Source: Verrucomicrobiota bacterium
GTDB taxonomy: Bacteria > Verrucomicrobiota > Verrucomicrobiia > Limisphaerales > AAA164-E04
Length of the DNA: 64,000 bases
Assembly (NCBI GenBank): GCA_047947115.1
Contig: CP170459.1
Coordinates: 4,000,001 to 4,064,000 of the forward strand
Direction: 5' to 3'
This document shows positions 1-64,000 of this stretch, piece after piece (the first letter of the stretch is position 1; the number at the start of each line of letters is the position of its first letter). A program made the position numbers and the translations under genes. A model generated the notes under the pieces. The model was not told the DNA's origin, did no database searches, and worked only from the letters and a program-made list of their open reading frames with translations.

Positions 1-260
1 ATGAGGTGGTTCCAGGCTTTCAGGATTTGTGATTCAGAAGTTCGGTCTTCAATACGCAGAGTCTGCAACGCCTTATTTACCAGATCCGAAGCCTGGTCTG
101 GACGAAAAGCCATCAACTTTTCCTGATCTTCCGTATCAGCGCGATTCCATTGACGGAGAGCCTGCTGCCTGGCCAGTTCCTCCTTTGTCTTTTTGGAATC
201 TTTGTAGCCTTGCCGAAAGCGTTTCTTGTTTTCCGCATTCGATGGTTGTTTGTCGTCCAT
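1..260 (-). CDS. Probable DUF721/DciA-family protein, N-terminal part (runs off the window edge)
   Basis: Open minus-strand frame from ATG at 260 to the edge: MDDKQPSNAENKKRFRQGYK...LVNKALQTLRIEDRTSESQILKAWNHL. The 'L...L....I...W..L' segment resembles the start of the DUF721 domain. Not in the ORF track because it has no stop in the window. Confidence 0.55.
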   Translation of the reverse strand, partial: MDDKQPSNAENKKRFRQGYKDSKKTKEELARQQALRQWNRADTEDQEKLMAFRPDQASDLVNKALQTLRIEDRTSESQILKAWNHL

Positions 261-321
261 TTTTCTGCATCATACCGCCCAGGAGGTCCCTCAAGCGAGC
301 ATGTATTGACAATCTTCTCCT

Positions 322-1350
322 ATGACAGATTGGATTCAACACACCCACAAACTATGGCAATGGGAGAGTCAGCTGATTCTTTGGCTGCAGTCCCAGCCGC
401 CCCTATTTGTCGAAAGCATGCGATGGGTAAGTGAGTTGGGGCATCCCCCGGCCATGCTGACATTGATTCTCATTACTCATTGGGGATGGAAGGATGAAGC
501 TGGTATTCAGCTGGCGAAGTTTTTGACGCTGTGCGGATTAATTATGTGCTTGATGAAGGATTTCATCCTGGCGCCAAGACCCTTTTGGATACATCCCGAT
601 GTGCAGGCCCTCGGGAGTGCAGGTGGTTATGGGATGCCATCAGGACATGCCATGATGGCCTGTGTCTGGCTCATTGTCCTGCTTCATACACATCATGCCG
701 GAATAAAAATCTGGTCCATCGCAGTCATCCTCTCGACAGGACTGTCGCGTGTGACACTTGGGGTCCATAGTCCACTTCAAGTATTGGCAGGTTGGGCGAT
801 TGGTTGCTTCATATTGACATGGATCCGGATGAATACCTCAAGACCCGGTGCCGAAAAATCCCATAAATCTGCGGAATTGATGCGAGAAATGGTGGTTTTG
901 ACCTTGTTGGGCGGTATGACTTGGTTTGTTTATCAGCGTTTGATTGATTGGACCGTTCCGGAACCATGGCTGCGGATGGCTGCGGAGAAAACCGATGGAA
1001 CCGGGTCCATCCCGATCCCCAAGCCCAAAAGCGCCATTTACTACCTCTCCATGTCCATGGGACTTGCGATTTGGCATTGGGTGCGGATGGCATGTTGCGA
1101 TCAAACAACCATGGGAGGCACGATGAGACAGCGTATTGCGAGAGTTGTCACCGGGCTCATTCTCGGGGCAGGAACATATTACGTTTACAAAAAATCAAAT
1201 ATCAGCACCGAAGCCACCCCTCTGGTCTTGTATGCGGCGGGCGCGGCTGTAAGTTTCGTTTCCAGTTTCCTCTTGGCTCTTGGATTCCCCATATTGTTTC
1301 AAAGCATGGGTTGGACGTCGCAAGCCTCACACAGTGAACGGTCCTGTTGA
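322..1350 (+). CDS. PAP2-family membrane phosphatase
   Basis: Motifs K(6x)PRP (KDFILAPRP), PSGH and SRVTLGVH; several hydrophobic helices. Confidence 0.85.
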   Translation: MTDWIQHTHKLWQWESQLILWLQSQPPLFVESMRWVSELGHPPAMLTLILITHWGWKDEAGIQLAKFLTLCGLIMCLMKDFILAPRPFWIHPDVQALGSAGGYGMPSGHAMMACVWLIVLLHTHHAGIKIWSIAVILSTGLSRVTLGVHSPLQVLAGWAIGCFILTWIRMNTSRPGAEKSHKSAELMREMVVLTLLGGMTWFVYQRLIDWTVPEPWLRMAAEKTDGTGSIPIPKPKSAIYYLSMSMGLAIWHWVRMACCDQTTMGGTMRQRIARVVTGLILGAGTYYVYKKSNISTEATPLVLYAAGAAVSFVSSFLLALGFPILFQSMGWTSQASHSERSC

Positions 1351-1396
1351 TTTTCTACTTGTCGAATGGCCCCCGTCCAACGTGTAATAGGCATCG

Positions 1397-2191
1397 ATGA
1401 ATGAGAACCCCTTACAGACTCGCCCACCCCATCCAGTCAGGCAAATCGCGGCCTTCACTCTGATTGAGCTGTTGGTTGTCATTGCCATCATAGCCATTCT
1501 GGCGGGCATGCTCCTGCCTGCGCTTTCCAAGGCCAAGGAAGCAGCACGCAGCACCGTCTGCAAGAGTAATATGCGACAAATTACCCTGGGGATGCTTCTT
1601 TATGTGGATGATAACGATGATTACCTTCCCTGGTCCGGCAGCGTGGATCGCAACGAACCTCCGGACTGGGTTTTTGGCGGGCAGAACGACACCTATCCCG
1701 ACACCCCATCCCAATGGAAAAACAGAGGGTTCGGTTTCCATGCAGAATCGGGGTCCGTTTTTACGTACGTGACCGGGCAGGCACGGCTACCCTACTCGGA
1801 ACAACACACCAACGTGTATGATGTCTATCGCTGTCCGAGCACCAAAGCTCATGGCAAGGCGCTGAGGGTGAATTTCAGTATGAATTCAAAAATCGACCGC
1901 AATGAAAACCTGTTTGGGCGTCAGAACACTGGACCGAGAGGTGTCAAAGCCAGCGTGGTTCCCAGGCCGACAGAGAAGTTGTTGCTGCTCAATGAGGACC
2001 CGGCAACCATGAGAAACGCCAGTTTCACCCCCGGCGGCACTGCTGCCAGCGGAAACTTCGTGACGCACAATGGCAAAATCAATGTTGGTTTCATGGATGG
2101 CCACATCGAAGGTTGGAAAAACGACAAGGTTCATGAAGCTCAGCGAGGACGTGGGGAACGCATCTATTTCGATCCCTACTGGCAAGAGTGA
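1397..2191 (+). CDS. Prepilin-type N-terminal cleavage/methylation protein with H-X9-DG domain (DUF1559-like)
   Basis: [31 protein letters not shown] and C-terminal [13 protein letters not shown] (H-X9-DG). Confidence 0.9.
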
Positions 2192-2393
2192 TTCGCCAGT
2201 CTGAACAACAGTGAAGAGACCAGATTGAACCATTTTTTGCAACGCAGCCCTGATCTCGTCGGAAAATCTGTGGCAGATGCATCAAAAGCACGTCAGCCGG
2301 GTTGCATTTAGCTTAAAGAAATTTTACCCTACTTCCCATCAGTTTGATCCGTTTATCAAAAAACAGTATCAGGAAACCATCTGATTAAGAACC

Positions 2394-3188
2394 ATGATTG
2401 GAGTCACAAGTCATCTGGACATGAGGGGGCGCCAAAGCGTCCTCGTTTTTCGTTTGTCGCTGCTGGCGTCTTGCATGTGTTTGTTGGCGTCCTGGATGGT
2501 CCGGGCTGACCAGAATCAATTCGACAATGCCAACAAGCTTTTCGAACAGGGACAATACGAACAATCCATCGAACAATATCAGGCCCTTCTTGACGCAGGC
2601 ACCCAAACCGCTGCCGTGCATTTCAATTTGGGCAACGCCTGGTTTCGTCAGGGTAATATCGGGCAGTCGGTGTATCATTACCTCATGGCACAGTCACTGG
2701 ACCCGCTGGATCCCGACATCAGCGCCAATCTCCGATTTGCACGGGACTCTGCCGGGTTGCCTTCAGGAGGTATTGTATCCCCTCTTTATCAATGGATTCG
2801 AAAAATTCCGCTCAATGCCTGGGCCGCTTTGACTCTGGCTCCATTGTGGATCTTCTGCCTGTTCAAAACCGTAGGATTTTATCGAGCCAGCCTCGCAGAT
2901 AAAACAGAATTAATCAGATCCGTTGCAGGTTGGCTGACTGTACCTGGAATGATCCTTCTTGGACTGATTGGCTGGATGGTTCAAAGCCACCACCCGGGTG
3001 TCATTGTTCAAGACAAGGCCGAACTGCATGCCAGTCCATTCAGCGATTCGAAAGTGCTCGTTGAGATGAAAGCGGGTGAAGAAGTGATGCTGATGGCAGT
3101 CAAGAATCAGTGGCAACAGATCAAAAATTCCAATGGTGACTTGGGGTGGTTGGAATCATCAAAACTTAAGTCCATCCCCATTCAATAA
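2394..3188 (+). CDS. TPR + SH3 domain protein (BatE-like)
   Basis: Signal peptide, TPR (FDNANKLFEQGQY..., FNLGNAWFRQG, ANLRFAR), two TM helices, C-terminal SH3b-like WQQIK...GWLE. Confidence 0.75.
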   Translation: MIGVTSHLDMRGRQSVLVFRLSLLASCMCLLASWMVRADQNQFDNANKLFEQGQYEQSIEQYQALLDAGTQTAAVHFNLGNAWFRQGNIGQSVYHYLMAQSLDPLDPDISANLRFARDSAGLPSGGIVSPLYQWIRKIPLNAWAALTLAPLWIFCLFKTVGFYRASLADKTELIRSVAGWLTVPGMILLGLIGWMVQSHHPGVIVQDKAELHASPFSDSKVLVEMKAGEEVMLMAVKNQWQQIKNSNGDLGWLESSKLKSIPIQ

Positions 3189-3206
3189 GCTTTTCGCCCC
3201 CCCATC

Positions 3207-4247
3207 ATGGCCTTTGCTGAATTGATTTCCCAGATTCCCACGCTCGATATTTTGAAGCGAAGCATCGAAAGAGGTCGGGTAGGTCATGCTTACCTGTTTA
3301 CCGGAGCGGATCGGACAGTGTTGGAAAGAGCCTCTCGCGCTTTCGCAAAAGTCATGAATTGCGAGGCAGCAGAAGCAAGAAACGGGGGGGAGTCTGCCAT
3401 CGTCGCCGAGTGTTGTGATCATTGCAGTTCCTGCGAACGCATTGAAGCCAATCACCATGGGGATGTACAGTGGATACGGCCTGAGTCAAAAATGCGCATC
3501 ATCACCATCCAGCAGATGCGGCAATTGATGGATACACTGCATTTAAAGCCCAATGATGCCCGTTACAAGGTCTGGACCATCGTAGACGCCGACCGCATGA
3601 ATCCGCAGTCGGCAAACGCTTTCCTCAAAACGCTGGAAGAACCTCCGGGCAATTCGTTGATGATCCTGCTCTCCACCCAGCCGGACCGGCTTCTGGACAC
3701 CATACGCAGCCGATGTTTGAGACTGAATTTCCCGGGCGAACAAACGGCGAGCCTTCGATCTGAGCACCAAGCCTGGCTGGAATCCTTAGCACAACAAGTG
3801 ACCGGCAAGGATTCGGGCATGCTTGATCGATACAAGGCACTGGACGTACTGATGGGGCAGTTGAGCGAGGCCAGATCCTCGATTGAAGACAGTTTAAGAG
3901 ATAGATTTTTATCAGATTTACCGGATGATGTGGACCCCAAAATGCTGGAGAAGCGGGATCTGGAATTGAAAGCCGCCGTGGAGGCGGAATATCGCCGAAA
4001 ACGTTCGGAACTCTTTACGGCGCTGGAATGGTGGTTGAGGGATGTGTGGATGTTGTCCATGCACGCGGACGCATCTTTTCTAACCTTTCCGGATCTCCAT
4101 GCCAGGAGCGCCGAATTAGCCTCACGCGTTGCAACCAAGCCTTTGCTTGAAAACATCCGCCTCCTGGAAAAACTGCAGCGCGCACTGCACACCAATGTGC
4201 AGGAATCTCTGGCCTTGGAAGTGCACCTGCTGAAACTGAATCTTTGA
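3207..4247 (+). CDS. holB: DNA polymerase III delta-prime subunit
   Basis: GRVGHAYLFTG, zinc cluster C..C.SC, HGDVQWIRPE, ANAFLKTLEEPP, TIRSRC. Confidence 0.9.
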   Translation: MAFAELISQIPTLDILKRSIERGRVGHAYLFTGADRTVLERASRAFAKVMNCEAAEARNGGESAIVAECCDHCSSCERIEANHHGDVQWIRPESKMRIITIQQMRQLMDTLHLKPNDARYKVWTIVDADRMNPQSANAFLKTLEEPPGNSLMILLSTQPDRLLDTIRSRCLRLNFPGEQTASLRSEHQAWLESLAQQVTGKDSGMLDRYKALDVLMGQLSEARSSIEDSLRDRFLSDLPDDVDPKMLEKRDLELKAAVEAEYRRKRSELFTALEWWLRDVWMLSMHADASFLTFPDLHARSAELASRVATKPLLENIRLLEKLQRALHTNVQESLALEVHLLKLNL

Positions 4248-4263
4248 AATTTTTTGATCCCTC

Positions 4264-5865
4264 ATGGCCAACGGCAAATCCGTCAATGGTAAAAAAACAT
4301 CTTCGAGCCCCGATTCCTTTAACCAGAAGGAATCAAGCTTGAGGTCATCTGCGTCCCTGACTGTGGCGGACGTTCGGCTCAGGTTGCTTGCGTGGTGTTC
4401 AGGGCTTCTCCTGATGTTCGGGTTGCTCAAGTTCGGCACCCCCGTCATCCTGCAGGATCAAATCGAATCGCCTCAGGGTTTGATACAATGGCTCTTCTTC
4501 CCTTGGCCAATCCAGACTGCTTACATGATGTTTGCCGTTCTGGGCATGGCTGCGGTTCGCATGCTTCCTTTCAGAGTCAAAGCCATGCCCAAATGGTTGT
4601 GGCTGCCCCTGGCATGGTTGGCTTGGCAGTTCGCATCCGCCTTTTTCACCATCGATCAAAAGTTGACGCACATGGTGCTCGCACACTTCATGGTTCTGGT
4701 CGGATTGTTTTACATCGGTTTTTTCATGCTTTCCAAAAACACCCGCCTCAAAGGAGTTGCAGGACCGGCCACTTTCGGTTTAATCCTTGCGATGTGGACC
4801 GCCACCGAACAAAAGTTCGGCGGACTCGAAGCCACGAAACAAGCCATCCCTCAATCTCCCTATTTCGACACAGGGATGACATGGAACCAGGTGTATCCCC
4901 AAGCGTTTTTGGAGAAAACCATCGAAGATCAAGCGTGGCTCCAAAGCCTTCGTGCCGATGAAGACATGCTGCAGCAGACGGCACAATCTCTGGGGCTGGT
5001 GCCTCTTTTAAACCCCCAGGGAGCAAAAGAATCTCAATTGGAGCGAGATCTGGCTTTCCTTGAGAAAATCGGAAAAAACCGAGTCTTTGGCACCTTTGGT
5101 GGTTACCCCAATGCCCTGGCGGCTGCCATCTGGTTGTTGCTGCCTATGAGCTTGGTTTGCATCTGGCAGATGACGCATCGGCTTCAGAAACCTTCGCGAG
5201 CTCTGATCACCGGTCTGGTGGCTGTCTGGGCCGTGGCTTGTGTGGTCTGGTCAGGTTCCAAAGGGGGGTGGTTGATCGGGATGTTGTCGGTCGGCCTGTT
5301 GTTTTTACTCTCCAGAGTTTCCAGAAGAGTCAAAGCGGCGCTTGTGCTGTCTCTGGTCATTGGTGGCAGTTTCGCGTTTGCCTGGAAATATCAGGCCTAC
5401 TTTGAAAAAGGCGCCACCAGCGTGGGAGCTCGATTCGAATATTGGAAGGCCGGGTGGCACACCAGCTTCGAGCACCCCCTGCTTGGTTCCGGTCCCGGCA
5501 CCTTCATGAGGGCCTTTGCCAAGGTCAAGCCGGATGACGCAGAAATGACGCGACTCACTCACAACGATTACCTGCAACAAGCATCCGATGCGGGGTGGCC
5601 TTCCGCGATCATGTATCTGTTATGGATTGGGGGATCTCTCTGGATCATGCGACCAAAATCGCTCGCCAATAATCTCGTTTACGAAATGGTTTGGATCGGT
5701 CTTGTTGCATTGGCATTCCAGAACACCATCGAATTTGGACTATACATCCCCGCCTTGTCATGGCCATTTTTCCTATTGTTAGGTTGGTTATGGGGGCAAC
5801 GCTTACCGCAGCCAGGGCCAAAACCTGCTTTCGACCAGGCTTCATCCGACCTTGCCTCTTCCTGA
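4264..5865 (+). CDS. O-antigen ligase (Wzy_C) family membrane protein
   Basis: Polytopic; RVFGTFGGYPNALA, SGSKGG, R...W, HPLLGSGPGTF, HNDYLQ motifs. Confidence 0.85.
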   Translation: MANGKSVNGKKTSSSPDSFNQKESSLRSSASLTVADVRLRLLAWCSGLLLMFGLLKFGTPVILQDQIESPQGLIQWLFFPWPIQTAYMMFAVLGMAAVRMLPFRVKAMPKWLWLPLAWLAWQFASAFFTIDQKLTHMVLAHFMVLVGLFYIGFFMLSKNTRLKGVAGPATFGLILAMWTATEQKFGGLEATKQAIPQSPYFDTGMTWNQVYPQAFLEKTIEDQAWLQSLRADEDMLQQTAQSLGLVPLLNPQGAKESQLERDLAFLEKIGKNRVFGTFGGYPNALAAAIWLLLPMSLVCIWQMTHRLQKPSRALITGLVAVWAVACVVWSGSKGGWLIGMLSVGLLFLLSRVSRRVKAALVLSLVIGGSFAFAWKYQAYFEKGATSVGARFEYWKAGWHTSFEHPLLGSGPGTFMRAFAKVKPDDAEMTRLTHNDYLQQASDAGWPSAIMYLLWIGGSLWIMRPKSLANNLVYEMVWIGLVALAFQNTIEFGLYIPALSWPFFLLLGWLWGQRLPQPGPKPAFDQASSDLASS

Positions 5866-6107
5866 TTTCAAAGTCCCCTGACAGACCGTCATGCCTTAAC
5901 GGACTTCAAGCATCCGGGGAGTGTTTGAAGACCATTAATTCCTCACGTTTCCAAGGAAATTTTGGAATTCCCTTTACATCTGAATCTGAGCTTGCAGCCT
6001 AGGAGAGCACAGTTACTCAGGCGGGAGCCGTCCTTTATCGTTAAAAATTTCCATCCAACAAATGACAACATCAAATCATCAGTAAAGAAAAGAAGCAGAT
6101 CATATAC

Positions 6108-6908
6108 ATGCAACCAACTTCCAAACAACGTTACCGCGTCCAATTTCCACCTAAGGACGCACACAATCTGGATCAGGACGAAGTCGTGTTCCACATTATT
6201 GAATCCGGCAATCAAAAAGTGCCGATTCGGTTCCATGACTACGATCAAATCTACCTTCGTCCGGGACTCTACGAGCAGCTTTTTTATGATCGCCTCAAGT
6301 GCACCTCTCCGACAACCGTGGCTCAACTGTTGGAAAGCGCCCTACAAACAGTGAGGGAGCCTATTACAGAACTGCGCGTGCTGGATCTGGGGGCGGGAAA
6401 CGGAATGATGGGTGAGGTGCTGAAAAAGCGTCACGGTGTGGCTCGCCTGGTGGGAGCTGACATCATTCCGGAAGCTCGCGATGCCGCTTATCGGGATCGC
6501 CCGTATGTTTATGACGAGTATTACGTCTCTGATTTTTGTAATCTTGACAAGGATGACAAGCAACAGTTGGAGGAATGGACGTTCAATTGCCTGACTTCGT
6601 TGGCAGCACTGGGATTTGGAGATATTCCGCCAAAAGCCTTTTTTCAGGCCTTACAACTTATTTCCAACAAAGGCTGGGTGGCTTTCAATATCAAGGAAAC
6701 GTTCCTGGATCACACAGACCAAACCGGGTTTTCCAAGTTTATCCGTGAATTGATCTTTTCCAAGTTTCTTGATGTTTATCATATCGAACGATACCGCCAC
6801 CGCTTGTCCATGGAGGGAACCCCATTGTATTATTTCGCTTTGGTGGGGCAGAAAGCGGCTCAGATTCCCGAGGACTTCCTGGAATCCATCGGTGTGTTGG
6901 ACGGGTAA
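6108..6908 (+). CDS. Class I SAM-dependent methyltransferase
   Basis: Motif I VLDLGAGNG followed by LVGADI. Confidence 0.75.
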   Translation: MQPTSKQRYRVQFPPKDAHNLDQDEVVFHIIESGNQKVPIRFHDYDQIYLRPGLYEQLFYDRLKCTSPTTVAQLLESALQTVREPITELRVLDLGAGNGMMGEVLKKRHGVARLVGADIIPEARDAAYRDRPYVYDEYYVSDFCNLDKDDKQQLEEWTFNCLTSLAALGFGDIPPKAFFQALQLISNKGWVAFNIKETFLDHTDQTGFSKFIRELIFSKFLDVYHIERYRHRLSMEGTPLYYFALVGQKAAQIPEDFLESIGVLDG

Positions 6909-7085
6909 CTTGGCTCGATCAAACGCTTTGAGTGCGCTTGTTGAATAGAAAAACAGGCTCTCCTAAAACGCGGATCAGACTGATCTGACAGTTCAGTCTG
7001 ATCCTGCCGATCAAAAACCTCCCCGCTTTCCCCGCTTGCACTGGCCGCATTCTTTTTTTAGCCTGTGTGCGTACCATTATTTGCC

Positions 7086-9647
7086 ATGAAACAGGGTTTT
7101 TTCTCAATGTTGCTGAATGTGGGCATCCGCCTGAACGTTGTCTTGCTGATAGGGGCTCCCCTGCTCTTGGCTGATCCATCTTCTTCGTCAAACATCGACT
7201 TCTCCCGCGAAATCCTTCCCATATTGTCCGACGCCTGTTTCCAATGTCACGGACCCGATTCCAAATCACGCAAAGCGGATCTAAGGCTCGATGTCGAGGA
7301 AAGCACCAAACGCCTATCCGACGCAGGAATACCGATCATCGATCCAGGTAGTGCGGACCACAGTGATCTGATTCAGCGGCTGATCACCAAGGATCCGGAC
7401 GACTTGATGCCTCCCTCTGAGTTGGATCGACCACTCGACGAGGAAAAAATCGAAAAGATCAGGGACTGGATCAACCAGGGGGCTCCCTGGGGGAAACATT
7501 GGTCATTGAATCCCATTGAACGTCCAACGCCGCCTACATCTGGAATGCATCCAATCGATGCGTTTGTTGACCGGACTCTGGAAACCGAAGGATTGAAAGC
7601 CCAACCTGCGGCCGATCGTCGGACCTTGATTCGGCGTTTGGCTTTGGATTTGACCGGGCTTCCTCCCACTGAGCGGGAAGTTGAAGACATTTTGAATGAT
7701 GGCACGCCGTTCTGGTGGGAAAACGCCATCGATCGATACCTTGCATCTCCCGCATATGGAGAGCGAATGGCATGGAACTGGTTGGATGCGGCGCGTTATG
7801 CCGATTCAAATGGTTACCAGGGCGATCGTGAGCGTACCATGTGGCCATGGCGGGACTGGGTGGTTCAAGCGTTCAACAAAAACCTGCCCTGGGACGATTT
7901 TACGGTGTGGCAGTTGGCGGGCGACTTGTTACCGGATGCGACCCATGAACAACAACTGGCAACCGGTTTCTGTCGTAACCACATGATCAACGGTGAAGGT
8001 GGTCGTATTCCTGAGGAGAACAGGGTGGATTATGTCATGGACATGACTGAAACCATGGGAACCGTCTGGTTGGGAGCCACTCTCAGCTGTGCCCGATGCC
8101 ATGATCATAAATTCGATGCCTATACCCGAAAGGAGTATTACCAGTTCTTCGATTTCTTTAACCAGACCCCCGTCACTGGAGGTGGAGGCGATCCTCAAAC
8201 ACGCCCCGTGCTGGCTGTGCCCTCTGTGGCCCAAACGAAGGACATTGCGGAAGCCAAAAGTGATCTTCAGTTAAAATCAGATGATTTTGATGTCGTGATG
8301 AGGAAGTATGCTTCAGACCGAAGCACATGGGAATCGTCACGGTTACATGAACTTGAAACAGCATTGTCAAAGAACGACTCCACTCAGGAAGAAAAGCTCA
8401 AGGAGTTTTTGTTTTTGAAGGAAGCCTTGGGCAAATCTGAAGACGAACGCTCAGACGAACAAAAGAAACAGATCAAGGAGGACTGGATCGCAAGCATTCC
8501 CGAACTCTCACATGCTCGTCAACAAAGAGATCAAGCTGGAGATCGATTAAGCAAACTTGAATCCGCCGTCCCCAAAGTCATGATCATGGAGGACATGGAA
8601 AAACGACGTGTCACCCCCACGTTGGAGCGCGGTCTGTATAATGTCACAGGCGATCCGGTATCTGCAGCCGTTCCGGCCTCCCTGCCCTCATTGGATGTTC
8701 AGGGTGCCATTCCGAATCGCCTGGATCTTGCCAGGTGGTTGATTCGAAGGGATCACCCTTTGACAGCCCGCGTAACCGTCAACCGATTCTGGCAGCAGTT
8801 GTTCGGGATTGGACTGGTCAAGACCGCCGAAGATTTTGGAGTTCAAGGCGAATTTCCCCGCCATATCGAGTTACTGGACTGGTTGTCCGCCGAGTTCATT
8901 GAATCCGGATGGAATGTTAAACACCTGATGAAAACAATCCTGACCAGTGCAACCTATCAGCGCAGTTCCGTCACCACCCCCGAATTGAATGAAGCGGATC
9001 CGGACAACCGACTCTTCGCCCGTGCAGCGCGTTTTCGACTTCCATCCTGGATACTGAGGGATCAGGCACTGGCTGCAGCCGGTCTTCTGGACACGACCAT
9101 TGGAGGAGCGCCAGTGAACGGATATCAGCCGGACGGCGTCTGGGAAGATGCCACGTTTGGTAACAAGAAATACCGTCGGGATACCGGTCGAAGATTGTAT
9201 CGCCGCAGTCTCTACACCTTCTGGCGTCGCATTGTGGCCCCAACCCTGTTCTTTGACACCGCATCGCGCCAGACCTGCATGGTCAACGCCACACTGACGA
9301 ACAGCCCGTTGCATGCCCTGACCACCATGAATGACACTGGATTTGTCGAAGCCGCCCGTGGATTGGCGGTTCGGGCCATGACCAGTTCGGATGCCGGAGG
9401 GGACATGTTGGACCGCATCTACCGGTATCTGCTTCCACGCTCTCCTTCCGAAGAAGAACGCGGGATTTGGTCCAATAGTTTCAATCGCGCCCGACAGTTT
9501 TTTGAAGCAAATCCTGATGAAACCAAAGCTTGGCTGTCTCATGGTGAAAACAAAGTGCCATCCCATCTTGAGATATCGGACGTTGCAGCCTGGGCCACGG
9601 TCTGCCTTGGAATACTCAACCTGGATGAAACCCTGAACCGCGAATAA
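7086..9647 (+). CDS. Planctomycete cytochrome c (PSCyt1) + DUF1549/DUF1553 (PSD1) protein
   Basis: DFSREILPILSDACFQCHG, LMPP, HPIDAF, LIRRLALDLTGLPP, YGERMAWNWLDAARYADSNG, CARCHDHKFD, HPLTARVTVNRFWQ, ILNLDE. Start uncertain (7065/7086/7107). Confidence 0.9.
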   Translation: MKQGFFSMLLNVGIRLNVVLLIGAPLLLADPSSSSNIDFSREILPILSDACFQCHGPDSKSRKADLRLDVEESTKRLSDAGIPIIDPGSADHSDLIQRLITKDPDDLMPPSELDRPLDEEKIEKIRDWINQGAPWGKHWSLNPIERPTPPTSGMHPIDAFVDRTLETEGLKAQPAADRRTLIRRLALDLTGLPPTEREVEDILNDGTPFWWENAIDRYLASPAYGERMAWNWLDAARYADSNGYQGDRERTMWPWRDWVVQAFNKNLPWDDFTVWQLAGDLLPDATHEQQLATGFCRNHMINGEGGRIPEENRVDYVMDMTETMGTVWLGATLSCARCHDHKFDAYTRKEYYQFFDFFNQTPVTGGGGDPQTRPVLAVPSVAQTKDIAEAKSDLQLKSDDFDVVMRKYASDRSTWESSRLHELETALSKNDSTQEEKLKEFLFLKEALGKSEDERSDEQKKQIKEDWIASIPELSHARQQRDQAGDRLSKLESAVPKVMIMEDMEKRRVTPTLERGLYNVTGDPVSAAVPASLPSLDVQGAIPNRLDLARWLIRRDHPLTARVTVNRFWQQLFGIGLVKTAEDFGVQGEFPRHIELLDWLSAEFIESGWNVKHLMKTILTSATYQRSSVTTPELNEADPDNRLFARAARFRLPSWILRDQALAAAGLLDTTIGGAPVNGYQPDGVWEDATFGNKKYRRDTGRRLYRRSLYTFWRRIVAPTLFFDTASRQTCMVNATLTNSPLHALTTMNDTGFVEAARGLAVRAMTSSDAGGDMLDRIYRYLLPRSPSEEERGIWSNSFNRARQFFEANPDETKAWLSHGENKVPSHLEISDVAAWATVCLGILNLDETLNRE

Positions 9648-9658
9648 GTTCAAACGAC

Positions 9659-11146
9659 ATGATACCACCCACCCCAGCGGCAATAGAAAGAGGCTTAAGA
9701 ACCAATCGTCGCCATTTCTTCGCTCGTAATGCAACCGGCATCGGCACCGCCGCACTGGCATCCCTGCTCGACAAGGAGGGACTCATGGCGACAGAAAACC
9801 ATACCGAACCAAAATCGGGCATGCCCGGGTTGCCATCGATTCCTCATTTTGCGGGCAAAGCCAAGCGCATTATCTACCTGTTCCAGAACGGGGCTCCGAC
9901 CCACGTTGATTTGTTTGATTACAAACCAGGCATCATCAAGCAACACGGAAACCCAGTGCCTGAATCCTACTTCCAAGGCAAACGATTCAGCACCATGACA
10001 GGCGACCCAACGGGTAAACTCATGTTGCAACCCGTTGAACCCTTCAAGCAGCGGGGACAAAGTGGAGCATGGGTCAGTGAGTTCATGCCCCATACCGCCA
10101 GGATTGCGGATCAACTGTGTTTCGTGAAAAGCATGCACACCGACGCGGTGAACCATGCCCCTGCCATTTCCTTCTTTCTCAGCGGCGCTCAAATACCCGG
10201 AAGACCGACACTGGGAGCCTGGATGACCTATGGCCTGGGAGTGGAAAGTGACAACTTGCCCGGTTTTGTCGTCATGACTTCGGTGAGTAAAGGCACGACC
10301 TGTGGTCAGATTTTTTATGATTTTTACTGGGGTTCCGGTTTCCTTCCTTCCAAATACCAGGGCGTCAAGTTTCGTGGAGGCGGAAGTCCTGTTCTCTACA
10401 TTGAAGATCCGGCCGGGATGACTTCTTCTTTGAAACGTGGACTTTTGGATGACATCGGTAAAGTGAACCGATTGAAAATGAACCAAATTGGAGATCCGGA
10501 AATTGAAACGCGCATCGCCCAATACGAAATGGCCTACCGCATGCAAACGGGTGTCCCGGAATTGACAGATATCCGTCAAGAACCCCAGCACGTTCTCGAC
10601 CTTTATGGCCCACAGGTCAAGGAGCAAGGCACGTTTGCCTACAATTGCCTGATGGCTCGCCGACTGATTGAACGCGGGACTCGTTACGTGCAGGTGATGC
10701 ATGCGGGATGGGATCAACACAACAGCCTGACCACAGAACTTTACACCCAATGCAAAGACACTGACCAACCCAGCGCAGGACTGATCATTGACCTGCAACA
10801 ACGCGGTTTGCTGGAAGATACTTTGGTTGTCTGGGGGGGGGAGTTTGGACGCACGCCGTTCATTCAGGGTGACATCAACAACCGTCCGAAATGGGGACGT
10901 GATCATCATCCTTACGCCTTCACGGTCTGGATGGCTGGAGGTGGCATCAAACCGGGTGTTTCTTATGGAGCCTCGGATGAACTGGCCATGAATGCCGTGG
11001 AAAACCCCGTACACGTCCATGACCTGCAGGCCACCCTGCTCCATCAACTCGGCATCGATCACGAACGGTTAACCTATAGATTCCAGGGCCGCTATTACCG
11101 GCTCACCGACATCCATGGAAACGTTGTGAAGGACATCCTCTCATGA
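9659..11146 (+). CDS. DUF1501 family protein (Tat-exported)
   Basis: Twin-arginine [59 protein letters not shown]. Confidence 0.92.
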
Positions 11147-11988
11147 AATTCCCAATGATCAACACATCCAGGCCATCCGGGTTTACCCTCATCGAACTGC
11201 TCGTCGTCATAGCGATCATAGCCATCCTTGCCGGCATGCTTCTGCCAGCTTTGGGTAAAGCCAAACAGAAGGCTCATGGCATCTTTTGCATGAATAATCA
11301 CAAGCAGTTGACGCTTGGCTGGATGATGTATGCGGAAGACAATGAAGGCAATCTCCCTGCATCTTCCAACCAGGCATGGCTCAAAGGCCCAGAATGGACC
11401 GGAGGCGGCAACCTGGTGCTCCCCTGCAGTGGAGCAGACGATCACGACCCCAATGCTCCCGACAGCATCAAGGACAGTCCGCTCTGGTCTTATCTGAACT
11501 CCGAAACAGTGTTCAAATGCCCAGCCGATAAAAGCGCCTGTCGAGTGAATGGACAATTGATCCCACGCGTTCGCAGCATGTCGATGAACATGTGGCTGAA
11601 TGGTCCTGGTTGGGGCACTGCGCGCGGAGAAAACGGAAGAGGCTGGAAAAAGTTCTTCAAAATTGATTCCATCAATGATCCGGGCCCTTCCGAAACCTTT
11701 GTGTTCCTGGATGAACGCGAAGACAGTATCAACGATGGAACTTTTGTAGTGGACATGGCGGGATTTCGATCTGCGCCAAATCAATATCGCATCATCGACT
11801 ACCCTGCATCCTATCACAACGCAGCCGGTGGATTCTCCTTTGCCGATGGACATTCGGAGATTAAAAAATGGATTGATCCCCGGACGATGCCCTCCCTGAC
11901 CAAAGGGCAGGAAATTCCGCTCAATATTCCATCACCAGGCAACCCTGATGTTGCCTGGATGCAGGAAAAAGCCACGCGGCCGGAATGA
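11143..11988 (+). CDS. Prepilin-type cleavage/methylation protein with H-X9-DG domain
   Basis: [61 protein letters not shown] overlaps with both neighbours. Confidence 0.9.
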
Positions 11989-14609
11989 TATTACCTCCCA
12001 TCATTCACCAAACACACATGAGCCCCGTTCGATGGTCCATCTGCTTGATCCTGCTTCTTGTATGGGGGAGTTCATTTTCACATGCGGATAACCTGACATG
12101 GACGGACGAAATGACTGATTTCCTTGGGGATCATTGTTTCGAATGCCACGATGGTGAATTGGCAAAGGGCGGTTTGAATTTGGAGCCTCTCTCATTTTCC
12201 CTTTCTGACCGCGATTTGTTTGATCAATGGGTATTGATCCATGACCGGATTCAAAAAGGTGAAATGCCCCCGGCCAAACGTGATCGCCCGGAACCGGAGC
12301 TCAAGAACGACTTTGTCACCGCCCTATCCGATTCATTGATTGAACAAGATCAAGCCAACATCCGTGAACGCGGACGCACGTCCATTCGAAGGTTGAATCG
12401 TTATGAATATGAAAACAGCCTGCGGGAAGGATTGAAAGCTCCATGGTTACAAGTCGCAACCAAGCTACCCGAAGACGGAGTGGCCCATTTGTTCAACAAA
12501 ACCGGAGAAAGACTTGATGTATCGCACGTACAGATGACCAAATACCTGGAGACAGCTTTGGAAGCTCTTCGGACCTGTCTGCAAACGGTGGCTTACCCAA
12601 CATCCAAAAACAAGTTTTATGCGAGAGAAGAACCCGTCATGCAGAATTACCTGAAATACAGGTTCGGACAAATGGCCGCCACCCGTTCAAGCATTCCCCT
12701 GATTGGAACCACTCCGCAACCCGATATTATCCGCGGCATCGCTCCGGTGACGGTTGGTGAAAGTGATCCGGAAATCAGGGAACAAGAAGCGATGGGATTT
12801 GTCTCCGGCACCTACTCGGCCACCACGAAATACGATTTCACCCGCATGCAGATACCTGTGGACGGACGATACCGGTTGAGGCTGAAAAGTTACAGTTTCA
12901 TGGCAGGCCCCAATGGAGCCAGCGGCGGCAATGATCATGGATTGACCGGAGGCAACCGCGCATGGTGGCGCCCCAGCCGTACCTATGCCTTTCCTGGGTT
13001 TCGACCCGAACCCGTCACCTTGTATGCCCTGTCCAGCGGAGGCGACAGCAGATGGTTGACTACCTATGATGCGATGCCGGAACCTTCGATCTTCGAATGT
13101 GAGGTCGACCTGAAAAAGGACGAAACATTACGGCCCGACGCCGCGCGTCTGGTGCGAACACGCCCAGGATGGAAAGGCAACCCCAACGCCACCCGGGAAG
13201 GTATCCCTGGATTTGCACTGAACTGGCTCGAAGTGGAAGGTCCTTTGCATGATTCCTGGCCACCGCCTTGTTATGATGTTCTTTTTGCGGATCTCCCTTT
13301 CGAGATACATGCCGAAGACCAGGTTCAGGTGACACCTGGCAATGAGGAAAAAGATGCACATCGTTTGTTGAGGCGATTTGTTGGACGCATGCTCAGGCGA
13401 GTTGAATCAGAATCCATTGAAATCACACCTTACCTGAATGTTTTCCATCAAGCACGTGCATTGGGAGATTCGTTTACGGATGGCATGCTGGCTGCATACG
13501 CCAGCCTCCTTTGTTCTACCGACTTTCTATATCTGAAGAAAGAGACTACCCCCGAAACACTCGCTTCCAGACTGGCCTTTTTCCTATGGAACGGCCCTCC
13601 TGACGAAGCCTTGCTCACCCAGAGCGAACTGCAACAACCCGACACTTTGAAAAAGGAAACAGAAAGATTGCTGGGCGATAAAAGATCACAGCGCTTTGTG
13701 AACGCCTTTCTGGATTACTGGCTGGATTTGCGTGACATCCTCGCCAACTCTCCGGACGCACAACTTTATCCAGATTACTATTTGGACGAAATGCTGACAG
13801 AATCTTCCGTGCTGGAGACACGCATGTTTTTCGAAGAACTCATTCAAAGCAACTTGCCTGCATCGAACTTGATTGACTCGGATTTCACTTTTGTTAACGA
13901 ACGTCTGGCACAACATTACGGAATCAAAAACGAACAAACCGTCGCTATCCACCGGGTCTCACTTCCGGCTGATTCACCAAGGGGTGGGCTCCTGACACAG
14001 GCCAGCATCCTGAGGATCACGGCCAACGGCACCACGACTTCGCCTGTCGTGCGGGGCGCTTGGATCGGGGAACGCATTCTGGGCATGGAAATCCCCACAC
14101 CCCCTTCGAATGTGGGAGCCGTCGAACCGGATACACGCGGAGCCACCACCATCCGGGAACAACTGGAACTTCACCGCAAACACGTTTCCTGCAATGCATG
14201 CCACCAACACTTCGATCCGGTCGGGCTGGTGCTTGAGATCTTTGATATCGCGGGAGGATATCGAACACGCTACCGAGGATCAGGCGACCTGGGCGATCCG
14301 GTTGAGGGATTCGGAAAGAACGGTCATGCCTTCAATTTTCGTTTGGCAAAGCCGGTGGAATGTGGTGGTGAAATGGCGGATGGAACCCCCTTTGCCGATA
14401 TTGAAAGTATGAAACAAATACTGCTCCGAGATCAGCGACAAATCGCACGCAATTTGCTGCAACGCTTCATCGTTTTTGCCACCGGATCTCCCATTTCATT
14501 CAGTGAACGAACCATCCTGGAAACCATGCTCGATGCATGTAAACACTTAAACTACGGAGTCCGGGACCTGATCCACGCAACGGTGCAAAGTTCACTCTTT
14601 ACCCGATAA
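11985..14609 (+). CDS. DUF1592/DUF1588/DUF1587 (PSD-domain) cytochrome-like protein
   Basis: N-terminal CFECH and [54 protein letters not shown]. Confidence 0.88.
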
Positions 14610-14855
14610 ACGCTTGGTATAGCCAAAGCGCACTCTGGACTGCGTGCTCCGATGCATCGGAACCGCTCTGGATACCTCAGGGCAACGTTTGTATAATCAA
14701 TTCGAATGGAAAATCCCCCGTCCTATTTTGGTAAACCCAAGTTGCAGTCTCCATCAACCAGCATTTGAAGCCACATTGTGCATTCGAAGCGTATCCAGAG
14801 CGGTGATGCTCACCGCACTCCAGATTGGCCTCAACTCAAAGTCGCGGTATTGGGA

Positions 14856-15635
14856 TTATGCAAACTGCGACATTTGGTCAATGTCTGTGAAGATTTCTGT
14901 TGAAACACGTCCTTGAATAACGAGTGAGAGAGGGTGATGCCCCTTGCATTTCAACGAATCCAGCAAGGCCTTTTCCTTGCCTTTCCCGCTGATCACCACC
15001 CAGACATGACGCGCGGCGTGCAGGATGGGATAAGAGAGTGTCAGGCGTTGAGGCGGTGGTTTAGAAGCAATGACGCTGAAGGTGTGTTCGGTTCTTTTGG
15101 CGTCCTCTTCCATGTTTTCGGGGAACAGGGAAGCCACATGCCCATCTTCCCCCATCCCAAGTATCACCAAATCAAAAACCGGGATGTTTGATTCATTTGA
15201 CGGAAGGTTTTCTTCAAGTTGTGCCGACATCCATTTGGCGGCGTGTTCCGGATCGGATTCGCCCTGGAATCGAAACATTTGGGATTCGGGGAACCGGGTG
15301 GTCTGGACGAAATGGTTCTGAAACATCAGGTAATTACTATCATCAGAATCAGGTGGGACGCACCGTTCGTCGGCCCAATACACGTTCAAACGATTCAACA
15401 AAACAGGTGACTTCTGGAACAAACATGCCGCTTCCTCAAGAAACGGCACGGCAATACGGCCTCCGGACACAGCGACATGAAACGCAGGATCGTCCGATGT
15501 TTCCCCCACAACCTTCACCCACTCCCTCGCGGCCGCCGAAGCCAGGTCATCCGGCGAATCAAAACATTGTAGATGATAATGTCCGGTTTTATTCATACCT
15601 TCCCCCATCATGAACCAATCTTGAGGTAAAGTCAC
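14856..15635 (-). CDS. pgl: 6-phosphogluconolactonase
   Basis: VAVSGG, WADERCVPPDSDDSN, LGMGEDGHVASLFP, KPPPQRLTLS; directly downstream of zwf. Confidence 0.92.
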   Translation of the reverse strand: MTLPQDWFMMGEGMNKTGHYHLQCFDSPDDLASAAAREWVKVVGETSDDPAFHVAVSGGRIAVPFLEEAACLFQKSPVLLNRLNVYWADERCVPPDSDDSNYLMFQNHFVQTTRFPESQMFRFQGESDPEHAAKWMSAQLEENLPSNESNIPVFDLVILGMGEDGHVASLFPENMEEDAKRTEHTFSVIASKPPPQRLTLSYPILHAARHVWVVISGKGKEKALLDSLKCKGHHPLSLVIQGRVSTEIFTDIDQMSQFA

Positions 15636-17203
15636 TTTTGAATCTTGGGATGACGCCAGGCGTGACCGGATCTCCCGAGGAGTTCATCAGCCGCTTCCGG
15701 CCCCCAGGTCCCCGCCGAATAGAATTCCCTGTTGCTCAGAGGTTTCCCTTTCCAGGCATTTCGAATGGAATCCACCACTTTCCAGGCTGCTTCCACCTCA
15801 TCACGCCGGATAAACAAGGTCGCATCCCCTGCAACAGCTTCCAATAAAAGCCGTTCGTAGGCTTCCGGTGTATAAGCGCCGAATTCTGTGTCGTAACTGA
15901 ACTGCATGCGCACAGGCCGCAGATCCGAACTGTTTCCCGGAATCTTTCCATTGAAATGCAGGCTGATGCCTTCATTAGGCTGCAATCTCAATGTGAGCGC
16001 ATTGGAATCCAAATTATTGTGACACTGTGCGGCAAAAAGAACATTGGGAACCGGACGAAATTGGACCCGCACCTCACTGGCGCTTAATGGAAGGTTCTTG
16101 CCGGTTCGCAAATAAAACGGCACGCCCGACCAACGCCAGTTCTCAATGAACAATTTCATGGCGACATACGTTTCTACATCCGAAGTGGGGTTCACCTTTT
16201 CCTCCTGGCGATAAGCGGGCCGCATGTCTCCATCCACCACCCCGGCGAAATACTGGCCGCGCACGACACGACGCGCCACATCCTCTTCGCTCATCGGACG
16301 TATGCTCTGCAGCAACTTGACCTTTTCATCGCGTATCGCCTCGTCGTCCAGTGACACCGGAGGTTCCATGGCAATGAGTGACAATACCTGCAGAAGGTGG
16401 TTCTGCACCATGTCCCTCAAAGCACCCGCCTCCTCGTAGTAACCCCCACGTGAACCGACTCCAAGTTTCTCACTGACGGTGATTTGGATATGATCAATCG
16501 AACGCCGGGTCCAAAGCTCTTCGAAAATGGCATTGGAAAACCGGAATACCATGATGTTTTGGACCGTCTCTTTTCCAAGGTAATGGTCGATGCGGTAAAT
16601 CTGACGTTCGTGTGCATATTGAATCAAACTGTCATTCAGTTTTTGTGCCGATACGCCATCATGTCCAAACGGCTTCTCAACCACCACACGCTGCCAATGT
16701 GCTCCATCTTCCGCCTTGCGGAGAAGACCCGAGGCACTTAACTGTGCCACGGCTTCCGAAAATTGACTGGGAGATACAGCCAGATAAAACAGCAGATTAT
16801 TGGCGAGTTGTTCATTGCCCCCCTCCTGAACACGTTCCTTCAAAGATTCATAGGATGTGTTGTCACCGAGATCGCCACGATGATAGAACACACGGGACGC
16901 AAACTCCGCCCACACTTCCTGATCCACCGGCTTGGTGCGCGAAAAACGCTCCAAAGCATCATGAAGTTCCTCACGCCAGGAATCATCCGTTTTATCGCGC
17001 CGGGCAAATCCGATAATACGAAACGGATCCGGAAGCTGTTTCTCTTTGAACAAATGATAGAGAGCGGGGATCAATTTGCGTGAAGTCAGATCCCCACTGG
17101 CGCCAAAAATGACAATGGTGCACGGTTGCACCTGTCGACGTCCTCCGCCGAGGCGGCACGTCAACAATTCATCCAAAGAATCGGTTGTGTCGGTCATACT
17201 CAT
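15632..17203 (-). CDS. zwf: Glucose-6-phosphate 1-dehydrogenase
   Basis: IFGASGDL, VVEKPFG, YRIDHYLGKETVQN, RDMVQNHLLQ, WRWSGVPFYLRTGK. Start placed at ATG 17203 (or 17197), not the ORF-track 17926. Confidence 0.95.
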   Translation of the reverse strand: MSMTDTTDSLDELLTCRLGGGRRQVQPCTIVIFGASGDLTSRKLIPALYHLFKEKQLPDPFRIIGFARRDKTDDSWREELHDALERFSRTKPVDQEVWAEFASRVFYHRGDLGDNTSYESLKERVQEGGNEQLANNLLFYLAVSPSQFSEAVAQLSASGLLRKAEDGAHWQRVVVEKPFGHDGVSAQKLNDSLIQYAHERQIYRIDHYLGKETVQNIMVFRFSNAIFEELWTRRSIDHIQITVSEKLGVGSRGGYYEEAGALRDMVQNHLLQVLSLIAMEPPVSLDDEAIRDEKVKLLQSIRPMSEEDVARRVVRGQYFAGVVDGDMRPAYRQEEKVNPTSDVETYVAMKLFIENWRWSGVPFYLRTGKNLPLSASEVRVQFRPVPNVLFAAQCHNNLDSNALTLRLQPNEGISLHFNGKIPGNSSDLRPVRMQFSYDTEFGAYTPEAYERLLLEAVAGDATLFIRRDEVEAAWKVVDSIRNAWKGKPLSNREFYSAGTWGPEAADELLGRSGHAWRHPKIQK

Positions 17204-17449
17204 TTCTCTCAGGAACAGATAAAGCCAAAACAAACAAACACCAGCGAAAAGTTTTGAAAGCACGATACGTAAAAATGAATGGATCCATTGCAGGTTACTG
17301 AAAAACCCAACCAGGAATTGCGAATCATAAAAACAGTGTGCTGAATCTTCATATCCGTAATGACAGATCGTTTCCTGCCATACAACAGACACATTGCCAC
17401 TTGTGCATGAATCCATTGACACTTCCCAACTTTTGACCATCCTGTAGAC

Positions 17450-19474
17450 ATGGGTACGGAATTGAATGATCCATATTTGTGGCTGGAGGAAGTGGAGGCG
17501 GTGAAGGCTTTGGATTGGGCGAAATCGCTGAATCAGGAGTGCGCGGATGAATTGACCGCCGCGTCCGGGTTTGAAACTCTGGAATCCAGGTTGCTGGCGG
17601 CTCTGGATTCGGATGAACGCATCCCAGGTGTTACTCTTTACGGAAGTCATCTGTATAACTTCTGGCGGGATAAACGAAACTCCAAGGGGATATGGCGTCG
17701 TACTTCGTTGGATTCCTATCAGAATGAAAAGCCGGTATGGGAGACGGTGCTGGATCTGGATCGCCTTGCTGAAAAAGAAAACGAAAATTGGGTCTGGAAA
17801 GGAGCCACCATGCGGCGGCCGGATTTCAAACGCTGCCTTCTTCGTCTTTCCCGGGGGGGAGCTGACGCCACCGTGGTGCGCGAGTTCGATGTGGAGAGGC
17901 AATCTTTCGTTGAGGACGGGTTTCAACTACCCGAGGCGAAATCCCGCGTGTCGTGGATCGATGAGGATACGCTATTTGTCGGGACCGATTTTGGACTCAA
18001 TTCGATGACCGATTCCGGATATCCACGTCTTGTAAAAACCTGGAAACGCGGCACCCCGCTTGAAAGCGCCAAATTGATATTCGTTGGCAAAAAGGAAGAT
18101 GTTTCGGTGGGTGCCTCGGTTGCTCATGATCACGGGCATCGTCATGAGGTGATTTATCGGGGAGATACTTTCTGGACCAGCGAAGCCTTTATCCGGGTCG
18201 ATCAGGATTGGGTTAAAATCGACAAACCAGCCGGAGCCGAAATCAGTTTTTTCCATAACCACCTTCTCCTGACCTTGAGGAAGGATTGGGAAGTGGACGG
18301 TCATAACTACAAGGCGGGTTCCCTGGTCGCCCGGGAACTGCCCGCATTTCTTTCAGGCAAGCGCGACCTCAGTGTCTTGTTCGAGCCAAGTGAACGCACG
18401 TCCCTGGATGGTTTCTCTTCCACGCAACATTCGCTCCTTGTCAATGTGCTCGACAACGTAAGAAACCGGCTAGTTCGCGTGCAAAAGAAGAACGGACAGT
18501 GGATCAAGGAAAACCTGGCCACACCGGGACTCGGTACTGTCAATGCTTGGGGCTTGGATCCGGAACATTCGGATGCCTATTGGTTGTCGGTCACGGATTT
18601 TCTCACGCCGGCCAGCCTATATCTGGGCGACCTGAACTCCGGCAAGCAGGACCAGCTCAAGTCGGAACCCGGTTTCTTTGAGACTGAGGGTTTGCGCATT
18701 CAGCAGCGTGAAGCCACTTCGAAGGATGGCACCAAGGTCCCCTACTTCCTCGTGGCAAAGTCCGAGCTGACTCTAAATGGCGAGAACCCGACCCTTCTCT
18801 ATGGATACGGAGGCTTCGAAATATCGATGCTTTCCAGTTACCGCGCTCTCACCGGCATTGGCTGGCTCGAGCAAGGTGGCGTATATGTGTTAGCCAATAT
18901 TCGTGGCGGAGGTGAGTTTGGTCCGCGCTGGCATCAAGCGGCGCTCAAGGAAAACCGGCAGCTTGCCTATGACGATTTCATCGCCATTGCAGAGGATCTG
19001 ATAGAGCGAAAAATCACCTCTCCGCAGCATCTCGGCATCCGGGGAGGTTCCAACGGCGGGCTTCTCATGGGGAACATGCTGGTTCAGCGGCCTGATTTGT
19101 TTAAGGCCATTGTCTGTCAGGTTCCGCTTCTGGATATGTATCGTTACAACAAATTGCTGGCCGGCGCCAGTTGGATGGGTGAGTATGGTAATCCGGATAT
19201 TCCGGAAGAATGGGCCTATTTGCAAAAATATTCCCCCTATCAACGAGTGAAGCCCGGCGTGAAATATCCCCGCACCTTGTTCACCACATCGACACGTGAC
19301 GACCGGGTACATCCGGGGCATGCCCGCAAGATGGTGGCCAAGATGAAAGATCAGGGGCACGACGTGTTGTATTACGAAAACATCGAGGGCGGACACGGCG
19401 GAGCATCAGATAACCCTCAAAGAGCTTTTGTAGAAGCACTTATTCATACTTTCCTGTGGAATGAATTGAAGTAA
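17450..19474 (+). CDS. Prolyl oligopeptidase (S9A)
   Basis: DPYLWLE start, TSKDGTKVPYF, YGYGGF, ANIRGGGEFG, GGSNGGLL nucleophile elbow, DDRVHPGHARK, GGH; no signal peptide. Confidence 0.95.
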   Translation: MGTELNDPYLWLEEVEAVKALDWAKSLNQECADELTAASGFETLESRLLAALDSDERIPGVTLYGSHLYNFWRDKRNSKGIWRRTSLDSYQNEKPVWETVLDLDRLAEKENENWVWKGATMRRPDFKRCLLRLSRGGADATVVREFDVERQSFVEDGFQLPEAKSRVSWIDEDTLFVGTDFGLNSMTDSGYPRLVKTWKRGTPLESAKLIFVGKKEDVSVGASVAHDHGHRHEVIYRGDTFWTSEAFIRVDQDWVKIDKPAGAEISFFHNHLLLTLRKDWEVDGHNYKAGSLVARELPAFLSGKRDLSVLFEPSERTSLDGFSSTQHSLLVNVLDNVRNRLVRVQKKNGQWIKENLATPGLGTVNAWGLDPEHSDAYWLSVTDFLTPASLYLGDLNSGKQDQLKSEPGFFETEGLRIQQREATSKDGTKVPYFLVAKSELTLNGENPTLLYGYGGFEISMLSSYRALTGIGWLEQGGVYVLANIRGGGEFGPRWHQAALKENRQLAYDDFIAIAEDLIERKITSPQHLGIRGGSNGGLLMGNMLVQRPDLFKAIVCQVPLLDMYRYNKLLAGASWMGEYGNPDIPEEWAYLQKYSPYQRVKPGVKYPRTLFTTSTRDDRVHPGHARKMVAKMKDQGHDVLYYENIEGGHGGASDNPQRAFVEALIHTFLWNELK

Positions 19475-19629
19475 CCCAATCATGGAGGGGAAAATTCCGG
19501 TTTACCCCACTCAGACATGAGGCATCCGAACTGTTTTCAAGCTGCGGTGGAAGCGGTGGAGGGATCCGAATACACCAGGCTTCCCGCGTTCCATGTTTTT
19601 TGCTGAAGGAAGATCTGAGGAGGAAGTAT

Positions 19630-19654
19630 GGGACGAGGTGGAACTCGTCCCTCC
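19630..19654 (-). repeat. REP-like palindrome GGAGGGACGAGTTCCACCTCGTCCC
   Basis: GGAG tetranucleotide followed by an 8-bp stem (GGGACGAG/CTCGTCCC) in the convergent intergenic region. Confidence 0.45.
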
Positions 19655-19663
19655 GGTTGAATG

Positions 19664-19699
19664 AAAAAAAAGGCGCGGACTGTTGGATCCGCGCCTTTT
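19664..19699 (-). terminator. Intrinsic terminator downstream of eno (possibly bidirectional)
   Basis: Stem AAAAGGCGCGGA/TCCGCGCCTTTT with an A8 run on the left (U-tail on minus strand) and a T-run on the right. Confidence 0.8.
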
Positions 19700-19726
19700 G
19701 TTTGTGAGATTGTTTGATGCAATCAA

Positions 19727-22077
<2,351 letters not shown>

Positions 22078-22593
22078 AGTTTCGATAACAAAAGAACAGT
22101 TTATGGCCGAACCGCAAGCCATTGTCAAACAGAGCATTTTTCAACTACCTTGCTCTCCGATATGGAAGTTGCATCCAGCAAATTGGATTTATACTGATCG
22201 CCAAAAGTATTCGCGCATAAGGGCTCGCTGATGCTTCTTATTCTCACGCCCGCTGCGCTAGAGACGCAGTGACTCAGAGTTTTTTCTGAAATTACTTTTG
22301 GCAAACGTGATACAACGCAGAGATCCACCTGGAACGCAGAGCTGAAACATTCGCCATTCATTCGGGCATTCTAACCCGGATATGAATTGAACTGATGGAA
22401 AAACCATTTCTTGCCTGGTTCAAATAGCCTGTTCATTCCCGGCTGGGAACCCCATTTTTGTTGCAAGTGAAGGGTCCTTGTGATCAATAGGAAACAGGTC
22501 GTTACTTTTTATCCACACATCGCCCCAAGGAAAGAGGCTTCGGAAAATAGGTTAACACTTATCTACCAACCAGTTCATAGCCGGAATATTTTT

Positions 22594-22609
22594 TGGCAAG
22601 TAAAATGCT
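22594..22609 (+). promoter_or_regulatory. sigma54 (-24/-12) promoter
   Basis: TGGCAAGTAAAATGCT: GG (22595-6) and GC (22607-8) separated by exactly 10 nt, about 47 nt before the ATG at 22656, in a ~580-bp intergenic region. Confidence 0.65.
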
Positions 22610-22655
22610 AAATGTTGTTTATTGCTAGAGACAGACAGAATTCAGCAGAAACAAC

Positions 22656-24101
22656 ATGCATTTAGAAGATTACGAAACGGGCGAGTATTACGACGAATTA
22701 TTCGCCAAACCTGGCGAAGCCAGACCAGCAGCGAGACCGCTCATCGACCACCTGAAACGCCTTCCCAACGAAGAACTTCTTCAAAGACAGCGTGCAGCGG
22801 AATTGTCCATGATGCGCATGGGCATTACCTTCAATGTTTACAGTGATAACCAGGGAGTGGAAAAAACTTTTCCCTTCGACCTGATACCCCGGATCATTCC
22901 CGGCAGCGAATGGAAACACATTGAAGAAGGTCTGAAACAACGCATTTATGCCCTGAATCTGTTCATCCACGACCTTTATCACGAACAGAAAATCCTGAAG
23001 TCAGGTATCGTTCCAGAGGATCTGCTGATGTCTTCCAAAGGATTCCGCCCCCAGTGTGTCGGCGTCAAACCTCCCAAGGACATTTGGATCCATATTACAG
23101 GCACGGATCTGGTTCGGCATTCGGACGGAGTGGTCTATGTGCTCGAAGATAATTTGCGATGCCCATCGGGAGTCAGTTATGTGCTCGAGAACCGGCACCT
23201 AATGAAGAACTTGTTCCCGGGCGTATTCGATACCGGAAAAATAAGATCGGTCGATTCCTACCCATTTCAACTGCGGGATGCTCTGGATTACTTGGTGCAA
23301 AAAACCTCGAACAACCCCAAATGTGTGGTCCTGACTCCGGGACCTTTCAACTCGGCTTACTTTGAGCACAGTTTTCTTGCCCAGCAGTTGGGTGCGGAGC
23401 TGGTTATTGGAGACGATCTGGTGGTTTTTGAGGACAAGGTCTGGATGCGCACCACCCAGGGTTTTGAGCGTGTGGATGTCATATACCGACGTATCGACGA
23501 TGATTTCCTGGATCCGGAAGCTTTTCGAGAAGATTCCATGTTGGGAGTTCCTGGATTGATGCGTGCTTACAAGGCAGGGAACATCGCCCTCGCGAACGCT
23601 CCCGGTTGCGGTGTGGCCGACGACAAAGTCATTTATGCCTACGTGCCGGAAATTATCAAGTATTATACCGGCGAAGAGGCCATCCTGCCCAATGTGCCGA
23701 CCTATGTTTGTTCTGATCCGCAGCAACTTAAGTATGTGTTGGAACACATGCCGGAACTGGTGGTCAAAGCTGCGAATGAGAGTGGAGGCTACGGGTTGAT
23801 AGTGGGTCCGGCCTCAACAAAGCAGGAAATCGCAGCTTTCGCGGAAAAGGTAAAGGCCAACCCTCGTAACTACATCGCCCAACCCACGTTGTCACTGTCA
23901 AGAGTGCCAACTATCTGTGACGGCAAACTTGAGGGGCGTCATGTGGATTTAAGACCCTATGTGCTATACGGAGAAAATATCCATGTGCTGCCGGGAGGAC
24001 TGACACGCGTCGCCCTTAAGAAGGGTTCCCTGGTGGTGAACTCTTCTCAAGGCGGTGGCAGCAAGGACACCTGGGTGATGGAGGATCAAGCAGTATGTTA
24101 A
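22656..24101 (+). CDS. Circularly permuted ATP-grasp type 2 protein (DUF404/DUF407)
   Basis: [102 protein letters not shown]. Confidence 0.95.
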
Positions 24102-25129
24102 GTCGAGTTGCAGATTCCCTATATTGGATGAGCCGTTACATGGAGAGGGCCGACAATGTGGCCCGGTTCATCAGTGTCAACCTGCATCTCATGCTCGATT
24201 CCGATGTAGGAGAAGAACAACAGTGGCTCCCACTGATCCACACCTCGGGAGACCATGAAGCATTTTTCAAAAAGCACGATGTTGCGTCTCAGGTCAACGT
24301 GGTTCATTTTCTGGCCTTTGACGAATCCAACCCCAACTCCATTCTCTCATGCCTCCGCAGTGCCAGAGAAAATGCCCGCACAATCCGTGAAATCATCACC
24401 TCTTCCATGTGGCAACAGGTGAATGAATTTTATCTTTTCGTTCAAGAATCGGTTTCACGCAGGGAATCACTGGAATCCCTGAACCGTTTCTTTGTTCAAA
24501 TTCGCCGTGGAACAGCCACTTTCATGGGGTTAACGGATTCAACATTGACACGTGGCGATGCCTGGCATTTTTCGCATCTTGGCCGCATGTTGGAACGGGC
24601 CGATAAGACATCCAGAATTCTTGATGTCAAATACTTCATTCTCCTTAAATCGGTGTCGGAGGTGGGAGCTCCCATCGATGACATTCAGTGGGGGGCGGTA
24701 TTACGCTCAGCCAGCGCCTTCGAAATGTATCGAAAGCAATACGTGCGGGTGGTTCCCGTTCATGTGGTGGATTTCCTGCTGTTCGATCACGCATTTCCCA
24801 GATCTGTGCGTTATTGCCTGGCTTCCGCACGCAGTTCGCTGCACGCCATTTCCGGCACATCGGAACTGCAATGTCACAATATGGCGGAGCGCATACTGGG
24901 ATCGGTTTGTTCGGATCTGGTCTATTCCAAGGTTGATCATGTCATTGAATCCGGTCTGCATGAATACATTGACCACCTTCAGTCCAAAATGAATGAGGTG
25001 GGAAAAGAAGTGTTTGAAACCTTTTTCGCGCGCAAAATACCCCGTAACACCCAATCCAACGTTTTTCGCGCCAAGCATGGTTCACATGACGTTTTTATGG
25101 GAGGTGGTTCCCAAATCAATTTGCAATAA
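24095..25129 (+). CDS. Alpha-E domain protein (DUF403)
   Basis: [48 protein letters not shown]; overlaps the upstream stop. Confidence 0.93.
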
Positions 25130-25164
25130 CATCCACCGCTTTTTTACTTACAGATTTTCAATTT

Positions 25165-28100
25165 ATGTCTATCCATGTCGCCCTGAATCATCAGAGCATT
25201 TACGCTTACGATCGACCGGTCACACATCATCCGCACCTGATCCGGCTGCGTCCGGCACCGCACTGTCGCACCAGAGTGATTTCCTATTCACTGAAACTCT
25301 CATCGAAGGACCATTTCCTCAACTGGCAACAGGATCCGTTTGGCAATTACCTTGCCCGAAGCGTGTTCCAAAAGCCTTTGAAAGACCTCCGTATCGAAGT
25401 TGATCTCGTCGCGGAGATGGCGGTGCACAATCCATTTGATTTTTTCCTCGAATCATATGCCGAACAATTTCCATTCAAATATGAAACATGGCTCCAGAAG
25501 GAATTACGCCCGTACTTGGAAACTCCCGATCGTACACCGTGCTTCCTGAAATTCGCCCGCAGCATTGATCAGAAAAAAATCCACACGGTGGATTTCCTGG
25601 TCCAACTCAATCAAAGGCTGAACAAGGAAATCAAATATCTCATCCGGCTCGAACCCGGTGTGCAAACCCCGGAGGAAACATTGACCAAACAATCGGGTTC
25701 CTGCAGGGATTCGGCATGGTTGATGGTGCAGCTTCTCAGATGGCTGGGGCTTGCCGCACGCTTTGCATCGGGTTACCTGATCCAATTGAAAGCCGACCTC
25801 AAATCTCTGGACGGACCTTCCGGTACAGAAGTTGATTTCACGGATCTCCATGCATGGTGCGAAGTGTATCTGCCCGGTGCAGGATGGATCGGTTTGGACC
25901 CAACCTCCGGCCTGTTGGCTGGAGAGGGGCACATCCCTCTGGCCTGTACCCCTGATCCTACCGGAGCAGCCCCCATCACTGGGTCGACCGATCTCTGCAA
26001 GGTGAAATTCAAGCATTCGATGCAGGTTTCCCGCATATACGAATCGCCACGCGTCACTCTTCCCTATGAGGAAACCGTCTGGAAGCAAATCCGCTCCTTG
26101 GGTGACCGAGTAGATGCGCGCCTGCGACAGGGAGATATCCGACTCACCATGGGCGGTGAACCTACCTTTGTCAGCATTGATGACATGGACGGGGACGAAT
26201 GGAATTATACAGCCCTCAGCGATAAAAAGCTCACGATTGCCAAAGAACTTTCCTGGCGTTTAAAAAGCAAGCTGGCTAAAGGAGGTTTATTGCACCATGG
26301 CCAAGGCAAGTGGTATCCAGGAGAATCACTGCCACGTTGGGCCCTGAGTTGCTACTGGAGGAAGAATGGACTTCCGGTGTGGGAAAATCCGGCTTTGTTG
26401 GCATGGAAAGAGGCATCGGGCAGCGCCACACAGGACGATGCCAAACGATTTGCTCATACGCTGACAGAACTCTTGAATCTGGATGACAAACACATTCTCC
26501 CAGCCTACGAAGACATTTGGTATTACCTGTGGCGAGAACGTCGATTACCCTCCAATGTGGATCCGCTTCAATCCAAATTGAGCGAACCAGAAGAACGCAA
26601 GCGTCTGGCCAAAGTATTCGAACAGGGGCTGGACAATATTGTTGGCTACACCCTCCCCTTGCGCTTGCATCCATTGACAGGAGCCTGGGAAACGGGTCCG
26701 TGGTTCTTGAGAAGGGAATATTTATTCCTGACTCCCGGGGACTCCCCGATGGGATATCGACTGCCGCTCGACTCACTTCCCTGGCAGGATCCATCGAGTG
26801 TGGAATCCCTGCACGCTCCCGATCCAATGACTCTTGGGAAGGAAACTGGTTCAACTTCAGGTTTTGAAACGGGCAAACACAAATACGATGGATACCACAA
26901 GACCCTATCCGCCACCGATAGAGGAATTGGGGTATCGCAAGGCATCCAATCCTCCGCAAGCTCAGGTCACCCACACGAGGCCGAACTCAAATGGCAACAC
27001 CCATCTGGCTCGACAGATGCTGATCCATCATCGAACCAGTCCATCCCGCAACAAATCGTCCGGACCGCACTGTGCATCGAACCTAGAAACGGCATTTTAC
27101 ACATCTTCATGCCTCCCATGCCGACAGCAACTGATTATTTCAGATTGATCCAGGCAGTCGAAGCCACCGCGAGGAAATATGATACACCCGTGATCATTGA
27201 AGGGGAAACACCCCCATTCGATCCGGCGTATCAATCCATGAAAGTAACGCCAGACCCGGGGGTCATTGAAGTAAACGTGCCCCCATCCGACAACTGGGAG
27301 GAATTGTGCCACATGACCGAAACGGTTTATGAGGAAGCTCGTCAATCCAGATTGGGCACTGAAAAATTCCTGATGGATGGACGCCACACCGGTACCGGCG
27401 GCGGCAACCACATGACACTGGGCGGGACAACTCCTTCCGACAGCCCTTTTTTGCGCCGTCCGGACCTGCTGAAAAGTCTCGTGACTTATTGGCAAAACCA
27501 CCCGTCACTTAGTTTTCTGTTCAGTGGGATGTTTATCGGACCGACCAGTCAGCATCCTCGAGTAGATGAAGCACGCAACGATTCGCTCTACGAATTGGAG
27601 ATCGCCAATCGGCAGGTTTCAAAAAAGCAACCCATCGCCCCCTGGTTGGTAGACCGTATCTACCGGAATTTGTTGGTAGATTTGACCGGTAACACGCATC
27701 GTGCGGAATTCTGCATTGACAAGATGTTTTCCCCGGACAGCGCTTCGGGACGCCTTGGCTTGCTCGAAATGCGGGCATTTGAAATGCCCCCCCACCATCG
27801 CATGAGTTTGGTGCAACAACTGTTGTTGCGATCAATCATCTGCCGTGTATGGGAAGATCCATACGAACAACCCATGGTACGTTGGGGCACGCAAATCCAC
27901 GATCGGTTCATGCTGCCTTATTTCAATCAACTTGATTTCCAGGACGTCATCCAGGATTTACAGGACCATGACTTGCCCATGGATTTCGAATGGTTCGCCC
28001 CACATTTTGAATTTCGCTTTCCCAAGCATGGCGAAATCACCCGTCGAGCCATTCATCTCGAACTGCGGCACGCCCTGGAACCCTGGAACGTATTGGGAGA

Positions 28101-28575
28101 ACAAGGCAGCCTGGGTGGCACTTCCCGATTCGTTGATTCCTCTCTGGAGCGACTCCAGATCAAAGCTTCAGGCCTGATCGATTCCCGTTATTGGGTCACA
28201 TGCAATGGCAGACGTATCCCTCTTCATCCAACCGGAGTATTAGGAGAGTTTGTCGCGGGTGTCAGATACCGTGCATGGCAACCCGGTGAATGCCTCCATC
28301 CCACCATTGGTGTGCACGCGCCATTAGTGTTTGACATTCACGACTCCTGGAACAATCGCTCAATTGGCGGCTGTCAATACCACGTGGGTGATCCTGCAGG
28401 AAGGAACCACGAGCAGTTACCTATAAATGCCTTTGAAGCCGAAAGTCGTCGATTAGCACGTTTCTTCAACATCGGCCACACAGGAGGCGCCTGTTCCCCT
28501 CTTCCCATGGAGCAAAACCGTGATTTCCCCATGACACTGGACCTGCGAATGTATCCACAACAAAAAGAACTCTGA
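25165..28575 (+). CDS. Transglutaminase-like domain fused to DUF2126 putative COOH-NH2 (GS/GCS-fold) amidoligase
   Basis: N-terminal IRLRPAPH and WQQDPFGN; triad GSCRD / DLHAW / GLDPT; MGGEPTF, TPDPGVIEVN, GTGGGNH, HRAEFCIDK, GRLGLLEMRAFEMPP, FPMTLDLR. Confidence 0.92.
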   Translation: MSIHVALNHQSIYAYDRPVTHHPHLIRLRPAPHCRTRVISYSLKLSSKDHFLNWQQDPFGNYLARSVFQKPLKDLRIEVDLVAEMAVHNPFDFFLESYAEQFPFKYETWLQKELRPYLETPDRTPCFLKFARSIDQKKIHTVDFLVQLNQRLNKEIKYLIRLEPGVQTPEETLTKQSGSCRDSAWLMVQLLRWLGLAARFASGYLIQLKADLKSLDGPSGTEVDFTDLHAWCEVYLPGAGWIGLDPTSGLLAGEGHIPLACTPDPTGAAPITGSTDLCKVKFKHSMQVSRIYESPRVTLPYEETVWKQIRSLGDRVDARLRQGDIRLTMGGEPTFVSIDDMDGDEWNYTALSDKKLTIAKELSWRLKSKLAKGGLLHHGQGKWYPGESLPRWALSCYWRKNGLPVWENPALLAWKEASGSATQDDAKRFAHTLTELLNLDDKHILPAYEDIWYYLWRERRLPSNVDPLQSKLSEPEERKRLAKVFEQGLDNIVGYTLPLRLHPLTGAWETGPWFLRREYLFLTPGDSPMGYRLPLDSLPWQDPSSVESLHAPDPMTLGKETGSTSGFETGKHKYDGYHKTLSATDRGIGVSQGIQSSASSGHPHEAELKWQHPSGSTDADPSSNQSIPQQIVRTALCIEPRNGILHIFMPPMPTATDYFRLIQAVEATARKYDTPVIIEGETPPFDPAYQSMKVTPDPGVIEVNVPPSDNWEELCHMTETVYEEARQSRLGTEKFLMDGRHTGTGGGNHMTLGGTTPSDSPFLRRPDLLKSLVTYWQNHPSLSFLFSGMFIGPTSQHPRVDEARNDSLYELEIANRQVSKKQPIAPWLVDRIYRNLLVDLTGNTHRAEFCIDKMFSPDSASGRLGLLEMRAFEMPPHHRMSLVQQLLLRSIICRVWEDPYEQPMVRWGTQIHDRFMLPYFNQLDFQDVIQDLQDHDLPMDFEWFAPHFEFRFPKHGEITRRAIHLELRHALEPWNVLGEQGSLGGTSRFVDSSLERLQIKASGLIDSRYWVTCNGRRIPLHPTGVLGEFVAGVRYRAWQPGECLHPTIGVHAPLVFDIHDSWNNRSIGGCQYHVGDPAGRNHEQLPINAFEAESRRLARFFNIGHTGGACSPLPMEQNRDFPMTLDLRMYPQQKEL

Positions 28576-28645
28576 TAAACTACTACAAAATAAGTCTGTT
28601 TGAAAATTCACCTTTCCTGAAGACGATTGGCCTGTCATTTTCCTG

Positions 28646-31147
28646 ATGTCGACCATGGAACCAATCACGATAGATCCAGCTTCTCAATTATTGTCAGGGT
28701 GGCAGCCTGCCTCGAACACCTTTGATGAAGTACGAGATCCAAATGGAACCATCCGTCATCATTGGAAACATTTTTTCGATGGACTGGGGGGGCTGGGAAA
28801 AGAAGCGTTGGACGATCGTTGGAATCTAAGCCGTCGTATCTTGAGGAACCATGGAGCAAGTTATCACGTCACGACCAAGGAAGGTGAGAGTGAGCGGCCG
28901 TGGGAACTGGACCTGCTGCCATTCATCATCAGTGAAGCGGAATGGCAGCACATCGAAACAGGCATCATCCAGCGGGCAAGACTGCACAATCTGATCCTGC
29001 AGGATATTTATGCCCGGCCTCAATACTTGTTGAGGAACGGAGACATCCCCCCGGCACTGCTCTTTGCCAACCCTAACTTTTTGAGAGCCTGCCGGGGCGT
29101 CCCCATTCCGGGGAACCAATACCTTCAACTGCACGCTGTGGACCTTGCACGTTCACCAGACGGCACTTGGTGGGCATTGGATGATCGCATGCAGAGTCCC
29201 AACGGATTGGGGTATGCCCTGGAAAACCGTTCCATCATCGGTCGCATACATCGAGATCTGTTTGATCGGGATAAGGTCGCAGGCCTTAGCTCATTTTTCA
29301 ACATTCTGCGCCAGAACTTCCTGGCCTTGAACTGTGTCCATGACGGGTATCCACGCGTGGTGTTTTTGACTCCGGGCGTCCACAGTGATGCACATTACGA
29401 GCACACACTTCTCGCGAGGTATCTGGGATTCACACTCGTCGAAGGAGGCGACCTGACAGTTCGCAATGGAGACGTTTTTCTTAAAACAGTCGAAGGCCCC
29501 CAAAAAGTGAATGTGGTCGTCCGGCGCGTTAACGACACATTGTGTGACCCTACTGAATTGGATCCCTCCTCCTATCAGGGAACGCCGGGCCTTGTCCAGG
29601 CAACACGCATGGGCAAAGTTGCCTTGGCAAACGCATTGGGATCGGCTGTCGTCGAAACACCCGCCCTGCTCCCCTGCCTCACTCCACTTGCCAGACAAAT
29701 GCTTGGACAGGATCTCCTGATACCCAATGCAGAAACTTGGTGGTGTGGGGACGTACGCCATTGCCGATACGTGTTGGATCATCTGGACCGATTGATCATC
29801 AAGGCGGCTTTTCCCACAAAAAATAGATCAACCTTCAGCGGAATGGAACTCTCCGGCAAGGAACTGGCATCCCTGCGAACAAAGATTCAGGCACGCCCAT
29901 ATAACTATGTTGGACAGGCCCCCATCGAATTGTCCTCGGCACCCGTGTGGAACGGTCAATCCGTCGAATCAAGACCCATCGTACTCCGGGTGTTTGTGGC
30001 AGCCAATAAGGATTCTTATGCCGTTTTGCCGGGTGGATTGACTAAAGTCTCGCCATCCAGCCATACCCCTGTGAAAGGATTAAGGCTGGCAGGCGGAAGT
30101 AAGGATACCTGGATCGCTCGGGATTTGATTCCTCCACACAACGAAAGCCCCATCATCCTGGAATCACGGCCTGCCGGACGCATGCAAACAGGTGTTCCCA
30201 GCCGTACCGCCGATAATTTTTTCTGGTTGGGACGCTATACCGAACGGTTGGAACATCTCCTCCAAATGCTTCGCTCCGTTGCCACCCTACTAACGGAAGA
30301 GCCAGAACCACGAGCCTTGTTACAAGCCAAGGAGATTGTCGCGGCATTACACAGAATGGGGTTCCCACCCTGCGGAGACGCCACTGTGGAAAGTCCGGAT
30401 GGAATGTTAACTGCACTTTTACAAGTGTTCTATCAACCAACCATCACCGGTGGAGGTGCCGATTTGTGCCAAAGGCTGATTTATATCGCCTCATCACTCA
30501 GGGATCGTTTTTCCACTGCCGCATGGCAGGTGATGACTTCGATTAAACAGTATCCAGGGAAACAGCCATTACGCTATCGGGGAGAACACTTGTTGACTTC
30601 CACTAGGGAACTCATGACTCTCCTGTCAGCACTTTCTGGAATCGAGTCCGAAAACATCGTGCGAGGTCATGAATGGCGATTTTTGGATTTCGGAAAGCGG
30701 CTCGAGCGGTCTCAAAATCTTGCCATCCTCATGCGCCAGGTCCTGGGACAAACGATCGACAGAAATTTACTGCTCAATCCCCTTTTGGAAATCTGTGACA
30801 GTTCCATGACCTATCGCCGTCAGCATTATTCAGAACCAGAACTGGAATCAGTCATGTCATCGCTGTTGCTGGACGACAAAAACCCCAGGGCTTTGAAATT
30901 CAATATCCAAGTCATGATGGAACACAGCATGCATCTTTCCAGTCAGACACAACCAAACGGACCATCTCAGATAAACGTCGCACTGAAGCACATGGAACTG
31001 TTGTTTGAACCTACCTGCCGTGATTGGAAATCTTCTGCGGATAAAATCATCCCTGTTGATACACTGGACACACAACTGGAAGCATTGGTAAAGGCTTGTG
31101 AAGAAACATCGAACTTATTGACCCATCATTATTTCAACCTGGCTTAA
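28646..31147 (+). CDS. Circularly permuted ATP-grasp + alpha-E fusion protein
   Basis: RPWELDLLP, GIIQRARL, DRMQSPNGLGYALENR, LARYLGFTLVEGGDL, NALGS, GSKDTW, then PSRTADNFFWLGRYTER and GKRLER, DSSMTYRR. Confidence 0.92.
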   Translation: MSTMEPITIDPASQLLSGWQPASNTFDEVRDPNGTIRHHWKHFFDGLGGLGKEALDDRWNLSRRILRNHGASYHVTTKEGESERPWELDLLPFIISEAEWQHIETGIIQRARLHNLILQDIYARPQYLLRNGDIPPALLFANPNFLRACRGVPIPGNQYLQLHAVDLARSPDGTWWALDDRMQSPNGLGYALENRSIIGRIHRDLFDRDKVAGLSSFFNILRQNFLALNCVHDGYPRVVFLTPGVHSDAHYEHTLLARYLGFTLVEGGDLTVRNGDVFLKTVEGPQKVNVVVRRVNDTLCDPTELDPSSYQGTPGLVQATRMGKVALANALGSAVVETPALLPCLTPLARQMLGQDLLIPNAETWWCGDVRHCRYVLDHLDRLIIKAAFPTKNRSTFSGMELSGKELASLRTKIQARPYNYVGQAPIELSSAPVWNGQSVESRPIVLRVFVAANKDSYAVLPGGLTKVSPSSHTPVKGLRLAGGSKDTWIARDLIPPHNESPIILESRPAGRMQTGVPSRTADNFFWLGRYTERLEHLLQMLRSVATLLTEEPEPRALLQAKEIVAALHRMGFPPCGDATVESPDGMLTALLQVFYQPTITGGGADLCQRLIYIASSLRDRFSTAAWQVMTSIKQYPGKQPLRYRGEHLLTSTRELMTLLSALSGIESENIVRGHEWRFLDFGKRLERSQNLAILMRQVLGQTIDRNLLLNPLLEICDSSMTYRRQHYSEPELESVMSSLLLDDKNPRALKFNIQVMMEHSMHLSSQTQPNGPSQINVALKHMELLFEPTCRDWKSSADKIIPVDTLDTQLEALVKACEETSNLLTHHYFNLA

Positions 31148-31159
31148 AACTCAACCGCG

Positions 31160-32074
31160 ATGAAATACCATTGCTATAAAATCAGCCACAGCACACGTTA
31201 TCAATATTCAGCCATCGTTTCCGAAGGGGTACATCTGATCAAATTGAAGCCGAGAACCTTCCCGAATCAAAATTGCCTCGAATATTCACTGAACATTCTG
31301 CCGGCGGATGCACAGTTTTTTGACTTCACGGATTACTTTGGCAATTCCAGCACACATCTGACTGTATCGCGCCCACACCAGGAACTCATCGTGACCGCTC
31401 AATGCCGCGTGGCCGTGGGACTACCCTTCTGGCCTGCCCCGGATGAAACCCCTTCCTGGGAAGTGGTCAGAAACCAATTAAAAAAGGATCGTGGTGCCTT
31501 GACGCTGGAAGCCGTGGAATACGTGTTTGATTCTCCATTGATCCAATCAAACAAGGCAGTTGCGAAATTTGCCGAAGCATCATTCACCCCGGGCAGGCCT
31601 ATCTTCGAGGCAGGTTTGAATCTCACGCAGCGTATCTTCAATGATTTCCAGTTTGATCCTGCCGCAACAGAAGTCGCAACACCTGTGGCGACGGTCCTGT
31701 CACAGCGCAAGGGAGTGTGTCAGGATTTTGCTCACCTGGCGATTGCTTGTTTCCGTTCCCTGGGATTACCCGCAAAATACGTCAGTGGCTACCTTGAAAC
31801 CGATCCTCCGCCGGGCATACCAAAGCTAATCGGAGTGGATGCATCCCACGCATGGCTGGCCTTTTATTGCCCGGGAATCGGATGGATCGAACTGGATCCG
31901 ACAAATGGCTGCATCCCGGCCATGCGTCACATCAAAATCGGGTTCGGCAGAGACTATGGTGATATTGCCCCCCTGACTGGCATCATCAAAGGACCGGATG
32001 ATCACACGCTTCAGATTTCCGTCGATGTGATGGCGGACGGTGAGCTGCAGGAATATGCCGCCAACCCAATTTAA
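31160..32074 (+). CDS. Transglutaminase-like protein (Bact_transglu_N + core)
   Basis: HSTRYQY, DYFGN, triad GVCQDFAH / ASHAW / ELDPTN, GRDYGDIAP. Confidence 0.93.
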   Translation: MKYHCYKISHSTRYQYSAIVSEGVHLIKLKPRTFPNQNCLEYSLNILPADAQFFDFTDYFGNSSTHLTVSRPHQELIVTAQCRVAVGLPFWPAPDETPSWEVVRNQLKKDRGALTLEAVEYVFDSPLIQSNKAVAKFAEASFTPGRPIFEAGLNLTQRIFNDFQFDPAATEVATPVATVLSQRKGVCQDFAHLAIACFRSLGLPAKYVSGYLETDPPPGIPKLIGVDASHAWLAFYCPGIGWIELDPTNGCIPAMRHIKIGFGRDYGDIAPLTGIIKGPDDHTLQISVDVMADGELQEYAANPI

Positions 32075-32373
32075 TGGTGTGTCAGTAAATCGATACGATG
32101 CGGTTCTCTTCCAAGTTGGATCACCTGGTTTGGTTCCTGAAAGTCCAGTGCAGAAAGCCCCAAGGACGAAACCCCGAATTCCTCCAGCACATTGACAATT
32201 TCTTCCGCGTTTTCAGGAGATGGATGAATGAAAAAATAGATATCCGTCTTGTAATCACAAGACCATGCCAGGGCTTGCGCGCCCACGATGAGGAACTCAA
32301 CTTTGTGAGAGTTCAACAATGTGATTAACTCTTTCAAGTCCTGGTAGAGTTTCACTTTCGCTTGCATTCCCAA
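32071..32373 (-). pseudogene. Truncated small nucleotidyltransferase-like gene
   Basis: Resembles the ~150-aa family (DxKE...LN...VE.LIVG..AL, PS.ENA, VIQLG..P.RIDLLT). It ends right after RIDLLT and the catalytic-loop region appears degraded (AWSCDYKTDIYF). Confidence 0.6.
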
Positions 32374-32628
32374 AATGCAGTTAACTCAAGCAGAATATCC
32401 ATTCGTTGAACAGGAGTAAGGCTGCGAAAACAGGCGTTATCAGCTTCTTCAGCTCCCCGATTCAACAGATACCTGGCCAACGCGCCTTTCCTTTGCGGAG
32501 CGCATGGATATGATTGTGAAACAAAGGCGTTAAACAGCGCTGTGTTCCTTTGGCATGGGGTTCAAATGTTTAGGATTGCGCCTTTAAGTCAGGGGTTTTA
32601 GTCTCCGACGTTCATCAGAAATGACGCC

Positions 32629-33435
32629 ATGAGGTTTTTAAAATTAAATCCATTGTTGGGTGGGCTTTGTGTGGCCTCCCTGGTGGTTTGGGCTGGTTTC
32701 GGCGGGACATCCTGCGGTACCACTCATCAAAGGGCGGTGGTTCGGCTTCCCCAGATCGAGGGGGCCGCTTTTGTCGGGAATGCCGCTTGTTCGGATTGTC
32801 ATACGAATATCGTGGAGACGTTTCCCGCGAGTCCGCATGCGCGGTTCCACCTCGCTGAAGCAAATCATTCCGGGGAGTCCGGATGCGAGTCCTGTCATGG
32901 GGCCGGCAGTCTTCATGTCAAGGCCGGTGGAGGTAAAGGGGTGTTTATTCATAATCCGGGGAACAGTCCGGATTCCTGCCTGGAGTGTCATCGGGAAATT
33001 CATGCAAAATTCAGTCTACCGAATCGACATCCGGTGATGGAGGGGCAATTGAATTGTGTCGATTGCCATGATCCACACGGACGCGACATCTTCAAACCGT
33101 CCTCCTCAAATGGTCTTGCATTTGCCCGCTTGAATCAAAATTGTTCGGAATGCCACCAGGAGCAGGCCCGCAATTTTGTGTTCGAACATGAGGCCATGCG
33201 GGAGGGGTGCACTGAATGTCATGACCCCCATGGTTCGGTGAATCCAAAGATGCTGGTTCAGCGTGATTCCAATCTTTGCTTGAAGTGTCATGCCCAGACT
33301 CAATTCGCCGGTTCCGGGGATATTTTCATCGGCAAGGAACCGCATGGTTTCAATATGCAGGCGGGCGGTTGCTGGACCGCTGGTTGTCACACACAGGTCC
33401 ATGGGTCCATGGTCGATCCCAAATTAAGATTTTAA
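32629..33435 (+). CDS. MtrA/DmsE-like multiheme cytochrome c (7 CxxCH + 1 CX4CH)
   Basis: CSDCH, CESCH, CLECH, CVDCH, CSECH, CTECH, CLKCH, CWTAGCH; family-typical FVG..C, HP...G, CHDPHGS, FVFEH, QVHGS; N-terminal signal with possible lipobox GTSC. Confidence 0.88.
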   Translation: MRFLKLNPLLGGLCVASLVVWAGFGGTSCGTTHQRAVVRLPQIEGAAFVGNAACSDCHTNIVETFPASPHARFHLAEANHSGESGCESCHGAGSLHVKAGGGKGVFIHNPGNSPDSCLECHREIHAKFSLPNRHPVMEGQLNCVDCHDPHGRDIFKPSSSNGLAFARLNQNCSECHQEQARNFVFEHEAMREGCTECHDPHGSVNPKMLVQRDSNLCLKCHAQTQFAGSGDIFIGKEPHGFNMQAGGCWTAGCHTQVHGSMVDPKLRF

Positions 33436-33451
33436 CCTCAGGAGCCCCCTT

Positions 33452-35845
33452 ATGAGATACCATCAACAATCCTTTCTTATGCGCTCCATTCGACGAACCT
33501 TCGGTTGGCAACTAGCCGCTATGATGCTGGGTGGTGCCGGTTTCACCTTGGGATATGGACAAGAATTGCCACCTCCGGCGGATCGCAAGGTTGACTTCAC
33601 AACCGATATTCTTCCGATCCTCAAGGAAGCCTGCTTTCAATGTCATGGACCGGAAGAAGCCAAAGGCGATTTCCGAATGACGACCCGGGAAAACCTGCTG
33701 AAAGAAGGCGATTACGGTGTCAATGTGATCCCTGGCAACAGCGCTGAAAGTCCACTGATCCAGTTCGTCGCTCATCTGGAGGAAGATTCGGAAATGCCCC
33801 CGATCGGCAAGGGAGACAAATTATCCGATGAAAAAATCGGCTTGTTGAGGGCATGGATTGATCAGGGCGTGGCATTTGAAGAGATATCGGAGGAATCGTT
33901 TTACTTCCGGGTCACTCCTGAGTTTCGATTCATTGGAGTGGATGGAAACAAGTCCGCTTTTCGTGAGCATAATTGGATGCGAGATGGAGTGAATGGTGGT
34001 TTACATGATTTTGAATGGAAACAAACCATGGAGGGCGGGAAAACCTTCAGCGGTTCCGGACGTGTGATGGCCCCTTATGATCAGTACGCCATCGAAGCGG
34101 AAATCACGCAGCGGGATTTGGGGTTCTTCCGTTTTGGTTTGAACCAGTCACGATCATATGACGATCCTTATGGCGGTTACTCCCCTGCTTTCGGTCTGGG
34201 CCCCTGGGCGGTAGGGCGTGATCTGCATACTGATTTTTCCAACGCTTGGTTCGAATTGGGATTGGATCGTCCCGACACGCCAAAATTTACATTCGGATAC
34301 GAATACCGGGCACGAGACGGTGCCAAGTCCATGTTGCAATGGGGGCCGGCTTTTGATGCGGCTTTCAACGGCCATAATGTTTATCCCGCCTGGAAGCGAT
34401 TGGATCAGGAAACTCATATCATCACACTGAACGTGGAGCACACGTGGAACGGGTTTCGGATCGAAGACAATTTAAGAGGAGAGTTCTATCAACAGAACAA
34501 CACTCTGTACACGGGAGATTTCATCAATGCTGGAGATGCCCTTCCGGCGACGGTTTCGACTGAAAATGATGATTACGATCATTTCCAGGGCTCGAATGCG
34601 CTTACCGTGGAAAAACGGTTCAAACCGTGGTGGCTTGCCAGTGGCGGTTACTATTATTCTCACCTGAGTGGCGATGCCAAATTGTCACTGGGCAACTTTG
34701 ATCCGAGCAATCCTGCTGCGGCTGGCCTGCCCTTTGATTCACGCGGCATTCAACTCAGTTCCGAGTCGCACATCGTCAATATCAACAGTCTGCTTGGCCC
34801 CTGGAAACAGTGGACGGCCTATGGTGGGGTCCAGACGGAATGGACCCGCCGTAAGGGTACCGGAAACACCACCTTTTTCGGTGTCCCAACCACACTTGGC
34901 ACCAACACGGATCGTTTTCAAATCGAAGAGAATTTCGGCATTCGAAACACCAGCCTTCCCAACACCATCATTTACACCGATGTGAGGCTTCAGCAGGAAT
35001 CCATAGGGCAATCGGAGAGCGGACTCCTGAACGACGGTTTCGATGCGCAAGATGATTTCATGCGCGACACCGATGCCACCGGACGACATGCCCGATGGGA
35101 TCTTGGAACCACCCTGTCCCCTTGGGACAACTGGACGTTTCAACCGAACTACGGATACAAGCGCCGACATCATGACTTCAAGCATCTGCTGGACACGGAC
35201 CGCGGTCCGGAGCCGGGCAACGGCTATCCAGCTGCTTTGCGAGAACGTGAAACCGAAGGGCAGGATTGGGGAATGACTGTGGGATGGAAGCCGGTTCGTT
35301 GGTTAAAGACTTCGCTGGCCTACGAAGGTGAGCAAGCCGATTATCGCACCGACATCAATGCGCTGACGCTGTTCGGAGTTGCCTACCCCGCTGGATCGAC
35401 TTTGGCAGGGAACTATGACAGTCACACCTATCGATTCACCACGACACTGAGTCCGGCTCAACGTTGGTATTGGACCGGCAGCACGAGCTACACGGACATG
35501 CGCATCGTTTCGAGCATGAACGACAACACCTCGATTGCTCCTTATGACGGTGAATTGTTGAGTCTGTTCACATCATGGACATTTCTCTACAGCCCAAGCA
35601 CGACGCTCCAATCCAGCTACACCTTCAATCACGCGAACTACGGCCAGACTTTGCCCCTCGGATTGCCGATGGGCTCCGAATTCGATCAACATGCCTGGCG
35701 ATGCGATGTGCGCAAAAAGCTTGGAGAATCCGATTCGCTTGGGATTCAATACGCCTATTTCCGTTATCGCGATGACCTCGCCGCAGGTTTTCTGGACTAC
35801 GACGCGCATGGCATTTTTATCACCTGGAGCCGAATCTTCCAGTAA
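33452..35845 (+). CDS. MtrB/PioB-like outer-membrane beta-barrel with N-terminal fused planctomycete-type cytochrome c domain
   Basis: Signal peptide; VDFTTDILPILKEACFQCHG...EMPP...LLRAWIDQG; then GVDGNKSAFREH and ~650 aa of amphipathic aromatic-rich strands ending AHGIFITWSRIFQ; 16 bp after the multiheme gene. Confidence 0.8.
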   Translation: MRYHQQSFLMRSIRRTFGWQLAAMMLGGAGFTLGYGQELPPPADRKVDFTTDILPILKEACFQCHGPEEAKGDFRMTTRENLLKEGDYGVNVIPGNSAESPLIQFVAHLEEDSEMPPIGKGDKLSDEKIGLLRAWIDQGVAFEEISEESFYFRVTPEFRFIGVDGNKSAFREHNWMRDGVNGGLHDFEWKQTMEGGKTFSGSGRVMAPYDQYAIEAEITQRDLGFFRFGLNQSRSYDDPYGGYSPAFGLGPWAVGRDLHTDFSNAWFELGLDRPDTPKFTFGYEYRARDGAKSMLQWGPAFDAAFNGHNVYPAWKRLDQETHIITLNVEHTWNGFRIEDNLRGEFYQQNNTLYTGDFINAGDALPATVSTENDDYDHFQGSNALTVEKRFKPWWLASGGYYYSHLSGDAKLSLGNFDPSNPAAAGLPFDSRGIQLSSESHIVNINSLLGPWKQWTAYGGVQTEWTRRKGTGNTTFFGVPTTLGTNTDRFQIEENFGIRNTSLPNTIIYTDVRLQQESIGQSESGLLNDGFDAQDDFMRDTDATGRHARWDLGTTLSPWDNWTFQPNYGYKRRHHDFKHLLDTDRGPEPGNGYPAALRERETEGQDWGMTVGWKPVRWLKTSLAYEGEQADYRTDINALTLFGVAYPAGSTLAGNYDSHTYRFTTTLSPAQRWYWTGSTSYTDMRIVSSMNDNTSIAPYDGELLSLFTSWTFLYSPSTTLQSSYTFNHANYGQTLPLGLPMGSEFDQHAWRCDVRKKLGESDSLGIQYAYFRYRDDLAAGFLDYDAHGIFITWSRIFQ

Positions 35846-35864
35846 ACCACAACCTACTTGACCG

Positions 35865-36872
35865 ATGAATCCAACCAAACCTTTCAAAATGGCCCTTTTC
35901 GGACTGGGGCGAGCGGGGCGTTTCCATTTGCAGAGCATTCGACAGTTGCCACAAATCCAATTGGCTCATGTGGTGGATATCGATGAAGACCGGGCTCGTG
36001 AGACCGGAGTTGCGTTTGGCTGTCCTCATGCGACCAGCATCGAACCTGCCTTGTCTGACGTCTCGATTGATGCGGTGATCATAGCGACGCCTACCGGAGA
36101 TCATTACAGTCAAATCATGGCGGCATTGAAGGCTGGTAAATCGGTTTTCACCGAAAAGCCCCTGGGTAATGGTCTTTCAGACATAACGGATTGCTATGAA
36201 GCGGCGCGCGCTGCCAATCGATCCCTGTTTGTGGGCTTCAATCGAAGATTTGATCCTTCCTTCTCCGCACTCGCACGCCAAGTGAGCCAAGGCGATATCG
36301 GCGTCCCACAGCTGATGCGATTGACATCCAGGGACTCGCCCTTGCCAACCATGGATTACATCCGAACGTCACATGGGATATTTCATGATTGTATTGTGCA
36401 TGATTTGGACATGCTGCGATTCATCACAGGGCAGGATCCGGTGGAAGTTTACGCCATCGGGAGCAATTTTGTGGACGGGATACGAGAACTCAACGATCTG
36501 GATAACGTCCTTGTCAGTCTGAAATATGCCAGCGGTCTGTTGGCCAGCATCGATGTGAACCGATTTGCCTCCTACGGATACGATCAACGAATTGAGGCGT
36601 TTGGCAGCAAGGGCATGTTGCAGGCGGAGAATCGATCGCCACGATCCACCGTCCATTCATCCGCTGAGGGTGTCACGCGACCGACCATTGAACATTCTTT
36701 TCCCACAAGGTATCGGGAAGCTTATGTCGAGGAATTGCGTGTCTTTCAAGATTGTGTGACGCATGGCAAGGAACTGCCCATTTCTGAGGAAGATGTCGTG
36801 ATGAGTCACAGGCTTTGTGACATGGCCGAGCAATCGTTTAAAGAAGGCCAGCCTGTTCAGGTGAAACCTTAA
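35865..36872 (+). CDS. Gfo/Idh/MocA oxidoreductase, myo-inositol 2-dehydrogenase-like
   Basis: FGLGRAG, IATPT, FTEKP, VGFNRRFDP, TSRD, GIFHDCIVHDLD, YGYDQRIE. Confidence 0.85.
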   Translation: MNPTKPFKMALFGLGRAGRFHLQSIRQLPQIQLAHVVDIDEDRARETGVAFGCPHATSIEPALSDVSIDAVIIATPTGDHYSQIMAALKAGKSVFTEKPLGNGLSDITDCYEAARAANRSLFVGFNRRFDPSFSALARQVSQGDIGVPQLMRLTSRDSPLPTMDYIRTSHGIFHDCIVHDLDMLRFITGQDPVEVYAIGSNFVDGIRELNDLDNVLVSLKYASGLLASIDVNRFASYGYDQRIEAFGSKGMLQAENRSPRSTVHSSAEGVTRPTIEHSFPTRYREAYVEELRVFQDCVTHGKELPISEEDVVMSHRLCDMAEQSFKEGQPVQVKP

Positions 36873-36925
36873 TCCTGTTCCCTTTTCGCTTTACCGCTCC
36901 AAAGCCCGGCGTTAAGGTCCGCGCC

Positions 36926-37768
36926 ATGTCGCAGGGAATGGCTCCGAAACAGGATCCAAGCCGGAAATTCGCTCCTGATGCCTCATCACACTCGCTGGAG
37001 GTTTCGGACCGGAGTGTTGTGCCCTGGTCCGGATTGACAGCGGGGCAGGTCTGGTCCGCCCCCATGCCATTGAACCGTCAGACTCCGACAAAATGGCTCA
37101 GCAAAGCTTCTCTTTCACTGGTATCCAGCAAAATAGTATCGGTCAAAGGAGTGGAAAACATTGATCCCTCACTCGACCCCTTCATCATAGCTCTCAATCA
37201 TAGCCAAAAACTGGAAGCCATTTACATCCCTGCCCTGCTCCATTTTCTTCGCAAAGGTAGGTTGATCCACTTTTTGGCAGACTGGAATTTTTGTCTGGTT
37301 CCAGGAATTTGGCTGTTTTATCATTTCGGCGAAGTCATCACTGTGGCCCGCAAACCAGCCAGGCCCCGGTTTTTAAACGTGTTCAAACCATTGTTCATCA
37401 AAGGTCAAGGCCCGTTCGATCAGGCCATTGAAGCCCTTCAATCCGGACGCTCAATCGGCATTTTTCCGGAAGGCACGACCAACCGCAGCCCGGATACCTT
37501 GTTAAAGGGATATTCCGGTGCGGCACAGTTGTCTTTGAGTTTGGGGATCCCGGTGGTGCCGGCAGGCATCTCATTCCCTCAGCACGACAAACAACGCCCC
37601 ATCCCCGAAGGAATCCCCTTTTCGGTGGAGTTTGGCAAACCATTGGTTCCTGACACGAATGAAGGGAAACCTTCTTTGAAGAAGGTACGTGACTGGCACG
37701 TCGAAATTATGTCATCAATCTCCCGGTTATCTGGAAAGACCTGGAATCGTCATCAACGCAAAAAATGA
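36926..37768 (+). CDS. PlsC-like lysophospholipid acyltransferase
   Basis: IIALNHSQKLE (HX4E variant of HX4D), GIFPEGT, VVPAGI; start uncertain. Confidence 0.8.
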   Translation: MSQGMAPKQDPSRKFAPDASSHSLEVSDRSVVPWSGLTAGQVWSAPMPLNRQTPTKWLSKASLSLVSSKIVSVKGVENIDPSLDPFIIALNHSQKLEAIYIPALLHFLRKGRLIHFLADWNFCLVPGIWLFYHFGEVITVARKPARPRFLNVFKPLFIKGQGPFDQAIEALQSGRSIGIFPEGTTNRSPDTLLKGYSGAAQLSLSLGIPVVPAGISFPQHDKQRPIPEGIPFSVEFGKPLVPDTNEGKPSLKKVRDWHVEIMSSISRLSGKTWNRHQRKK

Positions 37769-38433
37769 GTTTATCGCTTTCAAACAAAGTCAACGTGATC
37801 AAGGTCCAAAACGCCGAGGACCGGGACAGAGCCGTCCAGGTGCTGAAGAGCACTTACGATCAGGAAAAGCAATGGATCTATGACGCCGACAAATTCTTCC
37901 CCGTCGAAGACCTGGAGCGAGATGATATTTCCTGGTTCGTCAGCCAGGTGGAAGACTTGCCAGTCGGGGTGCTGAGGGTCATGTACAATCCACCTCTGGA
38001 ACTTTATAAAGAATACGGATTCCAAAAGCTGGAAAGCGGTTTGGATGTGGAAGAATTCGTCAAAAACAACCGGATCGCGGAAATCGGACGTTTTGCCGTC
38101 CTTCCGGAATACCGTCGTTACATCGTCGTGGTGGCGGCCTTAATGCGGGCAGCCAGCCAGGAGACGGTGGAACGGGATTACTCCCACTACGTGACCGATA
38201 TTTTTGAGGGTGAAAAACACAGTCCCTATGAGTTCCACACCCGCGTGATGGGATTCAAGCCGGTTGCTACACATGATGTGGGCGAATTGAATTGCCCCAA
38301 CAGACGCATCACCATGGTCCTGGACATTCGGGAAGCATATAACCGCATCAGGTCCAAACAAAAATGGATCTTTCGCTTCCTCACCAAAGGTTGGGGTGAG
38401 GATCTGCATGCAAAGCTGCTGGACAAAGATTAG
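37765..38433 (+). CDS. GNAT-fold N-acyltransferase (AHL-synthase / N-acyl amino acid synthase-like)
   Basis: PVGVLRV and RIAEIGRFAVLPEYRR motifs; ATGA overlap with the PlsC-like gene. Confidence 0.7.
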   Translation: MSLSLSNKVNVIKVQNAEDRDRAVQVLKSTYDQEKQWIYDADKFFPVEDLERDDISWFVSQVEDLPVGVLRVMYNPPLELYKEYGFQKLESGLDVEEFVKNNRIAEIGRFAVLPEYRRYIVVVAALMRAASQETVERDYSHYVTDIFEGEKHSPYEFHTRVMGFKPVATHDVGELNCPNRRITMVLDIREAYNRIRSKQKWIFRFLTKGWGEDLHAKLLDKD

Positions 38434-39503
38434 CGTCCGAACTGCAGGGAAACGGGTTTACCTCGAACCTTCAGTTGACTTCTCAATATAAACCCGTTGG
38501 GAGTTTTTGAGTAGGCAAAGGAACTCTCACTGTGCGGGTCTTTGATGACGTCCAGAGCATCTTCCCCCTTCAGCAAGACCTGCACACCTGCCACCAGCAG
38601 TTGATGGTTTATGTCGAGTAGTTGCATTTGATTCCGCATATTGCTGAGCATGGGTAGCGTGTGGTTCACTAATGGATCACTGGCGTATTTTTTGGAGATC
38701 ATTTCCTCCTGCTTTGCTTGATCTTCCATGGGAAGTTTCATGAGATCGGCCCAGTCTTCGTAACAATTCTGAATGGCCTGAGTGGTTTTCTCAGGGTAGA
38801 TTTCTTTCTGTTGATGCATCAGTTTTGTGACATAAGCCCGTTCATTGAGGAACACTTCTGAGGGAGTTGAGCCACCTGGTAACTGGCTCAATTTTTTGGA
38901 AAAATCCTGAAGCGCGGAAGCAGGCATCCCTGGCATCGTTCGGGCTATGGCTCGTGTGGCTATTTGATTGATCGCTATTTCGACCAATTTAGTGATCGCA
39001 ACTGCTTTTTGTCCGATATGATTCGACATCGCCAAGCAAGTTAACAAATCGTCCATAGCCTGCTCGGTATTGCCTTTTTCAAGTTCCAGTCTGGATTGAA
39101 GCGTCATCAGAGTGATGATATTGTGTGAAGATAATTTGATTTCGCTGAGTTTCTTGGGATCCGGATCCAGTTCACCGGCCACATTCCCCTCCCTCATCCG
39201 GCTCGCTTGGCGCACCAAGCCGACAGCCTTTTTCTGATCGCCGACAAATCGCTTTAATTCCTCGTCCAATGGCACTGTTGCATACCATGTGTTGTCAGAT
39301 TTGGGCTCATACCGCTCGGCAAGAGCGGCCAATCCAGCGGCAATGAGTTCTTGATTGGCTTGTTGATATAGAGACGTTGCAGAGGAGTTTTCCTGACTCG
39401 ATGCCTGTGGCGCGAGGATTGTCAAGGAAACCAGCAAGCAAAGTGTTTGGCCGTTTGAAGAAATGATGCGTTTGAGCCACTTGAAAGGGGGGAGTTTTAT
39501 CAT
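38430..39503 (-). CDS. Secreted alpha-helical hypothetical protein
   Basis: 357-aa ORF with signal-like N-terminus and C-terminal DP.S..F.Y....GFILRS motif. Confidence 0.6.
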   Translation of the reverse strand: MIKLPPFKWLKRIISSNGQTLCLLVSLTILAPQASSQENSSATSLYQQANQELIAAGLAALAERYEPKSDNTWYATVPLDEELKRFVGDQKKAVGLVRQASRMREGNVAGELDPDPKKLSEIKLSSHNIITLMTLQSRLELEKGNTEQAMDDLLTCLAMSNHIGQKAVAITKLVEIAINQIATRAIARTMPGMPASALQDFSKKLSQLPGGSTPSEVFLNERAYVTKLMHQQKEIYPEKTTQAIQNCYEDWADLMKLPMEDQAKQEEMISKKYASDPLVNHTLPMLSNMRNQMQLLDINHQLLVAGVQVLLKGEDALDVIKDPHSESSFAYSKTPNGFILRSQLKVRGKPVSLQFGR

Positions 39504-39587
39504 CTTGTTTGTTTAAAATTGAAATTGAAAAGAATCCATTACAAATTCCTTGTAAATTCGTAGTTCATTTGAACAACACCGCGCAAT

Positions 39588-41021
39588 TCAGCGATTTAGC
39601 CAGCCTCCCCTAAAACCCGCTCGTTCCAATCCTTTCCGAATGTAAGCGCTGCGTTTCATAATCTCCCACACGAAACCGGATCGATGGTTTTCGATCATCA
39701 ACAGAACAGGCCCCTGATCGATGCCCAGATGTTCCCCATCAAACCAGCCTTTGCCTTCGACCAGTTGGCCATGTCTCAGCGGCACCGTTTTGAATTGGAA
39801 AGAGGGGTTGAAGGCATCCACAAATCCATATTTGTTGTATAAAGGATTACCATAGCGCTGGATCATGTTGCTCAAGCATGGAATGACAATTTCAGGAGCG
39901 AAAGCCACACTCGAGGCGGCTGCAGTGGGAGCGAGTGTCCCGTCATCCCGAATGCTGACCGCGGATGCCCCTCGGGCAGTATAGATCCAGAAACGGCGTT
40001 TTTCACCATTGAATTCCATTTCAATATTCACCGGCCCATCACAGGCAGTCAGTCCCCAGACATTTTCGCCATAATCGGCCCACTGCATGGGATTATCCAT
40101 GGCATAGGCGCGTTGGGCATAGGTCGCACGTCTTGAATTCTCAAACCAATCAATCCCCTGCCCTTTTATGTAATCATCTTGAATGCCGCTAAAATCAATC
40201 CATATGTGTGAATACTGGTGTCCAAACAAAGGGGTGAAATTGACGTGCGGCTGCCCGTAGAAAGTGTTCCATTGGCAGGTTTTTACAAAGGAATGCCAGG
40301 AGTCTTCTCTTGCCGGGTGGGTTGGACTGCCCAAGGCCAGGATGTACAGCAGCATGGCTTCGTTGTAGCCGTTGTAATCATGAGACAGCATACCTGATTC
40401 AGGTTTCCATCCATGGGAAATGAGACCGCCTCTGACCTGCGCCCAGTCCCATTCCACGCGTCGATAGAGAAAGTCCGCCAACTCACGGATGCGGGATTCA
40501 AGTTCTGTGTCCCTGTCATAGTATTCGAGACAGAACAGCATTCCCCCCATCAAAAGCGCGGTATCGATGGTGGAGAGCTCCACCTGACGGAAACGTTGGC
40601 CTGTATTTGGGTCGAGAAAATGATAATAAAATCCTTTGTAGCCAGACGTGTTTTCTGCTGATTCCGATTGTGTTGAATTTTTGAAAAACTCCAAAGTTGC
40701 GAGAGTTTTGCTGACCGCATCATTTCGTTTCAAGAACCCCCGTTCGACGGCCACAGGGAAGGCAGTCAAAGCAAAACCGACCGCTGCAATGCTGGCAAAA
40801 GCGTCCTCTTTGGGGGCACGGTCAAGAGTCAATCCGTTCCGATCATTGGAAAACTCCCAGAACCACGCAAACGTTCTCTTTTGGATATCATTCAACAATG
40901 CCTCCGTGTTGTTCATGGGCTCCAGCAATTGTGCTTTCAAGGCTCCATGCGCACCATCAAACAAGAGCAAGACCGCCAGGACGGTGCTCCTGAGGCGGAG
41001 TAAAACTAAGGAAGTCGGCAT
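39588..41021 (-). CDS. Glucoamylase-like (GH144, beta-1,2-glucanase-type) glycoside hydrolase
   Basis: GFYYHFLD, ELSTIDTALL, GYNEAM, PLFGHQYSH, WGLTACDGP, DGTLAPTAA, YGFVDAFN, GIDQGP..MIEN; signal peptide. Confidence 0.85.
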   Translation of the reverse strand: MPTSLVLLRLRSTVLAVLLLFDGAHGALKAQLLEPMNNTEALLNDIQKRTFAWFWEFSNDRNGLTLDRAPKEDAFASIAAVGFALTAFPVAVERGFLKRNDAVSKTLATLEFFKNSTQSESAENTSGYKGFYYHFLDPNTGQRFRQVELSTIDTALLMGGMLFCLEYYDRDTELESRIRELADFLYRRVEWDWAQVRGGLISHGWKPESGMLSHDYNGYNEAMLLYILALGSPTHPAREDSWHSFVKTCQWNTFYGQPHVNFTPLFGHQYSHIWIDFSGIQDDYIKGQGIDWFENSRRATYAQRAYAMDNPMQWADYGENVWGLTACDGPVNIEMEFNGEKRRFWIYTARGASAVSIRDDGTLAPTAAASSVAFAPEIVIPCLSNMIQRYGNPLYNKYGFVDAFNPSFQFKTVPLRHGQLVEGKGWFDGEHLGIDQGPVLLMIENHRSGFVWEIMKRSAYIRKGLERAGFRGGWLNR

Positions 41022-41123
41022 GGACGAAGACTAGGCAAATGCCTCGGACCATTCAACACGTGATTCCATTATCGCTATTTTTGCTTTGCCTTTTGCCGGA
41101 TTTGGTCAAGAGTTTGACAAGTT

Positions 41124-42032
41124 ATGAAGCATCTATTTCTCAAACAAAATCTGATGGGCTGGATCTTTGGCATCGTCTCATTCTTAGGCATGGCCTTATC
41201 TTCGGATATTCAAGCAGGCGACCGAAATACGCCTATCAAGGTCATGAGTTTCAATATTCGTTATGGAGCCGCCAATGATGGTGAAAACAGCTGGAAACAT
41301 CGTGATTACCTCGTCCTGGAAACCATTCAGAACTATGGTCCGGATCTGATAGGATACCAGGAAGCCCTTAAATTCCAGGTCGATTTCCTTAAGCAAAACC
41401 TCAAAGGCTATGGTTTTCACGGAATCGGCCGTGACAAGGGCACTGAAGAAGGTGAATACGTGCCCGTGATGTGGAAGATGGACCGGTTTGAACTGGTCGA
41501 TTCCGGACACTTCTGGCTAAGTGAAACACCAGAAATTCCCGGTAGTGTCAGTTGGGATTCCTCCCTGACCCGCATGCTATCCTGGGTGGTCCTCCGGGAC
41601 AAAAAAGCGGTTGGCTACCAGAAGGAATTGGTTTTTGCCAACACCCACTTTGATCATCGGGGCAATCAAGCCCGCTTGGAATCAGCCAAGTTGATTCGTC
41701 AACGTGCGGAGGAAATCATGAACGACATCCCCATCATCCTGACAGGCGACTTCAACACCACCGAAGATCTGGCGCCGTATGCCGCTCTCTGCAAAGCGGA
41801 AGGTTTTAACGGGAAACCGCTCGTGGACGCATTTCGAGTGATTCATCCCGAAGTTTCTGACAACGAGCGTTCCTTCGGCGCATGGGTTGGCCGAAGGGAT
41901 GGAAAACGAATCGATTGGATCCTGCACACCGACGATTTCGTGACGCTTAACGCAGCTATCAACTACACGCAGGATGCTGGCCGTTATCCATCCGATCACT
42001 ATCCGGTAGAAGCGATCGTCCGTTTAAAGTAG
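41124..42032 (+). CDS. Secreted endonuclease/exonuclease/phosphatase family protein
   Basis: VMSFNIRY, GYQEA, FWLSETP, NTHFDH, GDFN, RIDWI, PSDHYPV. Confidence 0.9.
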   Translation: MKHLFLKQNLMGWIFGIVSFLGMALSSDIQAGDRNTPIKVMSFNIRYGAANDGENSWKHRDYLVLETIQNYGPDLIGYQEALKFQVDFLKQNLKGYGFHGIGRDKGTEEGEYVPVMWKMDRFELVDSGHFWLSETPEIPGSVSWDSSLTRMLSWVVLRDKKAVGYQKELVFANTHFDHRGNQARLESAKLIRQRAEEIMNDIPIILTGDFNTTEDLAPYAALCKAEGFNGKPLVDAFRVIHPEVSDNERSFGAWVGRRDGKRIDWILHTDDFVTLNAAINYTQDAGRYPSDHYPVEAIVRLK

Positions 42033-42069
42033 ATCCATCCATCAAAAAAAGAAATCATACGCGAACTTA

Positions 42070-43431
42070 ATGAGTGTTGAGCGGGAAGTCAGCCGTAAGG
42101 CTTTGGAAATATACGATCGTGACCTGAGGCCATTGGCTGAAAAGTTGGCCTTTGAACTGCCTGTTCGAGCCAAGGAGCCGCCGGGCTTGCCGAATGTCCT
42201 TTTTCTTGGAAATCATTCCTCTGGAAAATCATCATTCATCAATCACCTGCTCGAAACGGATGTGCAGAAAACAGGCCTGGCTCCGACCGATGACGGTTTC
42301 ACCATCCTGTGTCACGGCGAGCAGAAAGACACCTTTGACGGGCAAACGGTCACCACCCACCCGTCACTTCCCCTCCGAAATCTAAACCGGCTTGGCCCTG
42401 CTTTTATATCCAGACTCAAGCTCAAAACCCTCCCCAACCCCCTGCTCAAATCATTTGCCTTGATTGATAGTCCGGGAATGATTGATGCGATCGGCGCTGC
42501 GAATACGCGTGAGTATGACTTTGCTTCCGGGGTTCGATTCTTTGCCGAAAAGGCGGATTTGATCCTGTTCTTCTTCGATCCGGACAAACCCGGAACGACG
42601 GCGGAAACGATCAGCATCCTGACCCAGACCCTGGCGGGTTTGGAGTACAAACTTTTGATCATCCTGAACAAGGTCGACCTGTTTCAAAATATCCGCGACT
42701 TTGCGCGCACCTACGGGACCTTGAGCTGGAACCTGTCGAAGGCGATTCGCACCAAGGATATCCCCCACATTTTCAACATATACCTGCCCGAACACAGGAA
42801 ATCGGTCAGTGAACATGGCATATCCAGCATTCCCTTGCAGGACTTTGATGCATCACGTTCCGAGGTGCTTGAGGAAATTCGTCGCACGCCGACACGCCGG
42901 GCAGACAACGTGGTCAGCGATTTGATCCATGCCGGCCGGCGTTTGGTGATGCATGCCAAATTGTGCAACACCATCAGTCTGGACTACCGTAAAATACAGA
43001 TGAAGTGGATGGGTATATCAACGGCGGTCCTAGCGGCCGGCATTGTCTCAACATGGGGGGCGATGCAGATCTGGCCGGGATGGGAAATCGCTTCAAGTGT
43101 TGCCACGGTTTTCCTGTTGGCAACGGCTGGTTGTTGGTTCTGGGGGCGATGGCTATTGAAGCAATTCGTTGGAAAATTGCATGAGTATGCGACATTGGAC
43201 CAGATGTTTGCGGACACCTTCCGCAACGAATTGGCGCTTCAGGATCGGACCGATTTGAATGCCATGTGGTCCGGATTAAAAGAAACGGCACGCAAAACAT
43301 TCAGCGTACTTTCGCCAAGGGATGTTCCCAATTTCTTTTCCATGAGCCGATCCATTCGCAAACTGGAGCATTTGATGGAAGATGATATTCCGAAACTGAG
43401 ACGGTCCATCAATCAGGGAACGGAGGATTAA
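42070..43431 (+). CDS. Dynamin-superfamily (EHD/sarcalumenin-like) NTPase with C-terminal TM hairpin
   Basis: G1 GNHSSGKSS, G2 APTDDGF, G3 DSPG, G4 NKVD, FFDPDKPGT; two hydrophobic segments near the C-terminus. Confidence 0.8.
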   Translation: MSVEREVSRKALEIYDRDLRPLAEKLAFELPVRAKEPPGLPNVLFLGNHSSGKSSFINHLLETDVQKTGLAPTDDGFTILCHGEQKDTFDGQTVTTHPSLPLRNLNRLGPAFISRLKLKTLPNPLLKSFALIDSPGMIDAIGAANTREYDFASGVRFFAEKADLILFFFDPDKPGTTAETISILTQTLAGLEYKLLIILNKVDLFQNIRDFARTYGTLSWNLSKAIRTKDIPHIFNIYLPEHRKSVSEHGISSIPLQDFDASRSEVLEEIRRTPTRRADNVVSDLIHAGRRLVMHAKLCNTISLDYRKIQMKWMGISTAVLAAGIVSTWGAMQIWPGWEIASSVATVFLLATAGCWFWGRWLLKQFVGKLHEYATLDQMFADTFRNELALQDRTDLNAMWSGLKETARKTFSVLSPRDVPNFFSMSRSIRKLEHLMEDDIPKLRRSINQGTED

Positions 43432-44234
43432 CCTGCAAAAAACTGCGGGAAACGCTGCATCAGAGAACCGGCGATCATCACCAAAGCCACCAGTGCCACG
43501 ATGGAAAGCACAATCCACAACCAGAAACCTGGGGGTAAACTTACAGGGGCGCCGTAGTGGCCAACTTCCTTGTGGCGGTATAATCTCAACCCGAGGTAGA
43601 GGATGATCAGAGAACTGAAGACCAACATCGGAAAACTGAATTGTCCATTGGCTTCATGCCACCACCATTCCTCTGCCAGCACACCAGCATACAGGATTCC
43701 CATGGTGCATACCAGGCTCCAGAACCAGCTCGTGAAAAGAATAAACCGACGTCTCACGACACTGGATACCACAAAGGAAATGCAAAACACATTGAAAGGC
43801 ATGGCCATCACCAGTCCATAGAGCAATCCGGGTTTCAGCACAGGAGCCGGTTCCATTAAACCGGCGTCCAGAAAAAAACGTTTCAAGGTGGCCTGCCAAT
43901 CCAGGCCCAGGACCATGAAATCCAGTCCGACAAACATCAACAAAGTCGATCCCGACACAGCCAAGCGTGCAAGGTAACGATCGGAACGGGTCGCGGGCAA
44001 TGAAAAGGTGAACTCCTCGCAATCATCCACAGCATCCGATCCACCATAAGCGGGACCGGCAACCAACGCGTAAAGGAAAGAAATGACCATGACCCAACCC
44101 GGGTGGGTAAACAGCGGGATCACCCATGCAGCGCCCAGCCAAAGTACAAGAAAGACGAGCAGCAAGCGACTGTGAGCAAACCATTCAGCCCACAACAGCC
44201 CGTAGAAAAAGGAGAATCTGCGCTGAACCGTCAT
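43428..44234 (-). CDS. ABC-2-type permease-like membrane protein
   Basis: About 7 TM helices, E..FSLPATRSDRYLAR motif; in the operon with the ABC ATPase. Confidence 0.7.
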   Translation of the reverse strand: MTVQRRFSFFYGLLWAEWFAHSRLLLVFLVLWLGAAWVIPLFTHPGWVMVISFLYALVAGPAYGGSDAVDDCEEFTFSLPATRSDRYLARLAVSGSTLLMFVGLDFMVLGLDWQATLKRFFLDAGLMEPAPVLKPGLLYGLVMAMPFNVFCISFVVSSVVRRRFILFTSWFWSLVCTMGILYAGVLAEEWWWHEANGQFSFPMLVFSSLIILYLGLRLYRHKEVGHYGAPVSLPPGFWLWIVLSIVALVALVMIAGSLMQRFPQFFAG

Positions 44235-45106
44235 GGAATTTCGGGAAGATTATTGGTCGACAAAGGATCATCCATGAACAAGGCCCAGGGAAATTCAGGA
44301 GTAAAAGCAACCCGTGAAGCTGAGACATTATCTGAGTCAGATTCTGCTGGAGGGGCAAACCCAGGACTTTCCGGGCCGGCCATGGAGGCTGCGGGGGCCG
44401 CATCAAAGGAGGCGGTTTCTTGTTCAGGACGCGACCAGAAAACTTCACGGCGGACAACCGCTCCATCCAGTTGTGCTCGGAGCACCAGTCCCTCGTAATC
44501 CAACATGGAAGGGAATTCGGGATCAGGGCGTCCGATGCCATGCAACTGACAGGCCGCCAATCCTGCATGAGGCCCGGATTTCACGATGCGATTCCAAGCC
44601 CAGTCATCCCAGGGTAACGGATAAAGATAAGAATACGTATTGGTCGCTTCCAGCCCCGTCATATTCGGCTGAACAAGGTTCCCCCAGTTCCCTTTTGGAT
44701 CCTCAAGGCATTTCAACACCTTGGGACTTCCCAGATAACGTGCCGCCAGCAATTGATCCCAGGTGTGGGGACGGCGTCCGTAATCATCCTGGTAAGTGGT
44801 GAAAGCAATGGCGATCTGCCGTAAATTGGAAATGGATCCCACGATACGAGATTTCTTTTTTGCAGTGGAAAGAGCACTCATTAAAAGCGTGGCCAGAATT
44901 CCGATGATGGCCAGAACCGTGAGCAATTCGACCAATGTGAAGCCCGTGCGCTGCTTCAATCTCCTGGGTGGTCGGTTCCGGTTTCTTCCCATGGTGCCAA
45001 GTGGTTTTGTGGATTTGCACGCACGTGGCCGTTCCCCAAGTTGAGTAGCGATCTTGGGGGAACGGCCGTTTGGCGTCGTGCGGTTATTTTGACAGAATAG
45101 ATTCAA
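44231..45106 (-). CDS. Prepilin-type (GspG-like) protein
   Basis: RTGFTLVELLTVLAIIGILA, ISNLRQI, LKCLED, late LDG; start may be 44992. Confidence 0.8.
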   Translation of the reverse strand: MNLFCQNNRTTPNGRSPKIATQLGERPRACKSTKPLGTMGRNRNRPPRRLKQRTGFTLVELLTVLAIIGILATLLMSALSTAKKKSRIVGSISNLRQIAIAFTTYQDDYGRRPHTWDQLLAARYLGSPKVLKCLEDPKGNWGNLVQPNMTGLEATNTYSYLYPLPWDDWAWNRIVKSGPHAGLAACQLHGIGRPDPEFPSMLDYEGLVLRAQLDGAVVRREVFWSRPEQETASFDAAPAASMAGPESPGFAPPAESDSDNVSASRVAFTPEFPWALFMDDPLSTNNLPEIP

Positions 45107-45118
45107 ATCATCGTTTTC

Positions 45119-48100
45119 TTATTCGGGCAACGGTGTCGGAACAGGTGTCGGATCAGTTGGCAGGGAGCCCATCCAGCCCCGCAACATATCCACCAGTTCC
45201 ATCATGGACTCAGGAGGCCTTCCGAACTCAAAAGTCACCTTGTATTCCTTATCGCCCTGAGTGATGGATACCCACTCTGCTCCACCGTCGGCACAATCCG
45301 GACAACCAATGACTTCTTTGTAACTTTCTATCTCAGAAGTCTCGGCCAACTGCAGCAGATGTTCCCACTCATCCTGACTGATTTCCATGGATTCCTTGAT
45401 GGGCGGGTATTCATCCTGTCTGCTGCTTGCCGACAGGATGATGGTTTGATTTTCCGCGCTCAATTCCCTGGTGCAATATCCGAAACAAAAACCGAAACTG
45501 CTTCCATATCCGATACGAGTCACATCGCTGGGCTCTACAACAACGCCGTAACGATCAAGTGTTTTCAGCAGAGCATCACGCAAGGTGGACACTTCATCCT
45601 GCCAGGCAGGTATTCGGAAGGTTTGCCCTACCGCGTTGATCTCAATCCATTCGGTGCCGGGACAATCCAGGCAAATGGCCAATTCCTGCGCAGCCAGTGT
45701 CTGCACGACGCGCCAATCAACCAGGCCGGTCACGGATTCCCACTCCCCCTTGGTCGTTCGTTCGGAATGGTTCCGGGGACGTACTTGCCCTTTTGGATCG
45801 CTCAGATACCAATTGATATTGCGCACATTCATGTTCAGCTCTCGTCGACACAAACCTTCACAATCCTCTTCCACACGCACATAACGAATGGAATTCACGG
45901 TGGGTTCCGGAGCTTCATATTGATTTCTCATCTTACGCATCAAATCGATCAGAGGCTGGATGGATTCTATTTCGGCCCCAAATTCAAAGGTGACACGATG
46001 CTTCCTTCCGGAAACAGCCACTTCTATCCACTCGGCACCCCCGTCGGCACAGTCGGGACAACCCATGGTTTCAGGAAGTTGAGAAAAAGTATCCCAATCG
46101 ACGGCCTTCAACAGATCATTCCATCCTGTCCCTCCGTAGGTGTATTGTCTGTAAGGAGGATAGGACCCATCTCTTGCAACAGCCACGAAGGCGGTGCGGT
46201 TGGGTTCCACATAAATGGAATTGTCACAATACCCCAGGCACTCACCAAATGTGGACCCTCCGGCCACTCTGACAACGGGGGCCTGGATTTCATGAGGAGA
46301 AAGTCTGTCGGCCCCATAATCAAAGGCGGGGATCCAAAGATGGTTTTCATCGTCTATCAGCGTTCCGGGCAGGTTGAATCCATAACAACCAAAGGGCTGA
46401 TACAAACTCGTCAATGCCATGGACCCGTCGCTGGACAGATCAAACTTCCAGACGTCCTGACCTTGTCGCAACAGCAGTGAATCACTTGTCAGATGAAATT
46501 CATAGGCGGCAAATGGAAGTGACCAGACATCCCCAACCTGTTCGAACTTTCCGGATTGGTTCACCATCCAGTTGCTGATGGTGTAAAGCTCAGGGATGGG
46601 ATTTGCCTGGCTGGTTGATTGATCCAAACGCACCTGACCTGCAATCACCAGCCCATCACCTGTCACCGTAGCAATGTGTGGCCACTGGTCCGAAAATGGA
46701 ATCGAATCGACCAGATGAGCCCCGACACCATCGTAGGCCAGGGCGTCCAACCATTCACGATGGTCGGTTGCCAATGTTTCCGAATCATAGTGAACACCCT
46801 GGGTAATCAGGACACTGCCGTCATGAGAGATGCCCTGAAGGGTTCCAGAAAGACTGATGGCTGGTCTCGGTGTTGGATGAACCGGATCCACATAATCAAT
46901 CACAGACAAGAAATACTTCTGAACCCAGCGATTCACCGGCACTGGATTGGTATTGTTGTCTGGCAACAATTCTTCGTATTCGTTTTTCTGGTAACTGACG
47001 TAGATTTTGCCCCCGGCAGAAAATGCGTCGGAAAAATTCCAGACTTCGTCGACATCCAGATCGAAGAACGACAGAAACTTGACTTCTGCAGCGGTATCAA
47101 ATGCGATGAACTTGGCTCCGGATGACATGGGCCAGGGAGCGATGTCGGCGATCAATGCATCCTCAATAAAAGGCCCACCCCATCTCCAGAACCAATATTC
47201 CTGTGAGGACTGCCAGACGAGCGTGTGGCTATTGATCCATAAAGGATTCATATCTGTTCCCACGACAGGTTCCTCCAATTCCACTGTTTCCTCGCTCAAA
47301 ATGTTCATTTCAGGCAATTGACTCAAATCTACAGCTTTGGTGGTAAATGTGTATACCATCGAAGCAATATCCTCTTTTTCCGCAACCGGCACAGGAATCC
47401 CCTGATTGGATGATTGTGCCAAATAAAGGACGTCCCCTTGTATGACCGATCCCACCACGGGTTGATCACCTAAATTCAGGGTGCTCAGTATTTGGAAATC
47501 GGAATCGGTTTTTCCTACGCGCAGGGCGGATTTTGTAGCGTTCCAAGCCGATGAATCAGCCAATTGAAGCACATAATCCCCATGAGCAAACACGTGATCC
47601 ACACGCCAGGAAAGCACCAACTCTGAAAGCAGATCCAAGTTATCACGATCACCGGCATCCACTGACAATAAACTTTTGCCAGAAAGAGACAGGATGACAT
47701 CATCTTTCAGAGTTGAGCGTCTGGGGGCGACCTCGTGCTGGATGATACCGCGTTTGTTCAGCTCGTCTCCGTCCAACTCAATGAGCTGAACTCCCGTAGT
47801 TGATTGGCTCTCTTCATACGATTGAAAAGGAACCATAATCAAGCCGGCATCCGGTATCCAGCCAAACGCCTTTTCATCCGAATTCGCTTCACTCCAGCTG
47901 TGGTTGGTTCCAATGGGGACGCGGCTCAACAGGCCGGGATTGGCCGGATCCGCGACATCAAACAAGGAGACCGCCACACGCCATCCATCGACGTTGTCGA
48001 TACCGATGCTGAGCAATCGATCGCCCAAAGGCTGAATGTAGGTCGACCAACCTGGAACTTCCAGTTCACCGGCAATAGTCGGATTGCGAGGGTCGGACAA

Positions 48101-49471
48101 GTCGACCACCCAAAGTGGGTCTATTTGGAAAAATGTCACGATGTAAGCTTTGTCGCCATCAAAGCGAGTGGCATGTAGACGTTCGTTTTTGCCCAAGGTG
48201 ACCGAACCCAATTTCTCTGGTTTCTCAGGATTGGTGAGATCAAATGTTTCCAATTCGGTCACAACCGGACGCCCCTGCAATTCGCTGATCACCCTCAGGA
48301 CATCATTGTTCACATCGATCTTGAACTTGTCGATAATGCGCCCGGCTGGACGAATCACGCTGAGTTCCCTCATAGCGCCGTCGGGCTGGCTGATATCAAT
48401 GATATTCAACGTCGAATTCCAACGCTCCGTGCTTCCATATCCGTTAGTGGATACAAATAATAAGTCCGAAGTTGCCTGTATCACATTTTGAAACCCTGGA
48501 ACCCAGAAATTATCTTTTTCCACGGGCGCCATCGGATCGGAGAGGTCAAAAGACGTCACTTGTGATCCATATTCCCATATGGTTTCAGGTCCATTCTTTC
48601 CAGTCACAATTTGGTTGCGGTAAATTTGAGAGGTCACATAAAGCGCGCTCCCCACCAACCGGCTTTCCTGAATGCTTCCATCCAATGGAAGGTCGCTGAT
48701 TTCAACGGGTGTTTCCCCTGTCACATCAACGATCACGAGTCGGCTTTCGGCTCCGTTTCCCCAGTAGGAACAACTGTTGCGGGCCAGCAGGACGGCGTAT
48801 GCGGAGTCCAGCAGATACATTTGTTCACCCGCAGCAGGCAACTCCATTTCCCCCATGAGTCGGGGTTTTTTGGCATCGCTGATATCAATTACCTGTAATC
48901 CGCGATATTGATTGAAGAAATACATGCGATCACCATCGATGCGCCAGATGTCGGATTCGACCACCTCGCGAGCACCGCCTCCATCACCCAACAAATCGTC
49001 TTGCGATTTTTCGGGTGCAGCCACGGGCGCATCAAAATCAACCTGACCATTTTCCGAACCTTCCGGGCCGGCAAAGTCCGAGGCCCCCAGGAAGGCGCTG
49101 GGTTCGAGAGGGGTCTCCCTCTCTGCGCGCAAACGAAGCAACTCGATTTCCTGGGACAAACTCAAATGAAACAAATATTCCCCTTCCTTTCCTTCCGGAT
49201 AAATCACGGCCCGAGGTATCCAGGCCCCCTCGCCCACGCGGGCACGTCCTTCGAGATAAACCTGCTTGAACCCTGCCGGCACATATGCCCGCACGGTAAG
49301 GGCATCCTTCTCCATCTGGGTATCAAGGATTCTTGGTTGATCCTGCAAAGCATTTTGCGCCAAAACAGAGTGGCACGCCAACAACCAAAGCCCGCACAAA
49401 AGTGCAGGTATGGCTCGAAACTGTTCCCCAAACAGTAGTTGACTCGTAGTCTTATACATGGTCCGTTTCAT
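45119..49471 (-). CDS. Large secreted beta-propeller domain protein with three C-terminal Cys-rich repeats
   Basis: VVESDIW, NQYRGLQVID, ESRLVG, ERLHATRF...AYIVTF..IDPLWVVDLSDP, GELEVPGWSTYI, VSLFDV (Beta_propel-type motifs). Start placed at ATG 49471 after GGAGGT. Confidence 0.8.
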   Translation of the reverse strand: MKRTMYKTTSQLLFGEQFRAIPALLCGLWLLACHSVLAQNALQDQPRILDTQMEKDALTVRAYVPAGFKQVYLEGRARVGEGAWIPRAVIYPEGKEGEYLFHLSLSQEIELLRLRAERETPLEPSAFLGASDFAGPEGSENGQVDFDAPVAAPEKSQDDLLGDGGGAREVVESDIWRIDGDRMYFFNQYRGLQVIDISDAKKPRLMGEMELPAAGEQMYLLDSAYAVLLARNSCSYWGNGAESRLVIVDVTGETPVEISDLPLDGSIQESRLVGSALYVTSQIYRNQIVTGKNGPETIWEYGSQVTSFDLSDPMAPVEKDNFWVPGFQNVIQATSDLLFVSTNGYGSTERWNSTLNIIDISQPDGAMRELSVIRPAGRIIDKFKIDVNNDVLRVISELQGRPVVTELETFDLTNPEKPEKLGSVTLGKNERLHATRFDGDKAYIVTFFQIDPLWVVDLSDPRNPTIAGELEVPGWSTYIQPLGDRLLSIGIDNVDGWRVAVSLFDVADPANPGLLSRVPIGTNHSWSEANSDEKAFGWIPDAGLIMVPFQSYEESQSTTGVQLIELDGDELNKRGIIQHEVAPRRSTLKDDVILSLSGKSLLSVDAGDRDNLDLLSELVLSWRVDHVFAHGDYVLQLADSSAWNATKSALRVGKTDSDFQILSTLNLGDQPVVGSVIQGDVLYLAQSSNQGIPVPVAEKEDIASMVYTFTTKAVDLSQLPEMNILSEETVELEEPVVGTDMNPLWINSHTLVWQSSQEYWFWRWGGPFIEDALIADIAPWPMSSGAKFIAFDTAAEVKFLSFFDLDVDEVWNFSDAFSAGGKIYVSYQKNEYEELLPDNNTNPVPVNRWVQKYFLSVIDYVDPVHPTPRPAISLSGTLQGISHDGSVLITQGVHYDSETLATDHREWLDALAYDGVGAHLVDSIPFSDQWPHIATVTGDGLVIAGQVRLDQSTSQANPIPELYTISNWMVNQSGKFEQVGDVWSLPFAAYEFHLTSDSLLLRQGQDVWKFDLSSDGSMALTSLYQPFGCYGFNLPGTLIDDENHLWIPAFDYGADRLSPHEIQAPVVRVAGGSTFGECLGYCDNSIYVEPNRTAFVAVARDGSYPPYRQYTYGGTGWNDLLKAVDWDTFSQLPETMGCPDCADGGAEWIEVAVSGRKHRVTFEFGAEIESIQPLIDLMRKMRNQYEAPEPTVNSIRYVRVEEDCEGLCRRELNMNVRNINWYLSDPKGQVRPRNHSERTTKGEWESVTGLVDWRVVQTLAAQELAICLDCPGTEWIEINAVGQTFRIPAWQDEVSTLRDALLKTLDRYGVVVEPSDVTRIGYGSSFGFCFGYCTRELSAENQTIILSASSRQDEYPPIKESMEISQDEWEHLLQLAETSEIESYKEVIGCPDCADGGAEWVSITQGDKEYKVTFEFGRPPESMMELVDMLRGWMGSLPTDPTPVPTPLPE

Positions 49472-50432
49472 AATAACCTCCAAATTTTTCATCCACAGGC
49501 ATCGCCTCTTCCGTTGCATGCGATTGCCAATCTTTATTTTCAAATAGTTCCAAAAAAATTTCTTCCAAACTTAAAGGAAAGGACTGCACCCGAATACCGG
49601 GTTGTTTCTCCATTTCCTGAAGCAGGTGTTCCGACTCCAGTTCGCAGATAGCGGTCATCACGGGACCAATGGATTCCTGTCTGATCATACCTGGTACCTT
49701 GAAATTTCTGGGTGGGGCCTCACCTGGAAAAACCACCTGTACTTTCTTCACCCTTTCCTGCAGCTCATCCAACTGCGCGGTACGGGTCAATCTGCCGCGG
49801 TCCATCATGCCCACCTCCTGGGCTATCCTTGCCAGGTCTCCTATATGGTGCGTACTGATCAACATGGTTGTTTCGGGACGCAGTTGGATCAGGTCGATAA
49901 GCAAATCCAACAGTTCACGACGCGCCACGGAGTCCAATCCGGCAGCCGGCTCGTCCAAAATCAGAACCTGGGGCATGGAATGAATCGCCAGCAGGATAGC
50001 CGATTTGCGCTGTTCCCCTCCGGACATTCTTCCCACAGGGATTTCAGTGTTCAGCCCCCATCGTTTGGACAGAACTTTCAACTTGGAATGATCCCAATCT
50101 TCATAAAATGTCCCGACGTAACGCCCCAGGTCGTCCAGACTCATACGCCCCGGCAATTGCTGGTGTTGTGGCACGTACCCTACTCGAGCACGATGGGTTC
50201 GATCTGCCGACCAAAGACACTTGCCCAAAATCATGGAAGCGCCTTGGTCCGGTTTAAGCAGCCCCATCAACAAGCGGAGTGCGGTAGATTTGCCGGCACC
50301 GTTGCGTCCCACCAAACCAAATACCGTTCCCGGGGAGATCTTTAAATCCAACGAACTGACTGCGACCCGATCCCTGGCAAAGGCCTTGGTCAGGTTTCTG
50401 GCTTCAATGGCAGTCAGTGTGTTCATGTTCAA
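49452..50432 (-). CDS. ABC transporter ATP-binding protein (YtrB/CcmA-like)
   Basis: GRNGAGKST, MSGGE, LILDEP, ISTH. Confidence 0.92.
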   Translation of the reverse strand: MNMNTLTAIEARNLTKAFARDRVAVSSLDLKISPGTVFGLVGRNGAGKSTALRLLMGLLKPDQGASMILGKCLWSADRTHRARVGYVPQHQQLPGRMSLDDLGRYVGTFYEDWDHSKLKVLSKRWGLNTEIPVGRMSGGEQRKSAILLAIHSMPQVLILDEPAAGLDSVARRELLDLLIDLIQLRPETTMLISTHHIGDLARIAQEVGMMDRGRLTRTAQLDELQERVKKVQVVFPGEAPPRNFKVPGMIRQESIGPVMTAICELESEHLLQEMEKQPGIRVQSFPLSLEEIFLELFENKDWQSHATEEAMPVDEKFGGYYETDHV

Positions 50433-50457
50433 ATTCAGTTCCTGACAGACGACTCGG

Positions 50458-50868
50458 TCATTTGCTTAGAAGTGTTTTTTGCTGTCCCAACGCGATCCAC
50501 TCCTCCTCCACCAGATCCTGCACTTCGGCAAGTTCCATACCCAACTGCTGGGATTCCACAACCAACTGTCGGGCAATGCGCCCCACTTGCACTTTGCGTC
50601 CCGGAATTTGCTTCTTGGTGATCCCCATGCTGACGAATGCCCCTTTGCCTTGTTTCATCTCAATGACGCCTGCATTCTGAAGTTCACTGTAGGCCTTCAC
50701 CACCGTTGCGGGATTCACCGCCAACCGGGTCGCGAGTTCCCGTATGGAAGGAAGTTGATCCCCTCTCGTGAGAGTTCCTGAGGCAATGTAGTGCTTGGTC
50801 TGATCCATCAGTTGCCGGTAAACGGGCAATCCCGAATGAGGATCAATCTGGTAGAACAATGGTTTCAT
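50458..50868 (-). CDS. GntR-family regulator, YtrA subfamily
   Basis: IDPHSGLPVYRQL, GDQLPSIRELA, VNPATVVKAYSEL, GKGAFV; short C-terminus. Start ATG 50868. Confidence 0.92.
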   Translation of the reverse strand: MKPLFYQIDPHSGLPVYRQLMDQTKHYIASGTLTRGDQLPSIRELATRLAVNPATVVKAYSELQNAGVIEMKQGKGAFVSMGITKKQIPGRKVQVGRIARQLVVESQQLGMELAEVQDLVEEEWIALGQQKTLLSK

Positions 50869-50886
50869 GGTTACGTTCCTTTTAAT

Positions 50887-50916
50887 TTCGGTGTACCGTA
50901 ACACCAGTACACTGAA
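50887..50916. promoter_or_regulatory. Probable YtrA-type operator
   Basis: Inverted repeat TTC(G)GTGTAC-N10-GTACAC(T)GAA about 20 bp upstream of the GntR start, abutting a minus-strand -10-like TACGAT (50916-50921). Confidence 0.7.
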
Positions 50917-50957
50917 TCGTAAAGCACTTTTTTGAGCTAATTTACAAGTGGTTTGTA

Positions 50958-53900
50958 TCAAGGCTGGATACTTGCGCGGTAAAAGAGGATGATGGGAATT
51001 CCCTGGTCGTCCGTTGGGACCGGATAGATACTTTCGATTCCTTCCGCATTGCCGAAGTGGAACCAATTAACAAAATCACTGGAATACTCCACTCGATACC
51101 GGATACCTTCCTGACCCCGCACAACCAGGCTCAACTCTCCATTCAGGTTTCTGCGAATACGTATTTTGGGAGGAGAAAGCTGTTCGCCTGTCACATGGAG
51201 AATTTGTTCGGAACAGACCACACCGGTGTTGTTGGAACTGGAACATATCGAAATGGTATAATCTCCCGGCGAAACGGCCCGCATCAACAGTTGAGCCTGA
51301 ACCCCTCCACCTGCCCCACTGGTGAGGCGTCCAAGATTCAGCACGACACGACCAGTGGCTACATTACGACTCCATCCCAGCCCTTGGGACATGATGACCT
51401 CTTCCAGAGCCACACCCTCTGGCATGAACAACTCAACACGCCCCCCTGTCAGTTCGCATGCTCCATTGTTGACGAAAAGAAAAGTCTGGTGAACTTGTTC
51501 ACCCGTTCGCGCCTCTGCCTGCCACGAAACAGGCAGCACCGGCAACACGGCATTGGAACATCCCCCGCAACGCATGGCCCAGCAAACGGCATTCTGGAAT
51601 AGTCTTTTTCTTTGCATGACGCTGTGGTCGTCCCCGTTTCCTGCCAGTGTAAAATTAAGAGAGACTGTCCTGGCTTGCCCGAAATCAGGTTCATTGCCTG
51701 CCGGAGATCTTACCACCAAATCAGTATCACCCGAGAACCCGATCACTTCGGCCTCGTCATCGGCAATACCTCTGTCAGTTTCGAAAGACAGAACAAAAGG
51801 TTCCACATGACCGAATCGGCCATCCAGAATATTGCGAAAGAAACCGGTCTCCTGGAGGTCCAATGGTTCAGTGACGATTTGGCTCCCAAAGGAACGCAGG
51901 TGAATTAATTGATGCCATTGTGCTTTTTCAGATTCACTCAGTGATTCCGTATTGGAAGCGATGCGGTGTCCCAGTATAAACACCGATTTGGAGAGCGTGG
52001 AGATCATTTGTTTCAGCGCCTGCACCATTATTGGTTGAACACCTTTCTGATCTTCCACAATGACCATGGCCAGATCAAAACGATCCAGCATAGTGGTTGT
52101 TATTTCACCTGAATGCACGACCCTGGAACCAACACCCATTTCGAATAAATACTCCTGAATCAGCGCTAGCTCGGCGGAACCCGGATCATCCACCAGCAAC
52201 GCAACCTGCAAACACGTGTCGGAAACGCCTGCCCGCACGGGTTCAGACACCACCGTGGAACCGTCCTCCCTGAATGCAACGGCGCTGAGCAGAAAATCAC
52301 CCACTTCATCCGCTTCCCATTGGAACGTATAGGGAGGAGCATTGCGCACTCCTCTCAGTTCGTCACCTGCAAAAAAATGGACAACATTTCCATCCGGATC
52401 CCCTCCCGCCAACTCGACTTCAATATCCACAAGTTGTCCGACGCAAACCACTGTGGAGTCCTCGGGTGTCACTATTCCAAGCGTGAAATCCGGAGGGCGT
52501 TCGACGACTTCGATCCTGATGTATTCTGTCTGTGCGACGGCTTGATTATCATCTTCAACCAATGCTTTCAGCTCATAGAATCCGGTGGTATCAGGTTTCC
52601 ATTGTAGAAGCGTGGTTACTGGCGACCGTTTAGACAGCATCTGATCATTGGCGAAAAACGTGACCGAATGAACGGAGCCGTCCGGATCAAAAGCTTCAAC
52701 TTCCAGAGAGACTATGTCCCCCTCAAAGAATTTTGATGCATTCTCCGGATGAATCCACCGGATACTGGGACCTTGGTTGGGTCGCTTCAAAACGGTGATC
52801 TGGAACTGTCGAGCAAACATTCCATTGACCGATTCGCCATCACTAAGTGCCAACTCCACTCTGGTTGTTCCTTCAGCCCCCATTACAGGACGGATAAGAA
52901 TTTGGCCGGTTTGTGAGGCCCCGTCATAAATGACTTCGGGGTCATCTATCAGCGCTGCATCTTCTGAACGAGCGGTGATGGTCAGGTGTTGATTTTCAAA
53001 GGTGGAACCGTCATGAATTCCCTTAATTAGGACGGCCCGGACCCCTTCTCCGGGATTCATGACCAAATCCTCCACCGGATCAAAAAAAGGTCTGTCATTC
53101 ACCTCGCGAACACTGATGAGAAAGTCGGCTTCAGAAAACGCGCCCTCAGGGTCTGTTACGCGAAGAGTCCCGGTTGCCGAACCGGAATGATCAGCTGCGG
53201 GAGACAACCTGAGCCGGGCTCGACCATGCTGCACGATCCATTGCCACCCTCCGTTCTCCGGGAATAAATCAGGTCGATCGGTTCGAAAACTCCAGCTCAA
53301 CAAATTCGTGTCATGATCCGAATCCTGAGCATTCAAGGTCAAAATTCGCGAGCGGTCCTCGAAAATGACAATATCAGAAGGGGGTGTCAAAACCGGAGCA
53401 GCATTGACTGAATTTTGAAACAGAACCACCACCGATTGCTCCACCATGCGTTCGGGTTCTTCATCTGTAATGAGACGCACAGTCAATGATGCCTCACCGT
53501 TTTCTCCCGTTGTTACAGGTAGACCGGACACCCCCCAGAATTGTCCGACAAATTCAACAGGAAACACTTGTCCAGGTCGGGCGGAAGAAAGCGCTTCCAT
53601 GCGTTTGATAGGTACCGGGCTGGCAATGTTCCGAAAAATATCAACAAGTTGCGCAGCGGATTTCGCATGTCGATAATTGGCACAAGTGGCTCCCGCAATG
53701 GTCTGGAGTAATGCCGATCCTTCAGACGGATTGGCTCCCAGATAAACGGTATGCACCTTGACGTTTTCATTGCTCGCGCGGAATGCCGCATCCGCAGCAC
53801 TGCCAGCTGAACTTTCCCCATCGGAAAATAGAATGATACTTCGAGCCACGTCCGCGGCATCTTGTGCCAATATTTCGTCGAGAGCCACCTGCATAGCCTG

Positions 53901-56150
53901 TTCGATATTGGTGCCACCGGACTGATCAAATTGATCCAAGCGGGCAAGTACCTGTTCAAAATTCTCCGTCAATGGCTGAACCAGGCGAGCGGACTGATCG
54001 AAGTCCACCAGGCCAATGCGAATATTCAGCCCCTTTGGCATGGCTTTGACGAAGTTCCTAACCGCACTCAGGCGCAGATCTTGCGGATCGGTTGTTTGCA
54101 GACTCTCTGAACTATCCAGTGCCAAAACAAGATCAATGCCTCTTACCCCAGGGCTTTCTCCGATACTGCCTGCCATGGTCACTTCGGAATCGTTGAGAAC
54201 ATTACCTGATTCAGGGAAAGCGATGGTCAGCGAGGGAAGCGGAAAGCCTCCCCCTTCGTTGCTCACCGGGCAGTGCTCCAATCGTTCGAGTTGAAAGCCG
54301 TAGTGCGCCTGAGTTGTGGAAGCGTGATAACATTCCAATCGATAGGTGCCTTGTTGGGTAATGGTGATGAACTGGGTATAGGAAGCTGCGGGGCGCAATG
54401 GACCGTCGAACAAAACCCTTTTACCGGGAGTGATCAAACGCCACATCAATGTTGGCGATCCGCTGCCGAGTGTCGGGCGAAAATGCCAGGTTTCCGGCTT
54501 GTCGGCACGGATCAGATAGGTGTCCACCTCACCTGGAACATTCAGTATCCCCTCTCCCGTTCCGTTTTGGGCGGGAACCACCTCAAATGGTTCCATACCC
54601 TTGCTGAACAATTCCGGAGGAGGGACATTCCAGATTCGAAACGCATACTTGCCGGTGCCTGCGTGTTGGGAACCACCGACAATCACTTGATAGGAACCCG
54701 ATTCCGAAAGAACCAACACCCCCGGATCTTTACAACGCAGGCATTCCTCAAACATTACCCTTCCTTCAGGATCTTCCATGCGCCAGCTCAAGAAACCTAA
54801 TTCACGATCAGCCTGCAACGATTCGACAAACACCGACTGACCTGCAACAGCATTGAACCGATACACATCCTGAGCTCCGGGAACTCCGATATGGCCGGCT
54901 CCTTCCCCGGGTTGGTTGAAAGTGATCAAATCCCCCAGTTCGATGGAAAATTCTTCGTTGGCTGGCACCGGCTGTAGGTGAATCCGGTAAGCTCCCTTCC
55001 CGCTTGCAATATTTCCTCCAATAGTCATTCGGTATTCACCAGCTTGACTCAGGTAAACAAGGCCTGGATCTCCTGAGAAGAAATGGGTGGAGAGGACCCT
55101 TTGGTTTTCCGGTCCCAGCAACTGCCATTCGGCAAATTGAAGATCCCTGTCGGCATCCACGAGGTCCAGAAACAACCAACCTGGTTCAGCCATGGTCCAG
55201 CTATAAACGTCAGTTGATCCCGCCACCTGAATAAAGCCCGCACCCGGCAGACTGCTATCCAGTTCCAAAGCCTGTGAAACATCAATCGGCAACTCATCCG
55301 GAGGAGGGATGGTATCAAGCTGAAAATGATAACTCCCTAGAGCGGCGCTTTCTGAATCCCCAATGACCAGGGAAAATATTCCGGATTCGTTCAAAGTGAT
55401 GATGCTTGGGGAGTATTGGGCCAAGTCACCTGAGTATAGGGCCCCAAGCGTCGGGCTGAACAAGCTCCAGTTCACATCGTCGAGCGTTCGTTCAAAAGCA
55501 ATCAATCGAAAAACGATTTGTTGACCAGCTTCAACCTGAAACAAATACTCATCCCTTGCACCCGGCGATTCAATCACCCCAGCACCTTCAAATTCAGTCG
55601 ATTTACCGTCAATTTCGGTCCCAAGGGCAATGTGGAATTCCTGGGGATCCGGGACCGAATAAAGGCGAAAGGCGTAATCCCCTACCACATTCAAATCCGA
55701 GCGACCGACGACAATCTGATATTCACCTGTACGCGGCAATGTCAAAAAGCCATGGTCACGACAGGCAAAACACTGAAGAGAAATGGATTTTCCGGTTGGA
55801 TCGAACACTTCCCAGGTCACAAAACTCAAATTTGGATCATGCGTCAACATGTCCAGAAAGATTGACTGTCCGGGCGCTCCTTCAAACACATAGATGTCCT
55901 GCTCTCCTCGCTTGCCAATCCGCCCCGCCCCAACTCCCGGTTGATCGCGAGAAACAGTCTGGTCCAGGGAAATGGTAAATGTCTCGGCAATAGCCTGGCC
56001 AAGTAAATTCATAAAGAGCGCGCTTGCGAGCGCCAAAGCTGCAAACATCCTGCGAGCGACATAGGTGAAGGTCGCACCGTTTGGGCATCCCCATCCCGCC
56101 ATGTGAACATCCGAAAGGGATGGCTCGTCTTTTCTGAAACAATCAAGCAT
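50958..56150 (-). CDS. Large multidomain secreted protein: five ~115-aa beta-sandwich repeats, vWA, Ig/cadherin-like domains, DUF11-like domain and C-terminal YxVExSxDxxxW...FYR module
   Basis: Repeats G(A/E)G.I...G..D.Y; MIDAS DSSES, GGTNI, ILFSDG; NAAP/NDRP/NQGP Ig starts. Start may be 56102 or 56048. Confidence 0.8.
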   Translation of the reverse strand: MLDCFRKDEPSLSDVHMAGWGCPNGATFTYVARRMFAALALASALFMNLLGQAIAETFTISLDQTVSRDQPGVGAGRIGKRGEQDIYVFEGAPGQSIFLDMLTHDPNLSFVTWEVFDPTGKSISLQCFACRDHGFLTLPRTGEYQIVVGRSDLNVVGDYAFRLYSVPDPQEFHIALGTEIDGKSTEFEGAGVIESPGARDEYLFQVEAGQQIVFRLIAFERTLDDVNWSLFSPTLGALYSGDLAQYSPSIITLNESGIFSLVIGDSESAALGSYHFQLDTIPPPDELPIDVSQALELDSSLPGAGFIQVAGSTDVYSWTMAEPGWLFLDLVDADRDLQFAEWQLLGPENQRVLSTHFFSGDPGLVYLSQAGEYRMTIGGNIASGKGAYRIHLQPVPANEEFSIELGDLITFNQPGEGAGHIGVPGAQDVYRFNAVAGQSVFVESLQADRELGFLSWRMEDPEGRVMFEECLRCKDPGVLVLSESGSYQVIVGGSQHAGTGKYAFRIWNVPPPELFSKGMEPFEVVPAQNGTGEGILNVPGEVDTYLIRADKPETWHFRPTLGSGSPTLMWRLITPGKRVLFDGPLRPAASYTQFITITQQGTYRLECYHASTTQAHYGFQLERLEHCPVSNEGGGFPLPSLTIAFPESGNVLNDSEVTMAGSIGESPGVRGIDLVLALDSSESLQTTDPQDLRLSAVRNFVKAMPKGLNIRIGLVDFDQSARLVQPLTENFEQVLARLDQFDQSGGTNIEQAMQVALDEILAQDAADVARSIILFSDGESSAGSAADAAFRASNENVKVHTVYLGANPSEGSALLQTIAGATCANYRHAKSAAQLVDIFRNIASPVPIKRMEALSSARPGQVFPVEFVGQFWGVSGLPVTTGENGEASLTVRLITDEEPERMVEQSVVVLFQNSVNAAPVLTPPSDIVIFEDRSRILTLNAQDSDHDTNLLSWSFRTDRPDLFPENGGWQWIVQHGRARLRLSPAADHSGSATGTLRVTDPEGAFSEADFLISVREVNDRPFFDPVEDLVMNPGEGVRAVLIKGIHDGSTFENQHLTITARSEDAALIDDPEVIYDGASQTGQILIRPVMGAEGTTRVELALSDGESVNGMFARQFQITVLKRPNQGPSIRWIHPENASKFFEGDIVSLEVEAFDPDGSVHSVTFFANDQMLSKRSPVTTLLQWKPDTTGFYELKALVEDDNQAVAQTEYIRIEVVERPPDFTLGIVTPEDSTVVCVGQLVDIEVELAGGDPDGNVVHFFAGDELRGVRNAPPYTFQWEADEVGDFLLSAVAFREDGSTVVSEPVRAGVSDTCLQVALLVDDPGSAELALIQEYLFEMGVGSRVVHSGEITTTMLDRFDLAMVIVEDQKGVQPIMVQALKQMISTLSKSVFILGHRIASNTESLSESEKAQWHQLIHLRSFGSQIVTEPLDLQETGFFRNILDGRFGHVEPFVLSFETDRGIADDEAEVIGFSGDTDLVVRSPAGNEPDFGQARTVSLNFTLAGNGDDHSVMQRKRLFQNAVCWAMRCGGCSNAVLPVLPVSWQAEARTGEQVHQTFLFVNNGACELTGGRVELFMPEGVALEEVIMSQGLGWSRNVATGRVVLNLGRLTSGAGGGVQAQLLMRAVSPGDYTISICSSSNNTGVVCSEQILHVTGEQLSPPKIRIRRNLNGELSLVVRGQEGIRYRVEYSSDFVNWFHFGNAEGIESIYPVPTDDQGIPIILFYRASIQP

Positions 56151-56329
56151 ATCTGTTTGTGATACAATTCCTCACACAAGGCCCACCGAACAACTAGACC
56201 ATCACAAAAATGACAATATAGCATAACTTGTGCTAACTTGCAGCGCCAAGGGTGGATAATTTGAGGTGTGTGTCAGGATTGATCCCATTCAATCCGCCAA
56301 GTGCATCACCTAAAAACAACACAGCACAT

Positions 56330-56358
56330 TTGACAAGTGCCACCCTGGACCGTATATG
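56330..56358 (+). promoter_or_regulatory. sigma70-like promoter for the peroxiredoxin gene
   Basis: TTGACA-N17-TATATG about 43 nt before ATG 56402. Confidence 0.45.
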
Positions 56359-56401
56359 AAAGGCACGTATTTTGCGACATAACTGAACAAAAATTGTAAA
56401 T

Positions 56402-56881
56402 ATGGCAATCTCAATAGGAACAAAAGCTCCGGATTTCACCTTGAAATCCAAAAATGCGGACGGTGTCAGCGACATCCAACTCAGCGCCAACCTCAACAAG
56501 AAAAACACAGTTATTCTGTTTTTCCCTTTAGCCTTCACGGGTGTATGCACCACTGAACTTTGTGATGTCACTGCCGGATTGGGTCAATACAGCGACCTGA
56601 ATGCGGATGTCATCGGTATCAGTGTGGACAGCCCCTTTGCACAGGAAGCTTGGGCACAAAAAGAAAACATCGGCATTACCCTTGCCAGCGATCTGAACAA
56701 GAAAACCGCCGCTGACTACGGAGTCTTACTGGATGATCTCCTGGGATTCGGTGCGACCAGCGCTCGCGCAGCATTCGTGGTCGACAAGGAAGGTGTCGTG
56801 CAATACGCCGAACAGACCCCTACCCCGAAGGACCTGCCAAATTTCGATGCCATCAAGGCATGTTTGCAAGGCTTGCAGTAA
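56402..56881 (+). CDS. Peroxiredoxin (AhpC/TSA family)
   Basis: APDFTL, FFPLAFTGVCTTE (PxxxTxxC), ISVDS, SARAAFVVD. Confidence 0.92.
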   Translation: MAISIGTKAPDFTLKSKNADGVSDIQLSANLNKKNTVILFFPLAFTGVCTTELCDVTAGLGQYSDLNADVIGISVDSPFAQEAWAQKENIGITLASDLNKKTAADYGVLLDDLLGFGATSARAAFVVDKEGVVQYAEQTPTPKDLPNFDAIKACLQGLQ

Positions 56882-56911
56882 TCCCCTCTTAAAGCTCTAC
56901 ACTTTTACACC

Positions 56912-56954
56912 CGCCCTGCCTCCGAACCATTTTGGTCGAGCAGGGCGTTTTTTT
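56912..56954 (+). terminator. Intrinsic terminator after the peroxiredoxin gene
   Basis: Stem CGCCCTGC...GCAGGGCG followed by T7. Confidence 0.7.
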
Positions 56955-57078
56955 GTGTTGGTTTAATGCGTAGTGCGGGAAAGTGATCGAAAATACGAAA
57001 TCCCCCATCATGGGTGTGGGCCCTGTGGACCAGCGAGGCATGGGATCCCCAAACTTTGGTGTAGACCCTCTTTTTGAG

Positions 57079-57154
57079 TGGTGGAGCCGTGGGGAGTCGA
57101 ACCCCAGACCCCCACAATGCCATTGTGGTGCTCTACCAACTGAGCTACGACCCC
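57079..57154 (-). tRNA. tRNA-Ala (GGC)
   Basis: GGGGTCGTAGCTCAGTTGGTAGAGCACCACAATGGCATTGTGGGGGTCTGGGGTTCGACTCCCCACGGCTCCACCA: cloverleaf, G3:U70, anticodon GGC, encoded CCA. Confidence 0.95.
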
Positions 57155-57270
57155 ACTCAAAGAGGAAGGACTTTATGGTTTATGTCCGGCTTGTTGTCAA
57201 AAGGAAAATCAAATTTTGAAGTTTTTTTTTCAAAAACTCCAAAGGAAGCTCCCCACTATGGGCCCAGGGT

Positions 57271-58173
57271 CTAAATATCGTATTGCGTCAGACTGTCAGG
57301 ATCCATTGGCATTGTTAACAAAACTTTGAATGTGGATCCCATGGTCAGACGGCTTTCAAGGGCGATTCGGCCTCCCATGTGTTGGACAATTTTTTTACTG
57401 ATCGCCAACCCCAAACCAGTTCCCCCGTAATTGTGGCCATCGGCCTTGCCATGCGCCTGAGAGTATACGTCAAATATGCTCTCCAACTGATTCTGAGGTA
57501 TACCAATACCGGTATCCGCCACTGATATCTCAAGGTTGACGTCACCTTGCTTGGTCGCTTCAGCTTCTGTGTGGATTCGAATGGATCCCGAATCCGTGAA
57601 CTTGACCGCATTGGCCATCAAATTGAGGAGCACCTGGCGCATACGATTCTTATCCCCAATGACAATCAAAGGTAAATCCGTATTGAATGTGGTCTCAAAA
57701 CTCAGGCTTTTCCGGCGAAGTTCCGCTTGAAACAATTTGGAGCAATCCTGAATGAGTTTACGCAATGAAAAGGAATCCTGATCCAGCTCCAGCTTGCCTG
57801 ATTCCATCTTGGAGACATCCAGTAAATCGTTAACCAGAGACATGAGTGTTCCCGTGGATTCATCCAACACTGAAACGTAATCACTTTGCTCCTCATTTAA
57901 AGGGGTGTCCTTCAGCAGCCGTATCATGCCGCACATACCATTAAGAGGATTGCGAATTTCGTGGCTCACATTTGCCAGGAGCAGACTCTTTTGCCGACTG
58001 GCTGTTTCGGCTATTTTGCGTTCTGCGTCGTGTTTCTCCTGTATGGCTTGTTGTACTCTTTTCGCCGAACGATAAAAGACCTCGGCAAAAATCATTCCCG
58101 TAACGATCACTGCCATGATGATTGTGATGGTCTGATATCCTCCTCGGCATGATTGCTCCACATGACTGACCAA
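57271..58173 (-). CDS. Sensor histidine kinase (HisKA + HATPase), short N-terminus
   Basis: ANVSHEIRNPLNG, LVNDLLDVSK, RQVLLNLMANAVKFT, DTGIGI, GGTGLGL. Confidence 0.85.
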   Translation of the reverse strand: MVSHVEQSCRGGYQTITIIMAVIVTGMIFAEVFYRSAKRVQQAIQEKHDAERKIAETASRQKSLLLANVSHEIRNPLNGMCGMIRLLKDTPLNEEQSDYVSVLDESTGTLMSLVNDLLDVSKMESGKLELDQDSFSLRKLIQDCSKLFQAELRRKSLSFETTFNTDLPLIVIGDKNRMRQVLLNLMANAVKFTDSGSIRIHTEAEATKQGDVNLEISVADTGIGIPQNQLESIFDVYSQAHGKADGHNYGGTGLGLAISKKIVQHMGGRIALESRLTMGSTFKVLLTMPMDPDSLTQYDI

Positions 58174-58196
58174 TGGGGTAGTTTACGCCCGAGTGA

Positions 58197-59546
58197 CTAT
58201 TCAGCAATACAGTAAAGGTGATGATGGCTTCTGACATACAAAGCATCTCCGCTGACAACGGGTGAAGCATCAATATCATCACTCAATTCGTTGATTGAAA
58301 GCACGTTTAAGGTGTCGGAACTATCAATCACAATGGTTATACCGTTCCTGCCAGCCAGGTAAACCCGATTGGCGGCCCCGACTGGCGATGCATAAAAGCC
58401 GGATGGCCCCTGGAGTCTTTGCTGACTGTAAAACGGTTCTCCCGTTTTAGGGTGCACGCAGGTAATGACCGCATTGTTCCCCTGAGTGAACCATATTTTT
58501 CCATCATATAGCAATGGGGACGGCACATAGGGGGTTCCGCGATTGATTTCCCATTTGATGTAGTCCGATCCGGTCAAATCCCCTTTTCCGCCCAATGCAA
58601 TCGCCATGGCCATGTTTCCCCGGTAGCCCGATACTGCATAGACGTTTTCTCCGTCGGCAACCACGGAAGGGATGGCATTGGTGGTTTGTCCTCCGCATTC
58701 CCAAATCAGTTCCCCTGTTTCCAGATGATAGGATCGAACTTTGTTGGTGGCGTTGATGATGACTTGCGTCACCCCCTGGTGAGTGAGCACATAGGGCGTG
58801 GTCCATCCGGTTTTCTCATCACGCCGCTGCTTCCATAATTCTTTGCCGGTCCTTTTATCAAATGCATAGACGAACGAATCAGATTCATTGTCCCACAGGA
58901 CGATCAGCGTATTGCCATGCAAGGTTGGTGAAGCCCCTTCTCCAAATCCATTGCGCGAGGGCATGTTGCCTAGGTCCTTGTCCCAGATTTCATTTCCATC
59001 CATGTCGTAGCAGTATAATCCACGTGAACCGAAAAAGGAGATGACATGCTCCCCGTCCGTTACAGCTGAGGCGGAACTGTAGGTATTGGTGGGGTGATGT
59101 CCTTCATGTGGGATTTCTTTGCCACCTTCACGCGTCCACAGCGTCTCTCCCGTATTTTTATGGATGCAAAAAGTGGTAAAAGCATATTCCTGTGTCGGCG
59201 CCGCGCCACCACTTCCGCCGCGCCTGCGCCGTTGCTCCTGTGAAGCGGGGGGGCGATCGGCTTGCTCAAGAGATGCCTGGGGGGGATTTACCGGAACAGC
59301 CGAAAGCAAAAACAAACGCTCCTCCCAAATCACTGGTGTCGAATGGCCTTCGCCGGGAATGTCTTTTTTCCATTTGATATGCTTGGTTTCACTCCATTCA
59401 ACGGGAGGATTTCCAGTTAGTGCATACCCATTGGCTGTGGGGCCACGCCATTGCGGCCAATTCGTTGACTCGGCAGCCTCGGCGGATACGATGACAGCAA
59501 TTGCCCCGATAACGGAACAGCAGAGGGTTGGATAATTTTTGCTCAT
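58197..59546 (-). CDS. PQQ-like beta-propeller repeat protein (PVC-type)
   Basis: NWPQWRGP, GHSTPVIW, GEGASP, GWTTP, PYVPSPL, FYASPV, HHLYCI; signal peptide. Start about 59546. Confidence 0.88.
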   Translation of the reverse strand: MSKNYPTLCCSVIGAIAVIVSAEAAESTNWPQWRGPTANGYALTGNPPVEWSETKHIKWKKDIPGEGHSTPVIWEERLFLLSAVPVNPPQASLEQADRPPASQEQRRRRGGSGGAAPTQEYAFTTFCIHKNTGETLWTREGGKEIPHEGHHPTNTYSSASAVTDGEHVISFFGSRGLYCYDMDGNEIWDKDLGNMPSRNGFGEGASPTLHGNTLIVLWDNESDSFVYAFDKRTGKELWKQRRDEKTGWTTPYVLTHQGVTQVIINATNKVRSYHLETGELIWECGGQTTNAIPSVVADGENVYAVSGYRGNMAMAIALGGKGDLTGSDYIKWEINRGTPYVPSPLLYDGKIWFTQGNNAVITCVHPKTGEPFYSQQRLQGPSGFYASPVGAANRVYLAGRNGITIVIDSSDTLNVLSINELSDDIDASPVVSGDALYVRSHHHLYCIAE

Positions 59547-59740
59547 ATGATGCATATCTGTGTCGTTAAGTAGTTGCAGGAGTATGATCCGAAACTTTTG
59601 AATGTATTCCACTTATTGACTTTCAGTGAAACGGATTGGTTACACAAAACATGTGGAAATGTTCCGCATCTGGTTTGACAGAGCAAAGACTCGTCCACAT
59701 AGTTCTGTCCCATCATCCGATAAGAATCCTTTCTCATTTT

Positions 59741-60685
59741 ATGAACAAACGAACCTTTATCAAAACGAGCGCCGGCCTGGCTGGATTAACTGCACTGGGA
59801 AGTGCCTGCCGAACGATGGAGCACTCTCCAACGGAAGCTTCCACTCTTCACCTCCAAAGCCGTATTAAGCTCGGGATATCCAGCTATTCCTACTGGCATT
59901 TCAGGGATCCAAAAACGAGCATTGAAACCGTGATCGACAAATCGGCGGCATTGGGCGTCGAGGGAGTGGATATTCTGCATCGTCAGATGGAATCCGAAGA
60001 TACCGCTTATCTCCAGAAATTGAAACGACACGCATTCATCAATGGAATTGACCTGATAGCCCTTTCCATCCATCAGGATTTTGTCGATCCCGACCCTCAA
60101 GTCAGAAAGCAACACATTCAACATACCTTGAAGTGCATTGACCTGGCGCATGAAATGGGCATCCCCTGCATCCGTCTGAACTCCGGACGATGGAACACCA
60201 TCAACTCGTTTGATGATCTGATGGCGGCGCGCGGCTTGGAGCCCATCCTTCCCGGTTACACAGAACAAGACGGATTTGACTGGTGCATTGAAAGCATTGA
60301 AGCCTGTATGAACCACGCCGAGCGACAGGGCGTCATTCTGGCTCTGGAAAACCATTGGGGCCTTACCCGCACTCCCGAAGGATTATTGCGCATTTTAAAC
60401 GCTATTGATTCCCCCTGGCTGGGCGGGTTGCTGGACACTGGAAACTTCCTTGAAAACCCGTATGAAAAGTTGGAACAAATCGCCTCGAGAGCCGTTTTCG
60501 TTCAAGCCAAAACATACGAAGGAGGCGGAGAATGGTATACCTTGGACCTGGACTATGACCGGATTGCATCCATCTTGAAAGCCGTCCAATACCGGGGATA
60601 CGTCTCCCTTGAGTTTGAAGGCAAAGCGCCGGCGGATGAAGGCGTCGCCAAAGGCATCTCCACATTGAGGTCTGCGTTGACCTGA
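59741..60685 (+). CDS. Sugar-phosphate isomerase/epimerase (xylose isomerase-like TIM barrel), exported
   Basis: Tat-like NKRTFIK with possible lipobox GSAC; LALENHWG, LDTGNF, YRGYVSLEFEG. Confidence 0.85.
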   Translation: MNKRTFIKTSAGLAGLTALGSACRTMEHSPTEASTLHLQSRIKLGISSYSYWHFRDPKTSIETVIDKSAALGVEGVDILHRQMESEDTAYLQKLKRHAFINGIDLIALSIHQDFVDPDPQVRKQHIQHTLKCIDLAHEMGIPCIRLNSGRWNTINSFDDLMAARGLEPILPGYTEQDGFDWCIESIEACMNHAERQGVILALENHWGLTRTPEGLLRILNAIDSPWLGGLLDTGNFLENPYEKLEQIASRAVFVQAKTYEGGGEWYTLDLDYDRIASILKAVQYRGYVSLEFEGKAPADEGVAKGISTLRSALT

Positions 60686-60732
60686 ACGTGGGATCAATGA
60701 ACCTTCCCTGGGGAATTTAATCGACTGATCCA

Positions 60733-62766
60733 ATGCGCTCGACACCAGCGATAAAAGTGGAAAACAGCGCCAGCGCCCCCGCCAATACACTGTCACAATC
60801 AGTCACCACCATCCCTTTGACATCAGTGGATGGCATAGGTAAAGCGCGAGCAGCGTTGCTGGGAAAACTGAAGTTGCAAACTGTCGAAGACGCCCTGCTT
60901 TACAGACCGCGTCGTTATGAGAACCGAGCCAACTTGTTGACCATCGCCGAGCTCATGATTGATGAGTCCGCAGCGGTGAGCGGGGTCATTGTCGAATGCG
61001 GTGTCAAATATTGGCGGCAACGAAGGAGCTCGGTTTTTGAATGCGTCGTTGAAGATTCGACTGGTCGACTTCATTGTCGATGGTGGAACATGCCATTCCT
61101 CAAACGCATGTACCAAAAGGGACAAAAGTTGTTCATCCACGGGAAGATGAAGCAACTCAAGCCCCGGACTATGGATCATCCTGAAACGGAGTTCCTTACC
61201 GGCGAAAACCATGAAGATGCAAGAATTCACATGAATCGGATTGTGCCGATCTATGGGTTGACAGAAGGTTTGCAACAGCGTTGGCTTCGTGAACTCATCT
61301 TCCATCTTCTGGAATCCCATGGGAAAATCATACACGAACCGCATCCGCATATCATGAAGCAACACCGCCTTTCCTTTCATGAAGCCGTGCACCTCCTGCA
61401 CGCACCGGACTCGATGAAGGACATAGAGTCTGCAAGGGAAAGGCTCGCGCTGGAAGAAGCCATCGAAATTCAGGAACAAGTTCAATTCCGGCGAAAAAGG
61501 TTTATGGAAACCATGAGAGCGGCTCCGTGCCAACATGACAACCGCTTCATCAAACCCATGCTCCAAAACCTGCCTTTTGACCTGACCAAAGAACAAATCA
61601 GGGTGATGAGCGAACTGCGCGCTGACCTTTCCAGAAAGCATCCGATGAGACGATTGCTTCAGGGCGACGTTGGGTCCGGAAAAACATTGATCGCCACCTT
61701 GGCGGCTTTGATGGTTTTGGAGAGCGGATTCGATGTGCTTTTAATGGCCCCCACCACGCTGCTCGCGGAACAACATCACCGGACAATTTCCCGATGGTTC
61801 CAACCCTTTCCAATCAATGTTCAACTTCATACCAGCACATCGAAACCCGTAAACGAAGGAAACCTCCCCTGTATCATGATCGGCACGCATGCCTTGATTC
61901 ACAGCGGCGGAAAGGATGCAAACATCGGCATGGTGATCGTGGATGAACAGCACAAATTCGGAGTGGCCCAACGGGAAAAACTTCTCAAAAAGGGGCATTC
62001 GCCGCATCTCCTGATCATGACCGCCACACCGATTCCCCGAACCTTGGGGTTGACTTTGTATGGAGATCTGGATGTATCAGTGCTCAGAGGCCTGCCCAAG
62101 GGAAGAGGTCCATTAAAAACCTATTTACGCACCCCTGAAGCCAGGGACAAGGTGCTTGATTTTGTTAAAAAGGAGCTATCCAAAGGACGACAAGCCTATT
62201 TTGTGTATCCCCGAGTAGAGGAAAAGCAACAGCCCGGCATCAAGGCTGTCACCCGGGAATCTCAGGCCCTTCGGTCCTTTTTCGAGCCTTATGAAGTGGA
62301 GGTGTTGCACGGAAGGATGAAAGCCGAAACATCTGAGGCCATTATGACTCGTTTCACCCAGGGCACACTGCATGTGTTATTGGCCACCACGGTGATTGAA
62401 GTCGGGGTGGATGTGCCGAACGCAACCGTCATGGTCGTGGAGAACGCCGAACAATTTGGCTTGGCTCAGTTGCATCAAATACGCGGCCGAATTGGGCGAG
62501 GCAGTCACGACTCGCATTGCATCCTTCTAGGAGATGCCACTCAAAAGGACGCATGGGAAAGACTAAAGGTTCTGGAAGAAACAAGGGACGGCTTTGAAAT
62601 CGCCGAGGCTGATTTCAAAGCGCGCGGCCCAGGGGAACTGGCAGGGAAGCAGCAGAGCGGACTTCCAGACTGGCATTTTCTTGATTTGCACAAGGATCAA
62701 AGCCTGCTGGATCAAGCCAGGACGGCAGTCAGGTCCAGTATGGGACTGCCTACCTCGACCGTTTAG
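60733..62766 (+). CDS. recG: ATP-dependent DNA helicase RecG
   Basis: PRRYE, RLLQGDVGSGKT, VDEQHKFG, MTATPIPRTL, TTVIEVGVDVPNA, QLHQIRGRIGRG, DGFEIAEAD..RGPGE. Confidence 0.96.
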   Translation: MRSTPAIKVENSASAPANTLSQSVTTIPLTSVDGIGKARAALLGKLKLQTVEDALLYRPRRYENRANLLTIAELMIDESAAVSGVIVECGVKYWRQRRSSVFECVVEDSTGRLHCRWWNMPFLKRMYQKGQKLFIHGKMKQLKPRTMDHPETEFLTGENHEDARIHMNRIVPIYGLTEGLQQRWLRELIFHLLESHGKIIHEPHPHIMKQHRLSFHEAVHLLHAPDSMKDIESARERLALEEAIEIQEQVQFRRKRFMETMRAAPCQHDNRFIKPMLQNLPFDLTKEQIRVMSELRADLSRKHPMRRLLQGDVGSGKTLIATLAALMVLESGFDVLLMAPTTLLAEQHHRTISRWFQPFPINVQLHTSTSKPVNEGNLPCIMIGTHALIHSGGKDANIGMVIVDEQHKFGVAQREKLLKKGHSPHLLIMTATPIPRTLGLTLYGDLDVSVLRGLPKGRGPLKTYLRTPEARDKVLDFVKKELSKGRQAYFVYPRVEEKQQPGIKAVTRESQALRSFFEPYEVEVLHGRMKAETSEAIMTRFTQGTLHVLLATTVIEVGVDVPNATVMVVENAEQFGLAQLHQIRGRIGRGSHDSHCILLGDATQKDAWERLKVLEETRDGFEIAEADFKARGPGELAGKQQSGLPDWHFLDLHKDQSLLDQARTAVRSSMGLPTSTV

Positions 62767-62978
62767 TTGTCAAACGCACACCTCCCACACCCCGATGGGT
62801 TCCCGGTACAGGGAGGAGCAGCATCGTGTTCGCCACTGCTGGCAGCAAAGACGCTCAACTTTTTCTCAAGCTGCGAGGAGCCGCAGTCTGGACAGCAAAC
62901 ATCCGACCAATCATGAGATCGCACCAGGATCTCATTCTCTTCCTTACAGGCGCCACATTTGAATTCGTAAATAGGCAT
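62763..62978 (-). CDS. FmdB-family zinc-ribbon protein
   Basis: MPIYEFKCGAC...CPDCGS...KLSVFA plus Cys-rich tail. Confidence 0.9.
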   Translation of the reverse strand: MPIYEFKCGACKEENEILVRSHDWSDVCCPDCGSSQLEKKLSVFAASSGEHDAAPPCTGNPSGCGRCAFDN

Positions 62979-62999
62979 GTTCTTTGAATCGGTAAAATT

Positions 63000-63182
63000 T
63001 CAGTTTTGAATCCAGCCTTTGCCGGGGATGAACTCCCGGCTTCCGGATTTGGATTTACAGGCTGTCACAGATAGACACAGCAAGATTATCAAAGCTCCGA
63101 CAAACACCTTAAAAACGGGATGCTGCCGACACCTGACTTCCTGACGGCTACCACTGCTGTTTTGAATCCACATGACATTCAA
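63000..63182 (-). CDS. Small putative lipoprotein
   Basis: Hydrophobic stretch + lipobox VTAC, mature part KSKSGSREFIPGKGWIQN; start uncertain. Confidence 0.5.
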   Translation of the reverse strand: MNVMWIQNSSGSRQEVRCRQHPVFKVFVGALIILLCLSVTACKSKSGSREFIPGKGWIQN

Positions 63183-63233
63183 TTACTACAGTATTGCCAT
63201 CATGACAAGAGAGTGATTACGTTAGTTCTCGAG

Positions 63234-63794
63234 ATGGGTGGGTCCATACAATCTCTCAAAGGCCAACTTTTGTTGGATGGCGGCATGTTGACCGGTTCTT
63301 TTTTTCATCGAACCGTCGTATTCGTGTGCCAACACAACGAAGAAGGAGCGTTCGGTCTGATTCTCAATCGGCGTATGGAACACACGATTCAGGAACTGAG
63401 CACCGAAGTTATCCCCGAAAAACTGGAACAAACGCCGATCCATGTGGGAGGGCCCGTTCAGCCTGGCGCTTTGAGTTTTTTAATCACGGATTCTTACCTG
63501 GATGAGGAGGAAATCATCCCCAACGTGGCCATGGGACACTCGTTCGATCGTCTGGTGGCACTCTGCAACCATTATTCCCCCCAACGTGACATCCGAATCT
63601 TCTCAGGCTACTCAGGCTGGAGTCCCGGGCAGTTGGACGCGGAAATAAAGCGAGGTTCCTGGAAGACTCATCCGGCCAGCAAAAAACTGGTTTTTGACCA
63701 CGATCCTGAAGATCTGTGGCGCCATGTCATGTATCAAATAGGCTGGGAAGAACGTCTTCTGGCCGATTCTCCTGACGATTTGTCCAGTAATTAA
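63234..63794 (+). CDS. YqgE/AlgH family protein
   Basis: SLKGQLL, FHRTVVFVCQH..EGAFGLILNR, GGPV, FSGYSGWSPGQL..E...GSW. Start ATG 63234. Confidence 0.92.
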   Translation: MGGSIQSLKGQLLLDGGMLTGSFFHRTVVFVCQHNEEGAFGLILNRRMEHTIQELSTEVIPEKLEQTPIHVGGPVQPGALSFLITDSYLDEEEIIPNVAMGHSFDRLVALCNHYSPQRDIRIFSGYSGWSPGQLDAEIKRGSWKTHPASKKLVFDHDPEDLWRHVMYQIGWEERLLADSPDDLSSN

Positions 63795-63853
63795 AAACCT
63801 TCAATACAACAAACATCAATCCAAGCACCAGACTTCACTGCACCATACGATTC

Positions 63854-64000
63854 ATGAAGCTCCATATCATCCGTCGTCTCACTCCCAAAACGTTCATCTC
63901 TCTGATTTGCTGTTTGATATCACTCCATCGGGCACAGGCTCAGGCCCCTGTTGAAGCCGCCTGGATCAGCGCCGCATCGGGTAATTGGACGGATGTCTTT
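63854..64000 (+). CDS. Secreted protein, N-terminal part (runs off the window edge)
   Basis: Open frame MKLHIIRR...AQA|QAPVEAAWISAASGNWTDVF with signal peptide and W...SGNW motif. Confidence 0.55.
   Translation, partial: MKLHIIRRLTPKTFISLICCLISLHRAQAQAPVEAAWISAASGNWTDVF

Follow-up and report, generated by a model that had tools for sequence, protein, structure and literature searches.

The window, a 64,000-nucleotide stretch of a Verrucomicrobiota genome (contig CP170459.1, positions 4,000,001 to 4,064,000), contains two adjacent genes, one encoding an octaheme c-type cytochrome (ORF A) and the other a 797-aa protein (ORF B) in which a signal peptide is followed by a PSCyt1 monoheme domain and then by a predicted 26-strand outer-membrane barrel of the MtrB fold. 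The ORF coordinates agree with the first-pass annotation, which had described a multiheme cytochrome followed 16 bp later by a 797-aa exported protein. The features of the locus are as follows.

32629..33435, forward strand: ORF A, octaheme c-type cytochrome gene, 268 aa.
32713..32715, forward strand: lipobox-like Cys29 of ORF A, predicted lipid attachment (sequence reading).
33370..33390, forward strand: eighth heme motif of ORF A, CWTAGCH, noncanonical, aligning with MtrA heme 10.
33452..35845, forward strand: ORF B, 797-aa fusion gene, starting 16 nt after ORF A.
33452..33559, forward strand: likely Sec signal peptide, about residues 1 to 36 (sequence reading).
33560..33871, forward strand: PSCyt1 monoheme domain (Pfam PF07635 match).
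33632-33646, forward strand: CxxCH of the PSCyt1 domain (CFQCH, from residue 61).
33794, forward strand: distal Met of EMPP in the PSCyt1 domain, residue 115.
33872..33895, forward strand: short, poorly conserved linker from the last helix to strand 1 (model residues 102 to 112).
33896..35842, forward strand: barrel, predicted 26 strands (structure model).

ORF A contains seven CxxCH motifs and one CX4CH, making eight heme sites, and 16 invariant His residues, fitting eight bis-His hemes; the eighth site is a canonical CxxCH in two homologs. Its best PDB sequence match was MtrA (chain A of 6R2Q, E 6.4e-24), with hemes 3 to 8 aligning with MtrA hemes 5 to 10, and hemes 1 and 2 resembling MtrA hemes 1 and 2 by eye. 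Against the DmsE profile TIGR03508, it scored 140.8 bits, under the cut-off of 192.2, and its best NCBIfam score, 163.8 against the GSU2203 profile NF041028, was also under the cut-off (325). Its initial description as MtrA/DmsE-like is thus upheld in the relationship to MtrA, but the protein has eight hemes rather than ten and falls below the DmsE cut-off. All 85 octahemes have a lipobox-like Cys 23 to 25 residues ahead of heme 1, and the residue at +2 after it is Ser, Gly, or Ala in 74 of 79 and Asp in none; from sequence, ORF A is predicted to be a lipoprotein. An AlphaFold model of the octaheme alone had a pLDDT of 51 and zero Foldseek matches.

The model of the ORF B barrel has 26 strands (mean pLDDT 91.7); its opening strands are short and a helix separates strands 1 and 2, features also described for MtrB (PMC7198977, accessible text). 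Its top Foldseek match was MtrB (6R2Q_B, E 1.9e-14, TM 0.59/0.68), and comparison with the MtrB structure gave a Z of 22.2 (rmsd 3.8 Å over 567 residues, runner-up Z 14.3) at a sequence identity of 12%. ORF B itself had no match to Pfam MtrB_PioB (PF11854); three of its homologs exceed the PF11854 cut-off (23.2 to 28 bits versus 23), and the ORF B barrel is therefore a remote MtrB_PioB relative. The GSU2204 profile NF041027 had no match at this locus at E ≤ 1, and a PDB sequence search with the barrel profile returned weak heme-domain matches only.

PF07635 matched residues 61 to 117 of ORF B at 59.5 bits (cut-off 22), and the CxxCH and the Met of the MPP motif are conserved without exception across the 99 aligned rows, in which the linker segment is 24 to 31 residues long. 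Homolog N termini vary ahead of a conserved LPPP. The domain appears to be of the His/Met monoheme type, with putative heme binding, and it is predicted to lie on the periplasmic side because of the loop pattern of the barrel in the model. The first-pass reading of ORF B, with about 110 mature residues of monoheme domain (CFQCH at 33632, EMPP) ahead of a large outer-membrane barrel, is borne out by the PF07635 match and by structure prediction, which supplied a count of 26 strands and MtrB as best match, and fold and sequence together bear out an MtrAB-like porin-cytochrome pair. Of the profile families proposed there for searching, PSCyt1 was above its cut-off, MtrB_PioB gave no match, and DmsE was below its cut-off. 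The homology that it had seen with the PSCyt1 gene at 7065-9647 of the window is real (41% identity over 103 aa, E 2e-22) but not special: the closest relative of the fused domain in the genome, which has 62 PSCyt1 matches, is a free-standing 152-aa monoheme encoded elsewhere (99 bits versus 78 for the 7065 gene), and fused domains cluster with free-standing signal-peptide monohemes (SH-aLRT 82 to 93). Bit scores and domain tree thus rule out a special kinship with the 7065 gene.

The fusion was found at full length in 43 of 61 related genomes and is kept, complete or partial, in all 21 genomes of its own family. When the barrel part alone was used as query, 99 of 105 proteins carried the heme domain, the remaining six being N-terminally cut. 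The fusion forms a single branch inside a Verrucomicrobiota family of otherwise heme-less barrels, and within the fused branch there is an apparently intact barrel, P0242, without the heme domain. The fusion junction is spanned by contigs from three RNA-library runs (runs with word shares below 0.2 were left out), which show neither expression level nor a single transcript. Some fused loci bear non-Verrucomicrobia NCBI titles.

Among loci with enough flanking sequence, the octaheme gene lies immediately 5′ of the barrel gene at all 48 fused and all 41 heme-less loci. No further cytochrome with at least four hemes was found within ~3 kb at any of the 48 fused loci, so none has an adjacent MtrC/OmcA-type protein. 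Correspondingly, the earlier statement that no MtrC/OmcA or NapC/CymA homolog is nearby holds for the 39 ORFs scanned in the window, which gave no match to these families beyond a sub-cut-off MtrC-domain score at ORF A itself. Apart from the octaheme, no neighbor gene common to most fused loci was found. The Gfo/Idh/MocA gene 3′ of the barrel (35865) occurs there at same-genus loci only and was ruled out as part of the system, and a promoter/terminator scan gave counts no higher than the shuffle level.

The heme-less sister loci encode the octaheme, the barrel, a ~110-aa monoheme, and a NapC/NirT-like hexaheme; another small monoheme or a multiheme was present within ~3 kb at 38 of 41 such loci versus 2 of 48 fused loci. 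All 22 genomes with a heme-less barrel had a strong class I carrier match, against 1 of 28 with the fused barrel only and 0 of 6 without a barrel; these genomes are related rather than independent, and 16 of the 28 fused-only genomes come from one family. Outside the family of the present genome, the counts were 19 of 19 versus 1 of 12, and the pattern was repeated in five of five further genomes. The carrier alignment drew sequences from 12 of the 22 heme-less-barrel genomes, and the co-occurrence of carrier and heme-less barrel may be partly due to operon linkage. Because the fusion and the separate small carrier distribute complementarily, sequence comparison supports the fused heme as a probable built-in carrier replacing the separate class I carrier. 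The first-pass annotation had likened the domain to a tethered MtoD/PioC; the complementary distribution backs its role as a stand-in, but a tether of ~11 residues cannot shuttle across the periplasm, and the domain would therefore act as a fixed docking or terminal heme. That the fused heme compensates for the octaheme having two hemes fewer than MtrA was ruled out, because the heme-less systems have the same eight-heme octaheme.

We consider it quite probable that the gene pair is an electron conduit across the outer membrane with a tethered terminal heme. The predicted 26-strand barrel would enclose the octaheme lipoprotein as a heme wire through the membrane, inserted from the periplasmic side like MtrA; the lipid would lie in the inner leaflet, and heme 8 would be at the surface. 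At the periplasmic end, the one-heme domain of the barrel would add a ninth heme in a fixed position. Because the octaheme is two hemes short of MtrA, it would protrude less, and heme 1 could lie near the rim, within reach of the tethered domain. The tethered His/Met heme would replace a dedicated class I carrier and dock general periplasmic partners, for example the free-standing sister cytochrome. Flow would be mainly inward, from soluble donors (Fe(II) chelates, reduced humics) to periplasmic cytochromes and on to heme-copper oxidases.

That such a conduit with its tethered terminal heme also runs mainly inward is a proposition on which we are about evenly divided, although we infer that uptake toward O2 respiration is favored over export. 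Of the 28 fused-only genomes, 26 have ActD and 27 a heme-copper oxidase, but only 6 have either of two tested quinol-linked modules, versus 21 of 22 genomes with a heme-less barrel; nor does an MtrC-like gene adjoin the pair. Published potentials, as given in the accessible parts of the sources, are typically ~+200 to +250 mV for class I cytochromes and 0 to −400 mV, and thus lower, for MtrA-type hemes. His/Met ligation alone leaves the direction unfixed because the carrier of the heme-less system is likewise His/Met. The same conduit could instead run outward, with alternative complex III or an unlinked quinol dehydrogenase moving electrons from quinol to the tethered heme, the octaheme, and soluble Fe(III) chelates, humics, or other surface acceptors, a reading that we find possible but doubtful. 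Growth by Fe(III) reduction is known for Limisphaera, whose genomes list both a multiheme lipoprotein next to a porin with one heme and the heme-less locus type; the accessible portions of PMC13608581 assign these loci to iron reduction. Clusters of porin and octaheme in Verrucomicrobia have been tied to humic-rich anoxic water (PMC5615132, in the portions available), and Limisphaerales clusters are described in published excerpts as transcribed in deep peat. In these anaerobic cases, however, a heme-less locus with accessory cytochromes is present as well or may be the one concerned. MtrAB is able to reduce soluble Fe(III) when MtrC is absent, according to the accessible part of the published work, and NrfD modules occur in the present genome, but neither tested quinol-linked module is found in 22 of the 28 fused-only genomes, and a high-potential entry heme would narrow the usable acceptors.

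It is improbable, in our estimation, that the pair conducts electrons for nonrespiratory ends, such as outside-redox sensing, metal reduction for uptake, or the feeding, via the PSCyt1 protein pool, of redox enzymes that act in polysaccharide breakdown at the surface or in the periplasm. Its retention throughout the family as an isolated two-gene unit would fit, as would the 8 to 86 PSCyt1 matches (median 40) of fused-only genomes and the link between PSCyt genes and carbohydrate use in oxic water drawn in the accessible text of PMC5615132, but five barrel-less genomes have 34 to 71 such matches, and the fused loci share no neighbor other than the octaheme. The fusion is, moreover, kept in genomes with only 2 to 5 PSCyt1 matches, which rules out the need for a large PSCyt1 pool, and the large PVC cytochrome pool to which the domain was at first thought to be a link is not required. 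We give very little credence to a Cyc2-like arrangement in which the barrel is plugged by the heme domain of the same chain, leaving the octaheme as a distinct partner at the surface or in the periplasm: an N-terminal CxxCH domain and a barrel in one chain do follow the Cyc2 plan, and the octaheme, as a lipoprotein, could sit outside, but the barrel is MtrB-sized and homologous to plug-less heme-less barrels always paired with the same octaheme, and the last six hemes of that octaheme align with the C-terminal region of MtrA, which contacts the MtrB lumen. An assembly chimera, anticipated as a risk at first pass, is refuted by the conservation across relatives and the RNA-library contigs, and a chance shuffle, for which the abundance of PSCyt1 might speak, is virtually inconceivable given the near-universal presence of the domain on the proteins retrieved with the barrel part and its invariant heme ligands.

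Verrucomicrobia porin-octaheme clusters not recognized as MtrAB by sequence have been described in the accessible parts of earlier work (He et al. 2017, PMC5615132; PMC6344600; bioRxiv 10.64898/2026.05.27.727921). These clusters, those of He et al. 2017 included, resemble the present locus in having a porin of at least 20 strands adjoining an eight-heme cytochrome and, matched by description only, very likely belong to the same barrel family. The main text of PMC5615132 contains neither "fused" nor "fusion," and that of the bioRxiv paper contains none of "fused," "monoheme," and "PSCyt." In PMC13608581 (Table S5g), a two-gene Limisphaera locus combines a Sec/SPII lipoprotein of six or seven hemes with a 20- to 26-strand porin bearing one N-terminal heme motif, and a second locus combines a heme-less porin with a nine-heme cytochrome; the present genome likewise has both locus types. 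By its description, the one-heme-porin locus is probably the same cassette, and because it is apparently listed in that 2026 paper, the architecture is less novel than first thought. A one-heme porin beside a multiheme lipoprotein has thus apparently been mentioned in print once, uncharacterized, in one sentence and a table row, which in the accessible version do not identify PSCyt1 and call the porin unrelated to MtrB. No study of the fused domain was found in the openly accessible literature, and PSCyt1 is given no known function in the portions available of PMC5615132.

Porin-cytochrome wires determine which microbes trade electrons with minerals, humics, and electrodes. Standard MtrA and MtrB profiles miss the putative fused conduit, although at least 43 of the 61 genomes sampled from one Verrucomicrobiota order carry it at full length, and many fusion-bearing genomes have genes for O2 respiration and lack the two tested quinol-linked modules. 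A bolder proposal, which we advance tentatively and regard as rather unlikely in full, is that of a nine-heme uptake conduit complete in itself and fixed throughout an order of abundant aerobic heterotrophs, with the tethered PSCyt1 heme feeding a PVC-specific cytochrome network and O2 respiration. If true, common soil, freshwater, and coastal Limisphaerales would be unrecognized oxidizers of Fe(II) or reduced humics, and the PSCyt1 domain would have its first concrete job. Fused and heme-less loci together constitute a natural two-gene experiment on the role of the periplasmic carrier in such wires, the fusion is a simple handle on a domain present in dozens of copies per PVC genome, and cultured Limisphaera strains bring the direction of flow within experimental reach.

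Among known conduits, PioABC combines a porin-cytochrome pair with a periplasmic monoheme and has no MtrC, and OmcL carries a CxxCH. As in Shewanella MtrAB (6R2Q; PMC7198977, accessible text), a multiheme gene for an MtrA-homologous cytochrome precedes the barrel gene, and the predicted strand number, short first strands, and helix are those of MtrB. Unlike MtrAB, the locus has eight hemes rather than ten, a cytochrome predicted to be lipid-anchored, and no adjacent MtrC gene, and unlike the heme-free sheaths of MtrAB, MtoAB, and PioAB, the barrel chain carries a monoheme domain with invariant CxxCH and Met. Geobacter OmcK/OmcL (GSU2203/GSU2204), as the available text of PMC10553843 presents it, is likewise a conduit made by one cytochrome gene and one porin gene that have no periplasmic carrier beside them, but the octaheme is under the NF041028 cut-off and the barrel has no NF041027 match. 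Like Cyc2 (PMC6344600), the fusion joins a barrel to a single c-heme motif at the N terminus of the same chain; it differs in its 26 strands and constant octaheme, Cyc2-like proteins having, in the accessible text, ~15 or ">10" strands and no MtrA partner. Sideroxydans MtoAB-MtoD-ImoA, an MtrC-less porin-cytochrome pair with a periplasmic monoheme in the available parts of PMC11511738, is the plan copied by the heme-less sister loci, whereas the window locus is without an adjacent quinol-linked gene and its monoheme is fused to the barrel, is of the PSCyt1 type, and carries a His/Met motif where MtoD is bis-His.

ORF A, an octaheme cytochrome gene, and ORF B, which encodes a PSCyt1 monoheme domain fused to a barrel, lie head to tail with a gap of 16 nt:

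32629-33435, + strand: ORF A, 268 aa, octaheme cytochrome
33452-35845, + strand: ORF B, 797 aa, heme domain and barrel

ORF A contains seven CxxCH motifs and, as the last heme motif, CWTAGCH, which is an ordinary CxxCH in two homologues. Across 79 aligned copies sixteen His never vary, a number consistent with eight bis-His hemes, and a lipobox-like Cys lies 23-25 residues ahead of heme 1 in all 85 copies examined. By sequence, the best match in the PDB (E 6.4e-24) is to chain A of the Mtr complex, with residues 114-261 aligning to MtrA 180-324, the region of MtrA hemes 5-10. Compared by eye, the first two hemes correspond to MtrA hemes 1-2, so that MtrA hemes 3-4 are seemingly absent. ORF A scored below the cut-offs of both the DmsE and GSU2203 profiles, and modelled alone it gave an unusable model. 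Upstream, on the opposite strand, is a 100-aa ORF with no Pfam match (32071-32373), and directly upstream of the pair a cluster encodes circularly permuted ATP-grasp, alpha-E, transglutaminase-like and DUF2126 proteins (22656-32074); with one of its genes as a probe, this cluster was not seen beside other fused loci.

The PSCyt1 domain occupies residues 61-117 of ORF B. An AlphaFold model built from 99 sequences (mean pLDDT 91.7, pTM 0.83) has an N-terminal domain made of helices, followed after a linker of ~11 residues by 26 strands as counted here, bearing out the claim of the first-pass annotation that the cytochrome is paired with a large barrel carrying a heme domain. Because odd strands are followed by long loops and even strands by tight turns, the heme domain and strand 1 would begin on the periplasmic side. 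MtrB is the best structural match (Foldseek E 1.9e-14; Z 22.2, rmsd 3.8 Å across 567 residues, 12% identity), the next entry having Z 14.3, and two features described for MtrB (PMC7198977) recur in the model: initial strands that are short and a helix separating strand 1 from strand 2. The MtrB_PioB profile did not match ORF B; in one scan its cut-off was narrowly passed by three homologues, picked for already bearing a precomputed MtrB_PioB label, and failed by five other barrels. Together, the top fold match and the narrow passes in homologues identify the barrel as a remote relative of MtrB.

The fusion is real and old. A barrel-only query retrieved 105 proteins, 99 of which bear the heme domain; the other six have N-termini that fall inside either the domain or the barrel. 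Across a 99-row alignment of ORF B and 98 of the domain-bearing proteins, the C, C and H of the heme motif never vary, nor does the distal MPP. Among 61 related genomes the barrel family is present in 55 and the full-length fusion was verified in 43. Phylum-wide the barrel was found in 31/401 genomes, and four of the 30 loci fetched, the window's own included, are fused. A profile search of cluster representatives returned 587 proteins at E ≤ 1e-30. When 113 barrels were placed in a tree, one branch (support 91) split the fused ones from the rest, and in a tree of 147 the fused ones fall inside a group of 80 (support 100) that also takes in two N-terminally cut proteins and one seemingly intact domain-less barrel. 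As both are unrooted FastTree trees, a single origin of the fusion is likely rather than proven. An assembly chimera, the alternative raised at first pass, is excluded, since in three RNA-library runs from estuaries, drawn from three studies, individual contigs span the junction of the two genes as well as that of domain and barrel (such contigs being no proof of transcription).

Several variants were observed. One barrel protein (P0249) has two tandem PSCyt1 domains, and another (P0242) sits in the fused branch without a heme domain, likely through loss. The fused barrel genes of loci L069, L089 and L093 are broken into two or more frames, possibly sequencing errors or pseudogenes. At locus L177, in a genome outside the order (G096), the partner of the fused barrel has eight heme motifs that are all canonical CxxCH, and the gene directly downstream encodes a one-heme protein. 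Contigs of RNA-library runs X1 and X3 are near-identical to the window until ~34640 and diverge sharply thereafter (region 34640-35300), which suggests that strains have exchanged the 3' half of the barrel gene.

The homology proposed earlier between this heme domain and the PSCyt1 gene at 7065-9647 stands, at 41% identity, but among 62 PSCyt1 matches in the genome the closest relative is another protein:

G000:C1:4932163-4932621 (L210:10164-10619 in the fetched locus): free-standing 152-aa PSCyt1 monoheme with signal peptide

This monoheme occurs in 21/21 same-family genomes (64-93% identity). A 108-column tree groups the fused domains with the free-standing monohemes (SH-aLRT 82-93, on weak data) and places the 7065 domain elsewhere; judged by this grouping, the subfamily of the ORF B domain includes soluble cytochromes as well. 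The free-standing protein is the simplest target for finding what a PSCyt1 domain does. The proposed link to a large PVC cytochrome pool was not upheld as a requirement, genomes with both barrel types retaining the fusion at as few as 2-5 PSCyt1 matches. The window also holds a typical PVC PSCyt1-PSCyt2-PSD1 gene with DUF1501 (7065-11146) and a PSCyt3-type gene bearing its own PSCyt1 domain (11985-14609).

The window's own genome (G000) also encodes a heme-less form of the barrel:

G000:463186-465507: heme-less barrel, flanked by octaheme, class I monoheme, pentaheme, 4Fe-4S protein, NrfD-type protein and divergent nonaheme

At this second conduit locus (L204, G000:C1:459547-469027) the nonaheme has TSP3-like repeats, and a complete-looking membrane-to-surface chain of this type is present in only 3 of 22 own-family genomes searched. 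When only loci flanked by 3 kb or more at both ends are counted, a small monoheme or other multiheme lies nearby in 2/48 fused loci versus 38/41 heme-less loci, a count that scores four broken or cut loci as fused and leaves out 26 fused and seven heme-less loci with short flanks and three duplicates or non-hits. Most fused loci were retrieved by the heme-domain pattern, which biases toward fusion and not toward neighbours. At E ≤ 1.6e-30 the class I carrier family is encoded by 22/22 genomes with a heme-less barrel (12 of which fed the profile; the other ten match regardless), 1/28 fusion-only and 0/6 barrel-less genomes, five genomes with partial barrels being excluded; outside the window's own family the counts are 19/19 and 1/12. 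Of five additional genomes, the four with the carrier all have a heme-less barrel too and the one without the carrier is fusion only. This is the pattern predicted if the fused domain were to substitute for the carrier, with figures inflated by operon linkage and kinship.

In MtrAB, heme A1 juts ~20 Å into the periplasm and heme A10 is surface-exposed (PMC7198977). By analogy, the octaheme would enter the barrel from the periplasm, with its lipid as the anchor and heme 8 as the outermost heme, and the tethered heme would be a terminal site at the rim, swapping electrons with diffusible partners. The complementary distribution speaks for the earlier view of this domain as a tethered equivalent of a soluble carrier, but only in part: the tethered heme is itself unable to cross the periplasm.

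Fusion-only genomes encode ActD (26/28) and a heme-copper oxidase (27/28), and only 6/28 encode a NapC/NirT-like hexaheme or NrfD of the tested type, versus 21/22 heme-less-barrel genomes. The potentials of class I His/Met hemes are usually much higher than those of MtrA-type hemes (for MtrA, PMC7198977). These observations favour electron uptake toward oxygen. Outward flow through the same conduit appears less likely: both locus types are listed for Limisphaera isolates, which reduce Fe(III) (PMC13608581), the carrier of heme-less systems likewise has a Met ligand and alternative complex III could supply an outward path, but the scarcity of the tested quinol-linked modules and the near-constant oxidase in fusion-only genomes count for uptake.

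The N-terminal motif of MtrB is CXXC, which is not a heme site. It is the motif with which that of a one-heme porin is compared in the account of Limisphaera, whose porin-multiheme loci agree, by description, with the two loci of the window's genome (PMC13608581); a one-heme porin locus of this kind has apparently been mentioned briefly in print. In Verrucomicrobia, porins with 20 or more strands have been described adjoining eight-heme cytochromes (PMC5615132, seven of eight supplements searched), and such clusters are listed as 'other putative PCC' (PMC6344600). A 2026 preprint reports a Limisphaerales porin-multiheme cluster, its main text containing none of the words fused, monoheme and PSCyt (bioRxiv 10.64898/2026.05.27.727921). 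In the Atlas, the seven clusters at the top of the list bear only the label 'Planctomycete cytochrome C family protein'. ORF A/B belongs to neither Cyc2 nor OmcKL, and it lies outside the decaheme and profile criteria of MtrAB/MtoAB but would work like them; it is most likely an MtrAB/MtoAB-like conduit with a built-in carrier.
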